From the NCBI GenBank assembly GCA_017467585.1, contig JAFUSR010000004.1, positions 77,918 to 141,917 on the forward strand: a stretch of 64,000 nucleotides of DNA, read 5' to 3'. This stretch comes from Clostridia bacterium (GTDB lineage Bacteria; Bacillota; Clostridia; Christensenellales; UBA1242). Both the position numbers and the translations under genes were made by a program. The notes beneath the pieces are model-generated. The model worked only from the letters and a program-made list of their open reading frames with translations. It was not told the DNA's origin and did not search any database. Positions 1 to 64,000 of this stretch are shown in pieces. Position 1 is the first letter of the stretch. Every line of letters starts with the position of its first letter.

Positions 1-2
1 AC

Positions 3-3000
3 ACACTTGGCACTGTTAGATTCAGCTATGGTTCAGGTGCAAGCGCTGTTTCTAACACAGTTTCAATGAGTGCAACCACAGGCACATGCACAGGCGACTA
101 TCTTGTTACAACCGCCAACAATCATGTTCCTGCAACCGATGGCGCAACACTCACACTTTCTTATGCAATCACAGCAAACACTTATTCAATTGCATATAAC
201 ACATGGAACGGCACAAGCGTTGCAACAAGCAGCCACACAGTTAACGTTCCTAAAAACTTAACCGCATACGACACAGTTTATGTAAGCATGTCAGCTGCTC
301 AAAAGACAGCAGTTGCTGGCTGGACATTTGTTGGTTGGGACGAGACTGCTCATGGCACCACAAGACTTAGTGCACGCACACTTCTTGCTGACAAGGCGCA
401 AGTTCAAAACAAGAGTTACACCCAAGGTGCAACAGTTAACCTCTACGCAACATACACACCAAACACCTACACAATTTCTTATGTAATCAACGGCGGAACA
501 TTTGGCACAAGCCGTCCAACACAATACACCGTTAGCGAAAGCGCTCAAAACCTTGCAACAGCACTCTCTGCTCCAACAAAAACAGGTTACACCTTTGCTA
601 GTTGGACAAGTTCACTATCTGGCGTAACCGTTAGTGGAACAACAGTTAGTGTTGCGGCTCTTGCAAACGGAAATGTTACACTTTCTGCCAACTGGACAGA
701 AAACACTTATAGCATCACATTTGCCGATGTTTACAACGCATTCACAGTTAAAGTGGCACGCTTTGATGGTTCAAACGCAACAGAATATACTGTTGATAGT
801 TCTCACCTCACAATTTCTGGAATTAGATATACAGACATTGTTGTTGTAGGAACAGAAAGCGTAAACAAGAGAGTGGATGGTTCAACTACAATTAATCCAG
901 CACTCACCAGTACAACAAACCCAACTAGAATTGGTTATGATTGGGGATTTGGAGATAATGGTGGAGGTAAACCAAATGTATTTGATATTTCAAATTGTGG
1001 CAATGCGTATAGATACATGGATAATGTATGGGATGGACCAAGAAGTGTTCAATTAACTGGATATAAAGCTTTCTCAATGCTTAACAGCACCAACGGCGCA
1101 ACCGTTACATTCACTCTTCAATGGACTCCTCGCACAGACACACCATATAAGATTTTGACAAAACTAGAGAAGGTAGACGCAACTGCGGCTTACGACGAAC
1201 TTGCGCTCATCACCTCAACTGGCACAACCGACACAGCAGTTGACTTCAACACAGTTGTTTCGCTCATCAACAGCACTTATGCAAGCGAGCTCACCGGCTT
1301 TAAGATAAGCACAACAAAAGCTCAGTTCGATGCGCAAAACTATCGCATTACAGCGGGAACTGCAACAACCGTTGTTGTTAACTTCATCCGCGAGACCTAC
1401 ACCGCAACAATCACCAACACATATCTCGAACTCGACGGAACCTATTCAACAGGAACAACTGGTGGCGAGGTAACGTCTCCTCAACAATATCGTTATGGCG
1501 AAGCCATGACAGGCCTTGTTGCAAGCACAACCGCAACCGGCTTCTACCTCGACAGAATTGAAGAGGGCTCAACTCAGTTCACAACAAGTTCAACAATGCC
1601 AGCACGCAATGTCAATTTGACCGCACGCTTTGGCAGAAACCAAGCAAAACTCACCGTTGCTAACATTTATCAAGCAATCAACGCTTCTGGCGAACTCAGC
1701 TGGACAGTTGGCAATGTTGGTGGAACAGGCAAGGGCGGCGGAGACTATGCTTATGGCACAGTCATTGCAGAAAAAGTTGCCGTTAACACAACAGCAACAG
1801 GCTTCACATTTGCTGGCTTCTACACATCAACAACAATCACCGACGCAAACAAACTCTCTGCCAGCGACACACTTTTGACAGATAGAACTGTTTATGCAGC
1901 CTTCACAAGAAACAATGTTACAATCACATTTGTTTCAACCGACAAGATTTCAAGCATCACCGTTAACGGAAACGCTGTTAACAACCTTTCATATACGCTC
2001 AAATATGAGCAGGCATATTCGCTTGTTATCACAACCGTTAGCGGCTACACCGCAACAATCAAGAACGCGGCAAACAACTTGCCAGCAGCAACAACCAGAG
2101 CGCTTGCAGGAAATGTGACAGAATACACAATTTCAACAGCTCTTGCAACTGGTGTTACTGCCGAAACAATCACAATCACAACAGCAGCGGCTGATGTTAA
2201 CTACACAGTTTATGTTGTTTCTCAAAACCTCAGCAACGAATATGTTGCAGATTCTGGCACAGTTCGTCAGGCAAAAGCTGACGCAACTGTTGCAATTTCT
2301 GGCCTTGCAACCACAAGGGCACACTATGTGTTCATTGGCCACAAAGACTCTCTCAGCGCAACCGCCGCTGGCCTTTCAAACGCAGCCAACATAACAATTA
2401 ATGGCAACGGAACAACAAAGGTATATCTATATTACAGACTATATGCTTATAGCATTGCCGTTAACGCAACCGGAACAGTTGGCGAAACCAGCCATTCAAT
2501 TTCTGGCACGCTCAGCAACAGCACAACAGCATATTATGGCGACACTCTTGACATAACAATTGTTGTTAAAACAGGCTACACCCTTGGTGCAGTAACTGTT
2601 AATGGCCAAAACGTTTCTGCTGGTGGCGCAGGCACAGTAAACTTTAGCGCCGAACTCACCGGAAACAAAGCTCCTGCAGCCGATGGCGACACTCTTGCAA
2701 TTGCTTATGCAATAACAGCCGACACATTCACCATTGCTTATGCTGCAAACAAACCAGCAACAGCCACAAACGACGTTACTGGCTCAACCGCAAGTCAAAC
2801 AGCAACCTACAATGCCGCTCTCACAAGCCGCGCAAACGGCTTCAGCCTCAAGGGTTGGTCATTCACTGGCTGGAACACCGCCGCAAATGGCAGTGGAACA
2901 GCAGTTGGCGCAAACAGCAGCATTGCCATTTCAACAATCAACAGTTGGTATGGCGAAACTGGCGTTGGCAAAAACGGCACAAAGACACTCTATGCTCAAT

Positions 3001-6000
3001 GGACAGCAAAGAAATATAATATTACTGTTTATGCATATGACAAAACAACCATTGTTGAAACATATTCAAAAGTTCTTGAATTTGACACAAGTTACGAGGG
3101 TGTTAAACTTATCAACAACCTTTCTAAATATGCTAGAGTAGGTTACACCTTAGTTAAGTTCTATACCCATGAATCAGGTGCTAGATCAAAAGAAATGATT
3201 GATGCAAATGGTTATGCAATACCAAATGCAGTAAACGGCAATGGAACAACAATCTTTAACGCAAATAGTGTGTTCATTGTTGAAACAGATGTTATTGTTG
3301 ATGCAACTTACACTGCAAACAGTTACACACTCACTCTCGACGGAAACGGCGGAACAGTTGGCAGCAACACAACCTCAACAAAGAGTGTTGTTTATGGTCA
3401 AACTTACACCGACCTTCCAACACCAACCCGCACAGGTTACACCTTCGGCGGCTGGTATTACGACGTAACCGGCTCAAAATATATCAACCTTGGCCGTGAA
3501 TATATGTACACCAACAAACTCAGTGTACATGCAATGGCTTACAGCGAAAATTGGGCAAATTATGGTCCGTATACTTATTCTCGCATGCTTTCATCAACGG
3601 CTAGTGGTGGTTTCTCATTGGGTGGTGAAGACTCAGCAGGACGAATAATTTTTGAAATTTGTGCAAATGGAGGGTATAAGGCTTTTGCCTACGATGTAAC
3701 CAGCTTATCTGCTGGCTGGCACACATTTGACCTTGTTTATACTGGCTCAGTTCTCTATGGCTATGTTGACGGAGTGCAGGTTGGTTCAAGAAATGTTGGT
3801 TCATACCCAATTGTTTACAACGCAACCAACTCGATTTTTGTTGGCGCGGAAGCTAGCACCAGCCCAACTTCACCAGAATCAGTCGCTGAAAATAGTGGTT
3901 TTGTTGGAAATGTTATCATTTCAAACACAGACACAAGAATTGCTCACAACAACAACACAATCACTGCGCCTGCACAAAATGCTACACTTTATGCAAGATG
4001 GACAGCCGACACTTACACCGTTGCATACAACAGCAACAAGCCAGCGCAAGCCTTCACTTCTGTTAGCGGAACAGCCGCTAACCAAACAGCAACCTACGAC
4101 GCAGCACTCACAGCACGTGGTGCGCTTAGCCTCACAGGCTTCACTTTCGCCGGCTGGAACACAAAAGCCGACGGCACAGGCTCTAACTACGCCGCAGGCG
4201 GCACAATAACAGCTGCAACAATCAACAGCTGGTATGCAGAGTCTGGCGTGGGCAAGGGCGGCACAAAGACACTCTATGCTAAGTGGACAGAAAACACTTA
4301 TAACATTACATTTGCGAGCGTATATAATGCGTTCACCGTTAAAGTTGCTCGTTATGATGGTTCAAACCCAACAGAATATACTGTTGATAGTTCTCACTTG
4401 ACAATTTCTGGAATTAGATTTACAGACATTGTGGTTACGGGAACTGCAAACGTAAGCAAGAGAATAGACAACTCAACCGCAATTAGCCCAGCACTCACAA
4501 CCACAACTGCTCCAAGTAGAACAGGCTATAGACTTGGTAATAAAGACAATGAAAATGTAAGGTATGAACATACAAACTATAATCCAGAAACGAGAAGGTG
4601 GACTTGGCAAACTGATGCAGAATGGACAGTTAATGCTGCCAACTCTAATACAGGATGCATGGCATTTGTTGGATTATGTGTAAATAATGGAGATACAACT
4701 ACATTAACAATTAAATGGGCTCCAATCACCTACAACGTTGTGTTCAACAAGAACGCAGCTAGCGTTGGCCACACCGACAGTCAAGTTTCTGGCACAATGG
4801 CTAACCAAACCCACACTTACGACGCAAGCCTTGCACTTTCTGCAAACACTTATGCGCTTTCTGGCTACACATTTGTTGGTTGGAACACAGCAGCTAACGG
4901 CACAGGCACACACTATGCCGACAAAGCTTCTGTGAAGAACTTGTCTTCAACCAAAAATGCAAACTTCAACCTTTACGCAGAGTGGCGCGCTAACTATTAT
5001 GCAATTTCTGTTGTTGCAAACGGCGGAACACTCACATTCGCTCATGGCACAAGCAGCACATATTCTGTTAGCACAACAGGCACACTCTATGCAAAATTCG
5101 ACAGCACAAACTTATATTACGCAACAACCAAGCCAAACTATGTTGGCGACGGAACAACCGTTAGCCAAGTTTCTGGCTATACCTCAGCTAAAACAGGTTA
5201 TAGCTTTGTAACTCTTGGCAACGAAACCTATTATGTTGCTGCTGCAAGCGGCACAATTACAAATGCAAGCGGCGCAAGCAAGGCTTACACCACAGCTGGC
5301 GCAAGCACATTTGAAGCAAATTGGTCAATCAACCAATATACACTTTCAATTGTTAACCGCTATCAAACAACAACCTACACAAGCGGCGCACTCACCTGGG
5401 CAACCGGCGAAACCGGTGGCCACGGAACAGGCGCAGGAAAATATAACTATCACACAAAACTTTCAACAGTCATCGGAAACGTTACCGAAACAGGCTTCAC
5501 ATTTGCCGGATTCTACACCACAACAACCATCACCGACGCAAACAAACTCTCAGAAGACGCTGTTCTCGAAGACGCCGACCTGACTATCTATGCTGCGTTC
5601 TATCGCAACAGCTATTCTATTAGCGTTTCTGGCCTTAACGCAGTAACCACAACCGGAACAAGCAGCACAAGCCTTGTTGCTGCTGGCGGCTCGGCAAACG
5701 GCGCTCCAAACGGCGCAAAAGTTTATTACGGCGACACAGTAACCTTCACAATTGCAAGCAAAGAGGGTTATACCTTTGCTAGTGCAACCGTTAATGGCGT
5801 GGCTCTTACCATGTCTGCAGTAAGCGGACAAACCCGCACCCACAGCGGAAGCTTTGTTGTTAGCGGAAACAAGATTCCTGCTTCGGGCAACACAATCACC
5901 TTGACATATGTTGTAAACGCAAACCCATATAAGGTTGCTTACAACACATGGAACGGAACAAAGGTTGCCGAAAGCGATCATGTTGTGAACGTTCCTAAGA

Positions 6001-9000
6001 ATCTCACAACCTATGCCGCAATCAACGCCCTAAATAACAACGCAAACGTTCTTGTTGTTAATGGTTGGGACTTCGCTGGTTGGGCAACAACCGCTCACAA
6101 CTCTTCAAGAATGGGCACTGTTGTTTACACCGACGGAAAACAAGTTACCGACCTCACCAAAACAGCAAACGCAGTTGTTAACCTCTATGCAACCTACACA
6201 GCAAAATCTTATGCAATTAGCTATGCGCTCGCTGGCGGAACAGCCGGAACAACAGCTCCAACTTCTTACACAGTTAACGAGAGCTCAGCTCAAAACTTGA
6301 CTCTTAGCGAGCCAACCAGAACGGGTTACACCTTCACTGGCTGGACTTCTAGCAAGAACTCAAGCGGAATTGCAAACATTGCAAAGGGAGCAGGCAAGAT
6401 TGTTATTGCTGCGCTCACTTATGGCGACGTTACACTCACCGCAACTTGGGCTGCAAACTATTATGTTGTTAACATTGACCTTAACAGTGGCAACAGCATG
6501 ACATTTGCATATTCTGGCGGAAGCTACGCATTCGACGGCAGCGCCACAAGCAAGATTTACACCCGCTATGCAAGCAACAAGTTCTTCTATGCTGCAACAG
6601 CTCCAACATATGTTGGCGACGGCAAAACAGTTAACGAAATCACAAGCATCAGCGCTGCAAGAACTGGCTACACAGTTGTTGGAATGGCTCTTGGCTCAAC
6701 CAACGTAACATATTCTAGCGCAACACTTGCCAGCGCATTTGCAGCAACATCTTCTGCAACACTCAAACCAACCTGGGCTGCAAACTTCTATCACCTTGCA
6801 ATTGACCTTGCAAGCGGAAACAAACTTGTGTTTGCATTTGAAGGCGGCTCATATGAGCTCACCACTAACATTGCAGCCGCAAACAGCAAACTCTATGCTC
6901 TTTACGACAGCAACACACTTTATTATTCAGACACAGCGCTCAGCTATAACCTTGGCGTCAGCCCTAAGGCAATCAGCGGCATCAGCGGAACAAGAACAGG
7001 TTACACCCTCAGTGGTGCAAACGTTGGTTCAATTGCTGCCACTCTTGCAACAGGCAAGCTCGCAAGCGCATATAAAACCGCAGCTGCTGGTTCTGTTGCC
7101 GCAACATGGCAAATCAACAGCTACACACTCACCGTTAACAACCAATATATGAACCTTTCTGGCGCATATGTTAACGGAACAACCGGTGGTTATGTTGGAA
7201 GCAACGCAACCGCCCACAACAAAACACAATACACCGCTCAGGTTAACTACAACACAAGCCTTGAGTCTTATTTGACAGCACACGCTGCCACAGGCTTCTC
7301 TTTGGCTCAAATTGTAACAGCATCTGGAACAACTTACACAACAAGCAGCAAGATGCCAGCAAACGCTCTCACACTCTACGCTAAGTTCAGCAGAAATGTT
7401 TATACAGTTTCTGCAACTGGCTACACACAGAGCCTTGCAAACGCCGTTAACGGTGTTGCCACCTACGACGTTGCAACAACTGCAAGCATTGGTGGAACAT
7501 TTGCCCGCAACACAAGTGTTACTGCATATTATGGTCAGTCAATCGCAAACCTTTATAACGTAACTCCTGCCACCGGCTTTGACTATGCCGAGGTTGTTGG
7601 AAAGAGTGGTGTTACAAATGGCACAATCACTGGCAACGCAACACTCGAAATTCATTTCACAAGAAAGGTTGTCGAGGTTGACCTCAGCTATAACACAAAA
7701 TACATCAACGGAACAGGCGTAACGCTTGAAAACGACGGCGTTAAGGTTGTAACCGCAAACAAGAAATATCTCATCGCATTTGGCGCGAGAGCGCTCTTGA
7801 CCGTGGTAACTCAAAAGGGTTACGACGTTGAAGACGTCAAGTTCAACAACACAAGATATCAAGAAATGAGCAACTGGGTTCAAAGCGAATATAACCAGAC
7901 TTACGACAACTATATCTACACTTATGAAATTGTGTTCGACAGCGTTTATACAACTGTTCTTGCCATCGACATTTCAGGCAAGGCAAACAGCAACATGCCA
8001 TATCAAGTGTTCGCCGAATATCAAAACGTTGCGCAAAACGGCTTCGACGAAACAAGCGTGGGTTCGTTTACTGGTGCATCTGATCAAATAATCACAATTT
8101 CTAGCATCATTTCTGCAAGAAACCTTGCGCGCGAAGGCTTTACTTACGCCGGATTTAAAGAAAACAAAACAGCTTCTAGCTATTCTTCTGGCGAATCAAT
8201 AACAATTTCAAACCAAGGCGATTCAAAAGTATACATTTACTTCACACGCGACACTTATAACGTAACATTTACCAACTATGGCGTTGCAAACGACGGCTTA
8301 ACAAGTTACGAACTTAAAACTGTTGGCAGTGGCGTAATCTATAACAGCTCAACCGGCGCCTACAGCGTTGTGTTTGGCGCAAACGTTACATTTGCTGCTG
8401 TTATCAAAGCAGGTTACAACCTTGCCAAGATCACAGTGGACAGCACTGGCACAGCCCGTGATGTAACAAGCCCATTCACATTCAACGTAACTGTTCCAAC
8501 CGTTTCAAACAAGACCTACAAAATTGGCATCTACGTTTATGCAAACCCATACACAATCACACTCACTCAAGACGGAACTGGCGTTAAACCAAGCAACATG
8601 ACTGCTTCAATCACCAAGGGTGCCGAGACTCACAATGTTAACTTTAACGTTGTTGTTTCGAGCTTAGCTAGTGTTCCAACCGTTTCACCTGCTGGATGGG
8701 TGTTTGCCGGATATTATTCAGACAAACTTGGCGCAGGAACAAAAGTGTTCAACGCCGATGGCTCTGTTGTTGCAAACGCTTCGGGCTTCACCGCAAGCAG
8801 CAAGTGGGCAAAGGCCGGTGCAGCCACACTCTACGCTCACTACACACCAAAGACCTATTCGGTTGAATATTATGCATACAACGGCGGAAATGCCCTCAAG
8901 ACCGACACATTCACCTACGACGCTGGTGGAAACCTTTCTGCTGCAAGCACAATGAGTGCACTCACCATTGCAGGCTTCAACTTTAAGGGTTGGGCAACCG

Positions 9001-12000
9001 CAAGCGGAACAAGCCGCCTTGGCGACATTGTTTACACAAATGGTCAAGCCTTTGGCAACAAAACAACAACTCAAGGCCAAGTTTATAAACTATACGCTCG
9101 CTACACCGCAGCATCATATTCAATCACCTATGCTCTAAATGGTGGAACTCATGGCGCAACACACCCAGCAAGCTACACCGTTAGTGAGTCTGCTCAAGAA
9201 CTCACACTCAGTGCTCCAAGCAGAACAGGTTACACCTTTGCTGGCTGGTCTAGCGACAAGACAGGCAGCGGCGTTCCTAACATTTCTGCAAGCGCAGGAA
9301 AGATTTCTATTGCCGCACTCACTTCTGGCAACTTGACACTCTCTGCCAACTGGACAGCGAAAACATATAGGTTATATTGGAACGCAAATGGTGGAACATA
9401 TAACAACACCGGCTGGGGCTCTCAATGGAAAGCAGAAAACGGAGTATATTACTTGGCCGTAACATACGACGTTGTTACAACCAGCTATTTGAGTCTTAGT
9501 AGTAGTAATAATGTAACAAGAACAGGTTACACTGGCACAGGCTGGTTCACTGCAGCAAGTGGCGGAACAAAAATTCACAATGGTGCAACCACAGATGGTT
9601 ATGTTGCAAACACCATATTATTCGATGCAAACAAGAAGTGGATTTATGACGGCAACTACACAATCTATGCTCAATGGACTGCTAACACCTATACAATCAC
9701 ACTTGACGTAAATGGTGGAAATGCTCTTTCATCAAACACAAAGAGTGTAACATATGGACAAACATATACTGACCTTCCAACCCCAACCCGCACAGGCTAC
9801 ACCTTTGGCGGCTGGTATTACGACGTTTCAGATGCAACCAAATATGTCAACATGGGTCGTGAATATATGTATACAAACAAGATTAGTATACATGCAATGG
9901 CTTATAGTGATAACTGGGCAAACTATGGCCCAACTTACACCGATTCAACAGTGGTATCATGTACAGAAACAGGTGGCTTCACTATTGGTGGTGGTGGAAG
10001 CGCAAAGGGGAGAGTAATATTCTCGGTTTATGCAAATGGTTCTTATAGAACTTATACATACAATGCAAGCAGTTTATCTGCTGGTTGGCATACCTTTGAC
10101 CTTGTTTACACTGGTTCTGTTGTTTATGCATATGTAGATGGAACACAAGTTGGAACAGTAAATGTTGGCACATACCCAATTGTTTATAACGCAACCAACT
10201 CAATCTTTGTTGGTGCGGAAACAAGTTCAAGTGCAACGGGTGTTGAATCAGGCTGTGCAAATTCAGGCTTTGTTGGAAATGTTATCATTTCAAACACAGA
10301 CACAAGAATTGCTCACAACAACAATGCAATCACTGCTCCTGCACAAAATGCAACACTCAAAGCTCGTTGGATACCAAACCCATACACCTTGACTCTCACT
10401 CAAGACGGAACTGGCGTTAAACCAAGCAAGATGAGCAGCACAATTTCTGCCGGCACTGCAAGCGTTAACCAAACTTATGACGCAGACTTTGTTAAACCAA
10501 GCACTCTTCCTAGCGCAGCAGGTTGGAGCTTTGCTGGTTACTACACCGACAAACTCGGCGCAGGCACAAAAGTTCTTAACGCCGACGGAACACGCAACAC
10601 AGCCGTTACAACCTACATTAACGCATCTAACAAGTGGGTTTATGCAAACAACCTCACACTCTACGCTCACTACACTCAAAACAGCTATGGCGTTACATTT
10701 GTTGGCAACTTCACTGGTTCAACCAGTGCAACATTGCCAAGTCCAAACCCAGCAAGCTTAACCTTTGACAACGTTGTCAGCGGAACCTACACCGCATCTG
10801 CCAAGGGCTACACCTTTGGTGGTTGGTACGCCGAAGCCGGTTGCACAAACCAAATCTTTGGCGCAAACGGAAAGGTTATTGCCGGAAAGACCGTTTCTGG
10901 CACAAAATATACCGGAGCAAACGGCGAGTGGGTTAAGGCATCGGCTACAAACCTTTACGCTAAGTGGACAGCCAACACAATCACCATAACTCTAAACAAC
11001 GGCAGCCTTGCTTATGCAACACCAAGCGCAAACAGCACAACAACTGCCACATTTGACCAAGCCAAGAGCGTAACTCCACCAACAGTCAGCCCAGCAGGCT
11101 ACACCTTTGGCGGATATTACCTCGAAAGTGGCTTGTCAACACAACTCTTCACCGCAGCTGGCGCACTTGTTAAAAACGTTAGCAAGAGTGGAGTTGCTTA
11201 CACATCTAACACCGACACAGTTAAGTGGATTTTCGACAACACCGACCACGCACTGACTGTTTATGCTAAGTGGACAGCAAATTCTTACACAATCACCTTC
11301 AACACCAACTACGAAACCTACGAGGTTGTTGGCGTAACCACCGCAAGTCAAACAGTCAATTCAAAAGCCGTAACCTTTGGCACAACAGCCATAACCTTTG
11401 CAACAGCTCCTGTTGCAACCTGCGACGCAGTTGGTTATGACTTCCTTGGCTATTACACTCAAAAGACTCAAGGAATCAAGCTGTTCAACACCGACGGCTC
11501 AATGGTTACAACTGGCGACGCAGCCGCATATTTCGCAGCAAGCGGCAACAACGTTTATTACAAACACGCTGGCAACATAACCGTTTACGCTCATTGGAAC
11601 GTTAAGAGCTTTACTCTTACATACGCTTCTAACAAGCCAGCAAACGCTTCTGGCGGAATTGTTACCGTTGGCACAGCAAGTCAAACAATTTCGTTTGTCG
11701 ACACATTCACTGTGGCAAACGCAACCAACATGTTCACACTCACCGGTTGGAGACTAACCGGTTGGACAGCGAGCGACGGAAAGACCTATACATTTGGTCA
11801 ATCTGTTCAATATCTCGACCACAACTTAACCCTGACTGCTGTTTGGGCAGCCAACACCTACACAGTTGTGTTCAACTCAAACAAACCAAGCGACGCAAGC
11901 TCAGACGTTACCGGAACAATGGCAAACGAGAGCTTTACTTACGACGCTGGCGGAAAGGCGCTCACCGCAAACGCATTTGCCATCACAGGCTGGACGTTTG

Positions 12001-15000
12001 GTGGCTGGGCAACAACCGCAACCGGAACAAAGGTTTATAATGACAAACAAAGCGTTTCAAACCTCACAAGCACTCATGGAGCAACAATCAACCTCTATGC
12101 AATTTGGAGCGCAAATTCATACACAGTTAGCTTCGCAGCAAACGGCGGAACAATCACATGGCAAGACTCAACAAAAACCACAATAGCGGCAAAATATGAC
12201 GTCGTTTACCAAATTTCGACAATAGTTTCGTCAATTGCGCGCACTGGTTACACCTTCACCGGTTGGAAGATAACCGCCGGCCTAAACGCAGAAACAGCCA
12301 AGAGCGGAACAAGCGCAAGCGCAGTAACAACCGCAATTGCCGCAAGCACATTGCTTCCAACCGCAAGCTACTTCAAGAATATCACTCCAACAAATAGCAC
12401 AGCGGTTACATTCACCGCTCAGTGGAGCGCAAACTCTTACACAGTTAACTTCGCAGCAAACGGCGGAACAATTTCGTGGAAGACAAGTGGCGTAACCACA
12501 ATTTCGGCAAAATACGACACCGAATATCAAATTTCGGCATATGTTTCTGGAATTTCACGCACAGGCTACACCTTCCGCGGATTCAAGGTTACTGCAGGAC
12601 TCAACACCTCAACCGCTAAATATGGCACGGCATCTGGCAGCGTAACCACAGCAATTGCTGCAACAACCTTGCTTTCAACTTCACACTACATCAAAAATAT
12701 CAACCCAACAAATGGCGCAAGCGTAACCCTCACTGCAGAGTGGAGCGCAAACTATTACGCAATCACAATTGCCCTCAACAGCGGCAGCAAAATCGACTTT
12801 ACTTATGGCTCAAGCACCTACAGCGCAACCGCAAACGGCGTGAGCGACAGAATTTACGCAAAATATAACTCAACCGAGCTATACTTCTCGTCTGCTTCTC
12901 CAGTTTACGACGGCGACGGCAAGGCCGTAACCAAAGTAACCAAAATACTCGCAACACGCACGGGCTACACCAACACTGGCGCAAGCCTTGGCTCAATTGG
13001 TGTTAACATTTCAACCGGTGCTCTTGCTAGCGCCTACGCAACTGCCGGAACAAGCACACTCACACCAGCGTGGGCAGCAAAATATTATGCAATAACAGTG
13101 GACGCAAACGGCGGCTCATTGACCTTCTCTTATGGAACAAGCTCAACCTACACAGTAACCACCGCAAACGGCACAATTTATGCGCAATATAACAGCAACA
13201 AACTTTATTACGCCGCAGCAAACCCAGTTTATGCTGGCTATGCATCAAGCGGAAACGCAGTTGCTTACGAAATTTCGGGCATCACAAACTCAAGAACTGG
13301 CTACACCTTGACAAGCCTTAGCGGCACTGGCGCAACAGTTGACGTAACCACTGGCGCAGCCGCAAAAGTTCTTCACTCGGCTTACATAACCGATGGGGCA
13401 GGCAGCCTCACCGCCGGCTGGACAGCAAATGTCATCACCGTTACTCTCAACAACCAAAGTGCAACAAGTGCTGGCACAACAACTGTTTATTATCGTTATC
13501 AAACAGCCGAGTATTACACAACATACTCAAATGGCACACTTTCTAACAAGATAACCTCAATCACAAAGCCAACACGCAATGGCTATGCCTTTGGTGGTTA
13601 CTTTAAGTCAACTGGCGGCAGCGGAACACAATATATCGCAGCCGATGGCGGCTTCATGAACAACATGTATAGTTCAGAAAGCGCAAACCTCACACTTTAC
13701 GCTAAGTGGACACCATATAAGTTGACAATTCGTTATCACCTTAATGGTGGAACAGCAGTTACAGGAAATGATGGTGGATTCTCCAATAGCGACCCATCAG
13801 CGAGCGATGTTTATAACTATGGCGCATCTATGTATGACTATGGTTTAACTGATGCAAATTCTAGCAGAGTAACTCGCACTGGTTACACAATTAAATCTGG
13901 TGCAAACATGTATAACACCAAAGCTAATGGCAGTGGCGTTAACATTTCTTGCGACATTCAATACACAATCGGTGGAGCAAGCAACGACATTTTGGCACTC
14001 ACCGGAACAAACATGAACACCGGCAACGCAACTCTCGACATCTATGCTCAATGGACCGCAAACACTTACACTGTTACGGTTGATGCAAATGGCGGAACAA
14101 TTCCGGCAACCAGTGGCTGGACAGTGGCTTCTGGCAGCGCAACCGCAACCAAGAGCGTAACTTACGACGCAGCCTATGGCACTCTGCCTTCACCAACCCG
14201 CACAGGTTACACCTTCCTCGGCTGGCGCGGTAAGAACTTATTGAATATCAACGACATGTTGAATAGTGCTCTTGTTTCTAATGGGGACGGCACTTACACA
14301 ATCACAAAAGGTTCTGAACGAATTTCAGGCTCAACAGCTTATGATATACCAGGTGAAACACATATCGTTGTTTCATTGGTAATTGATGCACAGAATAATT
14401 CGCTTAGTACATATTGGCTTGATGCTGAAGGAAAAGACTATTATCCAGGTTTGTCTTGGACAATTCCTAGTGGCAAGACCATGAAAACTTTCAGAATATA
14501 TAAAGAAGCTTCATTTGCAGCAGGCTCATACACAACATTCCACAACTTGATGCTTGAAATTGGCGACACAGCAACTGCCTATGAACGTTATTACGTTCTT
14601 GGCACAGACCCTGTTCACCAGGCTAAAAACCACACACTCACTGCGGCATGGGCAGCAAACAAATATAGCGTTGTGTTTAACGCCAACAAGCCAGCACAAG
14701 CCTTCACTTCTGTTAGTGGAACAATGGCTAACCAAAGCTTCACTTACAACGAAGCCGCAAAGGCACTCACCGCAAATGCATATAGCCTCACAGGCTTCAC
14801 ATTTGCCGGTTGGAACACAGCAGCCAACGGCAGCGGCACAGCATATGCCGACAAGGCAAGCGTCCGCAACCTGACCGCCAGCGCAAACGGAACAGTTAAC
14901 CTCTACGCTCAGTGGACCGAAAACACCTATAACATAACCTTCGCCAGCGTTTATAACGAATTTAAGGTTGTTGTTGCAAGATATGACGGAACAAGTCCAA

Positions 15001-18000
15001 CAACCTACACAATCAAATCTGGCAGCTTAACAATAAGCGGCATTAGATATACCGATTTAATTCTAACAGGTGGAGGAACAATATTTAAGAGAGTAGATAA
15101 TTCAACAACAATTTCTCCTGCTGTTTCTGGAGCAACCGCTCCAAGTAGAACTGGTTATGACTGGGGCAAGTTGAATGGCAATAACATTAACGTTAAATGG
15201 GCACTATCTAACACCAATGGCGGTTATCGTGGTGGTGGTGGAAACTGGGGCAGCAACGGAACAGGCGTAAATACAACAAGTGACGTATGCTTTGTTGGTC
15301 TTAACTATACCAACGATGCAACCGTAACAATGACTCCACAATGGACAGCCAAATCTTACACCCTCACATTCAACGCTAACAAGTCTAGCTATTCAAGCAT
15401 GAGCGGAACTCCAACTCAAACCGCAACAAGCGCAACAGTAACCTACGACGCAACCACTTCTCTCACAGGCGCATATAAGGCCAGCGTAACCGGTTGGACC
15501 TTCGGCGGATATTACACCGCAGCCACCGGCGGAACACTTGTGTTCGACAGCAATGGCTATGTTCAAGCATCAGTTTCTGGCTTCACCAACGCAAGCAAGG
15601 CATGGATTGGCACCGAAAACAAAACCGTCTATGCCCACTACACCGCCAACACTTACACAATCACACTTGCTCCAAACGGCGGACAAGTAACAGGCCTTTC
15701 AGCAACAAGCGGTTGCAGCGTTGCAACAGCTAACAGCAAACTCACACTGACCTACGACACAGAGGCCAAGTTTGCCATAACCATCGTTCGTGTTGGTTAT
15801 GCCTTCACCGGCTGGACACAAAGCGGAACAGCAGGCACATTCACAAGTGGAACATATAACTTAGGTAACGACAAACACTCATATGTTGGAACAACAACCG
15901 CTAAGAATTTGGCTGCAAGCGGAAACATTACCATAACCGCTGGCTGGTCAATCCGCAGCTATACACTCACACTCAACGCAAACGGCGGAACAGTTGGTGG
16001 AAACACATCAACAACCAAGAGCGTAACTTATGGTCAAACCTACACCGACCTTCCAACACCAAGCCGCACAGGTTACACATTCGGTGGCTGGTATTACGAC
16101 ATCAGCGGAGCAGCCGCAAATGTTGTGAACTATGGTAGAATTTATAACTACGAAGACAAACTCAGTGTTCACATGATAGTTTACGGAAGCGGAGCAGGTA
16201 GATTTATTTCTAGCACCGAAGGTGGCGGCTGGCAACTTACACCAGGCGGAGTTCAATATGCCTTCGATAAGGGAGTAGGCTATAAAACAACAACCTTCAA
16301 CAATTTCCCAACAACATCTTGGTTCACCCTTGACATGATTTTTGATGGAACAAACATCAAGTATTATCTCAATGGAGTTCTTAAAGCAACATCTGAAAAC
16401 TTCACCAGCGGAAAGATTGGCTATCAAGCAACCAACTCATTGTTTGTTGGTGGCGAGCCAGGCACAAGCGCAACTGTTCTTGACTCAAGTTCTGGCTATT
16501 GGAGTGGCTACATTGGAAACCTTGTGATTTCTAACAACACAACACTTATAACAAGCGCAAACAACTCAATCACAGCGCCTGCGCAAGACGCAACACTCAA
16601 AGCACGTTGGACTCCAAACACCTACACACTTTCATTCAATGTTAATGCTCCAAGTCACAAACTTCCAAACACTTCTGCAACACAAACCGCAGCAAGCAAA
16701 ACAGTAACTTACGACTCAACAAGCAACTTAACAACTGCTTACACCGCAAGCCTGACAGGCTTCACATTCGGCGGATATTACACCGCTGCAACTGGCGGAA
16801 CACAAGTGTTCACCGCAGCCGGCGCCGTAAACGCATCAGTTTCTGGCTTCACCAACGCAAGCAAGCAATGGATTGGCACAGAAAACAAGACAGTTTATGC
16901 CCACTGGACAGAAAACACTTATAACATCACCTTCGCAAATGTTTATAACGATTTCACAGTGAAAGTGGCTCGTTACGACGGCACCGGCGCAACCGAATAC
17001 ACCATCAACTCAAGCAACAAGACAATCAGCGGAATTAGATTCACTGATATTGTGGTTATTGGTAATCTTGTGGCAGTAAGCACACGAGTAGATAACACAA
17101 CTGCAATTAGCCCTGCAATTTCTAGCACGACTAACCCAAGCAGAACAGGTTACACATGGGGTATACCAGATAGTCAAAATTATAATTGCCCTGTATATGT
17201 TTCTGGAGCAACTGCAACAGGATATAAGATTGGCGCTTATGGTGAAAACAACTGGATGACAACTGCTGACTGGGGAACTGGTTATAACACAGTTGCCACA
17301 GGCTTTAGTGGTCTTAACCATAACAATTCTTCAACAGTTACATTAACTATTCTATGGACCCCAATCTCTTACACCCTCACCTTTAGCGGCAATGCGCCAT
17401 ATTCTGGTGCAACCGTAACTCAAACCCAAGCAAGCAGAACCGTAACCTACGACTCAAACAACAACCTCACCACAAACTATGTTGCAAGCTCAGCGGGTTA
17501 CACCTTCTTGGGTTACACAACAACTCAAAATGGCGACACATTGTTCACCAATTCTTCTGGTGCAGTTCAAAAATCTGTTAGCGGCTTCACAGACGCCAGC
17601 GGAAACTGGATTGGCACAGCGAGCAAAACAGTCTACGCTAAGTGGCAAGCCAACTCATATACTCTCACAATCAAGTTTATTGGCGCCGGCTTTGACGGCT
17701 CAACCAAGCCAACACTCGGCTTCTCGGCAACCTATGGCGGAACAAGCGCCGTTGCCGGAAACGTTACCGCTCCAAACGGGCAGGTAACTGTTGCCTCTGG
17801 CACAGCACTCACCGCATCAACAGCCACAACAACCGGAAAATTCAGCGCAACAACCTTGCAATATAACGGTTCGGCTGGCAGTGCAGACGGAACAAGCACA
17901 ATCACCGTAACAAAAACTCACGCATTCAGCGGAAACGTTGTTGTTACCATTTCTCTTGCGGGCTATTATGTTAAAATTGGCGGTGTTCCAACGGTTAGCG

Positions 18001-21000
18001 ACAGCGTTGGTTCAACTTCGTACACCTGGAACGCACAAGCAAACGCTTCAGTCAACGTTTATGCTTACAAGCGTTACACAATTTCTTACGCTGCAAACAG
18101 CGCAGTTGCTTCTAGTGGCTCGTTTGACCCAACATACAAAATCTATGGCACAGCCGCAACCCTCAAAACCAACAACTGGACGGCAACAGGCTACAGCCCA
18201 GCTGGCTGGACAATCGAAGACGGCGTTTTGGTTGATTCAACCGACCCAAGATTCCGTGCAAACGGCTATTCTTACACCACAAACGCAGACTTAGAACTTT
18301 ATGCAAACTGGAGCAACAAAACGTTCACTCTTCTGTTTATGCAAGACAACGACGATCAAAACAACGGCATTAAGCCAACAGGCATGAGTGGCGCAATAAC
18401 CAAGGGCACAACCAGCATGACGGTTACCTTTGCTGGCGCAGTTGGCGCAATCGCCAGCCTTCCAAGCGTAACGGGCTGGACATTCCAAGGCTATTACACG
18501 GGAACTCTCGGCGCAGGTGCAAAAGTGTTTGACGCAAACGGCACACCAGTGACAAACGCAGGCCAAGGTCAATATATCACCTCAGACGGAGACTGGAATT
18601 ATGCGCTTCCAGAAGGCGTAAACCAACTCAAACTCTACGCATATTATAAGGCAAATACATATTTTGCAGAATATGAAGATTTGTATAAGAACTTTTCACT
18701 TGGTTCATATCAAATAAATGGAGGCGGTTCATGGGCAACTAGCACAACAGGTGGAGTAAAAACCATGACCTTTACTGCAGCTGGTGCTTCTACAAATCAA
18801 TGGAGTGGTCCAGTTATATCAGGCTTTGGTTCACTTCTTACCGTTGGACAAAAATATAGACTTTCGTTCACTGCAAAAACAAGCAAGAATATGACAATCA
18901 CTAATGCTGGTTTCGAAGGCGGACAAGTTAGTGCTTATGGTTCTTGGTTCTCATTAAGTACCACAACCACAAATCAAGATTTCCACGTAGACTTCACTTA
19001 TACGGCTAGCAATAATGGATCTGCAAACTTGGTATTCTATTGCAACAGTTGGGTGGCTGGTGATACACTTACTATCACGAACATTAGACTTTCTAAGATT
19101 GTTGAATATGATTCAGTTTATGGCGACCTGTTCACCCCAAGCAAAACGGGTTACACCTTCCTCGGCTGGCAAAACATTCCGCTCGACTATCAACCAGTTG
19201 AGTACATTCAATCAACCGGCACACAATGGATTGACACCGGATTTGTTGACACAGTAAACACAAAAGTTGAAATCGACATGCAATTCACAGACCTCACTGT
19301 TCAACAACGCTTGTTTGGTCATGGCTATGATGAAGACACCGGAACTAACGTTTCATTTGAATCTTACATAAATGGTTCAGGACAGTTTGCTTGGGCAACT
19401 AAAGATGGTATTGGACAATGGCAAGCATCAACCATGGCAGCCGACACAAACAGACACTTGTTTATGTTGACTAACAATATTTATGCAATAACCACAAATG
19501 GCACAACAAATTACTTAGGTGCAAGTGGTACTCATGTTACAAGAGCAAACACAGACAAGTTGACATTATTGCATAGAATTGGATCAGGTTCAAATCATAA
19601 TGCAAAAGCTAAACTTTATGGCTGCAAGATATTCGACAACGGAACAATTGTTCGTGACTTCGTTCCTTGCTATCGCAAGAGCGATGGCGTTGTCGGATTA
19701 TACGACACCGTTAACGGCACATTCTACACCAACGCCGGCACTGGCACATTTGCTAAGGGCGCAGACAAGTATGTTACCAAAGACACAATTGTTTCGTCTC
19801 TTGCCAACCACACACTCTATGCCCGCTGGCAAATTAACACTTACACACTCACAAACAACGAGGGCTATTGGGTAACTTGCCACGACACAGACGCAACTCT
19901 TCGCGTTAAAACAAACGACAGTTCAAGTGCAACAGTTACAACCTATAACTCAAGCAATGTTGCTCAAGCAACTCAAACAGGCGCAGATGTTTCAGTGACA
20001 CTCAAGAAGGGCGAATACTTTAAGATTACTCACACATATAGCACAACAACAACGGTAACTTGGACAATCACAAGAACAAACACCAACAGAAACTATATGG
20101 TTTGGGCTTATGACGGCGGCTCTGCTGCGGACAATGCCCACAGCGGAACATGGACTCCAACAGCCAATGCAACTCGTGAGCACTACATTCGTGAATATGT
20201 TAACTTCACTGCTGTTGCAAAAACAGGAATTCAATCTGCAACAAGAAATGTCGCTTATGCCCCAATGGATGTAACCTGGAGTGGTTGGCTTCCAACCTTC
20301 ATTGCAACCGCAAAAACTGGCTATACCTTTAAAGGTTGGTACACAACTAGCGATGGTTCTGGCACAGCAGTAAGCACAAGCACAACTTATGCACTTACAA
20401 GAACTCCTGCAAACGACTTGACACTCTATGCCTTTGCAACTGCAAACACCTACACAGTGGCTTACCACAAGTGGAGCGACGACAGCAGCGCAACCGCTGT
20501 TGCAACCAGCACCCACACTTACGACACTGCTAAGGCGCTGACCACCTATGCCGCAATCAACGCGCTCAACAATAGCGCAAACGTGCTTAAAGTCACTGGC
20601 TACACCTTTGCCGGTTGGGCAGAGGTTGCTCACACAAGCACAAAGACTGGCACAGTTAAATATTCTGACGGTCAATCTGTCAACAATCTGATGGCCAGCG
20701 GAACAAAACACCTGTTCGCAACCTACACAGCCGACACATTCACAATTGCATTCAACGGCAACAAGCCAAGCGGCGCATCTAACAATGTTGGCGGCTCAAC
20801 AGCTAGCGTAACAGCAACTTACGACAGCACTCGCAGCTTAACCGCAAACGGCTTCACCCTCACAGGTTGGACATTTGCTGGCTGGGCAACAAGCGCTAGC
20901 GGCAGCGCAACCTATGGCAACAGCGCAACGCTCACAGCCGCTCAAGTTAACAGTCACTACGACTCAGTTGGCAAGGGAGGAACACTTACACTCTACGCTA

Positions 21001-24000
21001 AGTGGACTCAAAACACTTATTCTGTTAAATTCAACAGCAACTACCCAACTTGGGCAGTTGGAACAAGTGGTTCAATGGCTAACCAAAGCTTTACTTACGA
21101 CGCCGCAGCAAAAGCCCTCACTGCAAACGCATTTAAAGCTGCAAACGCAACCTTCACTGGTTGGGCAACATCTGCTAGTGGCAACGTTGTTTACTCTGAC
21201 AAACAAGCAGTTCAAAACCTTGCAACTAGCGGAACATTTAACCTCTATGCGCAATGGGCAGCAGCAACCTATAAGGTTGAATATAGCATGGGCAGCTGGA
21301 CTCGCCAAAACACTGGCACTCTTGCAACAGGCTATACCTATAGCTCAACAAACAACCAAGAACTTAATGTTGGCTATGCAGTTAGAGCAGGCTACACCTT
21401 TACTGGTTGGTCAATCGCTTGGAGCGACGCCGCAAACAACACCGGCGCAACTGGCGCAATTTCTAGCACATACGCTTCTGTTTCGGGAACTGCTGGCTCT
21501 AACAACACACTTGTTGTCAACAAGCAGACCTACGGAAACATTGTGCTTTCTCCAACCGGAAACGCAAACAGCTACACCGTTGTGTTCAACGGCAACAAGC
21601 CAAGCACCGCTTCTAACAACGTTGGCGGCACAATGGCTAACCAAAGCTTTACTTACGACCAGTCTCAGGCTCTCACAGCAAATGCATTTAGCCTCACTGG
21701 TTGGACATTCACTGGCTGGGCAAGAAGCGCTGCTGGTGCTAAAGAATTCAACAACGAGCAAACTGTTTCTAATCTCACAACAACAGCAAGCGGAACTGTT
21801 AACCTTTATGCTGTTTGGTCAGAAAACACTTACATCGTTGAGTTCTACACATGGAACGGCACAAAGGTTGCTCACCAAGGCTATTCTTATGAAGAAAGTA
21901 AGAACCTCGCAACCTACGCTGAAATCAACAACAAAACAACATCTGTTGTAACCATGGACGTAACCACAAGCAACGTTCTTGTTGTAACTGGCTACACCTT
22001 TGCTGGTTGGGCAACAACTGCTCACACAAGCGCAAAGACAGGCACGGTTGTTCACACCGACGGCAAGTCTGTTTCTAAGCTCACAGCAACCAACGGCGGA
22101 ACAATTAAGCTTTATGCTACTTACACCGCCGACACTTACACAATTGCATTCAACGGCAACAAGCCAAGCGGCGCATCTAGCAACGTTGGCGGCTCAACAG
22201 CAAGCGTAACTGCAACTTACGACAGCACTCGCAGCTTAACCGCAAACGGCTTCAGCCTCACCGGTTGGAGATTTGCTGGCTGGGCAACAAGCGCTAGTGG
22301 CAGCGTTGTTTATGCAAACGGCGCAACACTCACAGCCGCTCAAGTTAACAGCCACTATACTTCAGTGGGCAAGGGCGGAACACTTACTCTCTACGCTCGT
22401 TGGAACGCAAACACTTACACCGTTGCCTTCTACACATGGAACGGCACAAAGGTTGCTTCACAAGGCTTTGTTTACGACACAGCTAAAAACCTTGCAACCT
22501 TTAATCAAATCAACAGCAAGGATACATCTGTTGTAACCATGGAATCTGGAATTGGCAATAACTCACTTGTTGTTAATGGCTGGAAGTTTACTGGTTGGGC
22601 AACAACCGCTCACAACTCAACAAAGACAGGCACAGTTGTTCACACAAACGGCAAATCTGTTTCAACATTAACTTCAACCCACGGAGCAACAGTTAACCTC
22701 TATGCAACATACACACCAAACACTTACACAATCGTAAACGAGATTGTTGCTTCTGGTCTTGCTGCTAGCGACTTTGCCGTTAGCGGAATGAAACCAATTC
22801 TCTCTAGCGGTCAACTTAACAAAGTTACCGACGCTTCTAACGTTGATTATCGCAATATCAACAACCTTGCAGTAACCTTAAAGCACAACAACGGCAGCGG
22901 AAACATGGCAACAACCACAAACAGAACCGTTAAAACAGGTTACAAAGTGGGCTATGACCTTGCTTCAGCTTCTAGCAACCTTTATTACGACGGCAACAAC
23001 TCACTTGCTAAACTTGTTATGGTTTACACCGTTGCAGGAACAAGCAATCTTGCATGTGTTGAAATTTCTAGCAACAACCTTCCAGATGTTAATGCAGCCG
23101 ATGGCAGCAACATTTACTTCATTGTTTGCGCAACACTCAAACAATACACACTTTCAATGAACATCAAAGACAAAGCTGGCTCATCGAATGCTCCTACTGA
23201 TTCTTATAGCTACACACTGAAATCTTCAACATATTCAGATCTCTACACCAGAAACGCAGGTTCTAGCGTAACAAAAAGAACTCTTGCCGCAAACAACAAG
23301 TTCTATGCTGGCGAAGCTGTTGAAGTTACTCTTTCTGCAGCAACAAGCAGTGGCTATTACATTTATAACCAGGTTATCGAAAGAACCGGCTCTAGCGACA
23401 CAAACCCAACAACAAGAGCAACTGGTCCTGCCGCTTCTGCAAGCTTCACAACAAATTCAAGAACAACCAACTTCGAAATTTATGCTCAAATTGCTGTTGC
23501 AACACTTACAATCAATGTGACCGATTCAGACAATTCAAACGCATATAGCAAAGAATATGGTTGGAACGACACTGTTGCCTTCACCGGAACATGGAAGAAG
23601 GGTTCAACAAACGACACAACATTTGGAACATACTTTGCTGCTCGTGACAGCCAAGCTAAAATTGTTGCGGCACTCACCGGAACAATGATTATTGGCAAAG
23701 TTAGCGGAAGCAAGAACTATGCAACTGCCTACGCAACCGCTCGTGCTGCTTCTAACAACTTGTGGACAAGCTTGAACAACCTTCCAAGTGGAAAGGTTAG
23801 CGAAATCTTCAGCTTTATTGGAACAAAGGTTAATGGTGGAACGGCTTACACAGCCGCCAACGGCACAATTGTTATGAACCTAACTGCAACCTTCTATCAC
23901 AAGATTTCTCTTGCAATCACTTATAACGTTCAAAGAGATGTCGTAAGCAAAGATAACGTTGCAAACATCTATACACAAACACTTTATTCAACAACCGAAA

Positions 24001-26588
24001 CAACCGCAAACAACTATCAAGGCGAAACATTTAACTATGCTGCAACAACAGCAGAACTTATCAACAACTCTGCAATTAATTCAGTTGTTAGCACATCTGT
24101 TTCTAGTGGTGCTTCAATTACTAAGGTTGATGCAAAAACCTTGAAGATTGTTTACACAACTTCAACAGCTAATGTAACCAGCGGTTCTGCAACGGTTAAA
24201 AACGACCCAATTTATTCAACAACAACGCTTGAACACTTAATCAGTGTAGATACTCAGGGTGCTGCAGAAGTTCACTTATACTTGCCAATCAAGAACGCAA
24301 GCGGAAAGATTCTCTATGTTCTTGACTTTTCAAACCAAGAGACTGGCGTTGACTATAACAGAACAGACTTTGCAACAAACACAAGCTCTTCAAATGGCAG
24401 CCTGGCTCTTTATAGCAGACAACAGAGCCACAAGACAACTCTTCGCTCAATCACAATTTTGGGCAAATCAATCACCAATTCAACCTATAGTTGCACAATT
24501 AATTCTGTTGTGTCTAAGATAGGTAATAAGAACGGTGGTAGTGGACTTACAAACTTCAGCTTTATCACTTATTGGGATAAAGACTATGCAGTTTCTGTCA
24601 ACTCATATTATTACTTCTATAATTTGGCATCTGTTAAACTTGGTGGCTCAGACATTGTTGGAGCAAGCAACAAGGGCATTTCAACCAACAAGCACAGATG
24701 GGGCAGTGGAACATCTGCTGTTGCATACACAACCAACAACGAATCTTCTAATGTCACAACCAACATCTATAACGCGGGAACTTACACCAACGGCAGTCTG
24801 ATGAACAAGACTCTTGCTGTAACAACCTCGTTCTCTACCTACGGAACAATTAAATATTCTGGTTATAACAGAACAACACAAACAACCGGTGTTGTTGCAA
24901 CAATCGAATATATTTCTAATGGTTCTAGCGGATTCTACAACAACGGAACATTCAACCTTTCTGCAATTTCAGATGACCTTTCTAGTCAAATGATCTTAAC
25001 TGGCTACACCAACTCTGCAACCGATGGACTTGGAGTTTGGAACTTGAACACAAACTACACAGTTTGGAGAATTCTCGCAGCAGTAATTGCAATCCAAGGC
25101 GACTATGACGTTGCAAAAGCAGATGCACAAATTCAACTCCGCGCTAACTACGAATTGTCTTCAGTATGGCTTTCATACTCAAATGGCAATGGTAAAGGCT
25201 TTGGTGAGATGGATACTTACGCATCTTCAAGCTCAAGCATAACAGTTAAGAGAAGCGCAACCGATTTGCAAGACGCAATCGACTTCTATCTTGCAAACCT
25301 TAACAGCTCAGATTGGGGCAAGGTTGCAACCCTCACAATCTATAACAGTGGTGTTGCTCTCTCTGGTGGCTTCACATTGTCTAAAGCTCTAGTTATGACA
25401 AGCGGAATGCAACTCACAATCACAACCAGACACGGCAAGGTTGTTGGCACAGGCACAGGCAAAACAACAACAATCGATGGCGGAACTCCAGCAAGAGAAA
25501 CAATCAAAATTGCTGGCTCAATCAGCATGACAGGTGCTGCTGGATTCTTCGATGTTAAGAGTGGCGCAACTCTTGCATTCACCAACATCGACTTTGATGT
25601 TGCATCATTTGCCGCAGGAACAGCAACCAAGATGTTCAACATTGGCGGAACTCTGAACATCAACAAGTCAACCAGCGGAACCGACGCAAACATCTCTAAC
25701 GACGGTGCAACTGGAACATCAACAACAGCCTACAGAACAAAAGTTACTGGTGCAACACCAGGCGGCTCAGGAATTGTTCTGTTCTATGCAAGTGGCGATG
25801 CCGCAAAGATTAACGCAGTTAACATCAACATTTCAAATCTCAAACCTGGCAATACATCTAGCACAGATGTTCTCAGAAGCATATTCGTTATCGATGGTGG
25901 TGCTCACACATTCAAGAATATCAGAATCGCTGGCGCAAGCTATGTTGGCCCAGCAATTGCAGTCAACAACACCTCAACCGGAACCGACAAAACTGTTACA
26001 TTCGAAAATGTTGTGTTTGCACCTAGTGGATACACGGAGCTCTCGTATATCGAGAGCACCGGCACCCAGTATATTAATACCGGCATAACTTCAATACCTG
26101 CTCCGTTTTCTATAGAAATCACATATCTGAAATCTAACACTAATACAAACGATCAATGTTTGTTTGGAAGCAGGCAACTTGGTAAATTTGTGAACATATA
26201 TGGTAATTATTATGAAACAGCTTTTGGTAATACTGCCTCAAATACAGCTAATGGAGATAATAACACACATACTATTTTATGTGACAGTACATCTGGGTTC
26301 TATAAGGATGGGACAAAACTAGCTACATCTTACAGCACATTAGCTAGTCGCAGTTCAACACAACCAGGGCTAATTTGCGCATTCACCGAAGAGGAATCGT
26401 TTTCGCCAAAATGGTTTTTCGTAGGAAAGATATACTATGTGAGAATAATTGTAGATGGGAAAATGTTCCACGACTTTATTCCTATGAAGCGCAATAGCGA
26501 TGGCGCAATTGGCCTCTACGACGCCGTAACCGGCACATTCTACACCAACGCTGGCACGGGCACATTCATCGCCGGCCCCGAAGTGTAA
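3..26588 (+). CDS. Giant surface-type repeat protein, 5-prime partial (more than 8,861 codons in the window). Mostly Listeria-Bacteroides (InlB B-repeat / Flg_new-type) repeats with nested accessory domains.
   Basis: One stop-free frame runs from window position 3 to TAA at 26586-26588. The ORF-track Met at 66 is internal: the same frame reads ...[22 protein letters not shown]... upstream with no stop. Many tens of roughly 65-75 aa units carry the signature Y-x-[IV]-x-[FY]-x-x-N-G-G ... P-[ST]-R-x-G-Y-T-F-x-G-W ... L-Y-A-x-W. The C-terminus (...[18 protein letters not shown]) has no LPXTG or hydrophobic anchor. Confidence 0.9.
   Translation, partial: [8861 protein letters not shown]
696..1130 (+). 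repeat. Intragenic module M, copy 1 ([50 protein letters not shown]...)
   Basis: One of four copies of a roughly 145-aa module. The first roughly 85 aa are conserved and the last roughly 55-60 aa are unrelated between copies. Confidence 0.8.
3315..4010 (+). other. LamG/concanavalin-like domain nested inside a Listeria-Bacteroides repeat, copy 1
   Basis: The host repeat opens [47 protein letters not shown] and closes [15 protein letters not shown] about 190 aa later. The insert (...[16 protein letters not shown]...[25 protein letters not shown]...[10 protein letters not shown]...[10 protein letters not shown]) has the pattern of LamG-type lectin-fold domains. The fold is assigned by pattern recognition only. 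Confidence 0.6.
4287..4725 (+). repeat. Intragenic module M, copy 2
   Basis: [52 protein letters not shown]..., followed by a copy-specific segment. Confidence 0.8.
9681..10375 (+). other. LamG/concanavalin-like nested domain, copy 2
   Basis: Paralogous to 3315-4010. It shares a 56-nt perfect match (3900-3955 = 10269-10324). The host repeat opens [45 protein letters not shown] and closes [14 protein letters not shown]. Confidence 0.6.
14227..14625 (+). other. Roughly 130-aa beta-sandwich-like insert nested in a repeat ([36 protein letters not shown]...[19 protein letters not shown]...HTLTAAW)
   Basis: It interrupts a host repeat at the same place as the LamG-like inserts, between GYTFxGW and the closing xLxAxW strand. 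I do not recognise the family and the fold is a guess. Confidence 0.4.
14916..15350 (+). repeat. Intragenic module M, copy 3
   Basis: [52 protein letters not shown]..., followed by a copy-specific segment. Confidence 0.8.
15950..16620 (+). other. LamG/concanavalin-like nested domain, copy 3 (divergent)
   Basis: The host repeat is [47 protein letters not shown] ... [15 protein letters not shown]. The insert is ...[26 protein letters not shown]...[25 protein letters not shown]...[10 protein letters not shown]...[10 protein letters not shown]. Confidence 0.55.
16908..17360 (+). repeat. Intragenic module M, copy 4
   Basis: [52 protein letters not shown]..., followed by a copy-specific segment. 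Confidence 0.8.
18655..19100 (+). other. CBM / galactose-binding-like domain candidate
   Basis: The segment [88 protein letters not shown]...[25 protein letters not shown] resembles CBM4/9-type sugar-binding modules. This is a pattern-level call only. Confidence 0.4.
19185..19760 (+). other. 'YIxSTGTQ ... [19 protein letters not shown]' domain, internal copy A, nested in a repeat
   Basis: ...[32 protein letters not shown]...[34 protein letters not shown]...HTLYARW. It is flanked by the two halves of a host Listeria-Bacteroides repeat. Confidence 0.7.
22740..26020 (+). other. Non-repetitive roughly 1,100-aa region of the giant protein, including a probable right-handed beta-helix-like stretch near 25400-26000
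   Basis: No GYTFxGW/LYAxW periodicity is visible after about 22740. The segment ...[23 protein letters not shown]...[31 protein letters not shown]...GGTLNINKS...[10 protein letters not shown]...[10 protein letters not shown]...VTFENVVF has the short alternating-strand look of parallel beta-helices. Confidence 0.45.
26025..26585 (+). other. 'YIxSTGTQ ... [10 protein letters not shown]' domain, terminal copy B
   Basis: [21 protein letters not shown]...[37 protein letters not shown]. It shares both terminal motifs with copy A, but the core is diverged. Confidence 0.7.
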
Positions 26589-26590
26589 AA

Positions 26591-26630
26591 CTTTAACAAA
26601 AAAGCATAACCAACAACGGCTATGCTTTTT
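26591..26630 (+). repeat. Direct repeat DR1 (terminator-hairpin copy) on the left flank of the GIY-YIG cassette
   Basis: ctttaacaaaaaagcataaccaacaacggctatgcttttt, compared with DR2 ctttaacaaaaaggcataaccaaatcagttatgccttttt at 27251-27290. The first 23 nt match 22/23, the loops differ, and the stems are preserved. Confidence 0.75.
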
Positions 26631-26633
26631 TTT
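26598..26633 (+). terminator. Rho-independent terminator of the giant gene
   Basis: The sequence is aaaaAGCATAaCCaacaacGGcTATGCTtttttttt, 10 nt after the stop codon. It has a stem with one internal mismatch and a T8 run. Confidence 0.7.
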
Positions 26634-26635
26634 GC

Positions 26636-26680
26636 GTCATGCTAACCGAAGTGCCAGCGGCACGGAGTGGAGAGCATCTC
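26636..26680 (+). repeat. GC-rich GTCAT...ATCTC unit, copy A
   Basis: GTCATGCTAACCGAAGTGCCAGCGGCACGGAGTGGAGAGCATCTC. The closing stem is ATGCT/AGCAT and there is an inner hairpin GTGCC-agc-GGCAC. Confidence 0.7.
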
Positions 26681-26725
26681 ATCAATCCCTTTACTTTTCT
26701 TTTGTTTATGTGCTAAACTTTTTGT

Positions 26726-27010
26726 ATGAAAAATTATTATGTGTATATCCTTACGAATAAAAATAATAGTGTTCTATATGTGGGCATAACAAACAACATA
26801 GAACGCAGAACAATGGCACATGTGTTTTTTGAAGAGAATTCTTTCTGCGCGAAATATAATATAAATAAACTTGTTTATGTTGAACAATATTTGTCTTCGT
26901 ATGATGCTATATCTCGTGAAAAACAACTTAAACATTGGGGAAGAAAAGCCAAAGAAAAGTTAATAAATTCAATTAATCCAGAGTGGAGAGATTTGTTGAA
27001 AAATGACTAA
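26726..27010 (+). CDS. GIY-YIG nuclease family protein (small stand-alone URI-domain type, COG2827-like), 94 aa
   Basis: The protein reads MKNYYVYILTNKNNSVLYVGITNNIERRTMAH...REKQLKHW. The GIY (YVY), YIG (YVG), Arg and Glu motif positions are all present. There is no Shine-Dalgarno sequence, and an extended -10 (TGcTAAACT, 26711-26719) lies 6 nt upstream of the ATG. Confidence 0.85.
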   Translation: MKNYYVYILTNKNNSVLYVGITNNIERRTMAHVFFEENSFCAKYNINKLVYVEQYLSSYDAISREKQLKHWGRKAKEKLINSINPEWRDLLKND

Positions 27011-27031
27011 TGTGTTAGAGGTTTCAGCCCC

Positions 27032-27079
27032 GTCATTCTAAGCGAAGCGACCGAACGGGAGCGTAGTCGAGAGGATCTC
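27032..27079 (+). repeat. GC-rich GTCAT...ATCTC unit, copy B
   Basis: GTCATTCTAAGCGAAGCGACCGAACGGGAGCGTAGTCGAGAGGATCTC. The closing stem is ATTCT/AGGAT, with one G-T wobble. Confidence 0.7.
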
Positions 27080-27094
27080 GTGTGTAAAGCGGCT

Positions 27095-27141
27095 GAGATT
27101 GCCACGACTACACACGCACAGCGTGTTCCGCTCGCAATGAC
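27095..27141 (-). repeat. GC-rich GTCAT...ATCTC unit, copy C (inverted orientation)
   Basis: The reverse complement reads GTCATTGCGAGCGGAACACGCTGTGCGTGTGTAGTCGTGGCAATCTC. The closing stem is ATTGC/GCAAT and there is an inner hairpin ACACGC-tgt-GCGTGT. Confidence 0.7.
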
Positions 27142-27162
27142 AATTTTTATCCTCTGCCCGCC

Positions 27163-27209
27163 GTCATTGTAAACGTCAGGAACAAAGCGACCAAAGTCGA
27201 AACAATCTC
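27163..27209 (+). repeat. GC-rich GTCAT...ATCTC unit, copy D
   Basis: GTCATTGTAAACGTCAGGAACAAAGCGACCAAAGTCGAAACAATCTC. The closing stem is ATTGT/ACAAT. The unit is itself enclosed by a 12-nt inverted repeat with one mismatch: atcctctgcccg (27149-27160) and cggacagaggat (27209-27220). Confidence 0.7.
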
Positions 27210-27220
27210 GGACAGAGGAT

Positions 27221-27240
27221 CACGCAGTCGAGAGGGTTTC
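27221..27240 (+). repeat. Partial (3-prime half) GC-rich unit, copy E
   Basis: cacgcAGTCGAGAGGgtttc matches the 3-prime half of copy B (gcgtAGTCGAGAGGatctc). Confidence 0.45.
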
Positions 27241-27250
27241 ATTCACCAAC

Positions 27251-27290
27251 CTTTAACAAAAAGGCATAACCAAATCAGTTATGCCTTTTT
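27251..27290 (+). repeat. Direct repeat DR2 (terminator-hairpin copy) on the right flank of the GIY-YIG cassette
   Basis: The sequence is ctttaacaaaaaGGCATAACcaaatcaGTTATGCCttttt. It has a perfect 8-bp stem plus a T run and probably also works as a terminator ahead of leuS. Confidence 0.75.
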
Positions 27291-27302
27291 CTTCTCAAAC
27301 AA

Positions 27303-27331
27303 TAGACAACTTTCGGCTTTTGTGTTAAACT
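27303..27331 (+). promoter_or_regulatory. Candidate sigma-A promoter for leuS
   Basis: TAGACA, 17 nt, TAAACT. An RBS (AAGAGG) lies at about 27342-27347 and the ATG is at 27356. Confidence 0.35.
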
Positions 27332-27355
27332 CTTTTTGTAAAAGAGGAAACAAAA

Positions 27356-29761
27356 ATGAAACAATACAATCCCGCCGAAATTGAGCCAAAATGGCAACAG
27401 AAATGGGAAGAAGAGCACAGGTTCGAAGTAAAAAACCACGAGCCAGGAAAAGAAAACAGATATGTTTTAATTGAATTTCCATATCCAAGTGGAAAAGGTC
27501 TTCACACTGGTCACGTTCGCAGTTATGCCGCAATGGATGCCGTTGCACGCAAACTGCGCATGCAGGGCTATAACGTGCTATTCCCTATGGGCTGTGATGC
27601 CTTTGGTCTTGAGGCAGAGAGAACAGCCATTCGCGAACACAAACTCCCACAAGAAATTGTTGCAAGAAACATTGCCATGTTCAAAAAACAACTAAAATCT
27701 GTTGGTCTTTCTGTCGATTGGAGCAGAGAGGTTAACACCAGCGACCCAAACTATTACAAATGGACACAATGGCTGTTTTTGCAGTTCTATAAGCATGGCC
27801 TTGCCGAAAAGCGTGCCATGATGGTTAACTATTGCCCAAACTGTGGCGTTCTTGCCAACGAAGAGGTTGAAGACGGAAAGTGTCTGCAATGTGGCGCTCA
27901 AACAGAACAAAGGGCAAAAAACCAGTGGATTTTAAAAATTACCAAATATGCCGAGCGCCTTGCTGACGACCTTGTTGAAACAAAATATATGCAACACATC
28001 AAAACCAGCCAAATTAATTGGATTGGCAAGAGTGAAGGCGTTGAGGTTGATTTCAAAACAACCGCAGGCGTCAATTTTTCAATTTTCACCACCTGCATCG
28101 AAACAATTTTTGGAATCACCTTTATGGTTGTTGCTCCAGAGAGCAAAATTGTTGATGACTTAAAACCATACATAACCAACTGGAACGAGGTTGAAGCTTA
28201 CCGCAAAGAAACCGCAAAAAAGAGCGAATTTGTGCGTAGCGAACTCAACAAAGACAAGTCTGGCGTTGAACTTAAGGGCGTGCTTGCCATCAACCCAGCA
28301 AATGGAAAAAAAGTTCCAATTTATGCTGGCGACTTTGTTATTGCAAGCTACGGAACTGGCGCAGTTATGGCTGTTCCAACTCACGACCAACGCGACTTTG
28401 AGTTTGCCGATAAATATGGCATTAACAAAATTCAAGTAATCAGTGGCGCAGACGTTTCTGAAAAAGCCTTCGAAAAGGGCGAATATCTCGGAAAAGGTTG
28501 CAAACTGATAAACTCTGAGGAATTTTCTGGTTTGACCGTTGAAGAGGCAAAAATTGCCATCACAGACAAACTTTCAAAGGCTGGTGTTACTCGCAAACGC
28601 CTAAACTTTAAGCTTGCCGATTGGGTGTTCTCGCGCCAACGTTATTGGGGCGAGCCAATTCCTATGATTTATTGTGAAAAATGCGGTTGGCAACCTGTTG
28701 ACGAAAAAGATTTGCCAATTGTTCTTCCAAAAACAGATAACTACGAGGCCAACAAAGAAGGCGAAAGCCCACTTGCGGAAATAAAAGACTGGGTAAACAC
28801 AACTTGTCCAAAATGTGGTGGAAAAGCCAAGCGCGAAACCGACACAATGCCTGGTTGGGCAGGAAGTTCGTGGTATTATTTGCGTTATTGCGACGCCCAC
28901 AACGACAAAGAGTTTGCAAACTTTGACGCTCTTAAGGCATGGCTTCCGGTTGGACTATATAACGGTGGAAACGAGCACACAGTTCGCCACCTTCTGTTTG
29001 CAAGATTTTGGAACAAATTTTTGTATGATATCGGTCTCAGCCCAGTGAACGAGCCATTTGAGAGCCGCGTTTCTCAAGGAATTATTCTTGGTTCAAACGG
29101 CGTTAAAATGAGCAAAAGCCTAGGCAATGTTGTTGACCCACTAGATGTTATTAAAGAATATGGTGCGGACGCACTAAGACTTTGGGAAGCATTTATTGGC
29201 GACTATTTTGAAACTGTTAGCTGGTCAGACGACGGCGTTAAATCTTGCTATAGACTTCTTAACAGAATTTGGAACATGCAACAGATGTTAACAGAAGAAA
29301 ACGTGAAAGAACTTAACTATGCCATCAACCATGCAATTGCAAAAGTTACTGACGACATCGACAACATAAAATTTAACACTGCAATTGCAGAAATAATGAC
29401 ATGCACCAACGAAATTTATAAAGTTGGAAAAATTTCAAAAGAGCAATATAAAACACTTATAACATTAATTAGCCCTTTTGCACCTCATATTGCAGAAGAA
29501 TTGTTCGTTCTTTGCGGTTTTGGCGAATTTAAAAATGCAACCTGGCCAAAGGCAGATCAAAATGCGCTTGTTTTAAACACCATTGAATTGCCAGTTCAGG
29601 TTAACGGCAAAATGAGAGGAGTGATAACTGTTTCAGCAACAGCTTCTCAAGACGAAGTTGTTGAACTTGCAAAAGCAAATTCAGAACTTTCAAGATATAT
29701 TCAAGGAACAATTCGCAAGGTTATTTATGTTCCTAAAAAGATTTTGAACATTATTGTTTAA
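27356..29761 (+). CDS. leuS: Leucine--tRNA ligase
   Basis: 801 aa. The N-terminus is YNPAEIEPKWQQKWEE...FPYPSGKGLHTGHVRSY (HIGH-type motif), followed by ...VKMSKSLGNVVDP (KMSKS), giving typical bacterial LeuRS layout. Confidence 0.97.
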   Translation: MKQYNPAEIEPKWQQKWEEEHRFEVKNHEPGKENRYVLIEFPYPSGKGLHTGHVRSYAAMDAVARKLRMQGYNVLFPMGCDAFGLEAERTAIREHKLPQEIVARNIAMFKKQLKSVGLSVDWSREVNTSDPNYYKWTQWLFLQFYKHGLAEKRAMMVNYCPNCGVLANEEVEDGKCLQCGAQTEQRAKNQWILKITKYAERLADDLVETKYMQHIKTSQINWIGKSEGVEVDFKTTAGVNFSIFTTCIETIFGITFMVVAPESKIVDDLKPYITNWNEVEAYRKETAKKSEFVRSELNKDKSGVELKGVLAINPANGKKVPIYAGDFVIASYGTGAVMAVPTHDQRDFEFADKYGINKIQVISGADVSEKAFEKGEYLGKGCKLINSEEFSGLTVEEAKIAITDKLSKAGVTRKRLNFKLADWVFSRQRYWGEPIPMIYCEKCGWQPVDEKDLPIVLPKTDNYEANKEGESPLAEIKDWVNTTCPKCGGKAKRETDTMPGWAGSSWYYLRYCDAHNDKEFANFDALKAWLPVGLYNGGNEHTVRHLLFARFWNKFLYDIGLSPVNEPFESRVSQGIILGSNGVKMSKSLGNVVDPLDVIKEYGADALRLWEAFIGDYFETVSWSDDGVKSCYRLLNRIWNMQQMLTEENVKELNYAINHAIAKVTDDIDNIKFNTAIAEIMTCTNEIYKVGKISKEQYKTLITLISPFAPHIAEELFVLCGFGEFKNATWPKADQNALVLNTIELPVQVNGKMRGVITVSATASQDEVVELAKANSELSRYIQGTIRKVIYVPKKILNIIV

Positions 29762-29784
29762 AAAATTAATTAAAAATGTAAAAA

Positions 29785-29820
29785 ATGGTGTAAATATTCG
29801 TTATTTACACCATTTATATA
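29785..29820 (+). terminator. Rho-independent terminator after leuS
   Basis: A perfect 12-bp stem, ATGGTGTAAATA-ttcgt-TATTTACACCAT, is followed by a T/A-rich tract. Confidence 0.7.
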
Positions 29821-29859
29821 TTAAAAAAACGCAAAAAATAAACAAAGGGTGATAAAAAA

Positions 29860-30357
29860 ATGATTAACATAGTTTTAATAGAACCAGAGATTCCGCAAAA
29901 TGCAGGAAACATAATCAGAACCTGTGCAGTTACTGGTGCAAAACTCTATATGGTTCGTCCGCTCGGATTTTCGCTCGACGACAAACATTACAAACGCGCT
30001 GGCCTTGATTATTTTGACAAATCTAACATAACAATTGTAAACACTTTTGATGAGATTAAAGAAATTTTCAAAGATATTCCAATTTATTATGCTTCCACAA
30101 AAGGCCAAAGGCGATATAGTGATGTTGACTACACTGATGGAGATTGTGCAATTTGTTTCGGCAGAGAAAGTTATGGAATTCGCGAAGACATTTTAAAAGA
30201 AAATTATCAAAATTGCATAAGAATTCCAATGAAAGAGAACCTCCGAAGTTTGAATTTGTCTAACAGTGTGGCGATCGTTCTCTATGAAGCCCTTAGACAA
30301 AACGATTTTGCTGGCTTAGAAACAAAAGGGCGCTTGACTGGCAGAAAAGAAGGGTAA
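29860..30357 (+). CDS. trmL: tRNA (cytidine/uridine-34 2-prime-O)-methyltransferase, SpoU/TrmL family
   Basis: 165 aa. MINIVLIEPEIPQNAGNIIRTCAVTGAKLYMVRPLGFSLDDKHYKRAGLDY...RSLNLSNSVAIVLYEALRQ aligns along its full length with E. coli TrmL (YibK) as I remember it. Confidence 0.9.
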   Translation: MINIVLIEPEIPQNAGNIIRTCAVTGAKLYMVRPLGFSLDDKHYKRAGLDYFDKSNITIVNTFDEIKEIFKDIPIYYASTKGQRRYSDVDYTDGDCAICFGRESYGIREDILKENYQNCIRIPMKENLRSLNLSNSVAIVLYEALRQNDFAGLETKGRLTGRKEG

Positions 30358-30411
30358 CTAAAGCATGCTTCAAAAACATGTTAAAAATATTAAAAAATAG
30401 TGGCAAATGAT

Positions 30412-30440
30412 TTGTAAAATTGTCATATTGAGAGTATAAT
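30412..30440 (+). promoter_or_regulatory. Candidate sigma-A promoter
   Basis: TTGTAA, 17 nt, TATAAT, upstream of the 73-aa ORF. A GGAGG RBS lies at about 30459. Confidence 0.45.
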
Positions 30441-30473
30441 GTTAGTATAAATATTTATGGAGGTAAATGTTTC

Positions 30474-30695
30474 ATGGCAGCTAAATCAGATTATTTTGGT
30501 CTTGGTTATGTTGTAAGCCTTATTCTTGCAATCATCCCTGTTACATCTTGGATTTGCGGCGTAGTAACACGTTTCCAAGAAGGAAAACTTGTTGCTGGTC
30601 TTATTAGACTTTTCTTCGGCTTTACAATCGTTTGGGTTTGCGACCTTGTTCTCATGATCGTTAGCAAACACATTCTTAGACTACTTAATGTATAG
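30474..30695 (+). CDS. Small hydrophobic protein (73 aa, two predicted TM helices), function unknown
   Basis: The gene has its own promoter, RBS and terminator. The sequence ...LGYVVSLILAIIPVTSWICGVV...LIRLFFGFTIVWVCDLVLMIV is strongly hydrophobic. Confidence 0.6.
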   Translation: MAAKSDYFGLGYVVSLILAIIPVTSWICGVVTRFQEGKLVAGLIRLFFGFTIVWVCDLVLMIVSKHILRLLNV

Positions 30696-30704
30696 TTAAA
30701 GAAA

Positions 30705-30732
30705 GAAAACACTCAAAAATTGAGTGTTTTTC
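30705..30732. terminator. Bidirectional terminator between convergent genes
   Basis: The sequence is gAAAACACTCAaaaatTGAGTGTTTTtc, with A and T runs on both sides. Confidence 0.75.
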
Positions 30733-30741
30733 TTTTGCAAA

Positions 30742-31932
30742 TTATCTGAATTTATCAAATTCAACAGAGATGTCAATTGAAACATTTTCAAGCAACTTGC
30801 TTTTGCCGTCGAGTTTTTGAATATAGTTATTCCACTCGTCTAAATTAAACATGGAGGCCAGATTTTCTACTCCAAAAATATCATAGTTTATTGATTTTGT
30901 GTAGTTAAATAATTCATAAATTCCGTTTGTGATTTTTTCTTGTGCGGCGTTGATTATTGCCTGCTGCAAATCTTTTTGAATTACTGAGCGATAAAGATTT
31001 TTATTCATTCCCTTGGTTGAAATTTCATCTATGCTTGCTTCGACTATCTTAATGTCCACGTGAAGTGTTGGGTTGTCGCCAAAGGTGACATATTTTTTTG
31101 TTTTAATATTATCAATTCTGAGGTTTATGTTTGCATTAATGGCGTCGCCAAAAGAGAAGTTTTTTAGTTGAATATTGCCTGATCTGCTTTTTTTGTTACA
31201 TAAATAAAACGCATTTATCATCTCTTTGTCTTCAATTTTGCTTGTAAAAACGCCATTTTTAAACAATTTTATTGGTGTGTTTAATTTTAGTTTTGCTTTT
31301 GATTGTTTTTCTTTGCTCTCGTTTTCTTCAGTATCTTCAAACTCAAGAGTGTCTATTTGACTAGTTGCGGATGGTTTAAAACTGTCAATTACAAATTCAA
31401 CATATGATTTATTGAGTGAGTGCATATTTTCTTCTTCTGAAATAAAAATTTTTTGCAAGCTAAGGGCAACGCCCATGTCTAACTTTCCGATTTTTTCGAT
31501 TGTTTCTTTTGCGGATTTTTCGCAAGTCAAAAGCATAATACTGTTTTTCAGTTTAAAGTTTCGAAAAAAGAAATCAAGTTCACCAACAATATTTTTGTTT
31601 TCTATTTGATTTCCAAGGAGAATAAATTCGGTGTGAGAAAGCTCGGCGTTTTTTCCAAACTTGTTGGAAATTTCGCTCATTGCCTGACTTATGGTTTCTG
31701 CGCTTGCTGAAACATGGTCAACCTGGGCATTTATTCCGCTTTCTTTTGAATTACTAGATGGAAGAACGGCTTGAGCAGTAATTTGGTAATTAGTGCCATC
31801 GAAATCGATGCCAATTCCAGAAATAATCATTCTCGTGTTTAATTCTGCTTGCGTCGATAAACTTTGAGGAAATAGTATTGCTAGGGAAATTATCAAAAAA
31901 ATCCATATATTTTTCCTTAAAAATTGCTTCAT
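30742..31932 (-). CDS. Spore germination protein, Ger(x)C family
   Basis: 396 aa and last gene of a gerA-type operon. It has a 4-nt ATGA overlap with the upstream gene and the motif ...RMIISGIGIDFDG... typical of GerAC/GerKC. No lipobox Cys is present in the N-terminal hydrophobic segment. Confidence 0.8.
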   Translation of the reverse strand: MKQFLRKNIWIFLIISLAILFPQSLSTQAELNTRMIISGIGIDFDGTNYQITAQAVLPSSNSKESGINAQVDHVSASAETISQAMSEISNKFGKNAELSHTEFILLGNQIENKNIVGELDFFFRNFKLKNSIMLLTCEKSAKETIEKIGKLDMGVALSLQKIFISEEENMHSLNKSYVEFVIDSFKPSATSQIDTLEFEDTEENESKEKQSKAKLKLNTPIKLFKNGVFTSKIEDKEMINAFYLCNKKSRSGNIQLKNFSFGDAINANINLRIDNIKTKKYVTFGDNPTLHVDIKIVEASIDEISTKGMNKNLYRSVIQKDLQQAIINAAQEKITNGIYELFNYTKSINYDIFGVENLASMFNLDEWNNYIQKLDGKSKLLENVSIDISVEFDKFR

Positions 31933-33038
31933 TTGCGCTCCTTTGTGTGTTTTTTATTCTTTAACGTGGCCAAAACGGCGCAAAAAACGCAAAATACGGG
32001 CAAAATAAGCTGTATACATAGTGAAATTACGCCAGAAATGTGCATATACCCCATGTAACTTACGCCACTGTGACTAAACAGCAAAAAATCTAAAAGATAG
32101 AGAATGACAACACTTATGATCGAGCATATGGCATAATGTTTTTTACCAAAAATGTTGTTGAGAGAATCGCTCACACAATATAGGTATGTTGAAAGCGATA
32201 ATACACTTGCTATTTGTGACAATAAAACTAAAAACCAATCTGGCCTGCCAACAGACAGGTTTAAAAGAGAAAAGGCGGATATGCTGCTAATTAAACTGGT
32301 TTGGCTGCTGGCCAGAACCGTATAAAGACAATAAAACACAATATATCCAAAAGCATAAAAAATCATCAGCCAAGCATAAATTAAAACATCAATTTGTTTT
32401 AATGCTCGTTTTGATGTGTCAATTCTGCCGAGAAGACACAAAAATATCATATAATCGCCAAACCAAATGCTGTGATTTACATAAGTTTTGCTGATTTCTG
32501 CAAAATTTGTGTTGAAAACCGGCAAAATGTTGCCAAAATCTGCAGAAAATGCACCCAAAACAACTAAAATTCCTACTGAAGCAACAATAATCACTAGGTA
32601 TAGTTCAGAACTTCTTCCTATTGTTTTCAATCCCGAAAAAGCTAAATATCCAACTGCAAAAATTAAAAATATTGAAAAAGTTTGCCAAGGAAGTGTGTCA
32701 AAAAGGTTGTTTGCAAACACATTTCTGACAGCTTCATATGGCATAAGTGCCGTAAACAAAAAATATAAAATAAGTACAAAACAAACTAATTTTGCTACAA
32801 CTTTTCCGAGTGTTTGCGATATCAAATCATAAATTGTTAAGTTTGGGCATAGATGATTTATTAAAATTGTCAGCGAAAAAAATATAATGTCAATTGCTGC
32901 TCCAAACAGCAAAACAAGCCATAGATTGTTTCCAACGTCCTCGGAAAACATGCATGGAAGTGTTTGAAGTTTGCTGCTGATTGTGCAAATTATAAACAAA
33001 AACAGAGCTTGACGTCTGGTTATGCTGAATCTATTCAT
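31929..33038 (-). CDS. Spore germination protein, GerAB/GerKB family (APC-superfamily permease-like)
   Basis: A polytopic membrane protein. I prefer the ATG at 33038 (MNRFSITRRQ...), which has GGAGG 8 nt upstream, over the TTG at 33053 given by the ORF track. Confidence 0.8.
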   Translation of the reverse strand: MNRFSITRRQALFLFIICTISSKLQTLPCMFSEDVGNNLWLVLLFGAAIDIIFFSLTILINHLCPNLTIYDLISQTLGKVVAKLVCFVLILYFLFTALMPYEAVRNVFANNLFDTLPWQTFSIFLIFAVGYLAFSGLKTIGRSSELYLVIIVASVGILVVLGAFSADFGNILPVFNTNFAEISKTYVNHSIWFGDYMIFLCLLGRIDTSKRALKQIDVLIYAWLMIFYAFGYIVFYCLYTVLASSQTSLISSISAFSLLNLSVGRPDWFLVLLSQIASVLSLSTYLYCVSDSLNNIFGKKHYAICSIISVVILYLLDFLLFSHSGVSYMGYMHISGVISLCIQLILPVFCVFCAVLATLKNKKHTKERK

Positions 33039-34458
33039 GTTTTTTGCCTCCAATGCGAGTTATGTTCTTTTTTTGAAAAACAGTTGGTCTTGTCTTTAAA
33101 TCAAGCAGTGGCTTTTTAATAATGGCATCGTGCTTATCTATTTTATTTGTTGGTGCATATGGCGACAGAAGTGGAACACCATATCCATCGGCAGAAACCA
33201 AATATGTGCTTGCCATAATAAAACTCATGAGCATGCCATAAAACCCTGCAACTCCACCAACAATAGTAAACAGAATTCTGAGCAGACTAACCTGTGGAAC
33301 GTCGTCTGGAATAATAAAGAGCATTATGCTGCTTATTGCCACAACAACAATGCTAGGTGGGCTAATTATGCCTGCTTGAACAGTGGTTTCTCCAAGAACG
33401 AGCGCGCCAATAATTGAAAGAGCCATCCCCAAAAGTTTTGGCATTCTTGCGCTTGCCTCAGCCAAAATATCAAACAAAAAAAGTACAAACAGAATTTCCA
33501 AAATTGGGGGCAAGCTAATTCCTTCAATATTGCTTAAAAGGGTCACCAAAAACACCATTGGCAAAACGCGATATTGATAGCTCTGAAGCGCCACATAAAT
33601 TCCCGGCAACAAAACACCAAGAATCAGCCCGATAAGCCTTACTATTCTTAAGAATGTCGTTCTTGCTGAAATTTGATAATAATCTTCAGGGCTTTGCAGG
33701 TCTTCAATAAGCAAAAAGGGCAGGGTTAACACAATTGGTGAGCCGTCAACGAAAATTGCAATACGCCCCTCTAGCAGTCTGCTTGAAATAACGTCTGGTT
33801 TTTCACTGTTGCCAATTCTGCGCAAAAACTTAAGTTTTCCTTCTTCTAGAATGGTCTCAATATAGTAACTATCAATAATTCCGTCTATATCTATTTTTGA
33901 AATTTTATCCTGCAAAACTTTAACAAGTTTTTTGTCGGCAATGTTGTCGAGATAAACAACACAAACGTTTGTTTTTGTGTGTCTGCCAACAACAAGTTTT
34001 TTGACGGCCAAATTTGGCGATTTAAGTCGTCTTCGAACCATGCTTAAATTAGTGTTCAAATCTTCAACAAAGCCCTCTCTAGGGCCTTTTGTGACTTGGC
34101 TTGTTGGAGGTTCTGTTATGGAGCGCACATTAAAGTCTGCAAGATTGATGCTTATGGCTTTTTTGGAGTTGTTTACAAACACAAGCGCGCTGCCAGACAG
34201 CAGCGAAGAAATAAAGTCTTTTTTGTTTTCAATGTCGCTTATTTCTGGACAAAAAATCGCTTGTTTAATATTTTTAAAAGATGCACTTTTTAAATCTGAA
34301 ATTGGTTTTAACACTGTTTGAGCAAGCAAGCTTTTATCTATCATGGAGCTCACAAAAAACACGCACACAGTTTTAGCCCCGCATGTGATTTCTCTGCAGA
34401 CAACATCATCATTATTTTTAAACCAGCTCGTTGCTAAATATTTTGAAAACACCATCAA
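33031..34458 (-). CDS. Spore germination protein, GerA/GerKA family
   Basis: 475 aa. The soluble N-domain (...ITEPPTSQVTKGPREGFVEDLNTNLSMVRRRL...) is followed by a C-terminal membrane domain, which is the classic GerAA architecture. Confidence 0.88.
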   Translation of the reverse strand: MMVFSKYLATSWFKNNDDVVCREITCGAKTVCVFFVSSMIDKSLLAQTVLKPISDLKSASFKNIKQAIFCPEISDIENKKDFISSLLSGSALVFVNNSKKAISINLADFNVRSITEPPTSQVTKGPREGFVEDLNTNLSMVRRRLKSPNLAVKKLVVGRHTKTNVCVVYLDNIADKKLVKVLQDKISKIDIDGIIDSYYIETILEEGKLKFLRRIGNSEKPDVISSRLLEGRIAIFVDGSPIVLTLPFLLIEDLQSPEDYYQISARTTFLRIVRLIGLILGVLLPGIYVALQSYQYRVLPMVFLVTLLSNIEGISLPPILEILFVLFLFDILAEASARMPKLLGMALSIIGALVLGETTVQAGIISPPSIVVVAISSIMLFIIPDDVPQVSLLRILFTIVGGVAGFYGMLMSFIMASTYLVSADGYGVPLLSPYAPTNKIDKHDAIIKKPLLDLKTRPTVFQKKNITRIGGKKHE

Positions 34459-34501
34459 CTTTAGTGTTTTGTTTGTTGCGTGTTTTTATGTAAAATGGCA
34501 T

Positions 34502-34535
34502 AAAAAAAACACCCACAAGTTGTGAGTGTTTTTTG
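34502..34535 (-). terminator. Rho-independent terminator of the P-type ATPase gene
   Basis: The minus-strand RNA reads aaaaaACACTCACaactGTGGGTGTtttttttt. The only non-Watson-Crick pair is a G-U wobble on the minus strand and a C-A mismatch on the plus strand, so the hairpin is oriented for the minus-strand transcript. Confidence 0.75.
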
Positions 34536-34536
34536 T

Positions 34537-37149
34537 CTAATCTTTAAATTTGATTTTTTCTGTTATTGCAAACATTGCGTTAATTAGGGTTGGTGAAAGC
34601 AATATTAAAATAACAACAAACAGACTGTGAGCAAGGTCGATTGCGGCAAGACCAAAGAACGCAGGCATTGCGATTATCAAAACAAGGCAGATGACATACA
34701 TAGCAATGCATAAAACTGTTTTAAATGTGTTAAATGGTTTGCATAATCTAATGAGCATTGTAAGACCAGTGAATGTTATGGTTAGGGTGAGCATTGTTGT
34801 GATAACAGGGGCAATAGCGTCAGACACAACTGTTCCATCTACCGCAAGGCAGAACACATAAACGGCAATTGTGTTAAAGATGAATGATAGTGCACCAGGC
34901 AGTGCGTTTTTAACAAGGTTTAAAAGGAATCTTCCTTTAACAGGCGTGTCGTTTGGAAGGAACGCCAAGAAGAACGATGGAATTCCAATTACAAACATTT
35001 CAAGCATTAACATGTTGATTGTTCTCAGAGGATAAGAGAATCCTAAAATCAACACCATCACAGAAAGGAAAATTGTGAACAGCGTTTTCATAAAGAATAG
35101 GGCGCTGGCTTTTTGCATGTTGTTAATAACTCGTCTTCCTTCGATAACCGTTGCAGGCATACTAGAGAAGTTACTGTCGAGCAAAACCATGTGAGAAACG
35201 CTTCTAACAGCTTCGTTACCACTGGCCATAGCAATAGAGCAGTCGGCCTCTTTAAGGGCCAAAATGTCGTTTACACCATCACCTGTCATAGCAACTGTGT
35301 TTCCGGTTGCTTTAAGTGCCTTAACCAAAATAGCTTTTTGTTCTGGAGTGACTCTTCCAAAAACAGTATATTTGTTTGCGGCAGCAATTACTTGCTTTTC
35401 GTTAAGGCCTTCAAGGCTGATTAAATTTTGTGTTCCAGTAACACCAACACGTTTTGCGATTTCAGCAACAGTGAGTGGGTTATCACCAGAAATAATTTTA
35501 ATGTTAACACCATTGTTTTTAAACCACTTGATGGTTTCAACGGCGTCGTCACGAATTCTGTCTTCCAAAATGAGAAGGGCAACAGGCTTGCGAGTTCCGG
35601 TTATGTTGTCTTTCGAAATTGTTCCATCGGTGTGGGCTAAAAGCATAACACGATATCCATCTTTAGAGTATTGTTCAATCATGCTTTCAAGCTTTTCGTC
35701 CTTGTTATTTGGAATAACAAATTCTGGGGCGCCCATAACATAAGTTCCGCCACTTTCAAATGTAACGGCACTAAGTTTTCTTGCTGATGAAAATGGTAAT
35801 GTTTCAACAGCCTTAAGCTCTTTATTATATCCAAAATAGTTGATAAGGGCTTGGCTGGTTTGGTTGTTGTCGCCGAGGGCAGAGAGCATGCTTCCCATAA
35901 TACGTTTTAGTGTAAACTCTGTATCATTGAGTTGCAAACAGTTATAAACTTTCATTGTTCCATCAGTGATTGTTCCGGTCTTGTCGAGGCAAAGGGTGTT
36001 GACTCTTGCGAGCATTTCAACGCAATAAAGGTCTTGAACAAGAGCCTTTTTTCTAGACAATTTAATAACAGAAAGACTGAGCGAAACACTACAGAGAAGG
36101 AACATTCCAGAAGGAATCATTCCCATAAGGCTTCCTGCCGTGTTTGTTATGGTTGCTGTAATGCTTCCGTCAGAACGAATAAAATTGTTCACATACATCA
36201 AAATTCCAACGGGAATAATGATGAAACCAATAACACGAATAATGTTATTGAGAGAACTAAATAGTTCAGATTTTGGTCTTTTATATTTTTTTGCTTTTGC
36301 AGCAAGTTGTTGAATATAGTTTGCTTTTCCAACCTTTTCTGCGCGCACATATGCGTGACCAGAAACAACAAAGCTGCCAGCGAGAACTGTGTCGCCAACC
36401 TTTTTCTTAATTGCTTGACTTTCGCCGGTAAGCATGCTCTCGTTAACTTCGATGTTTCCTTCAATAATCACACTGTCTGCGACAATTTGCTTTCCTGTTG
36501 AAAGCAAAATAATGTCGTCGATAACAACTTCATTTGTAGAAATTGTTATCTCAACGCCGTCCCTCACAACCTTAACGGCGGGAGCTGTTAGCAGACTCAG
36601 TTTTTCGATTGTGAGTTTTGCGCGGATTTCTTGAACGATACCAATTGTGATGTTTACAAGAATAATTACAATTCCAAGACAATCGCTAAATGCACCAACA
36701 CACATAAGTGAAATGGCAATTGCAAAACACAAGACGTTCAAAAAGGTAAATATGTTTTCAATAAAAATGCTGCGATATGTCTTTACGTTTTGGTTAGGGG
36801 TGAAATTTGTTTGGTTTTTGTTGATTCTTTCTTGAACCTGGTCAGAGGTTAAGCCAGTTTTGTAGTCGGCCTTAACACGTTTAACGCGCTTAGGAACAAC
36901 TTCTGGTTCTTGTTTTTTGCCAAAAGAAAACAGCTTTTTCTTTTCTGGCTGAGCATCTTTAGACGCAGCAGCTTTTATAGAAGAAGCGGGTTTGGTGTTT
37001 TTTGTTGCTTTTGTTTCGGCTGAAGAAGCAACTTTTTTTGCCTCTTTTGTCTTTTTAGATTTTGCTGTTTTTGTTTTTGCTGTGCTTTGAGTTGCAGCAT
37101 CGGCCAATTGCAAATTTTCAGTTGTTTCTTGAGTTTTCTTTTTAGGCAT
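34537..37149 (-). CDS. Cation-translocating P-type ATPase (HAD-IC), specificity unknown, with a Lys/Ala/Thr/Ser-rich N-terminal extension
   Basis: Motifs present are TGES (LTGESQAI), DKTGTIT and MTGDGVNDILALKEADCSIAM. I prefer the ATG at 37149 (MPKKKTQ...), which has AGGGGA 8 nt upstream, over the TTG at 37167. Confidence 0.9.
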   Translation of the reverse strand: MPKKKTQETTENLQLADAATQSTAKTKTAKSKKTKEAKKVASSAETKATKNTKPASSIKAAASKDAQPEKKKLFSFGKKQEPEVVPKRVKRVKADYKTGLTSDQVQERINKNQTNFTPNQNVKTYRSIFIENIFTFLNVLCFAIAISLMCVGAFSDCLGIVIILVNITIGIVQEIRAKLTIEKLSLLTAPAVKVVRDGVEITISTNEVVIDDIILLSTGKQIVADSVIIEGNIEVNESMLTGESQAIKKKVGDTVLAGSFVVSGHAYVRAEKVGKANYIQQLAAKAKKYKRPKSELFSSLNNIIRVIGFIIIPVGILMYVNNFIRSDGSITATITNTAGSLMGMIPSGMFLLCSVSLSLSVIKLSRKKALVQDLYCVEMLARVNTLCLDKTGTITDGTMKVYNCLQLNDTEFTLKRIMGSMLSALGDNNQTSQALINYFGYNKELKAVETLPFSSARKLSAVTFESGGTYVMGAPEFVIPNNKDEKLESMIEQYSKDGYRVMLLAHTDGTISKDNITGTRKPVALLILEDRIRDDAVETIKWFKNNGVNIKIISGDNPLTVAEIAKRVGVTGTQNLISLEGLNEKQVIAAANKYTVFGRVTPEQKAILVKALKATGNTVAMTGDGVNDILALKEADCSIAMASGNEAVRSVSHMVLLDSNFSSMPATVIEGRRVINNMQKASALFFMKTLFTIFLSVMVLILGFSYPLRTINMLMLEMFVIGIPSFFLAFLPNDTPVKGRFLLNLVKNALPGALSFIFNTIAVYVFCLAVDGTVVSDAIAPVITTMLTLTITFTGLTMLIRLCKPFNTFKTVLCIAMYVICLVLIIAMPAFFGLAAIDLAHSLFVVILILLSPTLINAMFAITEKIKFKD

Positions 37150-37277
37150 AATTTGTTCCCCTGACAAAAATTTCTACATAGATACTACACAAAAATCGTG
37201 CAAAAGTCAACAACAATAATTTAGTTTATAATTATTCAAACAATTCTATTATACTAAAAAATAGTTGGAAATAATAC

Positions 37278-37306
37278 TTGCAAAATCAACTTACTCATGT
37301 TATAAT
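37278..37306 (+). promoter_or_regulatory. Candidate sigma-A promoter of rpsF-ssb-rpsR
   Basis: TTGCAA, 17 nt, TATAAT. Confidence 0.55.
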
Positions 37307-37323
37307 TGCCGTAGCAATTCCTT

Positions 37324-37344
37324 GTTAGCGAGCTTTTCGCTAAC
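37324..37344 (+). promoter_or_regulatory. Hairpin in the rpsF 5-prime leader (possible S6:S18 autoregulatory element)
   Basis: GTTAGCGA-gcttt-TCGCTAAC is a perfect 8-bp stem about 30 nt upstream of the rpsF ATG. Its function is inferred only from position. Confidence 0.3.
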
Positions 37345-37375
37345 CGAATGAGTCCATAAGGGAGGTAAAAATCTA

Positions 37376-37657
37376 ATGAAATCTTACGAATTACTTTACA
37401 TCATCGACAATTCACTTTCTGAAGAACAAAAAGGTGCATTAGTAGAAAAGGTTAGTTCAATCATTACTGCCAATGGCGGAACAGAACTTAACGTTGACAA
37501 ATGGGGCGAACGCAAATATGCTTACCCAATCAACTACAAAACCGAAGGTTATTATTGCTTAGTTACTTTCAAAGCAGAAGTAAATGCAGTTAAACCAATT
37601 TCAGACCTATTAAACATCACAGAAAATGTTGTTAGACACATGATAGTTACAAAATAA
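37376..37657 (+). CDS. rpsF: 30S ribosomal protein S6
   Basis: 93 aa. The sequence MKSYELLYIIDNSLSEEQ...KWGERKYAYPINYKTEGYY is typical of S6, and the gene lies in rpsF-ssb-rpsR synteny. Confidence 0.95.
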   Translation: MKSYELLYIIDNSLSEEQKGALVEKVSSIITANGGTELNVDKWGERKYAYPINYKTEGYYCLVTFKAEVNAVKPISDLLNITENVVRHMIVTK

Positions 37658-37683
37658 CCTATCACTAATCAAGGAGAAAATTT

Positions 37684-38100
37684 ATGAACAAAGTTTTTCT
37701 AATCGGAAATCTTACCAAAGATCCAGAACTTAGCACAACAACAAACGGAGTATCTCTCTGCAAATTCACACTTGCTGTTCCAAGAAAATATACATCAAGC
37801 AACGGCGAACGCGAAGCAGATTTCTTGCCAGTTGTTGTTTGGAGAGGCCTTGCAGACAACTGCTATAAATTTTTAAAGAAAGGCAGCAAAATTAGTCTTA
37901 GTGGCGCAATTCAAACACGTGTTTATGACACACCAGATGGCAACCGCAGATATATGACCGAAATTGTTGCAGACGACGTTGAGTTTATTTCAACCAAGAG
38001 CACAACTGGAGACGACGAAGATGGCGAATCAGAAAAGAAGCCAGATTCAGAAGTAGTAAACAAATTTGAACCTATCGATGACGACAACCTACCATTTTAA
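37684..38100 (+). CDS. ssb: Single-stranded DNA-binding protein
   Basis: 138 aa. It has an OB-fold N-terminus (MNKVFLIGNLTKDPEL...) and an acidic C-terminal tip ...DDDNLPF. Confidence 0.95.
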   Translation: MNKVFLIGNLTKDPELSTTTNGVSLCKFTLAVPRKYTSSNGEREADFLPVVVWRGLADNCYKFLKKGSKISLSGAIQTRVYDTPDGNRRYMTEIVADDVEFISTKSTTGDDEDGESEKKPDSEVVNKFEPIDDDNLPF

Positions 38101-38118
38101 TAACAGAAGGAGAATATC

Positions 38119-38382
38119 ATGAATAAGAAAATCGTAAAAAACGATGTTGATGATAAAAACCCTAAAAAAGTTCGCAAAACTGTAAAGAAAACATGTGCTT
38201 TCTGCACAGAGAAAGGTGAAATCGACTATAAAGACACTGCAAAACTTCGCAGATATATGACCGAAAAAGGTAAAATTATTCCAAGAAGAACAACAGGTCT
38301 TTGCGCAAAACACCAAAGAGAACTTCAAAACGCAATCAAACGCGCAAGGGTTATGGCATTGTTACCATACAAAACATTGTAA
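38119..38382 (+). CDS. rpsR: 30S ribosomal protein S18
   Basis: 87 aa. ...[59 protein letters not shown]. Confidence 0.95.
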
Positions 38383-38394
38383 TTCAATTAAAAC

Positions 38395-38426
38395 AAAATC
38401 TCACCGAGTTGGTGAGATTTTTTTGT
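38395..38426 (+). terminator. Rho-independent terminator after rpsR
   Basis: The sequence is AATCTCACC-gagtt-GGTGAGATT followed by ttttttg. Confidence 0.8.
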
Positions 38427-38626
38427 TACAAAAAACATTTATAGTGTTTTTAATGTGTTAATGTTAATATTTGCGAAAAACTGCTGAAATATAGATTATT
38501 TATGTTCAGAAATTGGGTAAAAACCGCAAAAAGTGAAATATTACCATTAAAAATTGGTGAATTTTGTGGCTACTTGGCACAAATGTGTTGGCTGATGGAG
38601 TTTTTCAACTGAAAAAGCGAAAAATC

Positions 38627-38655
38627 TTGACATAACTTATGCTTTTGCTTATACT
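38627..38655 (+). promoter_or_regulatory. Candidate sigma-A promoter of dnaB
   Basis: TTGACA, 17 nt, TATACT. An AGGAGG RBS lies 8 nt upstream of the ATG at 38680. Confidence 0.55.
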
Positions 38656-38679
38656 TAAATTATATTTAGGAGGCACTTT

Positions 38680-40245
38680 ATGGCAAACAAGAAAGACTCA
38701 ACAAAAACCGCTGCAAGCGCAAGAGTTATGCCAAACAATCTCGAGGCAGAGCAGGCTGTTCTTTGCAGCGCAATGATAGATCCTCTTGCAGCAGAGAGCA
38801 TTGTAGGTTCTCTTTCGGTTGCAGACTTTTACAGCGAGTCACACAAGAGAATATTTGACGTAATGAAACAACTCTACAAATCAAACAAGCCAATCGACTT
38901 TGTTTCAGTTGTAGATTTGCTCGAAAAAAAAGAACAACTAGAATCTGTTGGTGGAATAAACTATATCACAAGTCTTTCAAACGCAGTGCCTAGCAGTGCC
39001 TATCACGCACATTACACAGAAATTGTCAGACGTGATGGAACGCTTCGCCAACTTATTGAAACATGTTCAGAAGTTATCAACAAAGCATATGAGGCCGATA
39101 GCACCGACATTTTGGGAGTGGCAGAAAAGAAGTTGTATGAAATTGGAGAATATGGCACACCTAGCACACTTGTTAAAATGACCGACAGCCTAAACGAGGC
39201 CATGAGCACCTTTGAAGAAATCAACAAAACTGGTGGCGAATCAATTGGAATCAAAACAGGGTTTATTGCGCTAGACAAAAAACTTGGTGGTCTTCAAAAG
39301 TCAGATGTAATCATTTTGGCTGCACGCCCAGGTATTGGTAAAACAACACTTGCCATGAACATTGTAACAAACGCAGCAATTGAATATGGTGCAAAATGTG
39401 CCGTGTTCAACCTTGAAATGAGTGGGGCACAGCTTGCTCAAAGAATGCTTTGCTCTGTTGCTGGTGTCGACATGACAAAAGCAAGAAATGCAGAACTTGT
39501 AGATTCAGACTGGGTTAAACTGTGGAATGCACATCAAAAACTTGTTGATGCAAACATTTATTGCGATGATAACACTCTTAACACACCATCACAAATTTTG
39601 CAGAAATGCCGCAAATTAAAACGTGAACGCGGACTCGACCTTATTGTTATCGACTATCTCCAACTTATGGAAGCCGACGACAGAGAAGAGAACAAACAGG
39701 GTCAACAGTTTAAAATTGCTGCAATCAGCCGCAGACTTAAGGTTCTTGCCAAAGAATTAAATGTTCCTGTTTTGGTTCTTTCGCAGATGTCCCGTGACAT
39801 AACTAAACAGGTTGGCGACAAAAAGATTCCAAGAAAGCCACAACTCAGTGACCTTCGTGACTCAGGTGCCATCGAACAAGACGCCGACATCGTAATCTTT
39901 ATCGACAGAAAAAATGATGACCAAGAAGTTGATGAAAATGGTGAGGAAGTTAAGTTTGATATTCACAAGAGTTATGTTGCAAACTTAATTATTGCAAAAT
40001 TCCGTAATGGTGCACCAGGAAGAGTAAGCATTGGTTGGGATGGTAACAGAATTAGATTTGTTAACCTTTCTGAAGATGCAAACCAAAAGAGTTTGGAAAA
40101 AGCTTATGAAGAATCACACGGAATTCGTGAGGTAGATGGCGATGCTGACATATTTGCCGACATTCCAGTTAGCGAGCTCGAGGCTCCACCAGAAGAGTTT
40201 AACATGCCGGCAGAAATGCCACCAATGGACGACTTTGTTGTATAA
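38680..40245 (+). CDS. dnaB: Replicative DNA helicase (DnaB family) with a roughly 58-aa acidic C-terminal extension
   Basis: 521 aa. It has the N-terminal domain (PNNLEAEQAVLCSAM...), Walker A (ARPGIGKTTLAMN) and ...LSDLRDSGAIEQDADIV...AKFRNGAPG. The usual C-terminal end (...RFVNL) is followed by SEDANQKSLEKAYEESHGIREVDGDADIFADIPVSELEAPPEEFNMPAEMPPMDDFVV. Confidence 0.95.
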   Translation: MANKKDSTKTAASARVMPNNLEAEQAVLCSAMIDPLAAESIVGSLSVADFYSESHKRIFDVMKQLYKSNKPIDFVSVVDLLEKKEQLESVGGINYITSLSNAVPSSAYHAHYTEIVRRDGTLRQLIETCSEVINKAYEADSTDILGVAEKKLYEIGEYGTPSTLVKMTDSLNEAMSTFEEINKTGGESIGIKTGFIALDKKLGGLQKSDVIILAARPGIGKTTLAMNIVTNAAIEYGAKCAVFNLEMSGAQLAQRMLCSVAGVDMTKARNAELVDSDWVKLWNAHQKLVDANIYCDDNTLNTPSQILQKCRKLKRERGLDLIVIDYLQLMEADDREENKQGQQFKIAAISRRLKVLAKELNVPVLVLSQMSRDITKQVGDKKIPRKPQLSDLRDSGAIEQDADIVIFIDRKNDDQEVDENGEEVKFDIHKSYVANLIIAKFRNGAPGRVSIGWDGNRIRFVNLSEDANQKSLEKAYEESHGIREVDGDADIFADIPVSELEAPPEEFNMPAEMPPMDDFVV

Positions 40246-40258
40246 AAAGAGGCAAAAA

Positions 40259-42091
40259 ATGAAAATACAATCACAAAAACTTAGAGATACATGGCTTAAA
40301 TATTACGAAGAAAAAGGACACCTAAACATTGGCGCTGTTTCACTTATTGGTGACGGTTCAACTGGTGTTATGTTTAACGTTGCCGGAATGCAACCTTTAA
40401 TGCCATATTTGCTTGGTGCAAAACACCCAAGCGGAAAAACCAGACTTTGCAATGTTCAAGGTTGCGTTCGCACAATCGATATTGAATCAGTTGGCGACCA
40501 AACTCACCTAACATTTTTTGAAATGATGGGAAATTGGAGTCTTGGAGACTACTTTAAAAAAGAAAAAACTAAATGGACCTATGACCTTTTGACAAAGGTC
40601 TTTGGACTTGATGGAAATAAAATTTGTGCTACAGTCTTTGCTGGCGACAATAGTGCCCCAAGAGATGAAGAAACGGCAGGATTGTTAAAAGACCTTGGAA
40701 TTAAACCAGAGAACATCTATTATCTTCCAAAAGAAGACAACTGGTGGGAACTCGAGGGAACAGTGGGCACTCCATGTGGTCCAGACAACGAATGGTTTTA
40801 TCCCCTTCATGACAAGCCTTGTGGTCCGCACTGCGACATCAACTGCAAATGCGGAAGATATGTTGAGGTTGGAAACGACGTATACATGCAATACAAAAAA
40901 CTAGAAAATGGTTATGAGCCACTCTCTAACAAAAACGTAGACACGGGTTTTGGTTTTGAACGTGTTTTAATGTTCTTAAATGGTTTAACAGATGTCTACA
41001 AAACCGACCTTTTTGAAGAGGTTGTTGCCTATGCAGAAAACAAAGCAGGCAAGAAATATGGAACTGACGAAGAAACAACCAAAGCCATTCGAATTGTTGC
41101 TGACCACATGAGAACAACCGTAATGCTTATTGGCGACCCAAACGGAATTGTTCCAAGCAACACAGGAAGTGGTTATGTTCTTCGCAGACTTATGAGAAGG
41201 GCAATTAGATTTGCTCGTTCAATCAATCTTTCTGCAGAAGATCTTTGCGAAATTGCAAAAATTTATATCGAAAAAGTCTACAACCACGCATATCCTTTGC
41301 TTGTTGAAAAAGAAGACTACATTTTGGCTGAACTGACAAAAGAAATCAACAAGTTTGAGGCCATGCTTGTTCAGGGAACAAAAGAGTTCGAAAAAGTGGT
41401 AAGCGGAATTGCTCGCAAAAACGAATTTATGTCAAAGAGCAACCCAAATTATAAGCCAGAAACTCAAATTTCAGGAAAATCTGCATTTAGACTTTACGAA
41501 ACCTATGGCTTTCCTGTTGAAATGACAATAGAGATGGCGGCAGAAAAGGGTCTTTCTGTCGACATGGATGGCTACAAACAGGCCTTTGAAGAACACCAAG
41601 AGCTTGCGCGCACTGCAAGGGCTGGCGAAAACAAAGGTGGCCTTGCCGGACAGGGCGAACTTGAAACACAATATCACACAGCAACACACTTAACTCTCGC
41701 AGGGCTTAGAAAACTGTTTGGAACACAAACTGTTCAACATGGCAGCAACATAACAAGCGAAAGAATGCGTTTTGACTTTAACTTAGACCGCAAAATGACT
41801 GACGAAGAAATTAAGTGGCTCGAAGACTTTGTAAACGATGCAATTGCAAGAAAAATTGATGTTGTCAGAAAGGAAATGCCATATTCAAAAGCACTAGAAA
41901 GTGGTGCGTATGGAATTTATAATGGAAAGCCAGACGAGGTTGTAAGTGTTTATGTTATCGGTGATGTAGACAACCAAATTTGTGGTGGCCCACACGTTAA
42001 AAACACAAGTGAACTAGGACACTATAAAATAGTTAAAGAACAATCTAGCAGCAGCGGAATTCGCAGAATTAAGGCAGTTCTCACACACTAA
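40259..42091 (+). CDS. alaS: Alanine--tRNA ligase, short form (610 aa): catalytic and tRNA-recognition domains plus an editing core, with no C-Ala domain
   Basis: The start is taken at the ATG at 40259 (MKIQSQKLRDTWLKYYEEKGH...), with AAGAGG upstream. The ORF-track start at 40136 overlaps dnaB. Motifs present are ...FNVAGMQPL..., CVRT...FFEMMGNWSLGDYFK, ...SGYVLRRLMRRA..., and the editing HxxxH (HTATH) and CxxxH (CGGPH). The protein ends right after ...GIRRIKAVLTH. Confidence 0.9.
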   Translation: MKIQSQKLRDTWLKYYEEKGHLNIGAVSLIGDGSTGVMFNVAGMQPLMPYLLGAKHPSGKTRLCNVQGCVRTIDIESVGDQTHLTFFEMMGNWSLGDYFKKEKTKWTYDLLTKVFGLDGNKICATVFAGDNSAPRDEETAGLLKDLGIKPENIYYLPKEDNWWELEGTVGTPCGPDNEWFYPLHDKPCGPHCDINCKCGRYVEVGNDVYMQYKKLENGYEPLSNKNVDTGFGFERVLMFLNGLTDVYKTDLFEEVVAYAENKAGKKYGTDEETTKAIRIVADHMRTTVMLIGDPNGIVPSNTGSGYVLRRLMRRAIRFARSINLSAEDLCEIAKIYIEKVYNHAYPLLVEKEDYILAELTKEINKFEAMLVQGTKEFEKVVSGIARKNEFMSKSNPNYKPETQISGKSAFRLYETYGFPVEMTIEMAAEKGLSVDMDGYKQAFEEHQELARTARAGENKGGLAGQGELETQYHTATHLTLAGLRKLFGTQTVQHGSNITSERMRFDFNLDRKMTDEEIKWLEDFVNDAIARKIDVVRKEMPYSKALESGAYGIYNGKPDEVVSVYVIGDVDNQICGGPHVKNTSELGHYKIVKEQSSSSGIRRIKAVLTH

Positions 42092-42144
42092 TTTTACTTT
42101 CTCGCATGTGTGTGCGTAAATAAAAAGGATAAAGGAAGAAAATT

Positions 42145-44250
42145 ATGAGCATAGGAAAAAAGGTTTTAATTTGGATAATCATTGCAATTGCAACTGTTGC
42201 ATTTTTGTTTGTTGGATTGGTTGTTGCAATGATGCTCGCCCCAGGAATGGAAGTTTTTGGAGTGAGATATGTTTCTGCTCAAATAGGAAAGTTTAAAGAA
42301 AGTCGAAACATAGCATTGTCCGGAACAAATATAGTTCTTAACACTCACGATGTTCCAATAGAGATTGTCTTTGGCGGTTCAGGAGAAGTCTTGCAATATG
42401 TTCAAGAATTTCAGGGATTCACAAAATCTAGCGATAAGGCAAGCGTTAATGTGAAGACAGAAGGCGGAACAACCACAATAGATATCGGTGAATACAAGAA
42501 GTTCATCTGGTCAAACAGAATGACAAATTTTTCTTTAAAACTTAATTTGCCACTTTCACTTTCTTCTAACTCACTTACAATAAATTCAGACTCAAGCACA
42601 ATCAATTTGACCGCTGGTGCAACAACATCAATGCGAGATCTCTCAATTAAAACAACCGGCAAAGTTAATTTTAATGACGTTGATGGTGCATCAGACACAT
42701 TTACAATAACAAACAACTTAGCTATTTCCACAAGAAGCAATATCGCCCTTGGCTCAAACGTAAACATTGGCGGAAGCGTTACTGCAAATGTTGGAAATGA
42801 AGACTTGACAATTACAAACGCAATTTCAGGAGACATTAATTTTACAAGTGGTTCAGGAGATTTAAACTTTTACACTTGCAGAAATTTGACCGCAACAACA
42901 GGGTCGGGAGACATCAACCAACCACAATTAAAATTAATCAGTGGAAACTTAATTTTTAAAACAACTTCTGGAGACGTCACCATTGACACAGTTAATGGAG
43001 GCGCAACAATTGGAGCAAGCGGAAACGAAACAAGCTCAGGAGTGTTCACTCTTGGCAAAGTTGTTGGAGCAACTCAAATTTATACAAGACGTGGCGAAAG
43101 CAGACTTGGAATTGTTGGAAGTTTGCTTGTTAGAACCTCAACTGGTGATATAAGTGTTGACCAAGTTTTAGGCAAGCTAGATGTGATTTCAGTTGCAAAT
43201 GGAAAACTTGCTTGCGGAAAAGATAACAACACAACATGTGTTGGTGGTTCAGCAGTTGTTTACACAAAGAATGGCGAAGCAAAATTTATTGGTTCAATCT
43301 ACGGAAATCTTGAATTTTGTTCTTCAAATGCAACCCTATTATTTAAGTCTTGCAACAACTTAATTATTAACAAACCAACCGATACACAAGCAGCAAACGC
43401 CATTGGAGAACTGGGCAATGGAAGTGTTAACACCAGTTATTCTTCTGGGGCAACCGTTGCTGGAACAGTAAATGCATATCTTTCTAATGGTTCACTTACC
43501 CTCGCATCAGTTGGTGGATCAACAAACACAATCAACAGCAAATATGGAAATGTTTCAATTGCTACAATTAGTGGAAACTTAACGGTTTCAAAAGACAATA
43601 GTTATAACGCAAGATACACAATCGGAAGTGTTCAAAACCTAGTGTTCCGTTCAACTTATGGCGCAATAACTGTTGGCAGCGTAACATCTGCTGACATTCA
43701 AACAAACGCAAGAGTTTCTGTTGGCGATGCTGAGTCTGCAACAGTTGGAAACGTGACTGTTGCTGCAATATCTGGTGATGTTGTTCTTAAAAACACAACG
43801 GGCACAGTTAACGTTGTTTCTAACGGAAGCATAACAATTGAAAACAAATCTGGAACAGAGTTTAATATCAACAGAAAATATGTTGATGGCAAATATAAAA
43901 ACCTTGCTTCTGGCGCAGTAACAGCAACAGGATTACAAGGAAATGTAATTGTTTATTCAGAAAAAAAGGTAGATCTTGGCTTTGCTCAAATTTCAGGAAA
44001 TGTTGATGTTTTAACAACTGGCGTTAACCCTGTTAAAATTGACGCAAAAAACACCCCATATAACTCAATCAACTATCATTTGCAATGTCAATACGGACCT
44101 AATGTCTGCACTGTTAATTGGGGAAACACTCCAGCCGACAACAGTGGTAGAAAGACAGTTGGAACAGATCCAGACAATGACTCTTTTTACACAATAAAAG
44201 TTCTTACAACAAATGCAGCAATAACACTCAATTTGAAAGAGGCTGCCTAA
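42145..44250 (+). CDS. Membrane-anchored protein with DUF4097-like ('putative adhesin', SGD-motif beta-helix) repeats
   Basis: 701 aa. An N-terminal TM helix (VLIWIIIAIATVAFLFVGLVVAMML) is followed by recurring ...SGDI/SGDV... strand motifs (SGDINFTSGSGDLNF...TTGSGDINQP...TTSGDVTIDT...STGDISVDQ...ISGDVVLKN). The family is assigned by pattern only. Confidence 0.55.
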   Translation: MSIGKKVLIWIIIAIATVAFLFVGLVVAMMLAPGMEVFGVRYVSAQIGKFKESRNIALSGTNIVLNTHDVPIEIVFGGSGEVLQYVQEFQGFTKSSDKASVNVKTEGGTTTIDIGEYKKFIWSNRMTNFSLKLNLPLSLSSNSLTINSDSSTINLTAGATTSMRDLSIKTTGKVNFNDVDGASDTFTITNNLAISTRSNIALGSNVNIGGSVTANVGNEDLTITNAISGDINFTSGSGDLNFYTCRNLTATTGSGDINQPQLKLISGNLIFKTTSGDVTIDTVNGGATIGASGNETSSGVFTLGKVVGATQIYTRRGESRLGIVGSLLVRTSTGDISVDQVLGKLDVISVANGKLACGKDNNTTCVGGSAVVYTKNGEAKFIGSIYGNLEFCSSNATLLFKSCNNLIINKPTDTQAANAIGELGNGSVNTSYSSGATVAGTVNAYLSNGSLTLASVGGSTNTINSKYGNVSIATISGNLTVSKDNSYNARYTIGSVQNLVFRSTYGAITVGSVTSADIQTNARVSVGDAESATVGNVTVAAISGDVVLKNTTGTVNVVSNGSITIENKSGTEFNINRKYVDGKYKNLASGAVTATGLQGNVIVYSEKKVDLGFAQISGNVDVLTTGVNPVKIDAKNTPYNSINYHLQCQYGPNVCTVNWGNTPADNSGRKTVGTDPDNDSFYTIKVLTTNAAITLNLKEAA

Positions 44251-44260
44251 CTTAAAAATT

Positions 44261-44292
44261 AAAAAAGCAACAATAAAAACGTTGCTTTTTTT
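44261..44292 (+). terminator. Rho-independent terminator
   Basis: The sequence is aaaaAAGCAACaataaaaacGTTGCTTttttt. Confidence 0.7.
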
Positions 44293-44318
44293 GTTGCCCA
44301 AATTTTTAAAAAGATATA

Positions 44319-44347
44319 TTTACAAAACAAATGTTCAATGATATAAT
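44319..44347 (+). promoter_or_regulatory. Candidate sigma-A promoter of the HicB-like three-gene operon
   Basis: TTTACA, 17 nt, TATAAT, leaving a leader of roughly 95 nt before the ATG at 44444. Confidence 0.5.
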
Positions 44348-44443
44348 CTATTTAGTCAGTAAGAAAAAGACTAAAATCATTTTACATTTGAAGTTTGACC
44401 GTGATATTATTATTTTGAATAATTATCAAACAGGGGAACAACA

Positions 44444-44776
44444 ATGAACAAATGTATCTATCCATTGGTTATATATGCTGATAAAGAGGAACAAATGTAT
44501 TTATCTCTATTTCCAGATTTAGACTTATCTGCGTCTGGCGACACAATAGAAGAGGTATATTTAGATGCCCTTGAAAATCTTCAAACATATTTGACTCTTG
44601 CAAAGAAGTTTGATTCAGAAATTCCAACAGCGAGCACTTTTGAAGAGATGTCAACAATGAACCCAAAACGCGTTGTCCTTTTGGCTATGGTAGAGATAGA
44701 TTTAGATAATTTAGCACTTACTGATTCTGAACAACAATACAAAAACTTTTTACAGAAATTAATCGTGGAGGGCTAA
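44444..44776 (+). CDS. HicB-like (UPF0150 / HicB_lk_antitox-type) domain protein, 110 aa, with no recognisable DNA-binding domain
   Basis: YPLVIYADKEEQMYLSLFPDLDLSASGDTIEEVYLDALENLQTYL...EIPTAST matches the HicB N-domain pattern (YP.v...e.dg.y.v.fPDlpg..t.GdT.eEa...a.eaL.l.l......iP.p). Confidence 0.55.
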   Translation: MNKCIYPLVIYADKEEQMYLSLFPDLDLSASGDTIEEVYLDALENLQTYLTLAKKFDSEIPTASTFEEMSTMNPKRVVLLAMVEIDLDNLALTDSEQQYKNFLQKLIVEG

Positions 44777-44780
44777 AATA

Positions 44781-45146
44781 ATGGAAAACACACAAAACTT
44801 ATCTAAAACAAAGGCTGAAGTTATCAATCGTGCAATAGAAAAAGGCTTTGGAGTAGATATTACAGAAAACAAAGTAACATTATTTACGGTCGATACAACA
44901 ACAAACAAATTGTTTCAATATAGCATTAAATCTGGCCGAATGGACGAAAAAGATCTAATGGGTTTTAAAAATTATTTGAATTCTTATAACCTCACAGCCG
45001 GTCCAGAACTTGCAGAATATTCACAAGCAATCAGAGAAACTTTAATTCAAAACTTAACAAACAATCCTAATTTTCAAGATGTTGTAGAAATTCTAAAAAC
45101 AGCATCAAAAGCCGACGAAACTAGCGAGTTTGGTGCCGAGGCGTAA
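44781..45146 (+). CDS. Hypothetical protein, 121 aa
   Basis: It starts 4 nt after the stop of the preceding gene (GGAGGG RBS inside that gene's 3-prime end). I recognise no motif. Confidence 0.6.
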   Translation: MENTQNLSKTKAEVINRAIEKGFGVDITENKVTLFTVDTTTNKLFQYSIKSGRMDEKDLMGFKNYLNSYNLTAGPELAEYSQAIRETLIQNLTNNPNFQDVVEILKTASKADETSEFGAEA

Positions 45147-45149
45147 TCT

Positions 45150-45677
45150 ATGCACGATAACATAGACTTACACAAGCTGGCAGAAACTGTTGGTTGGCAA
45201 GCAACCTACGTTGACGAAGGTTACACAGGATATGAATATACCGAAAACGTAAAAAACATTGAAAGTTTGTGTCATGTTCTCAAACTATACGACGATTTGG
45301 TTTATGAAAACTACAAACAGACCTTCGATGCAATCATAGAAGTTTTGCCTAAAAAGCTTGTTAAAAAAATAAAAAAGCTCACAAAAAAATGCGACCCAAA
45401 CAACATCAACAACGTGCTGGATCTTGCTTGTTATGAGGTTCAAGAATACAGGCTTCAAACAACCTACAACAAATTGTTCAACTATGGTTGCATGGTTGGA
45501 ATCGATATTTCAGATCATGGTTATTTGTTTCAGTACGAAATGACAAAAAAACAAAAGAGAAAAATATTGTCTTTCATTGAGAGCAAGCTTCCAATTGATG
45601 TTGCTCCAAAGCTTGGCAAAATCAAAAAAATAGACTACAAAATTGCATATGCAAAACAAAATTCAATAAAGATTTAA
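45150..45677 (+). CDS. Hypothetical protein, 175 aa
   Basis: It starts 3 nt after the stop of the preceding gene. It has a Lys-rich central segment (KKLVKKIKKLTKK), and I recognise no motif. Confidence 0.6.
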   Translation: MHDNIDLHKLAETVGWQATYVDEGYTGYEYTENVKNIESLCHVLKLYDDLVYENYKQTFDAIIEVLPKKLVKKIKKLTKKCDPNNINNVLDLACYEVQEYRLQTTYNKLFNYGCMVGIDISDHGYLFQYEMTKKQKRKILSFIESKLPIDVAPKLGKIKKIDYKIAYAKQNSIKI

Positions 45678-45710
45678 AAGCTCAGTTTGTTCTGGGCTTT
45701 TAATTTTTAT
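45678..45710 (+). terminator. Rho-independent terminator of the three-gene operon
   Basis: The sequence is aAGCTCAG-tttgtt-CTGGGCTttt, with one G-U pair, then a T-rich tract. Confidence 0.6.
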
Positions 45711-45739
45711 TAAAAAGTTTAAAAAAATCAAAAATTATA

Positions 45740-45768
45740 TTGACTTATTGAGTTTTGTTTGATAGAAT
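45740..45768 (+). promoter_or_regulatory. Candidate sigma-A promoter of rpsL-rpsG
   Basis: TTGACT, 17 nt, TAGAAT, leaving a roughly 130-nt leader before rpsL. Confidence 0.55.
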
Positions 45769-45898
45769 AACAACGCATGAAAATTCGTGCTTAGTATTTT
45801 TTGTGAGCATTTTTATAGGTGTGTAGAAAGGTTCACGGGCATGCTAAGAATTTCTCCATGGGGCTGGAGGGTTCACTATTTTTATAGGAGGTAGAACT

Positions 45899-46276
45899 AT
45901 GCCAACCGTAGCTCAATTAATCCGTCATGGCAAAGGCAGAAAGGATAAAGTTGCAAAACCAAAATCACCAATTTTGGAACAATGCCCTCAAAAGAGAGGC
46001 GTTTGTCTTTCTGTTTCAACCACTTCTCCAAAGAAACCTAACTCTGCGCTTAGAAAAATCGCAAGAGTAAGACTTTCAAACAAGCAAGAAGGAACGGTTT
46101 ATATTCCAGGTATTGGCCACAATCTTCAAGAGCACAGTGTTGTTCTTATTCGTGGCGGTCGTGTTAAAGACCTTCCTGGTGTTCGTTACCATATTGTTCG
46201 CGGAACACTTGATACAGCCGGTGTTAAAGACCGCAAACAAGCAAGAAGCAAATATGGTGCTAAACGCCCTAAATAG
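45899..46276 (+). CDS. rpsL: 30S ribosomal protein S12
   Basis: 125 aa. MPTVAQLIR...[10 protein letters not shown]...[17 protein letters not shown]. Confidence 0.97.
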
Positions 46277-46322
46277 AATTAGCGTTTAGATTTTTTTAAT
46301 TAATTTTAATGGAGGAAATATC

Positions 46323-46793
46323 ATGTCAAGAAGAAATGCTGCCGAAGTAAGAGATGTCCTTCCAGATCCAGTTTATAACAGAAAAGATATAACAAAACTT
46401 ATAAACCAAGTTATGGAAGATGGCAAACGTACAATCGCTCAAAAGATTGTTTATGGCGCACTAGAGACAAGTTCAAGCAAGCTTGGTGTAGCACCAATGG
46501 ATTTGTGGGACAAAGCTCTTGAGAATATCAAACCTGTTCTCGAAGTTAAAGCTCGCCGTGTTGGTGGTGCAACATACCAAGTTCCAATGGAAATCAGACC
46601 AGTCCGTCGTCAAACTCTTGCAATTCGTTGGATTGTAGAATCAGCAAGAAAACGTAGCGAAAGAGGAATGGACGCAAGACTCGCTGGAGAACTTATGGAC
46701 GCATATAACCAAGCTGGTGGTGCATTCAAACGCAAAGAAGAAATGCACAGAATGGCAGAAGCTAACAAGGCTTTCGCATCATACCGCTGGTAA
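46323..46793 (+). CDS. rpsG: 30S ribosomal protein S7
   Basis: 156 aa. [19 protein letters not shown]...[13 protein letters not shown]...[13 protein letters not shown]. Confidence 0.97.
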
Positions 46794-46868
46794 AATCAAA
46801 CACGCAACTTAAACAGGCAATCTTTGTCTGTTTAATTTGTATTTTAGCAGATGAATTTTTTGCTAAAG

Positions 46869-46908
46869 TTTTGACAAAAATCATAGCAAATTAGAAATTT
46901 TGTCAAAA
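46869..46908. repeat. 11-bp perfect inverted repeat in the rpsG-fusA spacer
   Basis: TTTTGACAAAA (46869-46879) and TTTTGTCAAAA (46898-46908) are separated by an 18-nt spacer. The left arm contains a TTGACA hexamer. Confidence 0.5.
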
Positions 46909-46965
46909 ACATAAATAGAATTAATTAATTTATAGATGTTTTTTATAAAAAATAACTGAAATCAT

Positions 46966-46994
46966 TTGGCTTTTTTATAAAAATATTTTATAAT
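46966..46994 (+). promoter_or_regulatory. Candidate internal promoter for fusA-tuf
   Basis: TTGGCT, 17 nt, TATAAT, followed by the hairpin GTGGAA-ta-TTCCAC in the leader. Confidence 0.35.
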
Positions 46995-47060
46995 GTTATG
47001 GTAGATTTGTGTGGAATATTTCCACTCAAGTCGCGCTAGATGTAGGAGAAAAAACATATT

Positions 47061-49139
47061 ATGCCAAGAGATTACGCATTAGAAAAAATTAGAAACATTG
47101 GTATTATGGCCCACATTGATGCCGGAAAGACTACAACTACAGAACGTATTTTGTATTACACCGGAAAATCTCACAAGATTGGTGAAGTTCACGACGGACA
47201 GGCCACTATGGACTGGATGGCGCAAGAACAAGAACGTGGTATCACTATCACTTCTGCTGCAACAACTTGTATGTGGAAAAATCATAAAATCAACATTATC
47301 GACACCCCAGGACACGTAGACTTCACTGTTGAAGTTGAACGTAGCTTGAAGGTTCTTGATGGTGCTATCGAACTCTTTACTGCTAAAGAAGGTGTTCAAG
47401 CACAATCTATCAAAGTTTGGAAACAAGCCGATAAATATCATGTTCCAAGAATTGCTTATGTTAACAAAATGGATATCTTGGGCGCTGACTTCTTTGCAGC
47501 CGTTCAAGCCATGAGAGAGCAACTTGGTGCAAATGCTGTTCCTCTTCAAATTCCAATCGGAAAAGAAGACACATTCAGAGGAATTGTAGACCTTGTTGAA
47601 ATGAAAGCTGAAATCTACAAAGATGACGAAGGCAAAGTAATCGAAACAGTTGAAATTCCTGAAGACTTAAAAGGCACAGCTCAAAAATATCATGACGAAC
47701 TCATTGAAAAAGTTGCTGAACTTGATGATGAGCTTTTGGAAAAATATTTCAACGGAGAAGAACTTACAGTTCCTGAAATCAAAAGAGCAATCAGAAAGGG
47801 CACAATTGATTTGGCTATCACACCAGTTCTTTGTGGTTCATCATACAAAAACAAGGGAACACAACTTTTGCTTGATGCAGTTGTAGACTACTTCCCAAGC
47901 CCAGTGGACATTCCACCAGTTGAAGGCGTAGACCCAGACACAAACCAAAAGATAGTAAGAAAAGCTAGCGATAGCGAACCACTCAGCGGTCTTGCATTTA
48001 AAATTGCAAAAGACCAATTCGGAACACTTACATTCTTTAGAATTTATTCTGGAAAAATCACTTCAGGAAGCTATGTTTACAATAGCAACAAAGGAACAAA
48101 AGAGAGAATCGGTCGTCTTGTTCGTATGCACGCTAACAGCAGAACAGAAGAAACTGAAGCATATGCTGGTGATATCGTTGCTCTTGTTGGTCTTAAGGAC
48201 ACAACAACTGGTGAAACACTCTGCGACGAAAACCACCCAATCATTCTCGACCCAATGGAATTCCCAGAACCAGTTATTAGCCTAGCAGTTGAGCCAAAAA
48301 CAAAGGCCGACCAAGAAAAAATGGCTAACGCACTTAAAAAACTTTCAGAAGAAGACCCATCATTCCGTCGACACACAGACCAAGAAACAGGTCAAACAAT
48401 CATCGAAGGAATGGGAGAACTTCACCTTGATATCATCGTTGACCGTATGCGCAGAGAATACCACGTTGAATGTAATGTTGGTGCTCCTCAAGTTGCATAT
48501 CGTGAAACCATTAAAACACCAGTATCAGTTGAAGGAAAATATATCCGTCAATCTGGTGGTAAAGGTCAATATGGACACTGCTTGGTTCGCTTCGAACCAT
48601 TGCCTGCCGGAAGTGGTTACCAATTTGTTGATGAAACAGTTGGTGGTTCAATTCCAAAGGAATATATTCCAGCAGTAGACAAGGGTATTCAAGAAGCAAA
48701 GATGAGCGGTGTGCTTGCCGGATACGAAACAGTTGACTTCAAAGCAACAGTTTATGACGGAAGCTACCACGAAGTCGACTCTTCAGAAATGGCCTTCAAG
48801 ATTGCCGCATCAATGGCATTCAAAGATGGCATGAAGAAGGGCAATCCAGTTATCCTCGAGCCAATCATGAGCGTCGAAATCGAAGTTCCTGATCAATACC
48901 TCGGAGATGTTATGGGCGACGTAAGCAAACGTCGTGGAAACGTAACAGGAACAAGTTCTAAAAACGGAATGCAAACAATCAGAGCAGAAATTCCACTTGC
49001 AGAAATGTTTGGTTATGTTAGTGACCTTAGAAGCAACACTCAAGGTCGCGGAAACTACACAATGGAACCTTCACACTATGCAGAAGTTCCACGCAATGTT
49101 GCAGAAAAAATAATTGGTGACAATGCTAAAAAAGCATAA
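47061..49139 (+). CDS. fusA: Elongation factor G
   Basis: 692 aa. ...[26 protein letters not shown]... with full-length EF-G architecture. Confidence 0.98.
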
Positions 49140-49171
49140 AAATAAATCACAAAAAAATAAGGAGAAAAATA

Positions 49172-50389
49172 ATGGCAAAAGCAAAATTTGACAACACAAA
49201 ACCTCACGTTAACGTCGGAACAATCGGCCACGTTGACCACGGTAAAACAACTCTTTCTGCTGCAATTTCTTTCATCATGGCTCATGATTATGATCCAAAC
49301 AGCAAAGAAGTAAAAGACTACGATCAAATCGACTCTGCTCCAGAAGAGAAGGCAAGAGGTATTACAATTAACACAGCTCACATTGAATACCAAACAGCAA
49401 ACAGACACTATGCACACGTTGACTGCCCAGGACACGCTGACTATGTTAAAAACATGATCACCGGTGCTGCACAAATGGACGGTGCAATCCTTGTTGTTGC
49501 TGCAACTGATGGCGTTATGCCACAAACAAGAGAACACATTCTTCTTGCTCGTCAGGTTGGCGTTCCAAAAATTGTTGTATTTATGAACAAAATGGACCAA
49601 CTTGGTGGCGACGAAGAACTTGCTGACCTTGTAGATATGGAAGTAAGAGAACTTCTTACACAATACGGATTCGACGGAGACAACACTCCAATCATCCGTG
49701 GTTCTGCTTTCCAAGCTCTTGAAGATGCAAAAGCAGGCAAATGGGATAGTCCATGGGTTAACGGCGTAAGAGAACTTATGGAAGCTGTTGACAAATACAT
49801 CCCAACACCAGCCCGTGACAATGACAAACCATTCTTGATGCCAATCGAAGACGTTTTCACAATCACAGGTCGTGGAACAGTAGTTACTGGTCGTGTAGAA
49901 CGTGGTGTTCTTAAACTTAACGACACAGTAGAAATCGTTGGTTTGAAACAAGAAAAAATGTCAACAGTAGTAACTGGCATCGAAATGTTCCGTAAACTTC
50001 TTGACGAAGCTGTTGCTGGTTATAACATTGGTGTTCTGCTTCGTGGTATCCAAAGAACAGACGTAGAACGCGGACAAGTTCTTTGCAAACCAGGCACAAT
50101 TCATCCACACACAGACTTCACAGCAGAAGTTTATGTTCTTACAAAAGACGAAGGTGGTCGTCACACACCATTCTTCAACAACTATCGTCCACAATTCTAC
50201 TTCAGAACAACAGACGTTACAGGTTCAATTGAACTTCCACAAGGCACCGAAATGGTTATGCCTGGCGATAACACAGGAATGACAGTTCGTCTTATCACTC
50301 CAGTAGCTATCGAAGAGGGAATGCGTTTCGCTATTCGTGAAGGTGGCAGAACAGTTGGTTCTGGTGTTGTATCTAAAATTCTTAAATAA
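49172..50389 (+). CDS. tuf: Elongation factor Tu
   Basis: 405 aa. ...[17 protein letters not shown]...[26 protein letters not shown]... Confidence 0.98.
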
Positions 50390-50410
50390 TTTTAGAAATA
50401 ATTCACTATA

Positions 50411-50443
50411 ACACAAAAAGGGAGCAATTTGCTTCCTTTTTTG
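50411..50443 (+). terminator. tuf terminator, which is copy 1 of a perfect 33-bp direct repeat
   Basis: The sequence is acacaaaaaGGGAGCAattTGCTTCCttttttg, identical to 52030-52062. Confidence 0.85.
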
Positions 50444-50491
50444 TTTCACAAAACATATAGATTTATATTTAAAATTGCAATTTGCAAAAAG

Positions 50492-50521
50492 TTGACAACA
50501 CGCTTTAAATTTTATTATCAT
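50492..50521 (+). promoter_or_regulatory. Candidate promoter of the repeat-lipoprotein gene
   Basis: TTGACA, 18 nt, TATCAT. Confidence 0.4.
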
Positions 50522-50552
50522 AATATTGAGAGAAAATGTTTGGAGAAAATTT

Positions 50553-51950
50553 GTGAAGAAATTGATTTACACCTTGCTCACAATGCTTTTCTTAATTCCT
50601 ATTGGAATGGCTTTTTCAGGCTGCACAAATGCATATTGTGTTAACTTTATGGTTAATGGAAGGATATACAAGTCAGTGCAAGTGCAACCAGGTGAGTCAA
50701 TAGGAAGAATCGATGACCCAGAAAAAGATGGTTATGTTTTTGAGGGATGGTATTTTTCTGAAAGTCAAGATGCACAAAAGTTTAATTTTGAGGCTTCTCA
50801 AATAAACTCAAATGTTACACTTTATGCAAAATGGAGTAAAAACAACTATACAATTGTATACAAAAATATGGAGGACGCAACAAATCACCCAAACAATCCA
50901 ACATCTTATTCTGTTGAAACTCCAACCTTTTCACTCAACAATCCAACAAAAGACAACTTTGTTTTTGAGGGATGGCATCTTAAGCAAGATTTTTCTGATG
51001 AAAAAGTAACAACAATTTATGCGGGAACAACGGGCGACCTTTTGTTATATGCAAATTGGCTTCCTGTTTCATATAACATAACATATGTGTTAAATGGTGG
51101 CTACAACGATGAGAAAAACCCATCTAATTATAATCCCGAAAGCATAATTCGCCTTGCTCCGCCTGTAAGAGATTTTTATAATTTTGAGGGGTGGTATTTA
51201 GATAGTGAATTTTCTAATGGCCCAGTGAACACAATAACTCTAGGGTCGAGTGGAGATAAGACATTTTATGCCAAGTGGTCAATAATTGAATACACAATTA
51301 CTTATAACCTAAATAATGGAACAAATGACTTGAGAAACCCATCATCCTACACGAACAAAAGTTTAGATATAACCATTTATGATGCAGAAAAAGCCAACTA
51401 TGAGTTTTTGGGTTGGTATAATGAAGAAGGCGAAAAAATAACAGAAATTCCAGAGGGTTCATCCGGCAACTTAGTGTTAGAGGCTGTTTTTGAACCAATT
51501 TTATATTCAATTGTTTATCATAACACAGAAGGTGCAACCATTCCATCAACAAACCCAATTCATTACACCGTGGAATCTCCAACATTAACACTTGCAAATC
51601 CAACTAGAACCGCATATATTTTTCAAGGCTGGTATACAAATGAACAAATGACTGGTCAAAAAATTACACAAATTGTTGCAGGCTCAAGTGGCAAAATAGA
51701 TTTGTTTGCCAAGTGGGATGCCTACAACTATAGCATAAACTATGTCTTAAATGGAGGAATAAACAACGAATATAACCCTGCAACATTCACTGTGGTAGAT
51801 GTGGTTCCGCTTTTAGCCCCAACAAAAGAAGGTTATTCGTTTGATGGGTGGTACTTGCGTTCAGATTTTGTTGGTGATCCAATTGATAAAATTGCGTATG
51901 GCACACACGAGGCAATCACAATTTACGCAAAGTGGAGCATAAACAGCTAA
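50553..51950 (+). CDS. Lipoprotein with six Listeria-Bacteroides (InlB B-repeat-type) repeats
   Basis: I prefer the GTG at 50553 (VKKLIYTLLTMLFLIPIGMAFSGC, giving a signal peptide plus lipobox), with GGAGA 7 nt upstream. Six units carry ...GY/NxFEGWY...LYAKW... signatures. Confidence 0.85.
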   Translation: MKKLIYTLLTMLFLIPIGMAFSGCTNAYCVNFMVNGRIYKSVQVQPGESIGRIDDPEKDGYVFEGWYFSESQDAQKFNFEASQINSNVTLYAKWSKNNYTIVYKNMEDATNHPNNPTSYSVETPTFSLNNPTKDNFVFEGWHLKQDFSDEKVTTIYAGTTGDLLLYANWLPVSYNITYVLNGGYNDEKNPSNYNPESIIRLAPPVRDFYNFEGWYLDSEFSNGPVNTITLGSSGDKTFYAKWSIIEYTITYNLNNGTNDLRNPSSYTNKSLDITIYDAEKANYEFLGWYNEEGEKITEIPEGSSGNLVLEAVFEPILYSIVYHNTEGATIPSTNPIHYTVESPTLTLANPTRTAYIFQGWYTNEQMTGQKITQIVAGSSGKIDLFAKWDAYNYSINYVLNGGINNEYNPATFTVVDVVPLLAPTKEGYSFDGWYLRSDFVGDPIDKIAYGTHEAITIYAKWSINS

Positions 51951-52029
51951 ACAATTAGTTTTAAACCAAATGGTGGAAGCGAAGTAGACATCATAACACA
52001 AAATTGTGGAACAGCAGTTCATAATTTTC

Positions 52030-52062
52030 ACACAAAAAGGGAGCAATTTGCTTCCTTTTTTG
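52030..52062 (+). terminator. Copy 2 of the 33-bp tuf-terminator repeat, terminating the lipoprotein cassette
   Basis: A perfect match to 50411-50443. Confidence 0.85.
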
Positions 52063-52077
52063 ATTCCATTTTAAATA

Positions 52078-52106
52078 TTGACGACTTGCTGCTTGAATGA
52101 TATAAT
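52078..52106 (+). promoter_or_regulatory. Candidate sigma-A promoter
   Basis: TTGACG, 17 nt, TATAAT. The RBS is GGGGGA and the ATG is at 52139. Confidence 0.5.
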
Positions 52107-52138
52107 ATTTATAATAAAAAATATGGGGGAATAAAGCA

Positions 52139-52942
52139 ATGTCAAAACGATTTATGTTAGACGAACTGAACAGTCTTTATGGTGTTGATGTTTCAGACTG
52201 CACCACCCCAGATGAAAAGCTTGAAAAACTTTATGCAACATTTCGTCAGCAACAGAGAGAATATACTGAGAAATATGGCGAAATGGGAGAGGAAGAAGCC
52301 AGACAATTGCTTTATAAGGCTGTTAGCACAAAGGCAAAAAGAATAGAAGATCCTAAAATTAGAGAAGAGTTAAAAATTCACGTAATTAATGCCGTAAAAG
52401 TTTTAACTTGTGCTCAAATGGGCATTGATCCATCGAAAGTTGGTCTCTCAATTATTGACAAAAAAGATGATTTTGAAAGTGAAAACTATGCTCTTGCTGC
52501 CCCAGCACATATTGTAGATTTTAAGCGTAAGTTTGAAGAAGACAATCCCGACAATATGCTTGCTTCTATTGTTGTTTACAAGGATTTATTAAAAATGTTT
52601 CCCGTTCCGGAATTAATGCCTCTATTGTTTCATGAATGTAGACATATTCAACAAATAGAGTTAGAAAAACAAGGCGAAACTTTTGGCAGGGGAACATCAA
52701 AATTTTACGCATTCAGATGGCTAACCGACGGAAGAGAGGCAGATGCAGATAGTTATGCTTACGCACAAACTATGAATATTTATTCTGAGGCTGCACAGGC
52801 AGGTTATGATACAAATTATTTAAAAACCCACAAACGAATTGCCAAATTTGTTCTTGGAGCATACAACAAAGCGCATGATATGTTTGCGGTCTACAGACAA
52901 CCAAGACAAGCTTTGTCGTCAGATACAGAATTATCAAAATAA
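52139..52942 (+). CDS. Hypothetical protein with an HExxH motif (possible zinc metallopeptidase-like fold), 267 aa
   Basis: ...ELMPLLFHECRHIQQIE... is the only recognisable motif. The rest is helical and acidic, and there is no signal peptide. Confidence 0.6.
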   Translation: MSKRFMLDELNSLYGVDVSDCTTPDEKLEKLYATFRQQQREYTEKYGEMGEEEARQLLYKAVSTKAKRIEDPKIREELKIHVINAVKVLTCAQMGIDPSKVGLSIIDKKDDFESENYALAAPAHIVDFKRKFEEDNPDNMLASIVVYKDLLKMFPVPELMPLLFHECRHIQQIELEKQGETFGRGTSKFYAFRWLTDGREADADSYAYAQTMNIYSEAAQAGYDTNYLKTHKRIAKFVLGAYNKAHDMFAVYRQPRQALSSDTELSK

Positions 52943-53082
52943 TCAGTTCACAAATCCCTTATTACGTTGCTCAGAGATGTGAATTCCAATACACTTAAAT
53001 TATAATTTGCAACAAAGAACGCAAAACAGATGTTTAACATATAAAACAACATAAAAAAACGCAAAAAGTGTCAAAACGCAAT

Positions 53083-53112
53083 AAAAAACTTACCAAATTT
53101 GGTAAGTTTTTT
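53083..53112. terminator. Bidirectional terminator
   Basis: aaaaaaCTTACCAAATTTGGTAAGtttttt is a perfect 18-nt palindrome flanked by A6 and T6. Confidence 0.8.
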
Positions 53113-53115
53113 ATT

Positions 53116-53721
53116 TTAAATCTTTAAAATTTTATCAAAAGTGTTTTCTTCAAGAACTTTTTTGTTTTCTTCGAAGTCTGCTTTTATTTCATCGGCTCTT
53201 CTAAAATATTCTTGCTGGGTGTCGACGGTTTCTTTAACCGATAGGGCAGTTTCTTTAATTCTAACCCATTCACATTTGCAATAAACACAAGAGATTGTTT
53301 GATAATAATCACAGCCTCTTCTTAAAACTTCAAACAGTTTTGTTTTTTGTTCTTTGGAAAGGGTTTCTTTGTTTGCAATGTAGTTAACAACCAAGTCTTC
53401 AATTTTTGTCAGAGCATTTCTCAAGTCTTTTTCTGCTGCAGCTTTATAGTTAGTGTCATAAAAAATTTGTGACTTGTTTTCAACAAATGTTTGAAGAAGT
53501 GTGTTGTCGTCAAGTTTTTGTGTAATGATTCCATAAACAGCTTTAATACAAGAGCTTGAACAATCAATAATGTGTTGAAATGTGTTAAGTCTTCTTTGAG
53601 TGATGAGTTCAGTATATCTTTTCTTTTTGTTGTTTTGTGCTGTGAAAATAATGTTCACCATAACGCCACAAAGTGATAATATTCCAACCACAAAAGTAGC
53701 TAAGTTAAAATCTAATTTCAT
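53116..53721 (-). CDS. Hypothetical N-terminally membrane-anchored protein, 201 aa
   Basis: I prefer the ATG at 53721 (MKLDFNLATFVVGILSLCGVMVNIIF...), with GGAGA 8 nt upstream. It has one TM helix followed by a helical soluble part with a Cys cluster (CVYCKCEW). Confidence 0.6.
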   Translation of the reverse strand: MKLDFNLATFVVGILSLCGVMVNIIFTAQNNKKKRYTELITQRRLNTFQHIIDCSSSCIKAVYGIITQKLDDNTLLQTFVENKSQIFYDTNYKAAAEKDLRNALTKIEDLVVNYIANKETLSKEQKTKLFEVLRRGCDYYQTISCVYCKCEWVRIKETALSVKETVDTQQEYFRRADEIKADFEENKKVLEENTFDKILKI

Positions 53722-53818
53722 ATTTATGTCTCCAAAAACATTATAACACAAATAAATTTAATGGCAATAATTGTTGAAAAATTTTACGGGCGATAGTTAA
53801 AGTTTTAAATTCAAGAGT

Positions 53819-53848
53819 TTGCCAATCACTATTAGTTAGTGTTATACT
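53819..53848 (+). promoter_or_regulatory. Candidate promoter with an extended -10, only 8 nt upstream of the ATG
   Basis: TTGCCA, 18 nt (with TGt), TATACT. The ATG is at 53857 and no Shine-Dalgarno sequence lies between. Confidence 0.4.
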
Positions 53849-53856
53849 AACCATAT

Positions 53857-55182
53857 ATGGCAGACAAAGAAAACAAAAGTGAACAATTACACTTAGAGGG
53901 CACCAACCCCCAGTTTTCTGACGAACAAAAAATAGAAATGGTTGAAGAGCAGACCGAACTTGCCATGCAGATAGATGAAAATCAAACCTCAATAAACGAT
54001 TTTGACGACGGAATTTTAGAAGGTCACGTCGTTGCCGGGCTCATTAAAGAGGCAGAAGAAACAGAGCAAAAATCAAAAAAGAAAAAGACGGCAATAACAA
54101 GCATAATCTTTTTTGCAATCAACATTTTGCTTATGATTTTCATTGTGCGCAACTTGTTAAATTCAGCAAGTGTTGCAAATTTCAACAACGTTGCGCAGGC
54201 GCAAACAACCAGGTTGTGGTGGATTGCCGGCGGCTTTGGTTTTTTGGTTTTGTTTTTTGCGTGCGAAACATTGCTGTTTTATTTTTTAATTAAAAAAATA
54301 ACTGGCAAGCGCAGACTCTGGCTGTCATATAGAATTGCTGCTGTTGGCAAATATTACGACTTTATCACGCCAACACAGCTTGGTGGCCAACCATCGCAAA
54401 TACTTAGGCTCACAAAAAGTGGTCTTTCTGGTGGACAGGCAACAAGCATACCAATTATCAAACTAATTGTTTATAGTTTTGTTTATACAGTTATTTCAAT
54501 CTTTCTATATTTTTATGGCCTTCCTATGGTCACAACAGCAGGAAGCCTTCAAGGATTTTTGATGGCACTAGTTAAAATTCTTGGTGGTATTGGTCTTGTT
54601 GTAACCGTAATCATGACATTTTTATATTTCATTATCGGAAACGGAAAGCTAATAGGTCGTTCTTTCATCACATGGCTAGTTAGGGTAGGGTTCAAACTTC
54701 ATATCGTCAAAAACTACCGCAAGGCGTTAGACAGGTTGATGACCCAAGTTCAAGAATATCAAAGTTCAATTAAATACCTCAACAAAAACAAGGGAACACT
54801 TGTTATAACGGTGTTGTTGTGTTTGGTTGAATGCGTGGCCTTTGCTTTAATTCCGTTTGCTATGGTCATGGCGTTTGGTTCAACAACGTTTTCTGGTGTT
54901 TCAGACGCATTATTTTGCATGCTTGTCACCATGAGCTCATATTATTTGTGTTTGATGGTGTCAACCATAATTCCGCTCCCTGGTGGAACAGGAACAATGG
55001 AAGTATGCTTCATTTTTCTGTTTTCAATTGGCACATTTTCGGTTGGAGACAACATCGGTTGGGCGCTCATTTTCTTTAGGCTAATCACATATTATGCGGT
55101 CATCGCCCATGGTTTTTTGCACATTGTGTTTGAAAACATAATTCGAATTGCTAAGAGCAAAAAACAAGGAGTGAACAAATAA
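53857..55182 (+). CDS. Flippase-like / lysylphosphatidylglycerol-synthase TM-region family (UPF0104-type) membrane protein with an acidic N-terminal extension
   Basis: 441 aa and polytopic. ...YRIAAVGKYYDFITPTQLGGQPSQILRLTKSG... resembles the conserved loop of the LPG_synthase_TM/UPF0104 family. This is a pattern-level call. Confidence 0.55.
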   Translation: MADKENKSEQLHLEGTNPQFSDEQKIEMVEEQTELAMQIDENQTSINDFDDGILEGHVVAGLIKEAEETEQKSKKKKTAITSIIFFAINILLMIFIVRNLLNSASVANFNNVAQAQTTRLWWIAGGFGFLVLFFACETLLFYFLIKKITGKRRLWLSYRIAAVGKYYDFITPTQLGGQPSQILRLTKSGLSGGQATSIPIIKLIVYSFVYTVISIFLYFYGLPMVTTAGSLQGFLMALVKILGGIGLVVTVIMTFLYFIIGNGKLIGRSFITWLVRVGFKLHIVKNYRKALDRLMTQVQEYQSSIKYLNKNKGTLVITVLLCLVECVAFALIPFAMVMAFGSTTFSGVSDALFCMLVTMSSYYLCLMVSTIIPLPGGTGTMEVCFIFLFSIGTFSVGDNIGWALIFFRLITYYAVIAHGFLHIVFENIIRIAKSKKQGVNK

Positions 55183-55190
55183 AACATACA

Positions 55191-55226
55191 AAAAAAGTCA
55201 AATAAAAAAAGATTTGGCTTTTTTGT
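55191..55226 (+). terminator. Rho-independent terminator
   Basis: The sequence is AGTCAAAT-aaaaaaag-ATTTGGCT (one G-U pair) followed by tttttg. Confidence 0.55.
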
Positions 55227-55245
55227 TTTCGCGGGCATTTTTTGC

Positions 55246-55275
55246 TTGACTCAACAAAAAATTTGGTGGTATTTT
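55246..55275 (+). promoter_or_regulatory. Candidate promoter of the tandem lipoprotein pair
   Basis: TTGACT, 18 nt (with TGg), TATTTT. An AGAGGAGAG RBS lies ahead of the ATG at 55306. Confidence 0.35.
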
Positions 55276-55305
55276 GGATAAGATAAAACAAAGAGGAGAG
55301 AACAG

Positions 55306-57105
55306 ATGAAAAGATTAAAACAATTAATTGTGTCAATTGCTTTGGTGTTTGCATTGGCAATTCCAGCCTTTGCGCTTGTTGGATGCAACATGCTTAAGTC
55401 AAACAAAAACAACAATTCAGATCAACAAGACGAACAACAACAATCACAGGCCCTGACAATCTCTCAGGTTCTAAATGATTTTGGAACTCACTTGCTTGCC
55501 ACAGACGAATTGGTTCCAGAAAAATTAAATGTGCTGCTCAGAGATAAGGGTGAGCATGAGGCAATTACAAACGAATTAAAAAGCTTCGATATTCCTTATG
55601 ATGATTATGAAGGTGAACTAAACGCAGACCAACAGGCTGAACGTGTTGCTGCAATAAACAGAAAAGCCGCATTAGAAGAAAGACAACAACAGCTCGAAGA
55701 ACTCTATGACGTTGATAATGTCGCAGATTTTGAAGATAAAATGAATGATCTTTTGGACGAGAATGTTTATGCAATGGCATATTTCAATGTTGGAATTCCA
55801 TCAGAATCAGGCACCGATTATCCAGGTCAAGATCAATATGGTGAGTTACTAAATCAATATCATCAATGGCTTGGTCAAAACTTTACGGCAGTTGGTCAAT
55901 TAGCTGTTGTTAATGCAAAAGAAAACACACCATACATGGATAGCAATCAAGAACTTGTATTCCAATATTCAATTTCAGACAACATGTTAACAATGCTAAT
56001 TAATTCTCGTGATGATGTATTTGCTGTTAACTATGTTTATGACAATTCTAAACTTGTTGCAATAACAAGTGAAAGTTATTATGCCGAAAAGTCTGTTGAA
56101 GAATTTTCTGAGCCTCAAGAATCAGGCCCAGATGTTGAATATACTTTAAACAACTCAACCACAAATTTACAAACAGCTTATTATGATGTTGAAAACAACA
56201 TGTGGTATCAAGTTTCTTTGCATGAAGAATATAGCATTGATTCTCGCAACACCAACAAATATGTTCCAGCTTTGGAAGATTTTGTTGCCGCATACAACGC
56301 TGGCAAAATGACATCAGCTGTTATGAACAAATTCTTTAATTCTGACATCGATTACACATTTATGGCATTTGACGTGCTTTCAGGAAAAAATGAGTTGTCG
56401 ACTAACCACTCATTACATATCGAAAGTTCAGACCCAATAAAGGCTCTCAAAGCAGTTAAGTCTAAGATTAACACTCTTCCAACAGAGACTGTTGAATTTG
56501 ATATTAACTTGTTTGATATTGAAGAACTTGAGTATCCTGAAGAAATTCCAGAAGAGATGGAAGAATTAGAAAAGTATTTCGTCGAGAGAAGAGAACTTTT
56601 AAACATTTCTAAATATGATGAAAACTTAGAGCTTGTTTACAAATATGACAGACTAGATTTTCCACCAAAGACAACACTTGCAAAAGGTCAAGCAATTTTA
56701 GTGTTGACTAAAATGGTTAAAGCTTTGCAAGAAAAAGATTACAACCAAGAAGCAGAAAGATTTAATGCTTATTTTGGAGGCTATTATTATATAGATGCAG
56801 AAACTGAGGGGCAAACATTTGAGCGCATTGTCAGTGGCTTAAACAATGCCAAGAGAAACCTTCAAGAGACAACTGATTGGGATGGCGAAACTCTTGACCA
56901 AGTTTATGTTGCACCAGGTGAAGAAGAGCCAGGAAATTATTCAACTTGGAAAATACGAGAACACGTTGTGACAGATTCTTCTGTTGTCTATAGAATTGAC
57001 ACAGATTTTGGTTATAATAGCAATGGAGTTAACATCTTTTTTGAACTTTCAAATAGTGGGGAATTGCTTAATGTTGCAATACTCATGCAATATATCGGAG
57101 AATAA
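55306..57105 (+). CDS. Lipoprotein of unknown function, paralog 1 (599 aa)
   Basis: The signal peptide plus lipobox is MKRLKQLIVSIALVFALAIPAFALVGC. The mature part is acidic and Gln-rich and is collinear with the next gene. Confidence 0.8.
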   Translation: MKRLKQLIVSIALVFALAIPAFALVGCNMLKSNKNNNSDQQDEQQQSQALTISQVLNDFGTHLLATDELVPEKLNVLLRDKGEHEAITNELKSFDIPYDDYEGELNADQQAERVAAINRKAALEERQQQLEELYDVDNVADFEDKMNDLLDENVYAMAYFNVGIPSESGTDYPGQDQYGELLNQYHQWLGQNFTAVGQLAVVNAKENTPYMDSNQELVFQYSISDNMLTMLINSRDDVFAVNYVYDNSKLVAITSESYYAEKSVEEFSEPQESGPDVEYTLNNSTTNLQTAYYDVENNMWYQVSLHEEYSIDSRNTNKYVPALEDFVAAYNAGKMTSAVMNKFFNSDIDYTFMAFDVLSGKNELSTNHSLHIESSDPIKALKAVKSKINTLPTETVEFDINLFDIEELEYPEEIPEEMEELEKYFVERRELLNISKYDENLELVYKYDRLDFPPKTTLAKGQAILVLTKMVKALQEKDYNQEAERFNAYFGGYYYIDAETEGQTFERIVSGLNNAKRNLQETTDWDGETLDQVYVAPGEEEPGNYSTWKIREHVVTDSSVVYRIDTDFGYNSNGVNIFFELSNSGELLNVAILMQYIGE

Positions 57106-57149
57106 CAACTAACCCATATAACACACTTAAATCATCAAAGGAGAAAATA

Positions 57150-58916
57150 ATGAAAAAATTAAAACAGTTTATCATTTCAATTGCCTTGGTGTTTGCATTG
57201 GCAATTCCAGCCTTTGCGCTTGTTGGATGCAACATGCTTAAGTCAAACAAAAACAATTCTTCAAGTGATCAACAACAAGAACAATCTGGTGGAGAAGAGC
57301 AATCTCAACCACTCACACTTTCAAGGGCGGTTTCAGATTGTGAAACAGCGCTAGTAAACGCAGATTCTGAGTTAAAAGAAGATTATAACAAAAAATCAAA
57401 AGACTTTTCAGAATATAATGCTATTCAAGAAAAGTTAAAGAATTTTACAATCCCATATCTTCCAGACAATCCAACTGACGAGCAGGTTAAAGCTTATGAT
57501 GCAGCAATGGCTCAAAAAGAAATGTTAGAAAGAAGACTTGCACAAATTCAAACCAGTTATGGTGCTGCAGATGCTGAAGCGTTTAAAGATGTTTTAAGCG
57601 ATTGGCGCACAACTGCTTCTGAAATTGAAAATCATTATGGCGTTAATGAAGAATCACAAGAGGTACCATTTTATAAGCAAGATTATCAACAATTTGTTAT
57701 GCAAAGTGTGTCAATTTTGGCTTATTTAAATGCAGCTCAAGCAAAAGAAAACACACCATATTCTTTCGAAGATGGCCCCGGTTTAACTGTTGCTCAATAC
57801 TCAGTTTCAGACAACAAGGTTGATTTGCTTGTAGAGCATAATGGCATGGCTTCTTTGGCGCAATTTGTTTACAATGGTTCGCACCTTCAAACAGTTTCAC
57901 TTGCTTTGTACGGCGAAAATATCCGCACCAAAGAATATGATGAAAATCCAAATTTGAATTTAGGCACAACAATTGAAGAGCCGGGCGTTTCAAGCCTTGC
58001 TTCATACATCATCACAAATACAGAGAAATATCTGGAAGCTTGCTTATTGGATTTTTCAACCAACAATTTTTATGAAATTAATTTATCTGAGAGATATAGT
58101 TCAGAAGATGACTACACCCCAGTGTTAACAGATTTTGTCAATGCTTACAACACAGGAAAAATCACTTATGACCTTATTGACAGACTTTATTCAGGTTCAA
58201 AACATATAGATAGTTATTTTGTGATTTATGACATTGCAACAAACAATGCAAAATATGCAGGCACGAATGGAGATTCAAACGCAGACATTGTTACACTTTT
58301 AAGACCACTCAAGAGCAAAATTTCTGAACTTCCAGCAGAAGCTACTGAACTGGATATCAACTGGTTTGATGTTGAAGAAATAAGTTTTGAAGTTCTTGAA
58401 GAGGCACAAAACCAACTTGAAAACATGTTTGGCTCACTAGAGCTTTTGTCTATGTCTAACTACAATGAGCAAATTCAATTTGCTTTCACTTATAAGTATA
58501 TTGGTGTTGAACAAAAATTACAAAAAGCTTTGATGGTATCAGCTTTGGATCAATTAATTGATATGTTGAGCGATGAAGAATATGTGTGTTCAGATACTTT
58601 TGTTGACATGGTGCACACGATTGATGGTCGCTCATCGTGTTCGACAAGTGATATTACTGAAAGTTTCATTAGCCAATTAAGCCAAGCTAAACAAAACTTA
58701 GAAGATTGTGATGATTGGGACGGAAGAACTTTAGTCTATTTCGACCCATCGCAAACATATGAAGATGTAATGGAACCATGGGAAATACACTTATATTGCA
58801 ATGTAAGTAATGGTGATGTCATTTATATAATTGACGATGTAAATTTCTATTTCTCTCTCGATAGCGAAAATCAAGTTATAGATGCGGCTAGAATTTATTT
58901 ACATGAGCCTAAATAA
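57150..58916 (+). CDS. Lipoprotein of unknown function, paralog 2 (588 aa)
   Basis: The N-terminus is MKKLKQFIISIALVFALAIPAFALVGC. Motif islands shared with paralog 1 include KENTPY, QYS[IV]SDN, FV.AYN.GK[MI]T, LKSKI..LP.E..E.DIN.FD.EE and Q.K.NL.....DWDG.TL. Confidence 0.8.
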   Translation: MKKLKQFIISIALVFALAIPAFALVGCNMLKSNKNNSSSDQQQEQSGGEEQSQPLTLSRAVSDCETALVNADSELKEDYNKKSKDFSEYNAIQEKLKNFTIPYLPDNPTDEQVKAYDAAMAQKEMLERRLAQIQTSYGAADAEAFKDVLSDWRTTASEIENHYGVNEESQEVPFYKQDYQQFVMQSVSILAYLNAAQAKENTPYSFEDGPGLTVAQYSVSDNKVDLLVEHNGMASLAQFVYNGSHLQTVSLALYGENIRTKEYDENPNLNLGTTIEEPGVSSLASYIITNTEKYLEACLLDFSTNNFYEINLSERYSSEDDYTPVLTDFVNAYNTGKITYDLIDRLYSGSKHIDSYFVIYDIATNNAKYAGTNGDSNADIVTLLRPLKSKISELPAEATELDINWFDVEEISFEVLEEAQNQLENMFGSLELLSMSNYNEQIQFAFTYKYIGVEQKLQKALMVSALDQLIDMLSDEEYVCSDTFVDMVHTIDGRSSCSTSDITESFISQLSQAKQNLEDCDDWDGRTLVYFDPSQTYEDVMEPWEIHLYCNVSNGDVIYIIDDVNFYFSLDSENQVIDAARIYLHEPK

Positions 58917-58926
58917 AAAAACAACT

Positions 58927-58958
58927 TAAAAACCACTCAAAACACGAGTGGTTTTTTT
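58927..58958 (+). terminator. Rho-independent terminator
   Basis: The sequence is aaaaaCCACTCaaaacacGAGTGGttttttt. Confidence 0.8.
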
Positions 58959-58994
58959 GTTTGCAAGAAAATTATATTTTTTAGCAAAAAGATA

Positions 58995-59024
58995 TTGACT
59001 TTTCTCTTGCTCCTGTGATAGTAT
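58995..59024 (+). promoter_or_regulatory. Candidate promoter of rpoB-rpoC with an extended -10
   Basis: TTGACT, 18 nt (with TGa), TAGTAT, leaving a roughly 165-nt leader before rpoB. Confidence 0.45.
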
Positions 59025-59188
59025 ATTGTAGTTACTATGAGTTATTGTCAAAATTTTGGCAAAAAACTCGAAAAAACTTAATATTTTTTATATAATTTCT
59101 GTCTGTTTTTCTTCTAATTTAAAGGCGAGGATACTTTTGAAGATGAAGGTTAAGCAAATAAAATTATTTTTTACCTAGGGAGGGTAGA

Positions 59189-62100
59189 ATGGGTAAAGTT
59201 GACGTAAAATTAAAAAAAGTCAAATACGGAAAAACAGAGAGGTATAAGTTTGGAAAGATAGACGAAATTCTTGACATCCCATATCTTGTAGAAGTTCAGA
59301 AAAAGAGTTACCAAAATTTCATAACAAAAGGAATCCGTGATGTTCTCAGGGATTTTTCTCCTATTACTGATGCTGACAACTTAAACCGCTCAGACATGCG
59401 TGAAGACAACACAGATTGTCGTGTTGAATTGCACTTCATCGGTCACAGCCTCAGCGGCGAACCAAAATACACAGAAGCTGAGTGCAAAAGCAGAGACGCT
59501 ACTTATAGCGTTCCACTTAAAGTAAAAGTCAGACTCGTTTATAAAGAAACAGGCGAAGTTGTTGAGCAAGAAGTTTTCATGGGCGATATTCCACTCATGA
59601 CAGACAATGGCTCATTTATTATCAATGGTGCAGAGCGTGCCGTTGTTAGCCAACTTGTTAGAAGCCCTGGTGTTTATTGCAGTCAAGGCGTAAACAAAAC
59701 AGGAAACTTTGTCACAGAAACAGACATTATGCCAAACCGTGGTGCTTGGCTGGAATTTGAGGAAGACCAAAATGGTCTTCTTTGGGTTCACGTTGACCGT
59801 TCAAGAAAAATGGTTGCAACAATCTTCTTGCGTGCAATGGGCTTGTCAACCGATGAGCAACTTCTTGAAGTGTTCGATCATCACCCAATTATTGTTAAAT
59901 CAATCGAAAAAGATCACACCAAGAGCGAAGAAGAAGCCCTTGTTGAAATTTCTAAGCGTCTTCGTCCTGGCGAAGTTCTTAACTACAAGGCCATCAAAAA
60001 AGACCTTGAAAAACGCTTCTATTCAACCAGAAGATACGACATTACAAATGTTGGTCGTTACAAATTTAACCAAAAACTTTCTCTTGCAAACAGAATCACA
60101 GGAAAGGTTTTGGCAGAAGATGTTATTGTTAAAAACAAACCACTATTTGTTGCTGGTGAACTTCTTTCAAGCGAACAAGCATGGAAAATTCAAAATGCCG
60201 GCGTAAACAAAGTTGCCATTGAAGGCAAAAACGGAAAAGTTTATGTTCTTGGCAACAACACTGTTAACCTCAAGGCATACACAGGTGTTAACCCAGACGA
60301 TGTTGAACTTGACGAACTCGTTCACTTGCCAACACTTTTAGAGGTTATTAAAGGTGCAAAAACAATCGAACAAAAGAAACAAGCAATCTTAGACAATTAC
60401 GACTTGCTTGTTGGCCGTCACCTTATGTTTGACGACATTATTTCTTCAGTTAACTATCACTTGGGCCTTTCAGACGGAATTGGTCACTTAGACGACGTTG
60501 ACCACCTTGGCAACAGAAGAATCAAAACAGTTGGTGAACAACTTCAAAACCAATTCTTTGTTGGAATGGCTCGTCTTGAAAGAGTTATCTCAGAAAGAAT
60601 GCAAGTTCAAAATGTTGCAGAAATCAGCCCAAGCACTCTTATTAACACTCGTCCGGTAAGTGCCGCAATTAGAGAATTCTTTGGCAGCAGCCAAATGTCT
60701 CAGTTCATGGAACAAACAAACCCAATTGCATCACTTACTCACAAACGTAAAGTTTCATCTCTCGGACCAGGAGCCCTCACTCGTGAACGTGCAGGCTTTG
60801 ATGTTCGTGACGTGCACTACACACACTATGGCCGTCTTTGCCCTAACGAAACCCCAGAAGGACAAAACATTGGTCTTATTAACTCATTTGCAACTTATGC
60901 AAGACTAAATAAATATGGCTTTGTTGAAGCGCCATATAGAAAGTTTGATAAAACAACTGGCAGAGTTACAAACGAGGTTGTTTACATGACAGCCGACGTC
61001 GAAGAACAATATGTTATTGCTCAAGCCAACGAACTTTTAAACGAAAACGGTGAACTCATTAATAACACAGTTATTTGTAGAAAAGCTGGCGAAATTTTGG
61101 AATTCCCAAAGAGCGCAGTAGATTTCATCGACGTTAGCCCAAAGGAACTTGTTTCAATTGCGACAACACTTGTTCCATTCCTAGAAAGCGACGACGCAAC
61201 TCGTGCCATGATTGCTTCAAACCAACAACGTCAGGCCGTTCCACTTTTAAAAACAGAAGCTCCAATTGTTGCAACTGGTGTTGAACACAAGATTGCAGTA
61301 GATAGTGGAGTTATGCAAATTGCAAAATCAAACGGAACAGTTAAATATGTTTCTGGCGACAAGATTGTTCTCGACACCGACCACGGCGACGAAGAATATA
61401 TCTTAACCGGATTTGTTCGTAGCAACTCAGGAACATGCATGCGTCAACACCCAATTGTTAACCATGGCGACAAGGTTAAAGCTGGTGATGTTCTTGCTGA
61501 TGGTCCATCAACCGACCAAGGCGAACTTTCAATCGGAAAGAACATTCTCATTGCATATATGCCTTGGGAAGGTTACAACTTCGAAGACGCTATCCTTATT
61601 AGTGATGAACTTGTTCGTGACGATGTTTTAACATCTGTTCACATTGAAGAATATGAGCACGACGCTCGCGACACAAAACTCGGACCAGAAGAAATCACTC
61701 GCGATATTCCAAACATCGGTGACGAAGCTCTTCGCAACCTCGATGAAAACGGAATAATCAGAGTTGGTGCCGAAGTTACAACAGGCGACATTTTGGTCGG
61801 AAAAGTTACTCCAAAAGGAGAGACAGAACTCACCCCAGAAGAAAGACTTCTTCGCGCAATCTTTGGCGAAAAAGCTAGAGAAGTTAGAGACACATCTCTT
61901 CGTGTTCAACACGGTGAAGGTGGTGTAGTCGTAGATGTTAAAGTGTTCACACGTGAAAACAAAGATGAACTTCCAACCGGAGTTAACAAACTTGTTCGTG
62001 TTTACATTGCTCAAAAACGTAAAATGAGCGTGGGTGACAAAATGTCAGGACGTCACGGAAACAAGGGCGTTGTTTCAAGAGTATTGCCTCAAGCAGACAT

Positions 62101-62923
62101 GCCATTCCTTCCAGACGGAACACCTGTTCAAATTGTTTTAAACCCACTTGGCGTTCCTTCTCGTATGAACATTGGTCAGCTTCTTGAATGTCACTTAGGC
62201 TGGGCAGCAAAAGCCCTTGGCTGGAAGGTGGCAACACCAGTATTCGATGGTGCAAAAGAAGAAGAAATCCGCGAACTCTTGGTAGAAAACGGATTTGATG
62301 CTGACGGAAAAATGCAACTTTATGATGGCCGCACAGGCGAACCATTCGAAAACAGAGCAACAGTTGGTTACAGCTATATGCTTAAACTCCATCACCTTGT
62401 TGATGATAAGATGCACGCACGTAGCATCGGACCATACAGCTTGGTAACACAACAACCTCTCGGAGGAAAAGCTCAGCTTGGTGGACAACGTTTCGGAGAA
62501 ATGGAAGTTTGGGCACTCGAAGCTTATGGTGCTGCAAACACACTTCAAGAAATGCTCACAGTTAAGTCAGACGACATTGTTGGCCGTCAAAAGACCTATG
62601 AGAGCATCGTAAGAAACGAAAATGTTGCCGAACCAGGAATTCCAGAATCATTTAAGGTTCTTATTAAAGAACTTCAAGGTCTTGGCCTAGATATCAAAGT
62701 TCTCACCGAAGACAAGCAAGAAATTGGCTTGAAAGATTTGGTTGAAGACGACAGAGATATGATGGACACAAGAAATGCCAACAAGAAAAAACCAGAACAA
62801 GAAGAAGTCGAAGTAGACCTTGGTGGCGATGAAGATATTAGCGATATGTTTGAATCAGTCTTTGATGCAAACGAAGGCAACGAAAGCGATTTGTTCGATT
62901 TCGATGATTCAAATTTTGAATAA
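59189..62923 (+). CDS. rpoB: DNA-directed RNA polymerase subunit beta
   Basis: 1244 aa with full-length RpoB motifs (...[14 protein letters not shown]..., ...[10 protein letters not shown]-like [11 protein letters not shown]..., ...[15 protein letters not shown]...). Confidence 0.98.
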
Positions 62924-62945
62924 TACGGCATCAGCCATAACATAA

Positions 62946-64000
<1,055 letters not shown>

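Follow-up and report, generated by a model that had tools for sequence, protein, structure and literature searches.

Integron cassettes end in an attC site, are accompanied by the integrase IntI with attI nearby, and are usually promoterless. Insertion sequences encode a transposase, have defined ends (often inverted repeats), generate a short target duplication and are present in several copies. Class C group II introns insert after terminators and are marked by the intron RNA structure and a reverse transcriptase ORF.

The minimal mobile elements of Neisseria (Saunders and Snyder 2002; Snyder et al. 2007; definition in PMC3082526) have no mobility gene. They are different whole-gene units which, depending on the lineage, occupy a slot between conserved genes, and their exchange is presumed to proceed via homologous recombination in the flanks. 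In homology-facilitated illegitimate recombination (de Vries and Wackernagel 2002; Prudhomme et al. 2002), one side of the join is homologous and near an anchor, while the other is illegitimate. This process displaces modules beside a conserved anchor in the T6SS arrays of Vibrio cholerae, with older modules shifted downstream and remnants left behind (PMC5361080). Tandem duplication with reciprocal loss and MMBIR/FoSTeS, a model for human copy-number variants and E. coli amplification, give microhomology junctions, duplication plus deletion, and a changed gene order without a recombinase (PMC2621351).

Here we describe a locus in a 64-kb stretch of Clostridia DNA (the window) that can be compared with all of these systems. 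An earlier interpretation, which we call the sequence-only reading, had noted a perfect 33-bp duplication of the tuf terminator around a lipoprotein gene cassette and suggested a recurring process that inserts DNA at or through intrinsic terminators, by hairpin-targeted integration or by template switching at hairpins. The features of the locus are listed in Table 1. We consider it likely that the terminator pair is a by-product of a recent local rearrangement in the slot between tuf and a gene for an LPG-synthase-like membrane protein.

Table 1. Features of the slot between tuf and the LPG-synthase-like gene (window coordinates)
Feature	Position	Strand	Description
tuf (EF-Tu)	49172..50389	+	405-aa ORF; conserved left flank of the variable slot
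Terminator copy 1 (T)	50411..50443	+	occupies the place of the tuf terminator of relatives; alignable with the one behind tuf in L020 and in G002, where it is single
Spacer and lipoprotein promoter	50444..50552	+	TTGACA-18-TATCAT at 50492-50521; GGAG at 50542-50545
Truncated lipoprotein gene	50553..51950	+	GTG start, TAA stop, signal peptide with lipobox Cys, six Flg_new repeats
Vestigial start of seventh repeat	51951..52029	+	TISFKPNGGSEVDIITQNCGTAVHNF; same frame past TAA, runs into copy 2
Terminator copy 2	52030..52062	+	still joined to the promoter of the 267-aa gene, as is the tuf terminator in L020
Promoter of 267-aa gene	52078..52106	+	TTGACG-17-TATAAT, extended -10 TG
267-aa orphan gene	52139..52942	+	HExxH-like motif; no Pfam family
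Palindromic terminator T3	53083..53112		AAAAAACTTACCAAATTTGGTAAGTTTTTT
211-aa orphan membrane protein gene	53116..53751	-	convergent on T3
Membrane protein with LPG_synthase_TM domain	53857..55182	+	PF03706, E = 6e-19; conserved right flank of the slot

The duplication itself was confirmed. The two copies of the 33-mer ACACAAAAAGGGAGCAATTTGCTTCCTTTTTTG have zero mismatches, the first begins 22 nt downstream of the tuf stop codon (50387-50389), and 1,586 bases lie between them. Each copy folds as a terminator with a 12-pair hairpin (-13.6 kcal/mol) followed by a T run, and the edges of the repeat are located 4 and 2 nt from the hairpin. Outside these edges, the sequence identity of the copies stops sharply on both sides. 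No third copy was found in the window at ≤3 mismatches (0 matches in 100 shuffles), and in the whole genome (973,583 bases) the 33-mer is present only twice, as is the hairpin core at ≤4 mismatches. With this count, a generic multi-copy repeat (REP, MITE or similar), the outcome that the sequence-only reading had named as speaking against it, was ruled out. A search with a degenerate hairpin core in metagenome and genome collections gave 86 matches, nearly all in unrelated organisms; the L020 lineage was the only one with the hairpin adjacent to tuf. Two Clostridia contigs (L064 and L105) have a near-identical hairpin after a phage-type integrase, which was judged coincidental. The Rfam search of positions 50300-53900 (E up to 1) returned nothing but a chance sub-threshold match at T3.

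The genome comes from a metagenome assembly, short repeats are classic sites of assembly errors, and the repeat interrupts the k=31 graph, all of which would suit an assembly artefact that merged two strain variants at the 33-mer. An alternative would be gene conversion of two originally different terminators. In the Logan k=31 assembly (SRR12529339), which is built from raw reads, one contig corresponds to window positions 50414-52059 (the same contig was present in 3 samples) and a second one to 52033-53109. Thus, the junction between the lipoprotein gene and the terminator is supported outside the genome assembly, and the junction of the lipoprotein remnant with copy 2 was also contained in five contigs with lengths between 50 kb and 1 Mb. 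A merge of strains would not make this junction, the sharp ends of the identity argue against both explanations, and the downstream neighbor of copy 2 is that of T in L020 (see below), so that descent explains the identity and conversion is unneeded. We regard artefact and conversion as highly improbable. Scans of the collections did not yield a second strain of the species; across 12.8 kb, L018 shows 100% identity.

The tuf gene, for which the gene table of L018 lists the Pfam GTP_EFTU domains, is 89-93% identical to tuf of four species of the genus. With tuf upstream and the LPG_synthase_TM gene downstream, the order of the flanks is kept in G000, G001, G002, G004 and L020 (LPG-synthase-like orthologs come after the slot in G001, G002, G004 and L020), and G003 is rearranged. 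The content of the slot differs between lineages. G004 has only a lipoprotein gene there, L020 has two genes, and G001 has three others; the window has three as well, including the truncated one. In G002 it is empty, with tuf, a single terminator and the LPG-synthase-like gene. The sequence-only reading was therefore right that the bracketed gene is accessory and that relatives with an empty site can be found. In line with its remark that no recombinase is encoded nearby, the gene tables listed no recombinase domains among the neighboring genes.

In these respects, the locus is like the minimal mobile elements of Neisseria: different whole-gene units are found in one slot between conserved genes, without a mobility gene. 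The tuf gene of L020 is a mosaic, its central patch being identical to G004 and its 3' end to the window. This shows that a recombination breakpoint once fell within the flanking gene, which is compatible with the exchange through the flanks presumed for Neisseria. Unlike in Neisseria, the only component of natural transformation found here was a ComEC homolog, the presence of which makes DNA uptake conceivable. A further difference is that the window joins two arrangements and contains a broken gene and a duplicated terminator, which goes beyond an allelic swap.

The window was compared with a sister lineage, L020-L023 (four contigs from four samples). There, tuf is followed by T, a promoter with a 268-aa gene, a second terminator (T2), a promoter with an 879-aa lipoprotein gene, T3, and the LPG-synthase-like gene. 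The window has tuf, T, a promoter with the 5' part of the lipoprotein gene, T again, a promoter with the 267-aa gene, and T3. Compared to L020, the two genes have changed places, 1.2 kb is lost from the 3' end of the lipoprotein gene, and there are two copies of T. Accordingly, blastn aligned the two in permuted order: L020 positions 1-836 with window positions 49604-50442, 809-1654 with 52034-52875, and 1973-2721 with 50645-51393. The alignment from terminator to promoter showed that copy 2 has the same downstream neighbor as T in L020. The spacer and promoter after copy 1 (the latter with 11/12 matches in the promoter scan) are homologous to those before the lipoprotein gene in G004 and L020. 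In G004, another species of the genus, this promoter is located directly behind a tuf terminator that is different from T. Between the window and L020, T differs by 3 substitutions plus indels, while copies 1 and 2 of the window are identical, and we conclude that the duplication event is younger than that split.

The lipoprotein gene matched PF09479 (Flg_new/List_Bact; E = 7.6e-69, 6 stretches) and also TIGR02543. The L020 ortholog is full length, and the window protein aligns without gaps to its first 475 residues with ~55% identity (tblastn). Of at least nine repeats, 6 are kept; the ~400 C-terminal residues are missing, and nothing in the whole genome corresponds to the part of the L020 protein that follows the repeats at its C-terminus. 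The TAA of the window gene aligns with a Tyr codon of the ortholog (a Tyr-to-stop change), and the frame continues beyond it until it breaks inside the seventh repeat, exactly at the start of copy 2. The earlier statement that the copies enclose exactly one gene needs correction: besides the lipoprotein gene with its own promoter and six repeats, the interval contains the vestigial seventh repeat that follows the stop codon. Judged from these alignments, what the copies enclose is no clean cassette but the first 1.5 kb, at the 5' end, of a lipoprotein gene. The proposed integration of a discrete cassette did not hold up: the right end lies inside a gene, and the DNA is native to the locus, being located one gene further downstream in L020.

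The same data bear on the idea of a true mobile cassette, for which a site-specific enzyme would be encoded at another locus (integron-like or IS200/IS110-type), with the 33-mer as attachment site or target-site duplication. Direct repeats around a self-promoted gene, and a repeat that can form a single-stranded DNA hairpin, would be expected of it, and DNA beside a hairpin-forming site with direct repeats around a single gene is indeed what the locus has in common with integron cassettes, IS200/IS605 and IS110 elements, and class C group II introns. In contrast to these, the locus has neither an integrase nor a transposase, and neither a reverse transcriptase nor intron RNA; its repeat is an ordinary terminator with two copies, the gene has its own promoter, and one end lies in a truncated gene. 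An integron gene cassette was rejected on these grounds, as no integrase was found among the neighboring genes. An insertion sequence or transposon was rejected since the genome contains neither a Y1 (Y1_Tnp; IS200/605) nor an IS110 transposase, the unit is single-copy, and terminal inverted repeats are missing. To our knowledge, a 33-bp target duplication also far exceeds those of known transposases. A class C group II intron was rejected because there was no Rfam match in the region searched and the ORF is a Flg_new lipoprotein. Together with the restriction of the tuf-adjacent hairpin core to the L020 lineage in public collections, these findings have already largely refuted a mobile cassette, to which we assign very little probability. 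The locus is also a warning that a single gene should not be called a cassette just because direct repeats flank it; the neighbors in relatives decide.

How a local rearrangement could have produced the repeat is suggested by its edges. At the left edge, the seventh repeat is joined to the A-tract of the terminator, and the right edge appears to be the point at which the two arrangements diverge. The frame reads across the left junction, with codons for H-T-K where intact repeats have P-T-K (CCAACAAAAGA in repeats 2 and 6 versus CACACAAAAAGG at the junction). The Pro-Thr-Lys codons of the repeat and the A-tract share the microhomology ACAAAA(G), which coincides with the left edge and explains its position without recognition of the hairpin. 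T and T2 of L020 have TCCTTTTTTTG in common. From these comparisons, the window appears to combine two arrangements of the variable slot through one illegitimate junction, in which the seventh lipoprotein repeat was joined to the 5' edge of T, probably via ACAAAA(G). The right edge would then be the divergence point of the arrangements or a T/T2 join in the TCCTTTTTTTG tail.

Two routes could lead to this structure. In the first, a tandem duplication of the segment comprising T, the 267-aa gene and the 5' part of the lipoprotein gene would have been followed by loss of the redundant copies. In the second, two allelic arrangements would have undergone just one exchange, with homology at one of its ends and an illegitimate join at the other; related arrangements are known from other species (G004 and L020). 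Duplication and loss within the genome fits the data equally well as the exchange, template switching is compatible with the junction, and a dedicated enzyme would be unnecessary. The intragenomic route requires three events, and the one-step route requires donor and recipient arrangements that were not observed in exact form. The unrearranged order was not found in any strain of the species, and polarity and number of steps are therefore read from relatives whose core genes are ~10% diverged.

The exchange route would be an instance of homology-facilitated illegitimate recombination, with homology near the tuf anchor and an illegitimate join on the other side, and the locus is similar to the T6SS arrays in that older modules are shifted downstream and a remnant is left. 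It differs in that the join duplicates 33 bp of the anchor edge, that no recipient DNA is deleted, and that the event is known here from the sequence alone. With tandem duplication/reciprocal loss and MMBIR/FoSTeS, it shares a junction with microhomology, duplication plus deletion, and the change in order without a recombinase. Unlike in the systems for which that model was developed, here only the end product is available, and a candidate microhomology is present at only one junction.

If the local rearrangement took place as proposed, a single illegitimate join beside a highly conserved gene swapped the gene order, shortened a repeat lipoprotein and supplied a ready-made terminator. Copy 2 would now terminate transcription of the shortened gene and insulate the promoter of the 267-aa gene, and the nonsense codon at the repeat boundary would remove a junk tail of 49 residues. 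The locus would thus be a clean, datable example of a variable surface-protein locus rebuilt without mobile-element machinery.

Downstream of copy 2, the promoter of the 267-aa gene is kept in L020 (aaatattgacg ... tgatataat). The 267-aa protein has one known homolog (64% identity), encoded directly behind tuf in L020-L023; the gene is absent in 40 relatives, and the family consists of two proteins among 5.8 billion. T3, which in the window stands behind the 267-aa gene, has the stem of the terminator located behind the full-length lipoprotein gene in L020 and G004. The 144-base stretch from the end of the 267-aa gene to T3 gave no signal for T2 or the lipoprotein gene above shuffled controls, which counts against the proposed rearrangement. 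The 211-aa gene is missing at the corresponding place in L020, G004 and G002.

The sequence-only reading had also suggested scanning the genome for similar cases. Indeed, terminator-bracketed genes recur: including the tuf case there are four, two perfect and two imperfect. In the second perfect case, a 28-nt palindromic terminator at C2 710816 and 712568 brackets an orphan 546-aa gene, and the duplication spans exactly the first A to the last T of the terminator. The 546-aa protein has no homologs among 5.8 billion proteins or in 25 relatives, and the corresponding locus of G004 is an empty site with one terminator. The two imperfect cases bracket GIY-YIG nuclease genes. One of them, in the window at 26.6-27.3 kb, had been put forward as another instance of the same process. 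Its hairpins are only ~80% alike and it encodes its own nuclease, so that it is not clearly the same. Among neighboring terminators, 9/838 pairs were similar, compared to 3/5744 random pairs (score ≥20).

These observations, together with repeat edges so close to the hairpin in the tuf case, favor a recurring, recombinase-independent process at terminators, either replication stalling at the hairpin that provokes template switching, or a structure-specific nuclease that nicks both strands at the base of an extruded hairpin. The captured DNA would then be flanked by two full terminator copies, the lipoprotein fragment being the piece captured. However, the locus itself is the source of the captured DNA and copy 2 has the neighbor expected from L020, so that ordinary duplication or exchange suffices without targeting, and the left junction lies on sequence microhomology. 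Furthermore, 4/9 similar neighbor pairs belong to tandem tRNA or 5S units, and tandem paralogs account for at least one more. Breakpoints that survive would also lie at terminator edges if selection kept transcription units intact, and neither the tuf case nor the 546-aa case has a candidate enzyme linked to it. Overall, we consider such a process unlikely.

For the local rearrangement, the edges nevertheless call for an addition. Both repeat edges are 2-4 nt from the hairpin and the 28-nt duplication equals its hairpin exactly. Since hairpin-matched edges are rare by chance, the explanation must include some terminator-specific bias, be it tract microhomology, stalling induced by the hairpin, or selection. 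Given the three further terminator-bracketed genes, gene gain in the window's genome may be biased toward terminator edges. The A and T tracts of every intrinsic terminator could serve as universal microhomology, or the hairpin might stall replication or be nicked at its base. That terminator edges are preferred breakpoints for recombinase-free gene gain and shuffling in these small-genome gut Clostridia is a tentative and rather doubtful extension. If it were true, new or relocated single genes should be repeatedly bracketed by two copies of the upstream terminator. If general, which the present data do not establish, such bracketed accessory genes would be relevant to the way in which compact genomes acquire orphan genes as complete transcription units.

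Two other candidates from the genome were set aside. The terminator pair at tsf, a lipoprotein gene and frr had a similarity score within chance, and the 130-nt repeat at C2 348045/352653, which is not a terminator, corresponds to the duplicated 5' end of a gene.

The 33-mer ACACAAAAAGGGAGCAATTTGCTTCCTTTTTTG occurs twice in the window without a mismatch, and shuffled window sequences gave no match to it. Throughout the genome (973,583 bases in four contigs, 37% G+C; the window is C2:77918-141917), these were the only copies, even with four mismatches allowed in the hairpin core. Each is a predicted 12-pair hairpin (-13.6 kcal/mol) leading into a T tract. The perfect duplication of the tuf terminator (T) described in the sequence-only reading was thus confirmed, and the finding is real.

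Between the copies, that reading had placed exactly one gene with its own promoter. A lipoprotein gene with its own promoter is indeed present, but past its TAA the same frame continues as TISFKPNGGSEVDIITQNCGTAVHNF; here a seventh repeat begins, which directly abuts copy 2. By tblastn, the lipoprotein aligned without gaps (approximately 55% identity) with the first 475 residues of a protein encoded on L020, a metagenome contig of a sister lineage, and its stop codon fell opposite the Tyr with which the seventh repeat begins there. The remaining approximately 400 residues of the L020 protein comprise more repeats and a non-repeat C-terminal domain, no counterpart of which was found anywhere in the window's genome. 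We conclude that the copies enclose no discrete unit; their 1.6 kb of intervening DNA is the 5' portion of a gene that was already resident and has been moved and broken.

In L020, the tuf 3' end is followed by the terminator AAAAAGGAGGCGATTTGCTTCCTTTTTTTTG, a promoter (aaatattgacg-17-gatataat), a 268-aa gene, a second terminator (T2), a spacer with a promoter, a full-length 879-aa Flg_new lipoprotein gene, a third terminator (T3), an LPG-synthase-like gene and rpoB. In the blastn mapping, the single tuf terminator of L020 matches both window copies, and the window has the two genes behind it in reverse order. The promoter 3' of copy 2 is the one 3' of the tuf terminator in L020, and the spacer and promoter 3' of copy 1 are those 5' of the lipoprotein gene in L020 and in G004, another species of the genus. 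T3, located 3' of the full-length lipoprotein gene in L020 and G004, is retained in the window, now 3' of the 267-aa gene and facing a convergent orphan gene. The latter is lineage specific, encodes a 211-aa membrane protein and is inserted 3 nt from T3.

Coordinates of the features discussed (plain positions, window; C1 to C3, contigs of its genome; L020 identities by blastn)
Feature	Position	Counterpart	Remark
tuf 3' end and copy 1	49604-50442	L020 1-836	90%
tuf part compared for mosaicism	49604-50389	L020 1-786; L015 21-1238	
T, copy 1	50411-50443		
Promoter between copies	50492-50521		near consensus
Lipoprotein gene	GTG 50553 to TAA 51950		six Flg_new repeats; PF09479, E = 7.6e-69; TIGR02543
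Lipoprotein gene, aligned part	50645-51393	L020 1973-2721	67%
T, copy 2	52030-52062		
Copy 2 and 267-aa gene	52034-52875	L020 809-1654	71%
T3	53083-53112		
211-aa protein gene	53116-53751		
LPG-synthase-like gene	53839-55195	L020 4595-5951	76%
Tandem lipoprotein genes	55306-58916		
94-aa GIY-YIG gene with its two hairpins	26588-27295		
Dispersed repeat of its unit	e.g. 27026-27079	C2 673598-673649; C2 673069-673110; C1 70487-70538	approximately 52 nt
Terminators around 546-aa gene	C2 710816-710843; C2 712568-712595		
32-aa ORF	C2 ~710718-710816	G004 locus L118 ~6147-6245 (minus)	MFVCSPAMADVLNLIETASTNGYNFVAPEIVE; in G004, MNICSPAIKDVFDIIEASSQNGYNFTPPEIIG
358-aa GIY-YIG gene with its 62-nt flanks	C3 22946-24367		
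tsf/frr pair	C2 481958-482800		
~130-nt repeat	C2 348045-348174; C2 352653-352782		
Hairpin AAAAAGGAAGCGATTTGCTTCCTTTTTT	L064 1320-1347; L105 3522-3549		

The relatives comprised four other species of the genus and many of the family, all with genomes of approximately 1 Mb. In G002, tuf, one terminator, the LPG_synthase_TM gene and rpoB follow each other, an empty slot. In G004 the terminator behind tuf differs in its stem; it is followed by a spacer and promoter with homology to those that follow copy 1, and then by the gene of a 790-aa Flg_new lipoprotein, T3 (stem CTTAC/GTAAG) and the LPG-synthase-like gene. G001 carries three other genes before the latter, and G003 is rearranged downstream of tuf. 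The 267-aa gene, which comes after copy 2 in the window, was absent in 40 relatives. Among 5.8 billion proteins its product had a single homolog (64% identity), encoded on four metagenome contigs (L020 to L023) from four samples, mutually 98 to 100% identical. Further lineage-specific genes lie in the tuf-rpoB interval, namely that of the 211-aa protein and two tandem lipoprotein genes of approximately 590 aa each; L020 lacks both of these and has a 111-aa gene on the opposite strand there. Taken as a whole, the slot appears to match a minimal mobile element as defined in PMC3082526.

The structure was also found in independent data. On five contigs, 50 kb to 1 Mb in length, either the 267-aa gene or the lipoprotein gene in its truncated form was present, with agreeing neighbor genes in those read; one of them (L018) was 100% identical over 12.8 kb. 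Furthermore, the Logan k=31 assembly of raw run SRR12529339 contained contigs equal to window positions 50414-52059 and 52033-53109, and identical contigs were present in three samples. As expected, the k=31 graph is interrupted at the 33-bp repeat, and the junction between gene remnant and copy 2 is internal to a contig.

The structure calls for one illegitimate junction, joining the gene remnant to copy 2, and, at the repeat's right end, where the two arrangements diverge, for one event within homology or at its border. At the left junction the frame reads H-T-K (CAC ACA AAA AGG), and at the corresponding position intact repeats of the same gene read P-T-K (CCA ACA AAA GA). ACAAAA(G) is therefore common to the repeat codons and the 5' edge of the terminator; this microhomology would explain the join at the A-tract, and the left junction is not arbitrary. 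T and T2 of L020 have the tail TCCTTTTTTTG in common, and a deletion between the two could have arisen through it. One possible route would start with a tandem duplication of T, the 267-aa gene and the lipoprotein 5' part, after which the first 267-aa gene, now redundant, and the second lipoprotein copy would have been lost. The other would be a single exchange in which two allelic arrangements recombined through homology at one end and illegitimately at the other, the pattern of homology-facilitated illegitimate recombination, which was proposed for module displacement beside conserved anchors in Vibrio cholerae (PMC5361080). Both routes fit the structure.

The event is recent: nothing distinguishes the sequences of the two copies, whereas three substitutions plus indels separate the T of the window from that of L020, and the vestigial repeat can still be read. 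The L020 tuf is a mosaic: residues around QALEAAKAGKWDDPAIKPIQELMDAVDTY, in a central patch, equal those of G004, and the 3' end, with the C-terminal 100 residues, equals that of the window's genome. Homologous recombination has therefore occurred in the flank, with breakpoints inside tuf. A ComEC homolog is present in the window's genome.

The cassette-integration part of the sequence-only reading is only partly supported. The 33-bp repeats are real, but the DNA they bracket is a broken resident gene. Against a cassette driven by an enzyme, the lipoprotein unit is single copy, lacks inverted ends and terminates inside a gene. In addition, the genome encodes no IS200/605 Y1 or IS110 transposase, no Rfam family was detected at the locus, and no recombinase domain was found among the unit's neighbor genes. 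On the comparative data, a simple rearrangement is the best reading of the tuf case. The mechanism seems for the most part an ordinary one, with the structure as a scar that illegitimate recombination left in a variable slot.

The earlier proposal of a recurring process was examined by a census of 366 predicted terminator loci, in which neighbors within 6 kb were compared with random pairs. Alignment scores of at least 20 were reached by 9 of 838 neighbor pairs versus 3 of 5,744 random pairs. Tandem tRNA or 5S units, together with their terminators, account for four of the nine, and tandem paralogs for at least one more. Four pairs bracket an unrelated gene, the tuf case with its lipoprotein gene fragment among them; another is the GIY-YIG gene at 26.6-27.3 kb, also named in the sequence-only reading, whose two hairpins are approximately 80% alike and whose unit carries dispersed repeats of its own. 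Breakpoints at terminator edges are commoner than chance, possibly due to selection for intact transcription units, to A and T tracts as general microhomology, or to hairpin-induced stalling. The excess of similar neighbors and the four bracketed genes argue for a general terminator-edge process; we nevertheless consider it unlikely, and in the tuf case the comparative data favor simple rearrangement.

In another bracketed case, two perfect copies of a 28-nt palindromic terminator, AAAAAACCTGCCGACTGGCAGGTTTTTT, surround an orphan 546-aa gene (locus L110), which has its own TTGACA promoter and no homolog among 5.8 billion proteins. At this site G004 has a conserved 32-aa ORF, one different terminator and ileS, and is thus empty. 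The 32-aa ORF, divergent from rpmE, has its own Shine-Dalgarno sequence, is conserved between the two genomes and probably encodes a real small protein. In the last case, the gene is of the GIY-YIG type, resembles those of homing endonucleases, encodes 358 aa and contains GGYYWCY modules in repeated form. It is flanked by two occurrences of a 62-nt stretch in which the final 6 nt of a tRNA gene are followed by its trailer and a terminator, the terminators having equal stems and different loops.

Some look-alikes were set aside. The terminators flanking a 187-aa lipoprotein gene between tsf and frr have an equal 10-nt stem and different loops, and their similarity score was within the range of random terminator pairs. 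On C2, a 4.6-kb segment with phage-like genes and a tRNA array lies between two copies of a repeat that contains the ribosome-binding site of a 197-aa gene and its first 29 codons; this looks like an integration that duplicated the gene's 5' end. Finally, a near-identical hairpin lies 3' of a phage-type integrase gene in two Clostridia genomes assembled from metagenomes, followed in one of them (L064) by a tRNA gene and a Flg_new lipoprotein gene; we judged this likeness to be probably coincidental.
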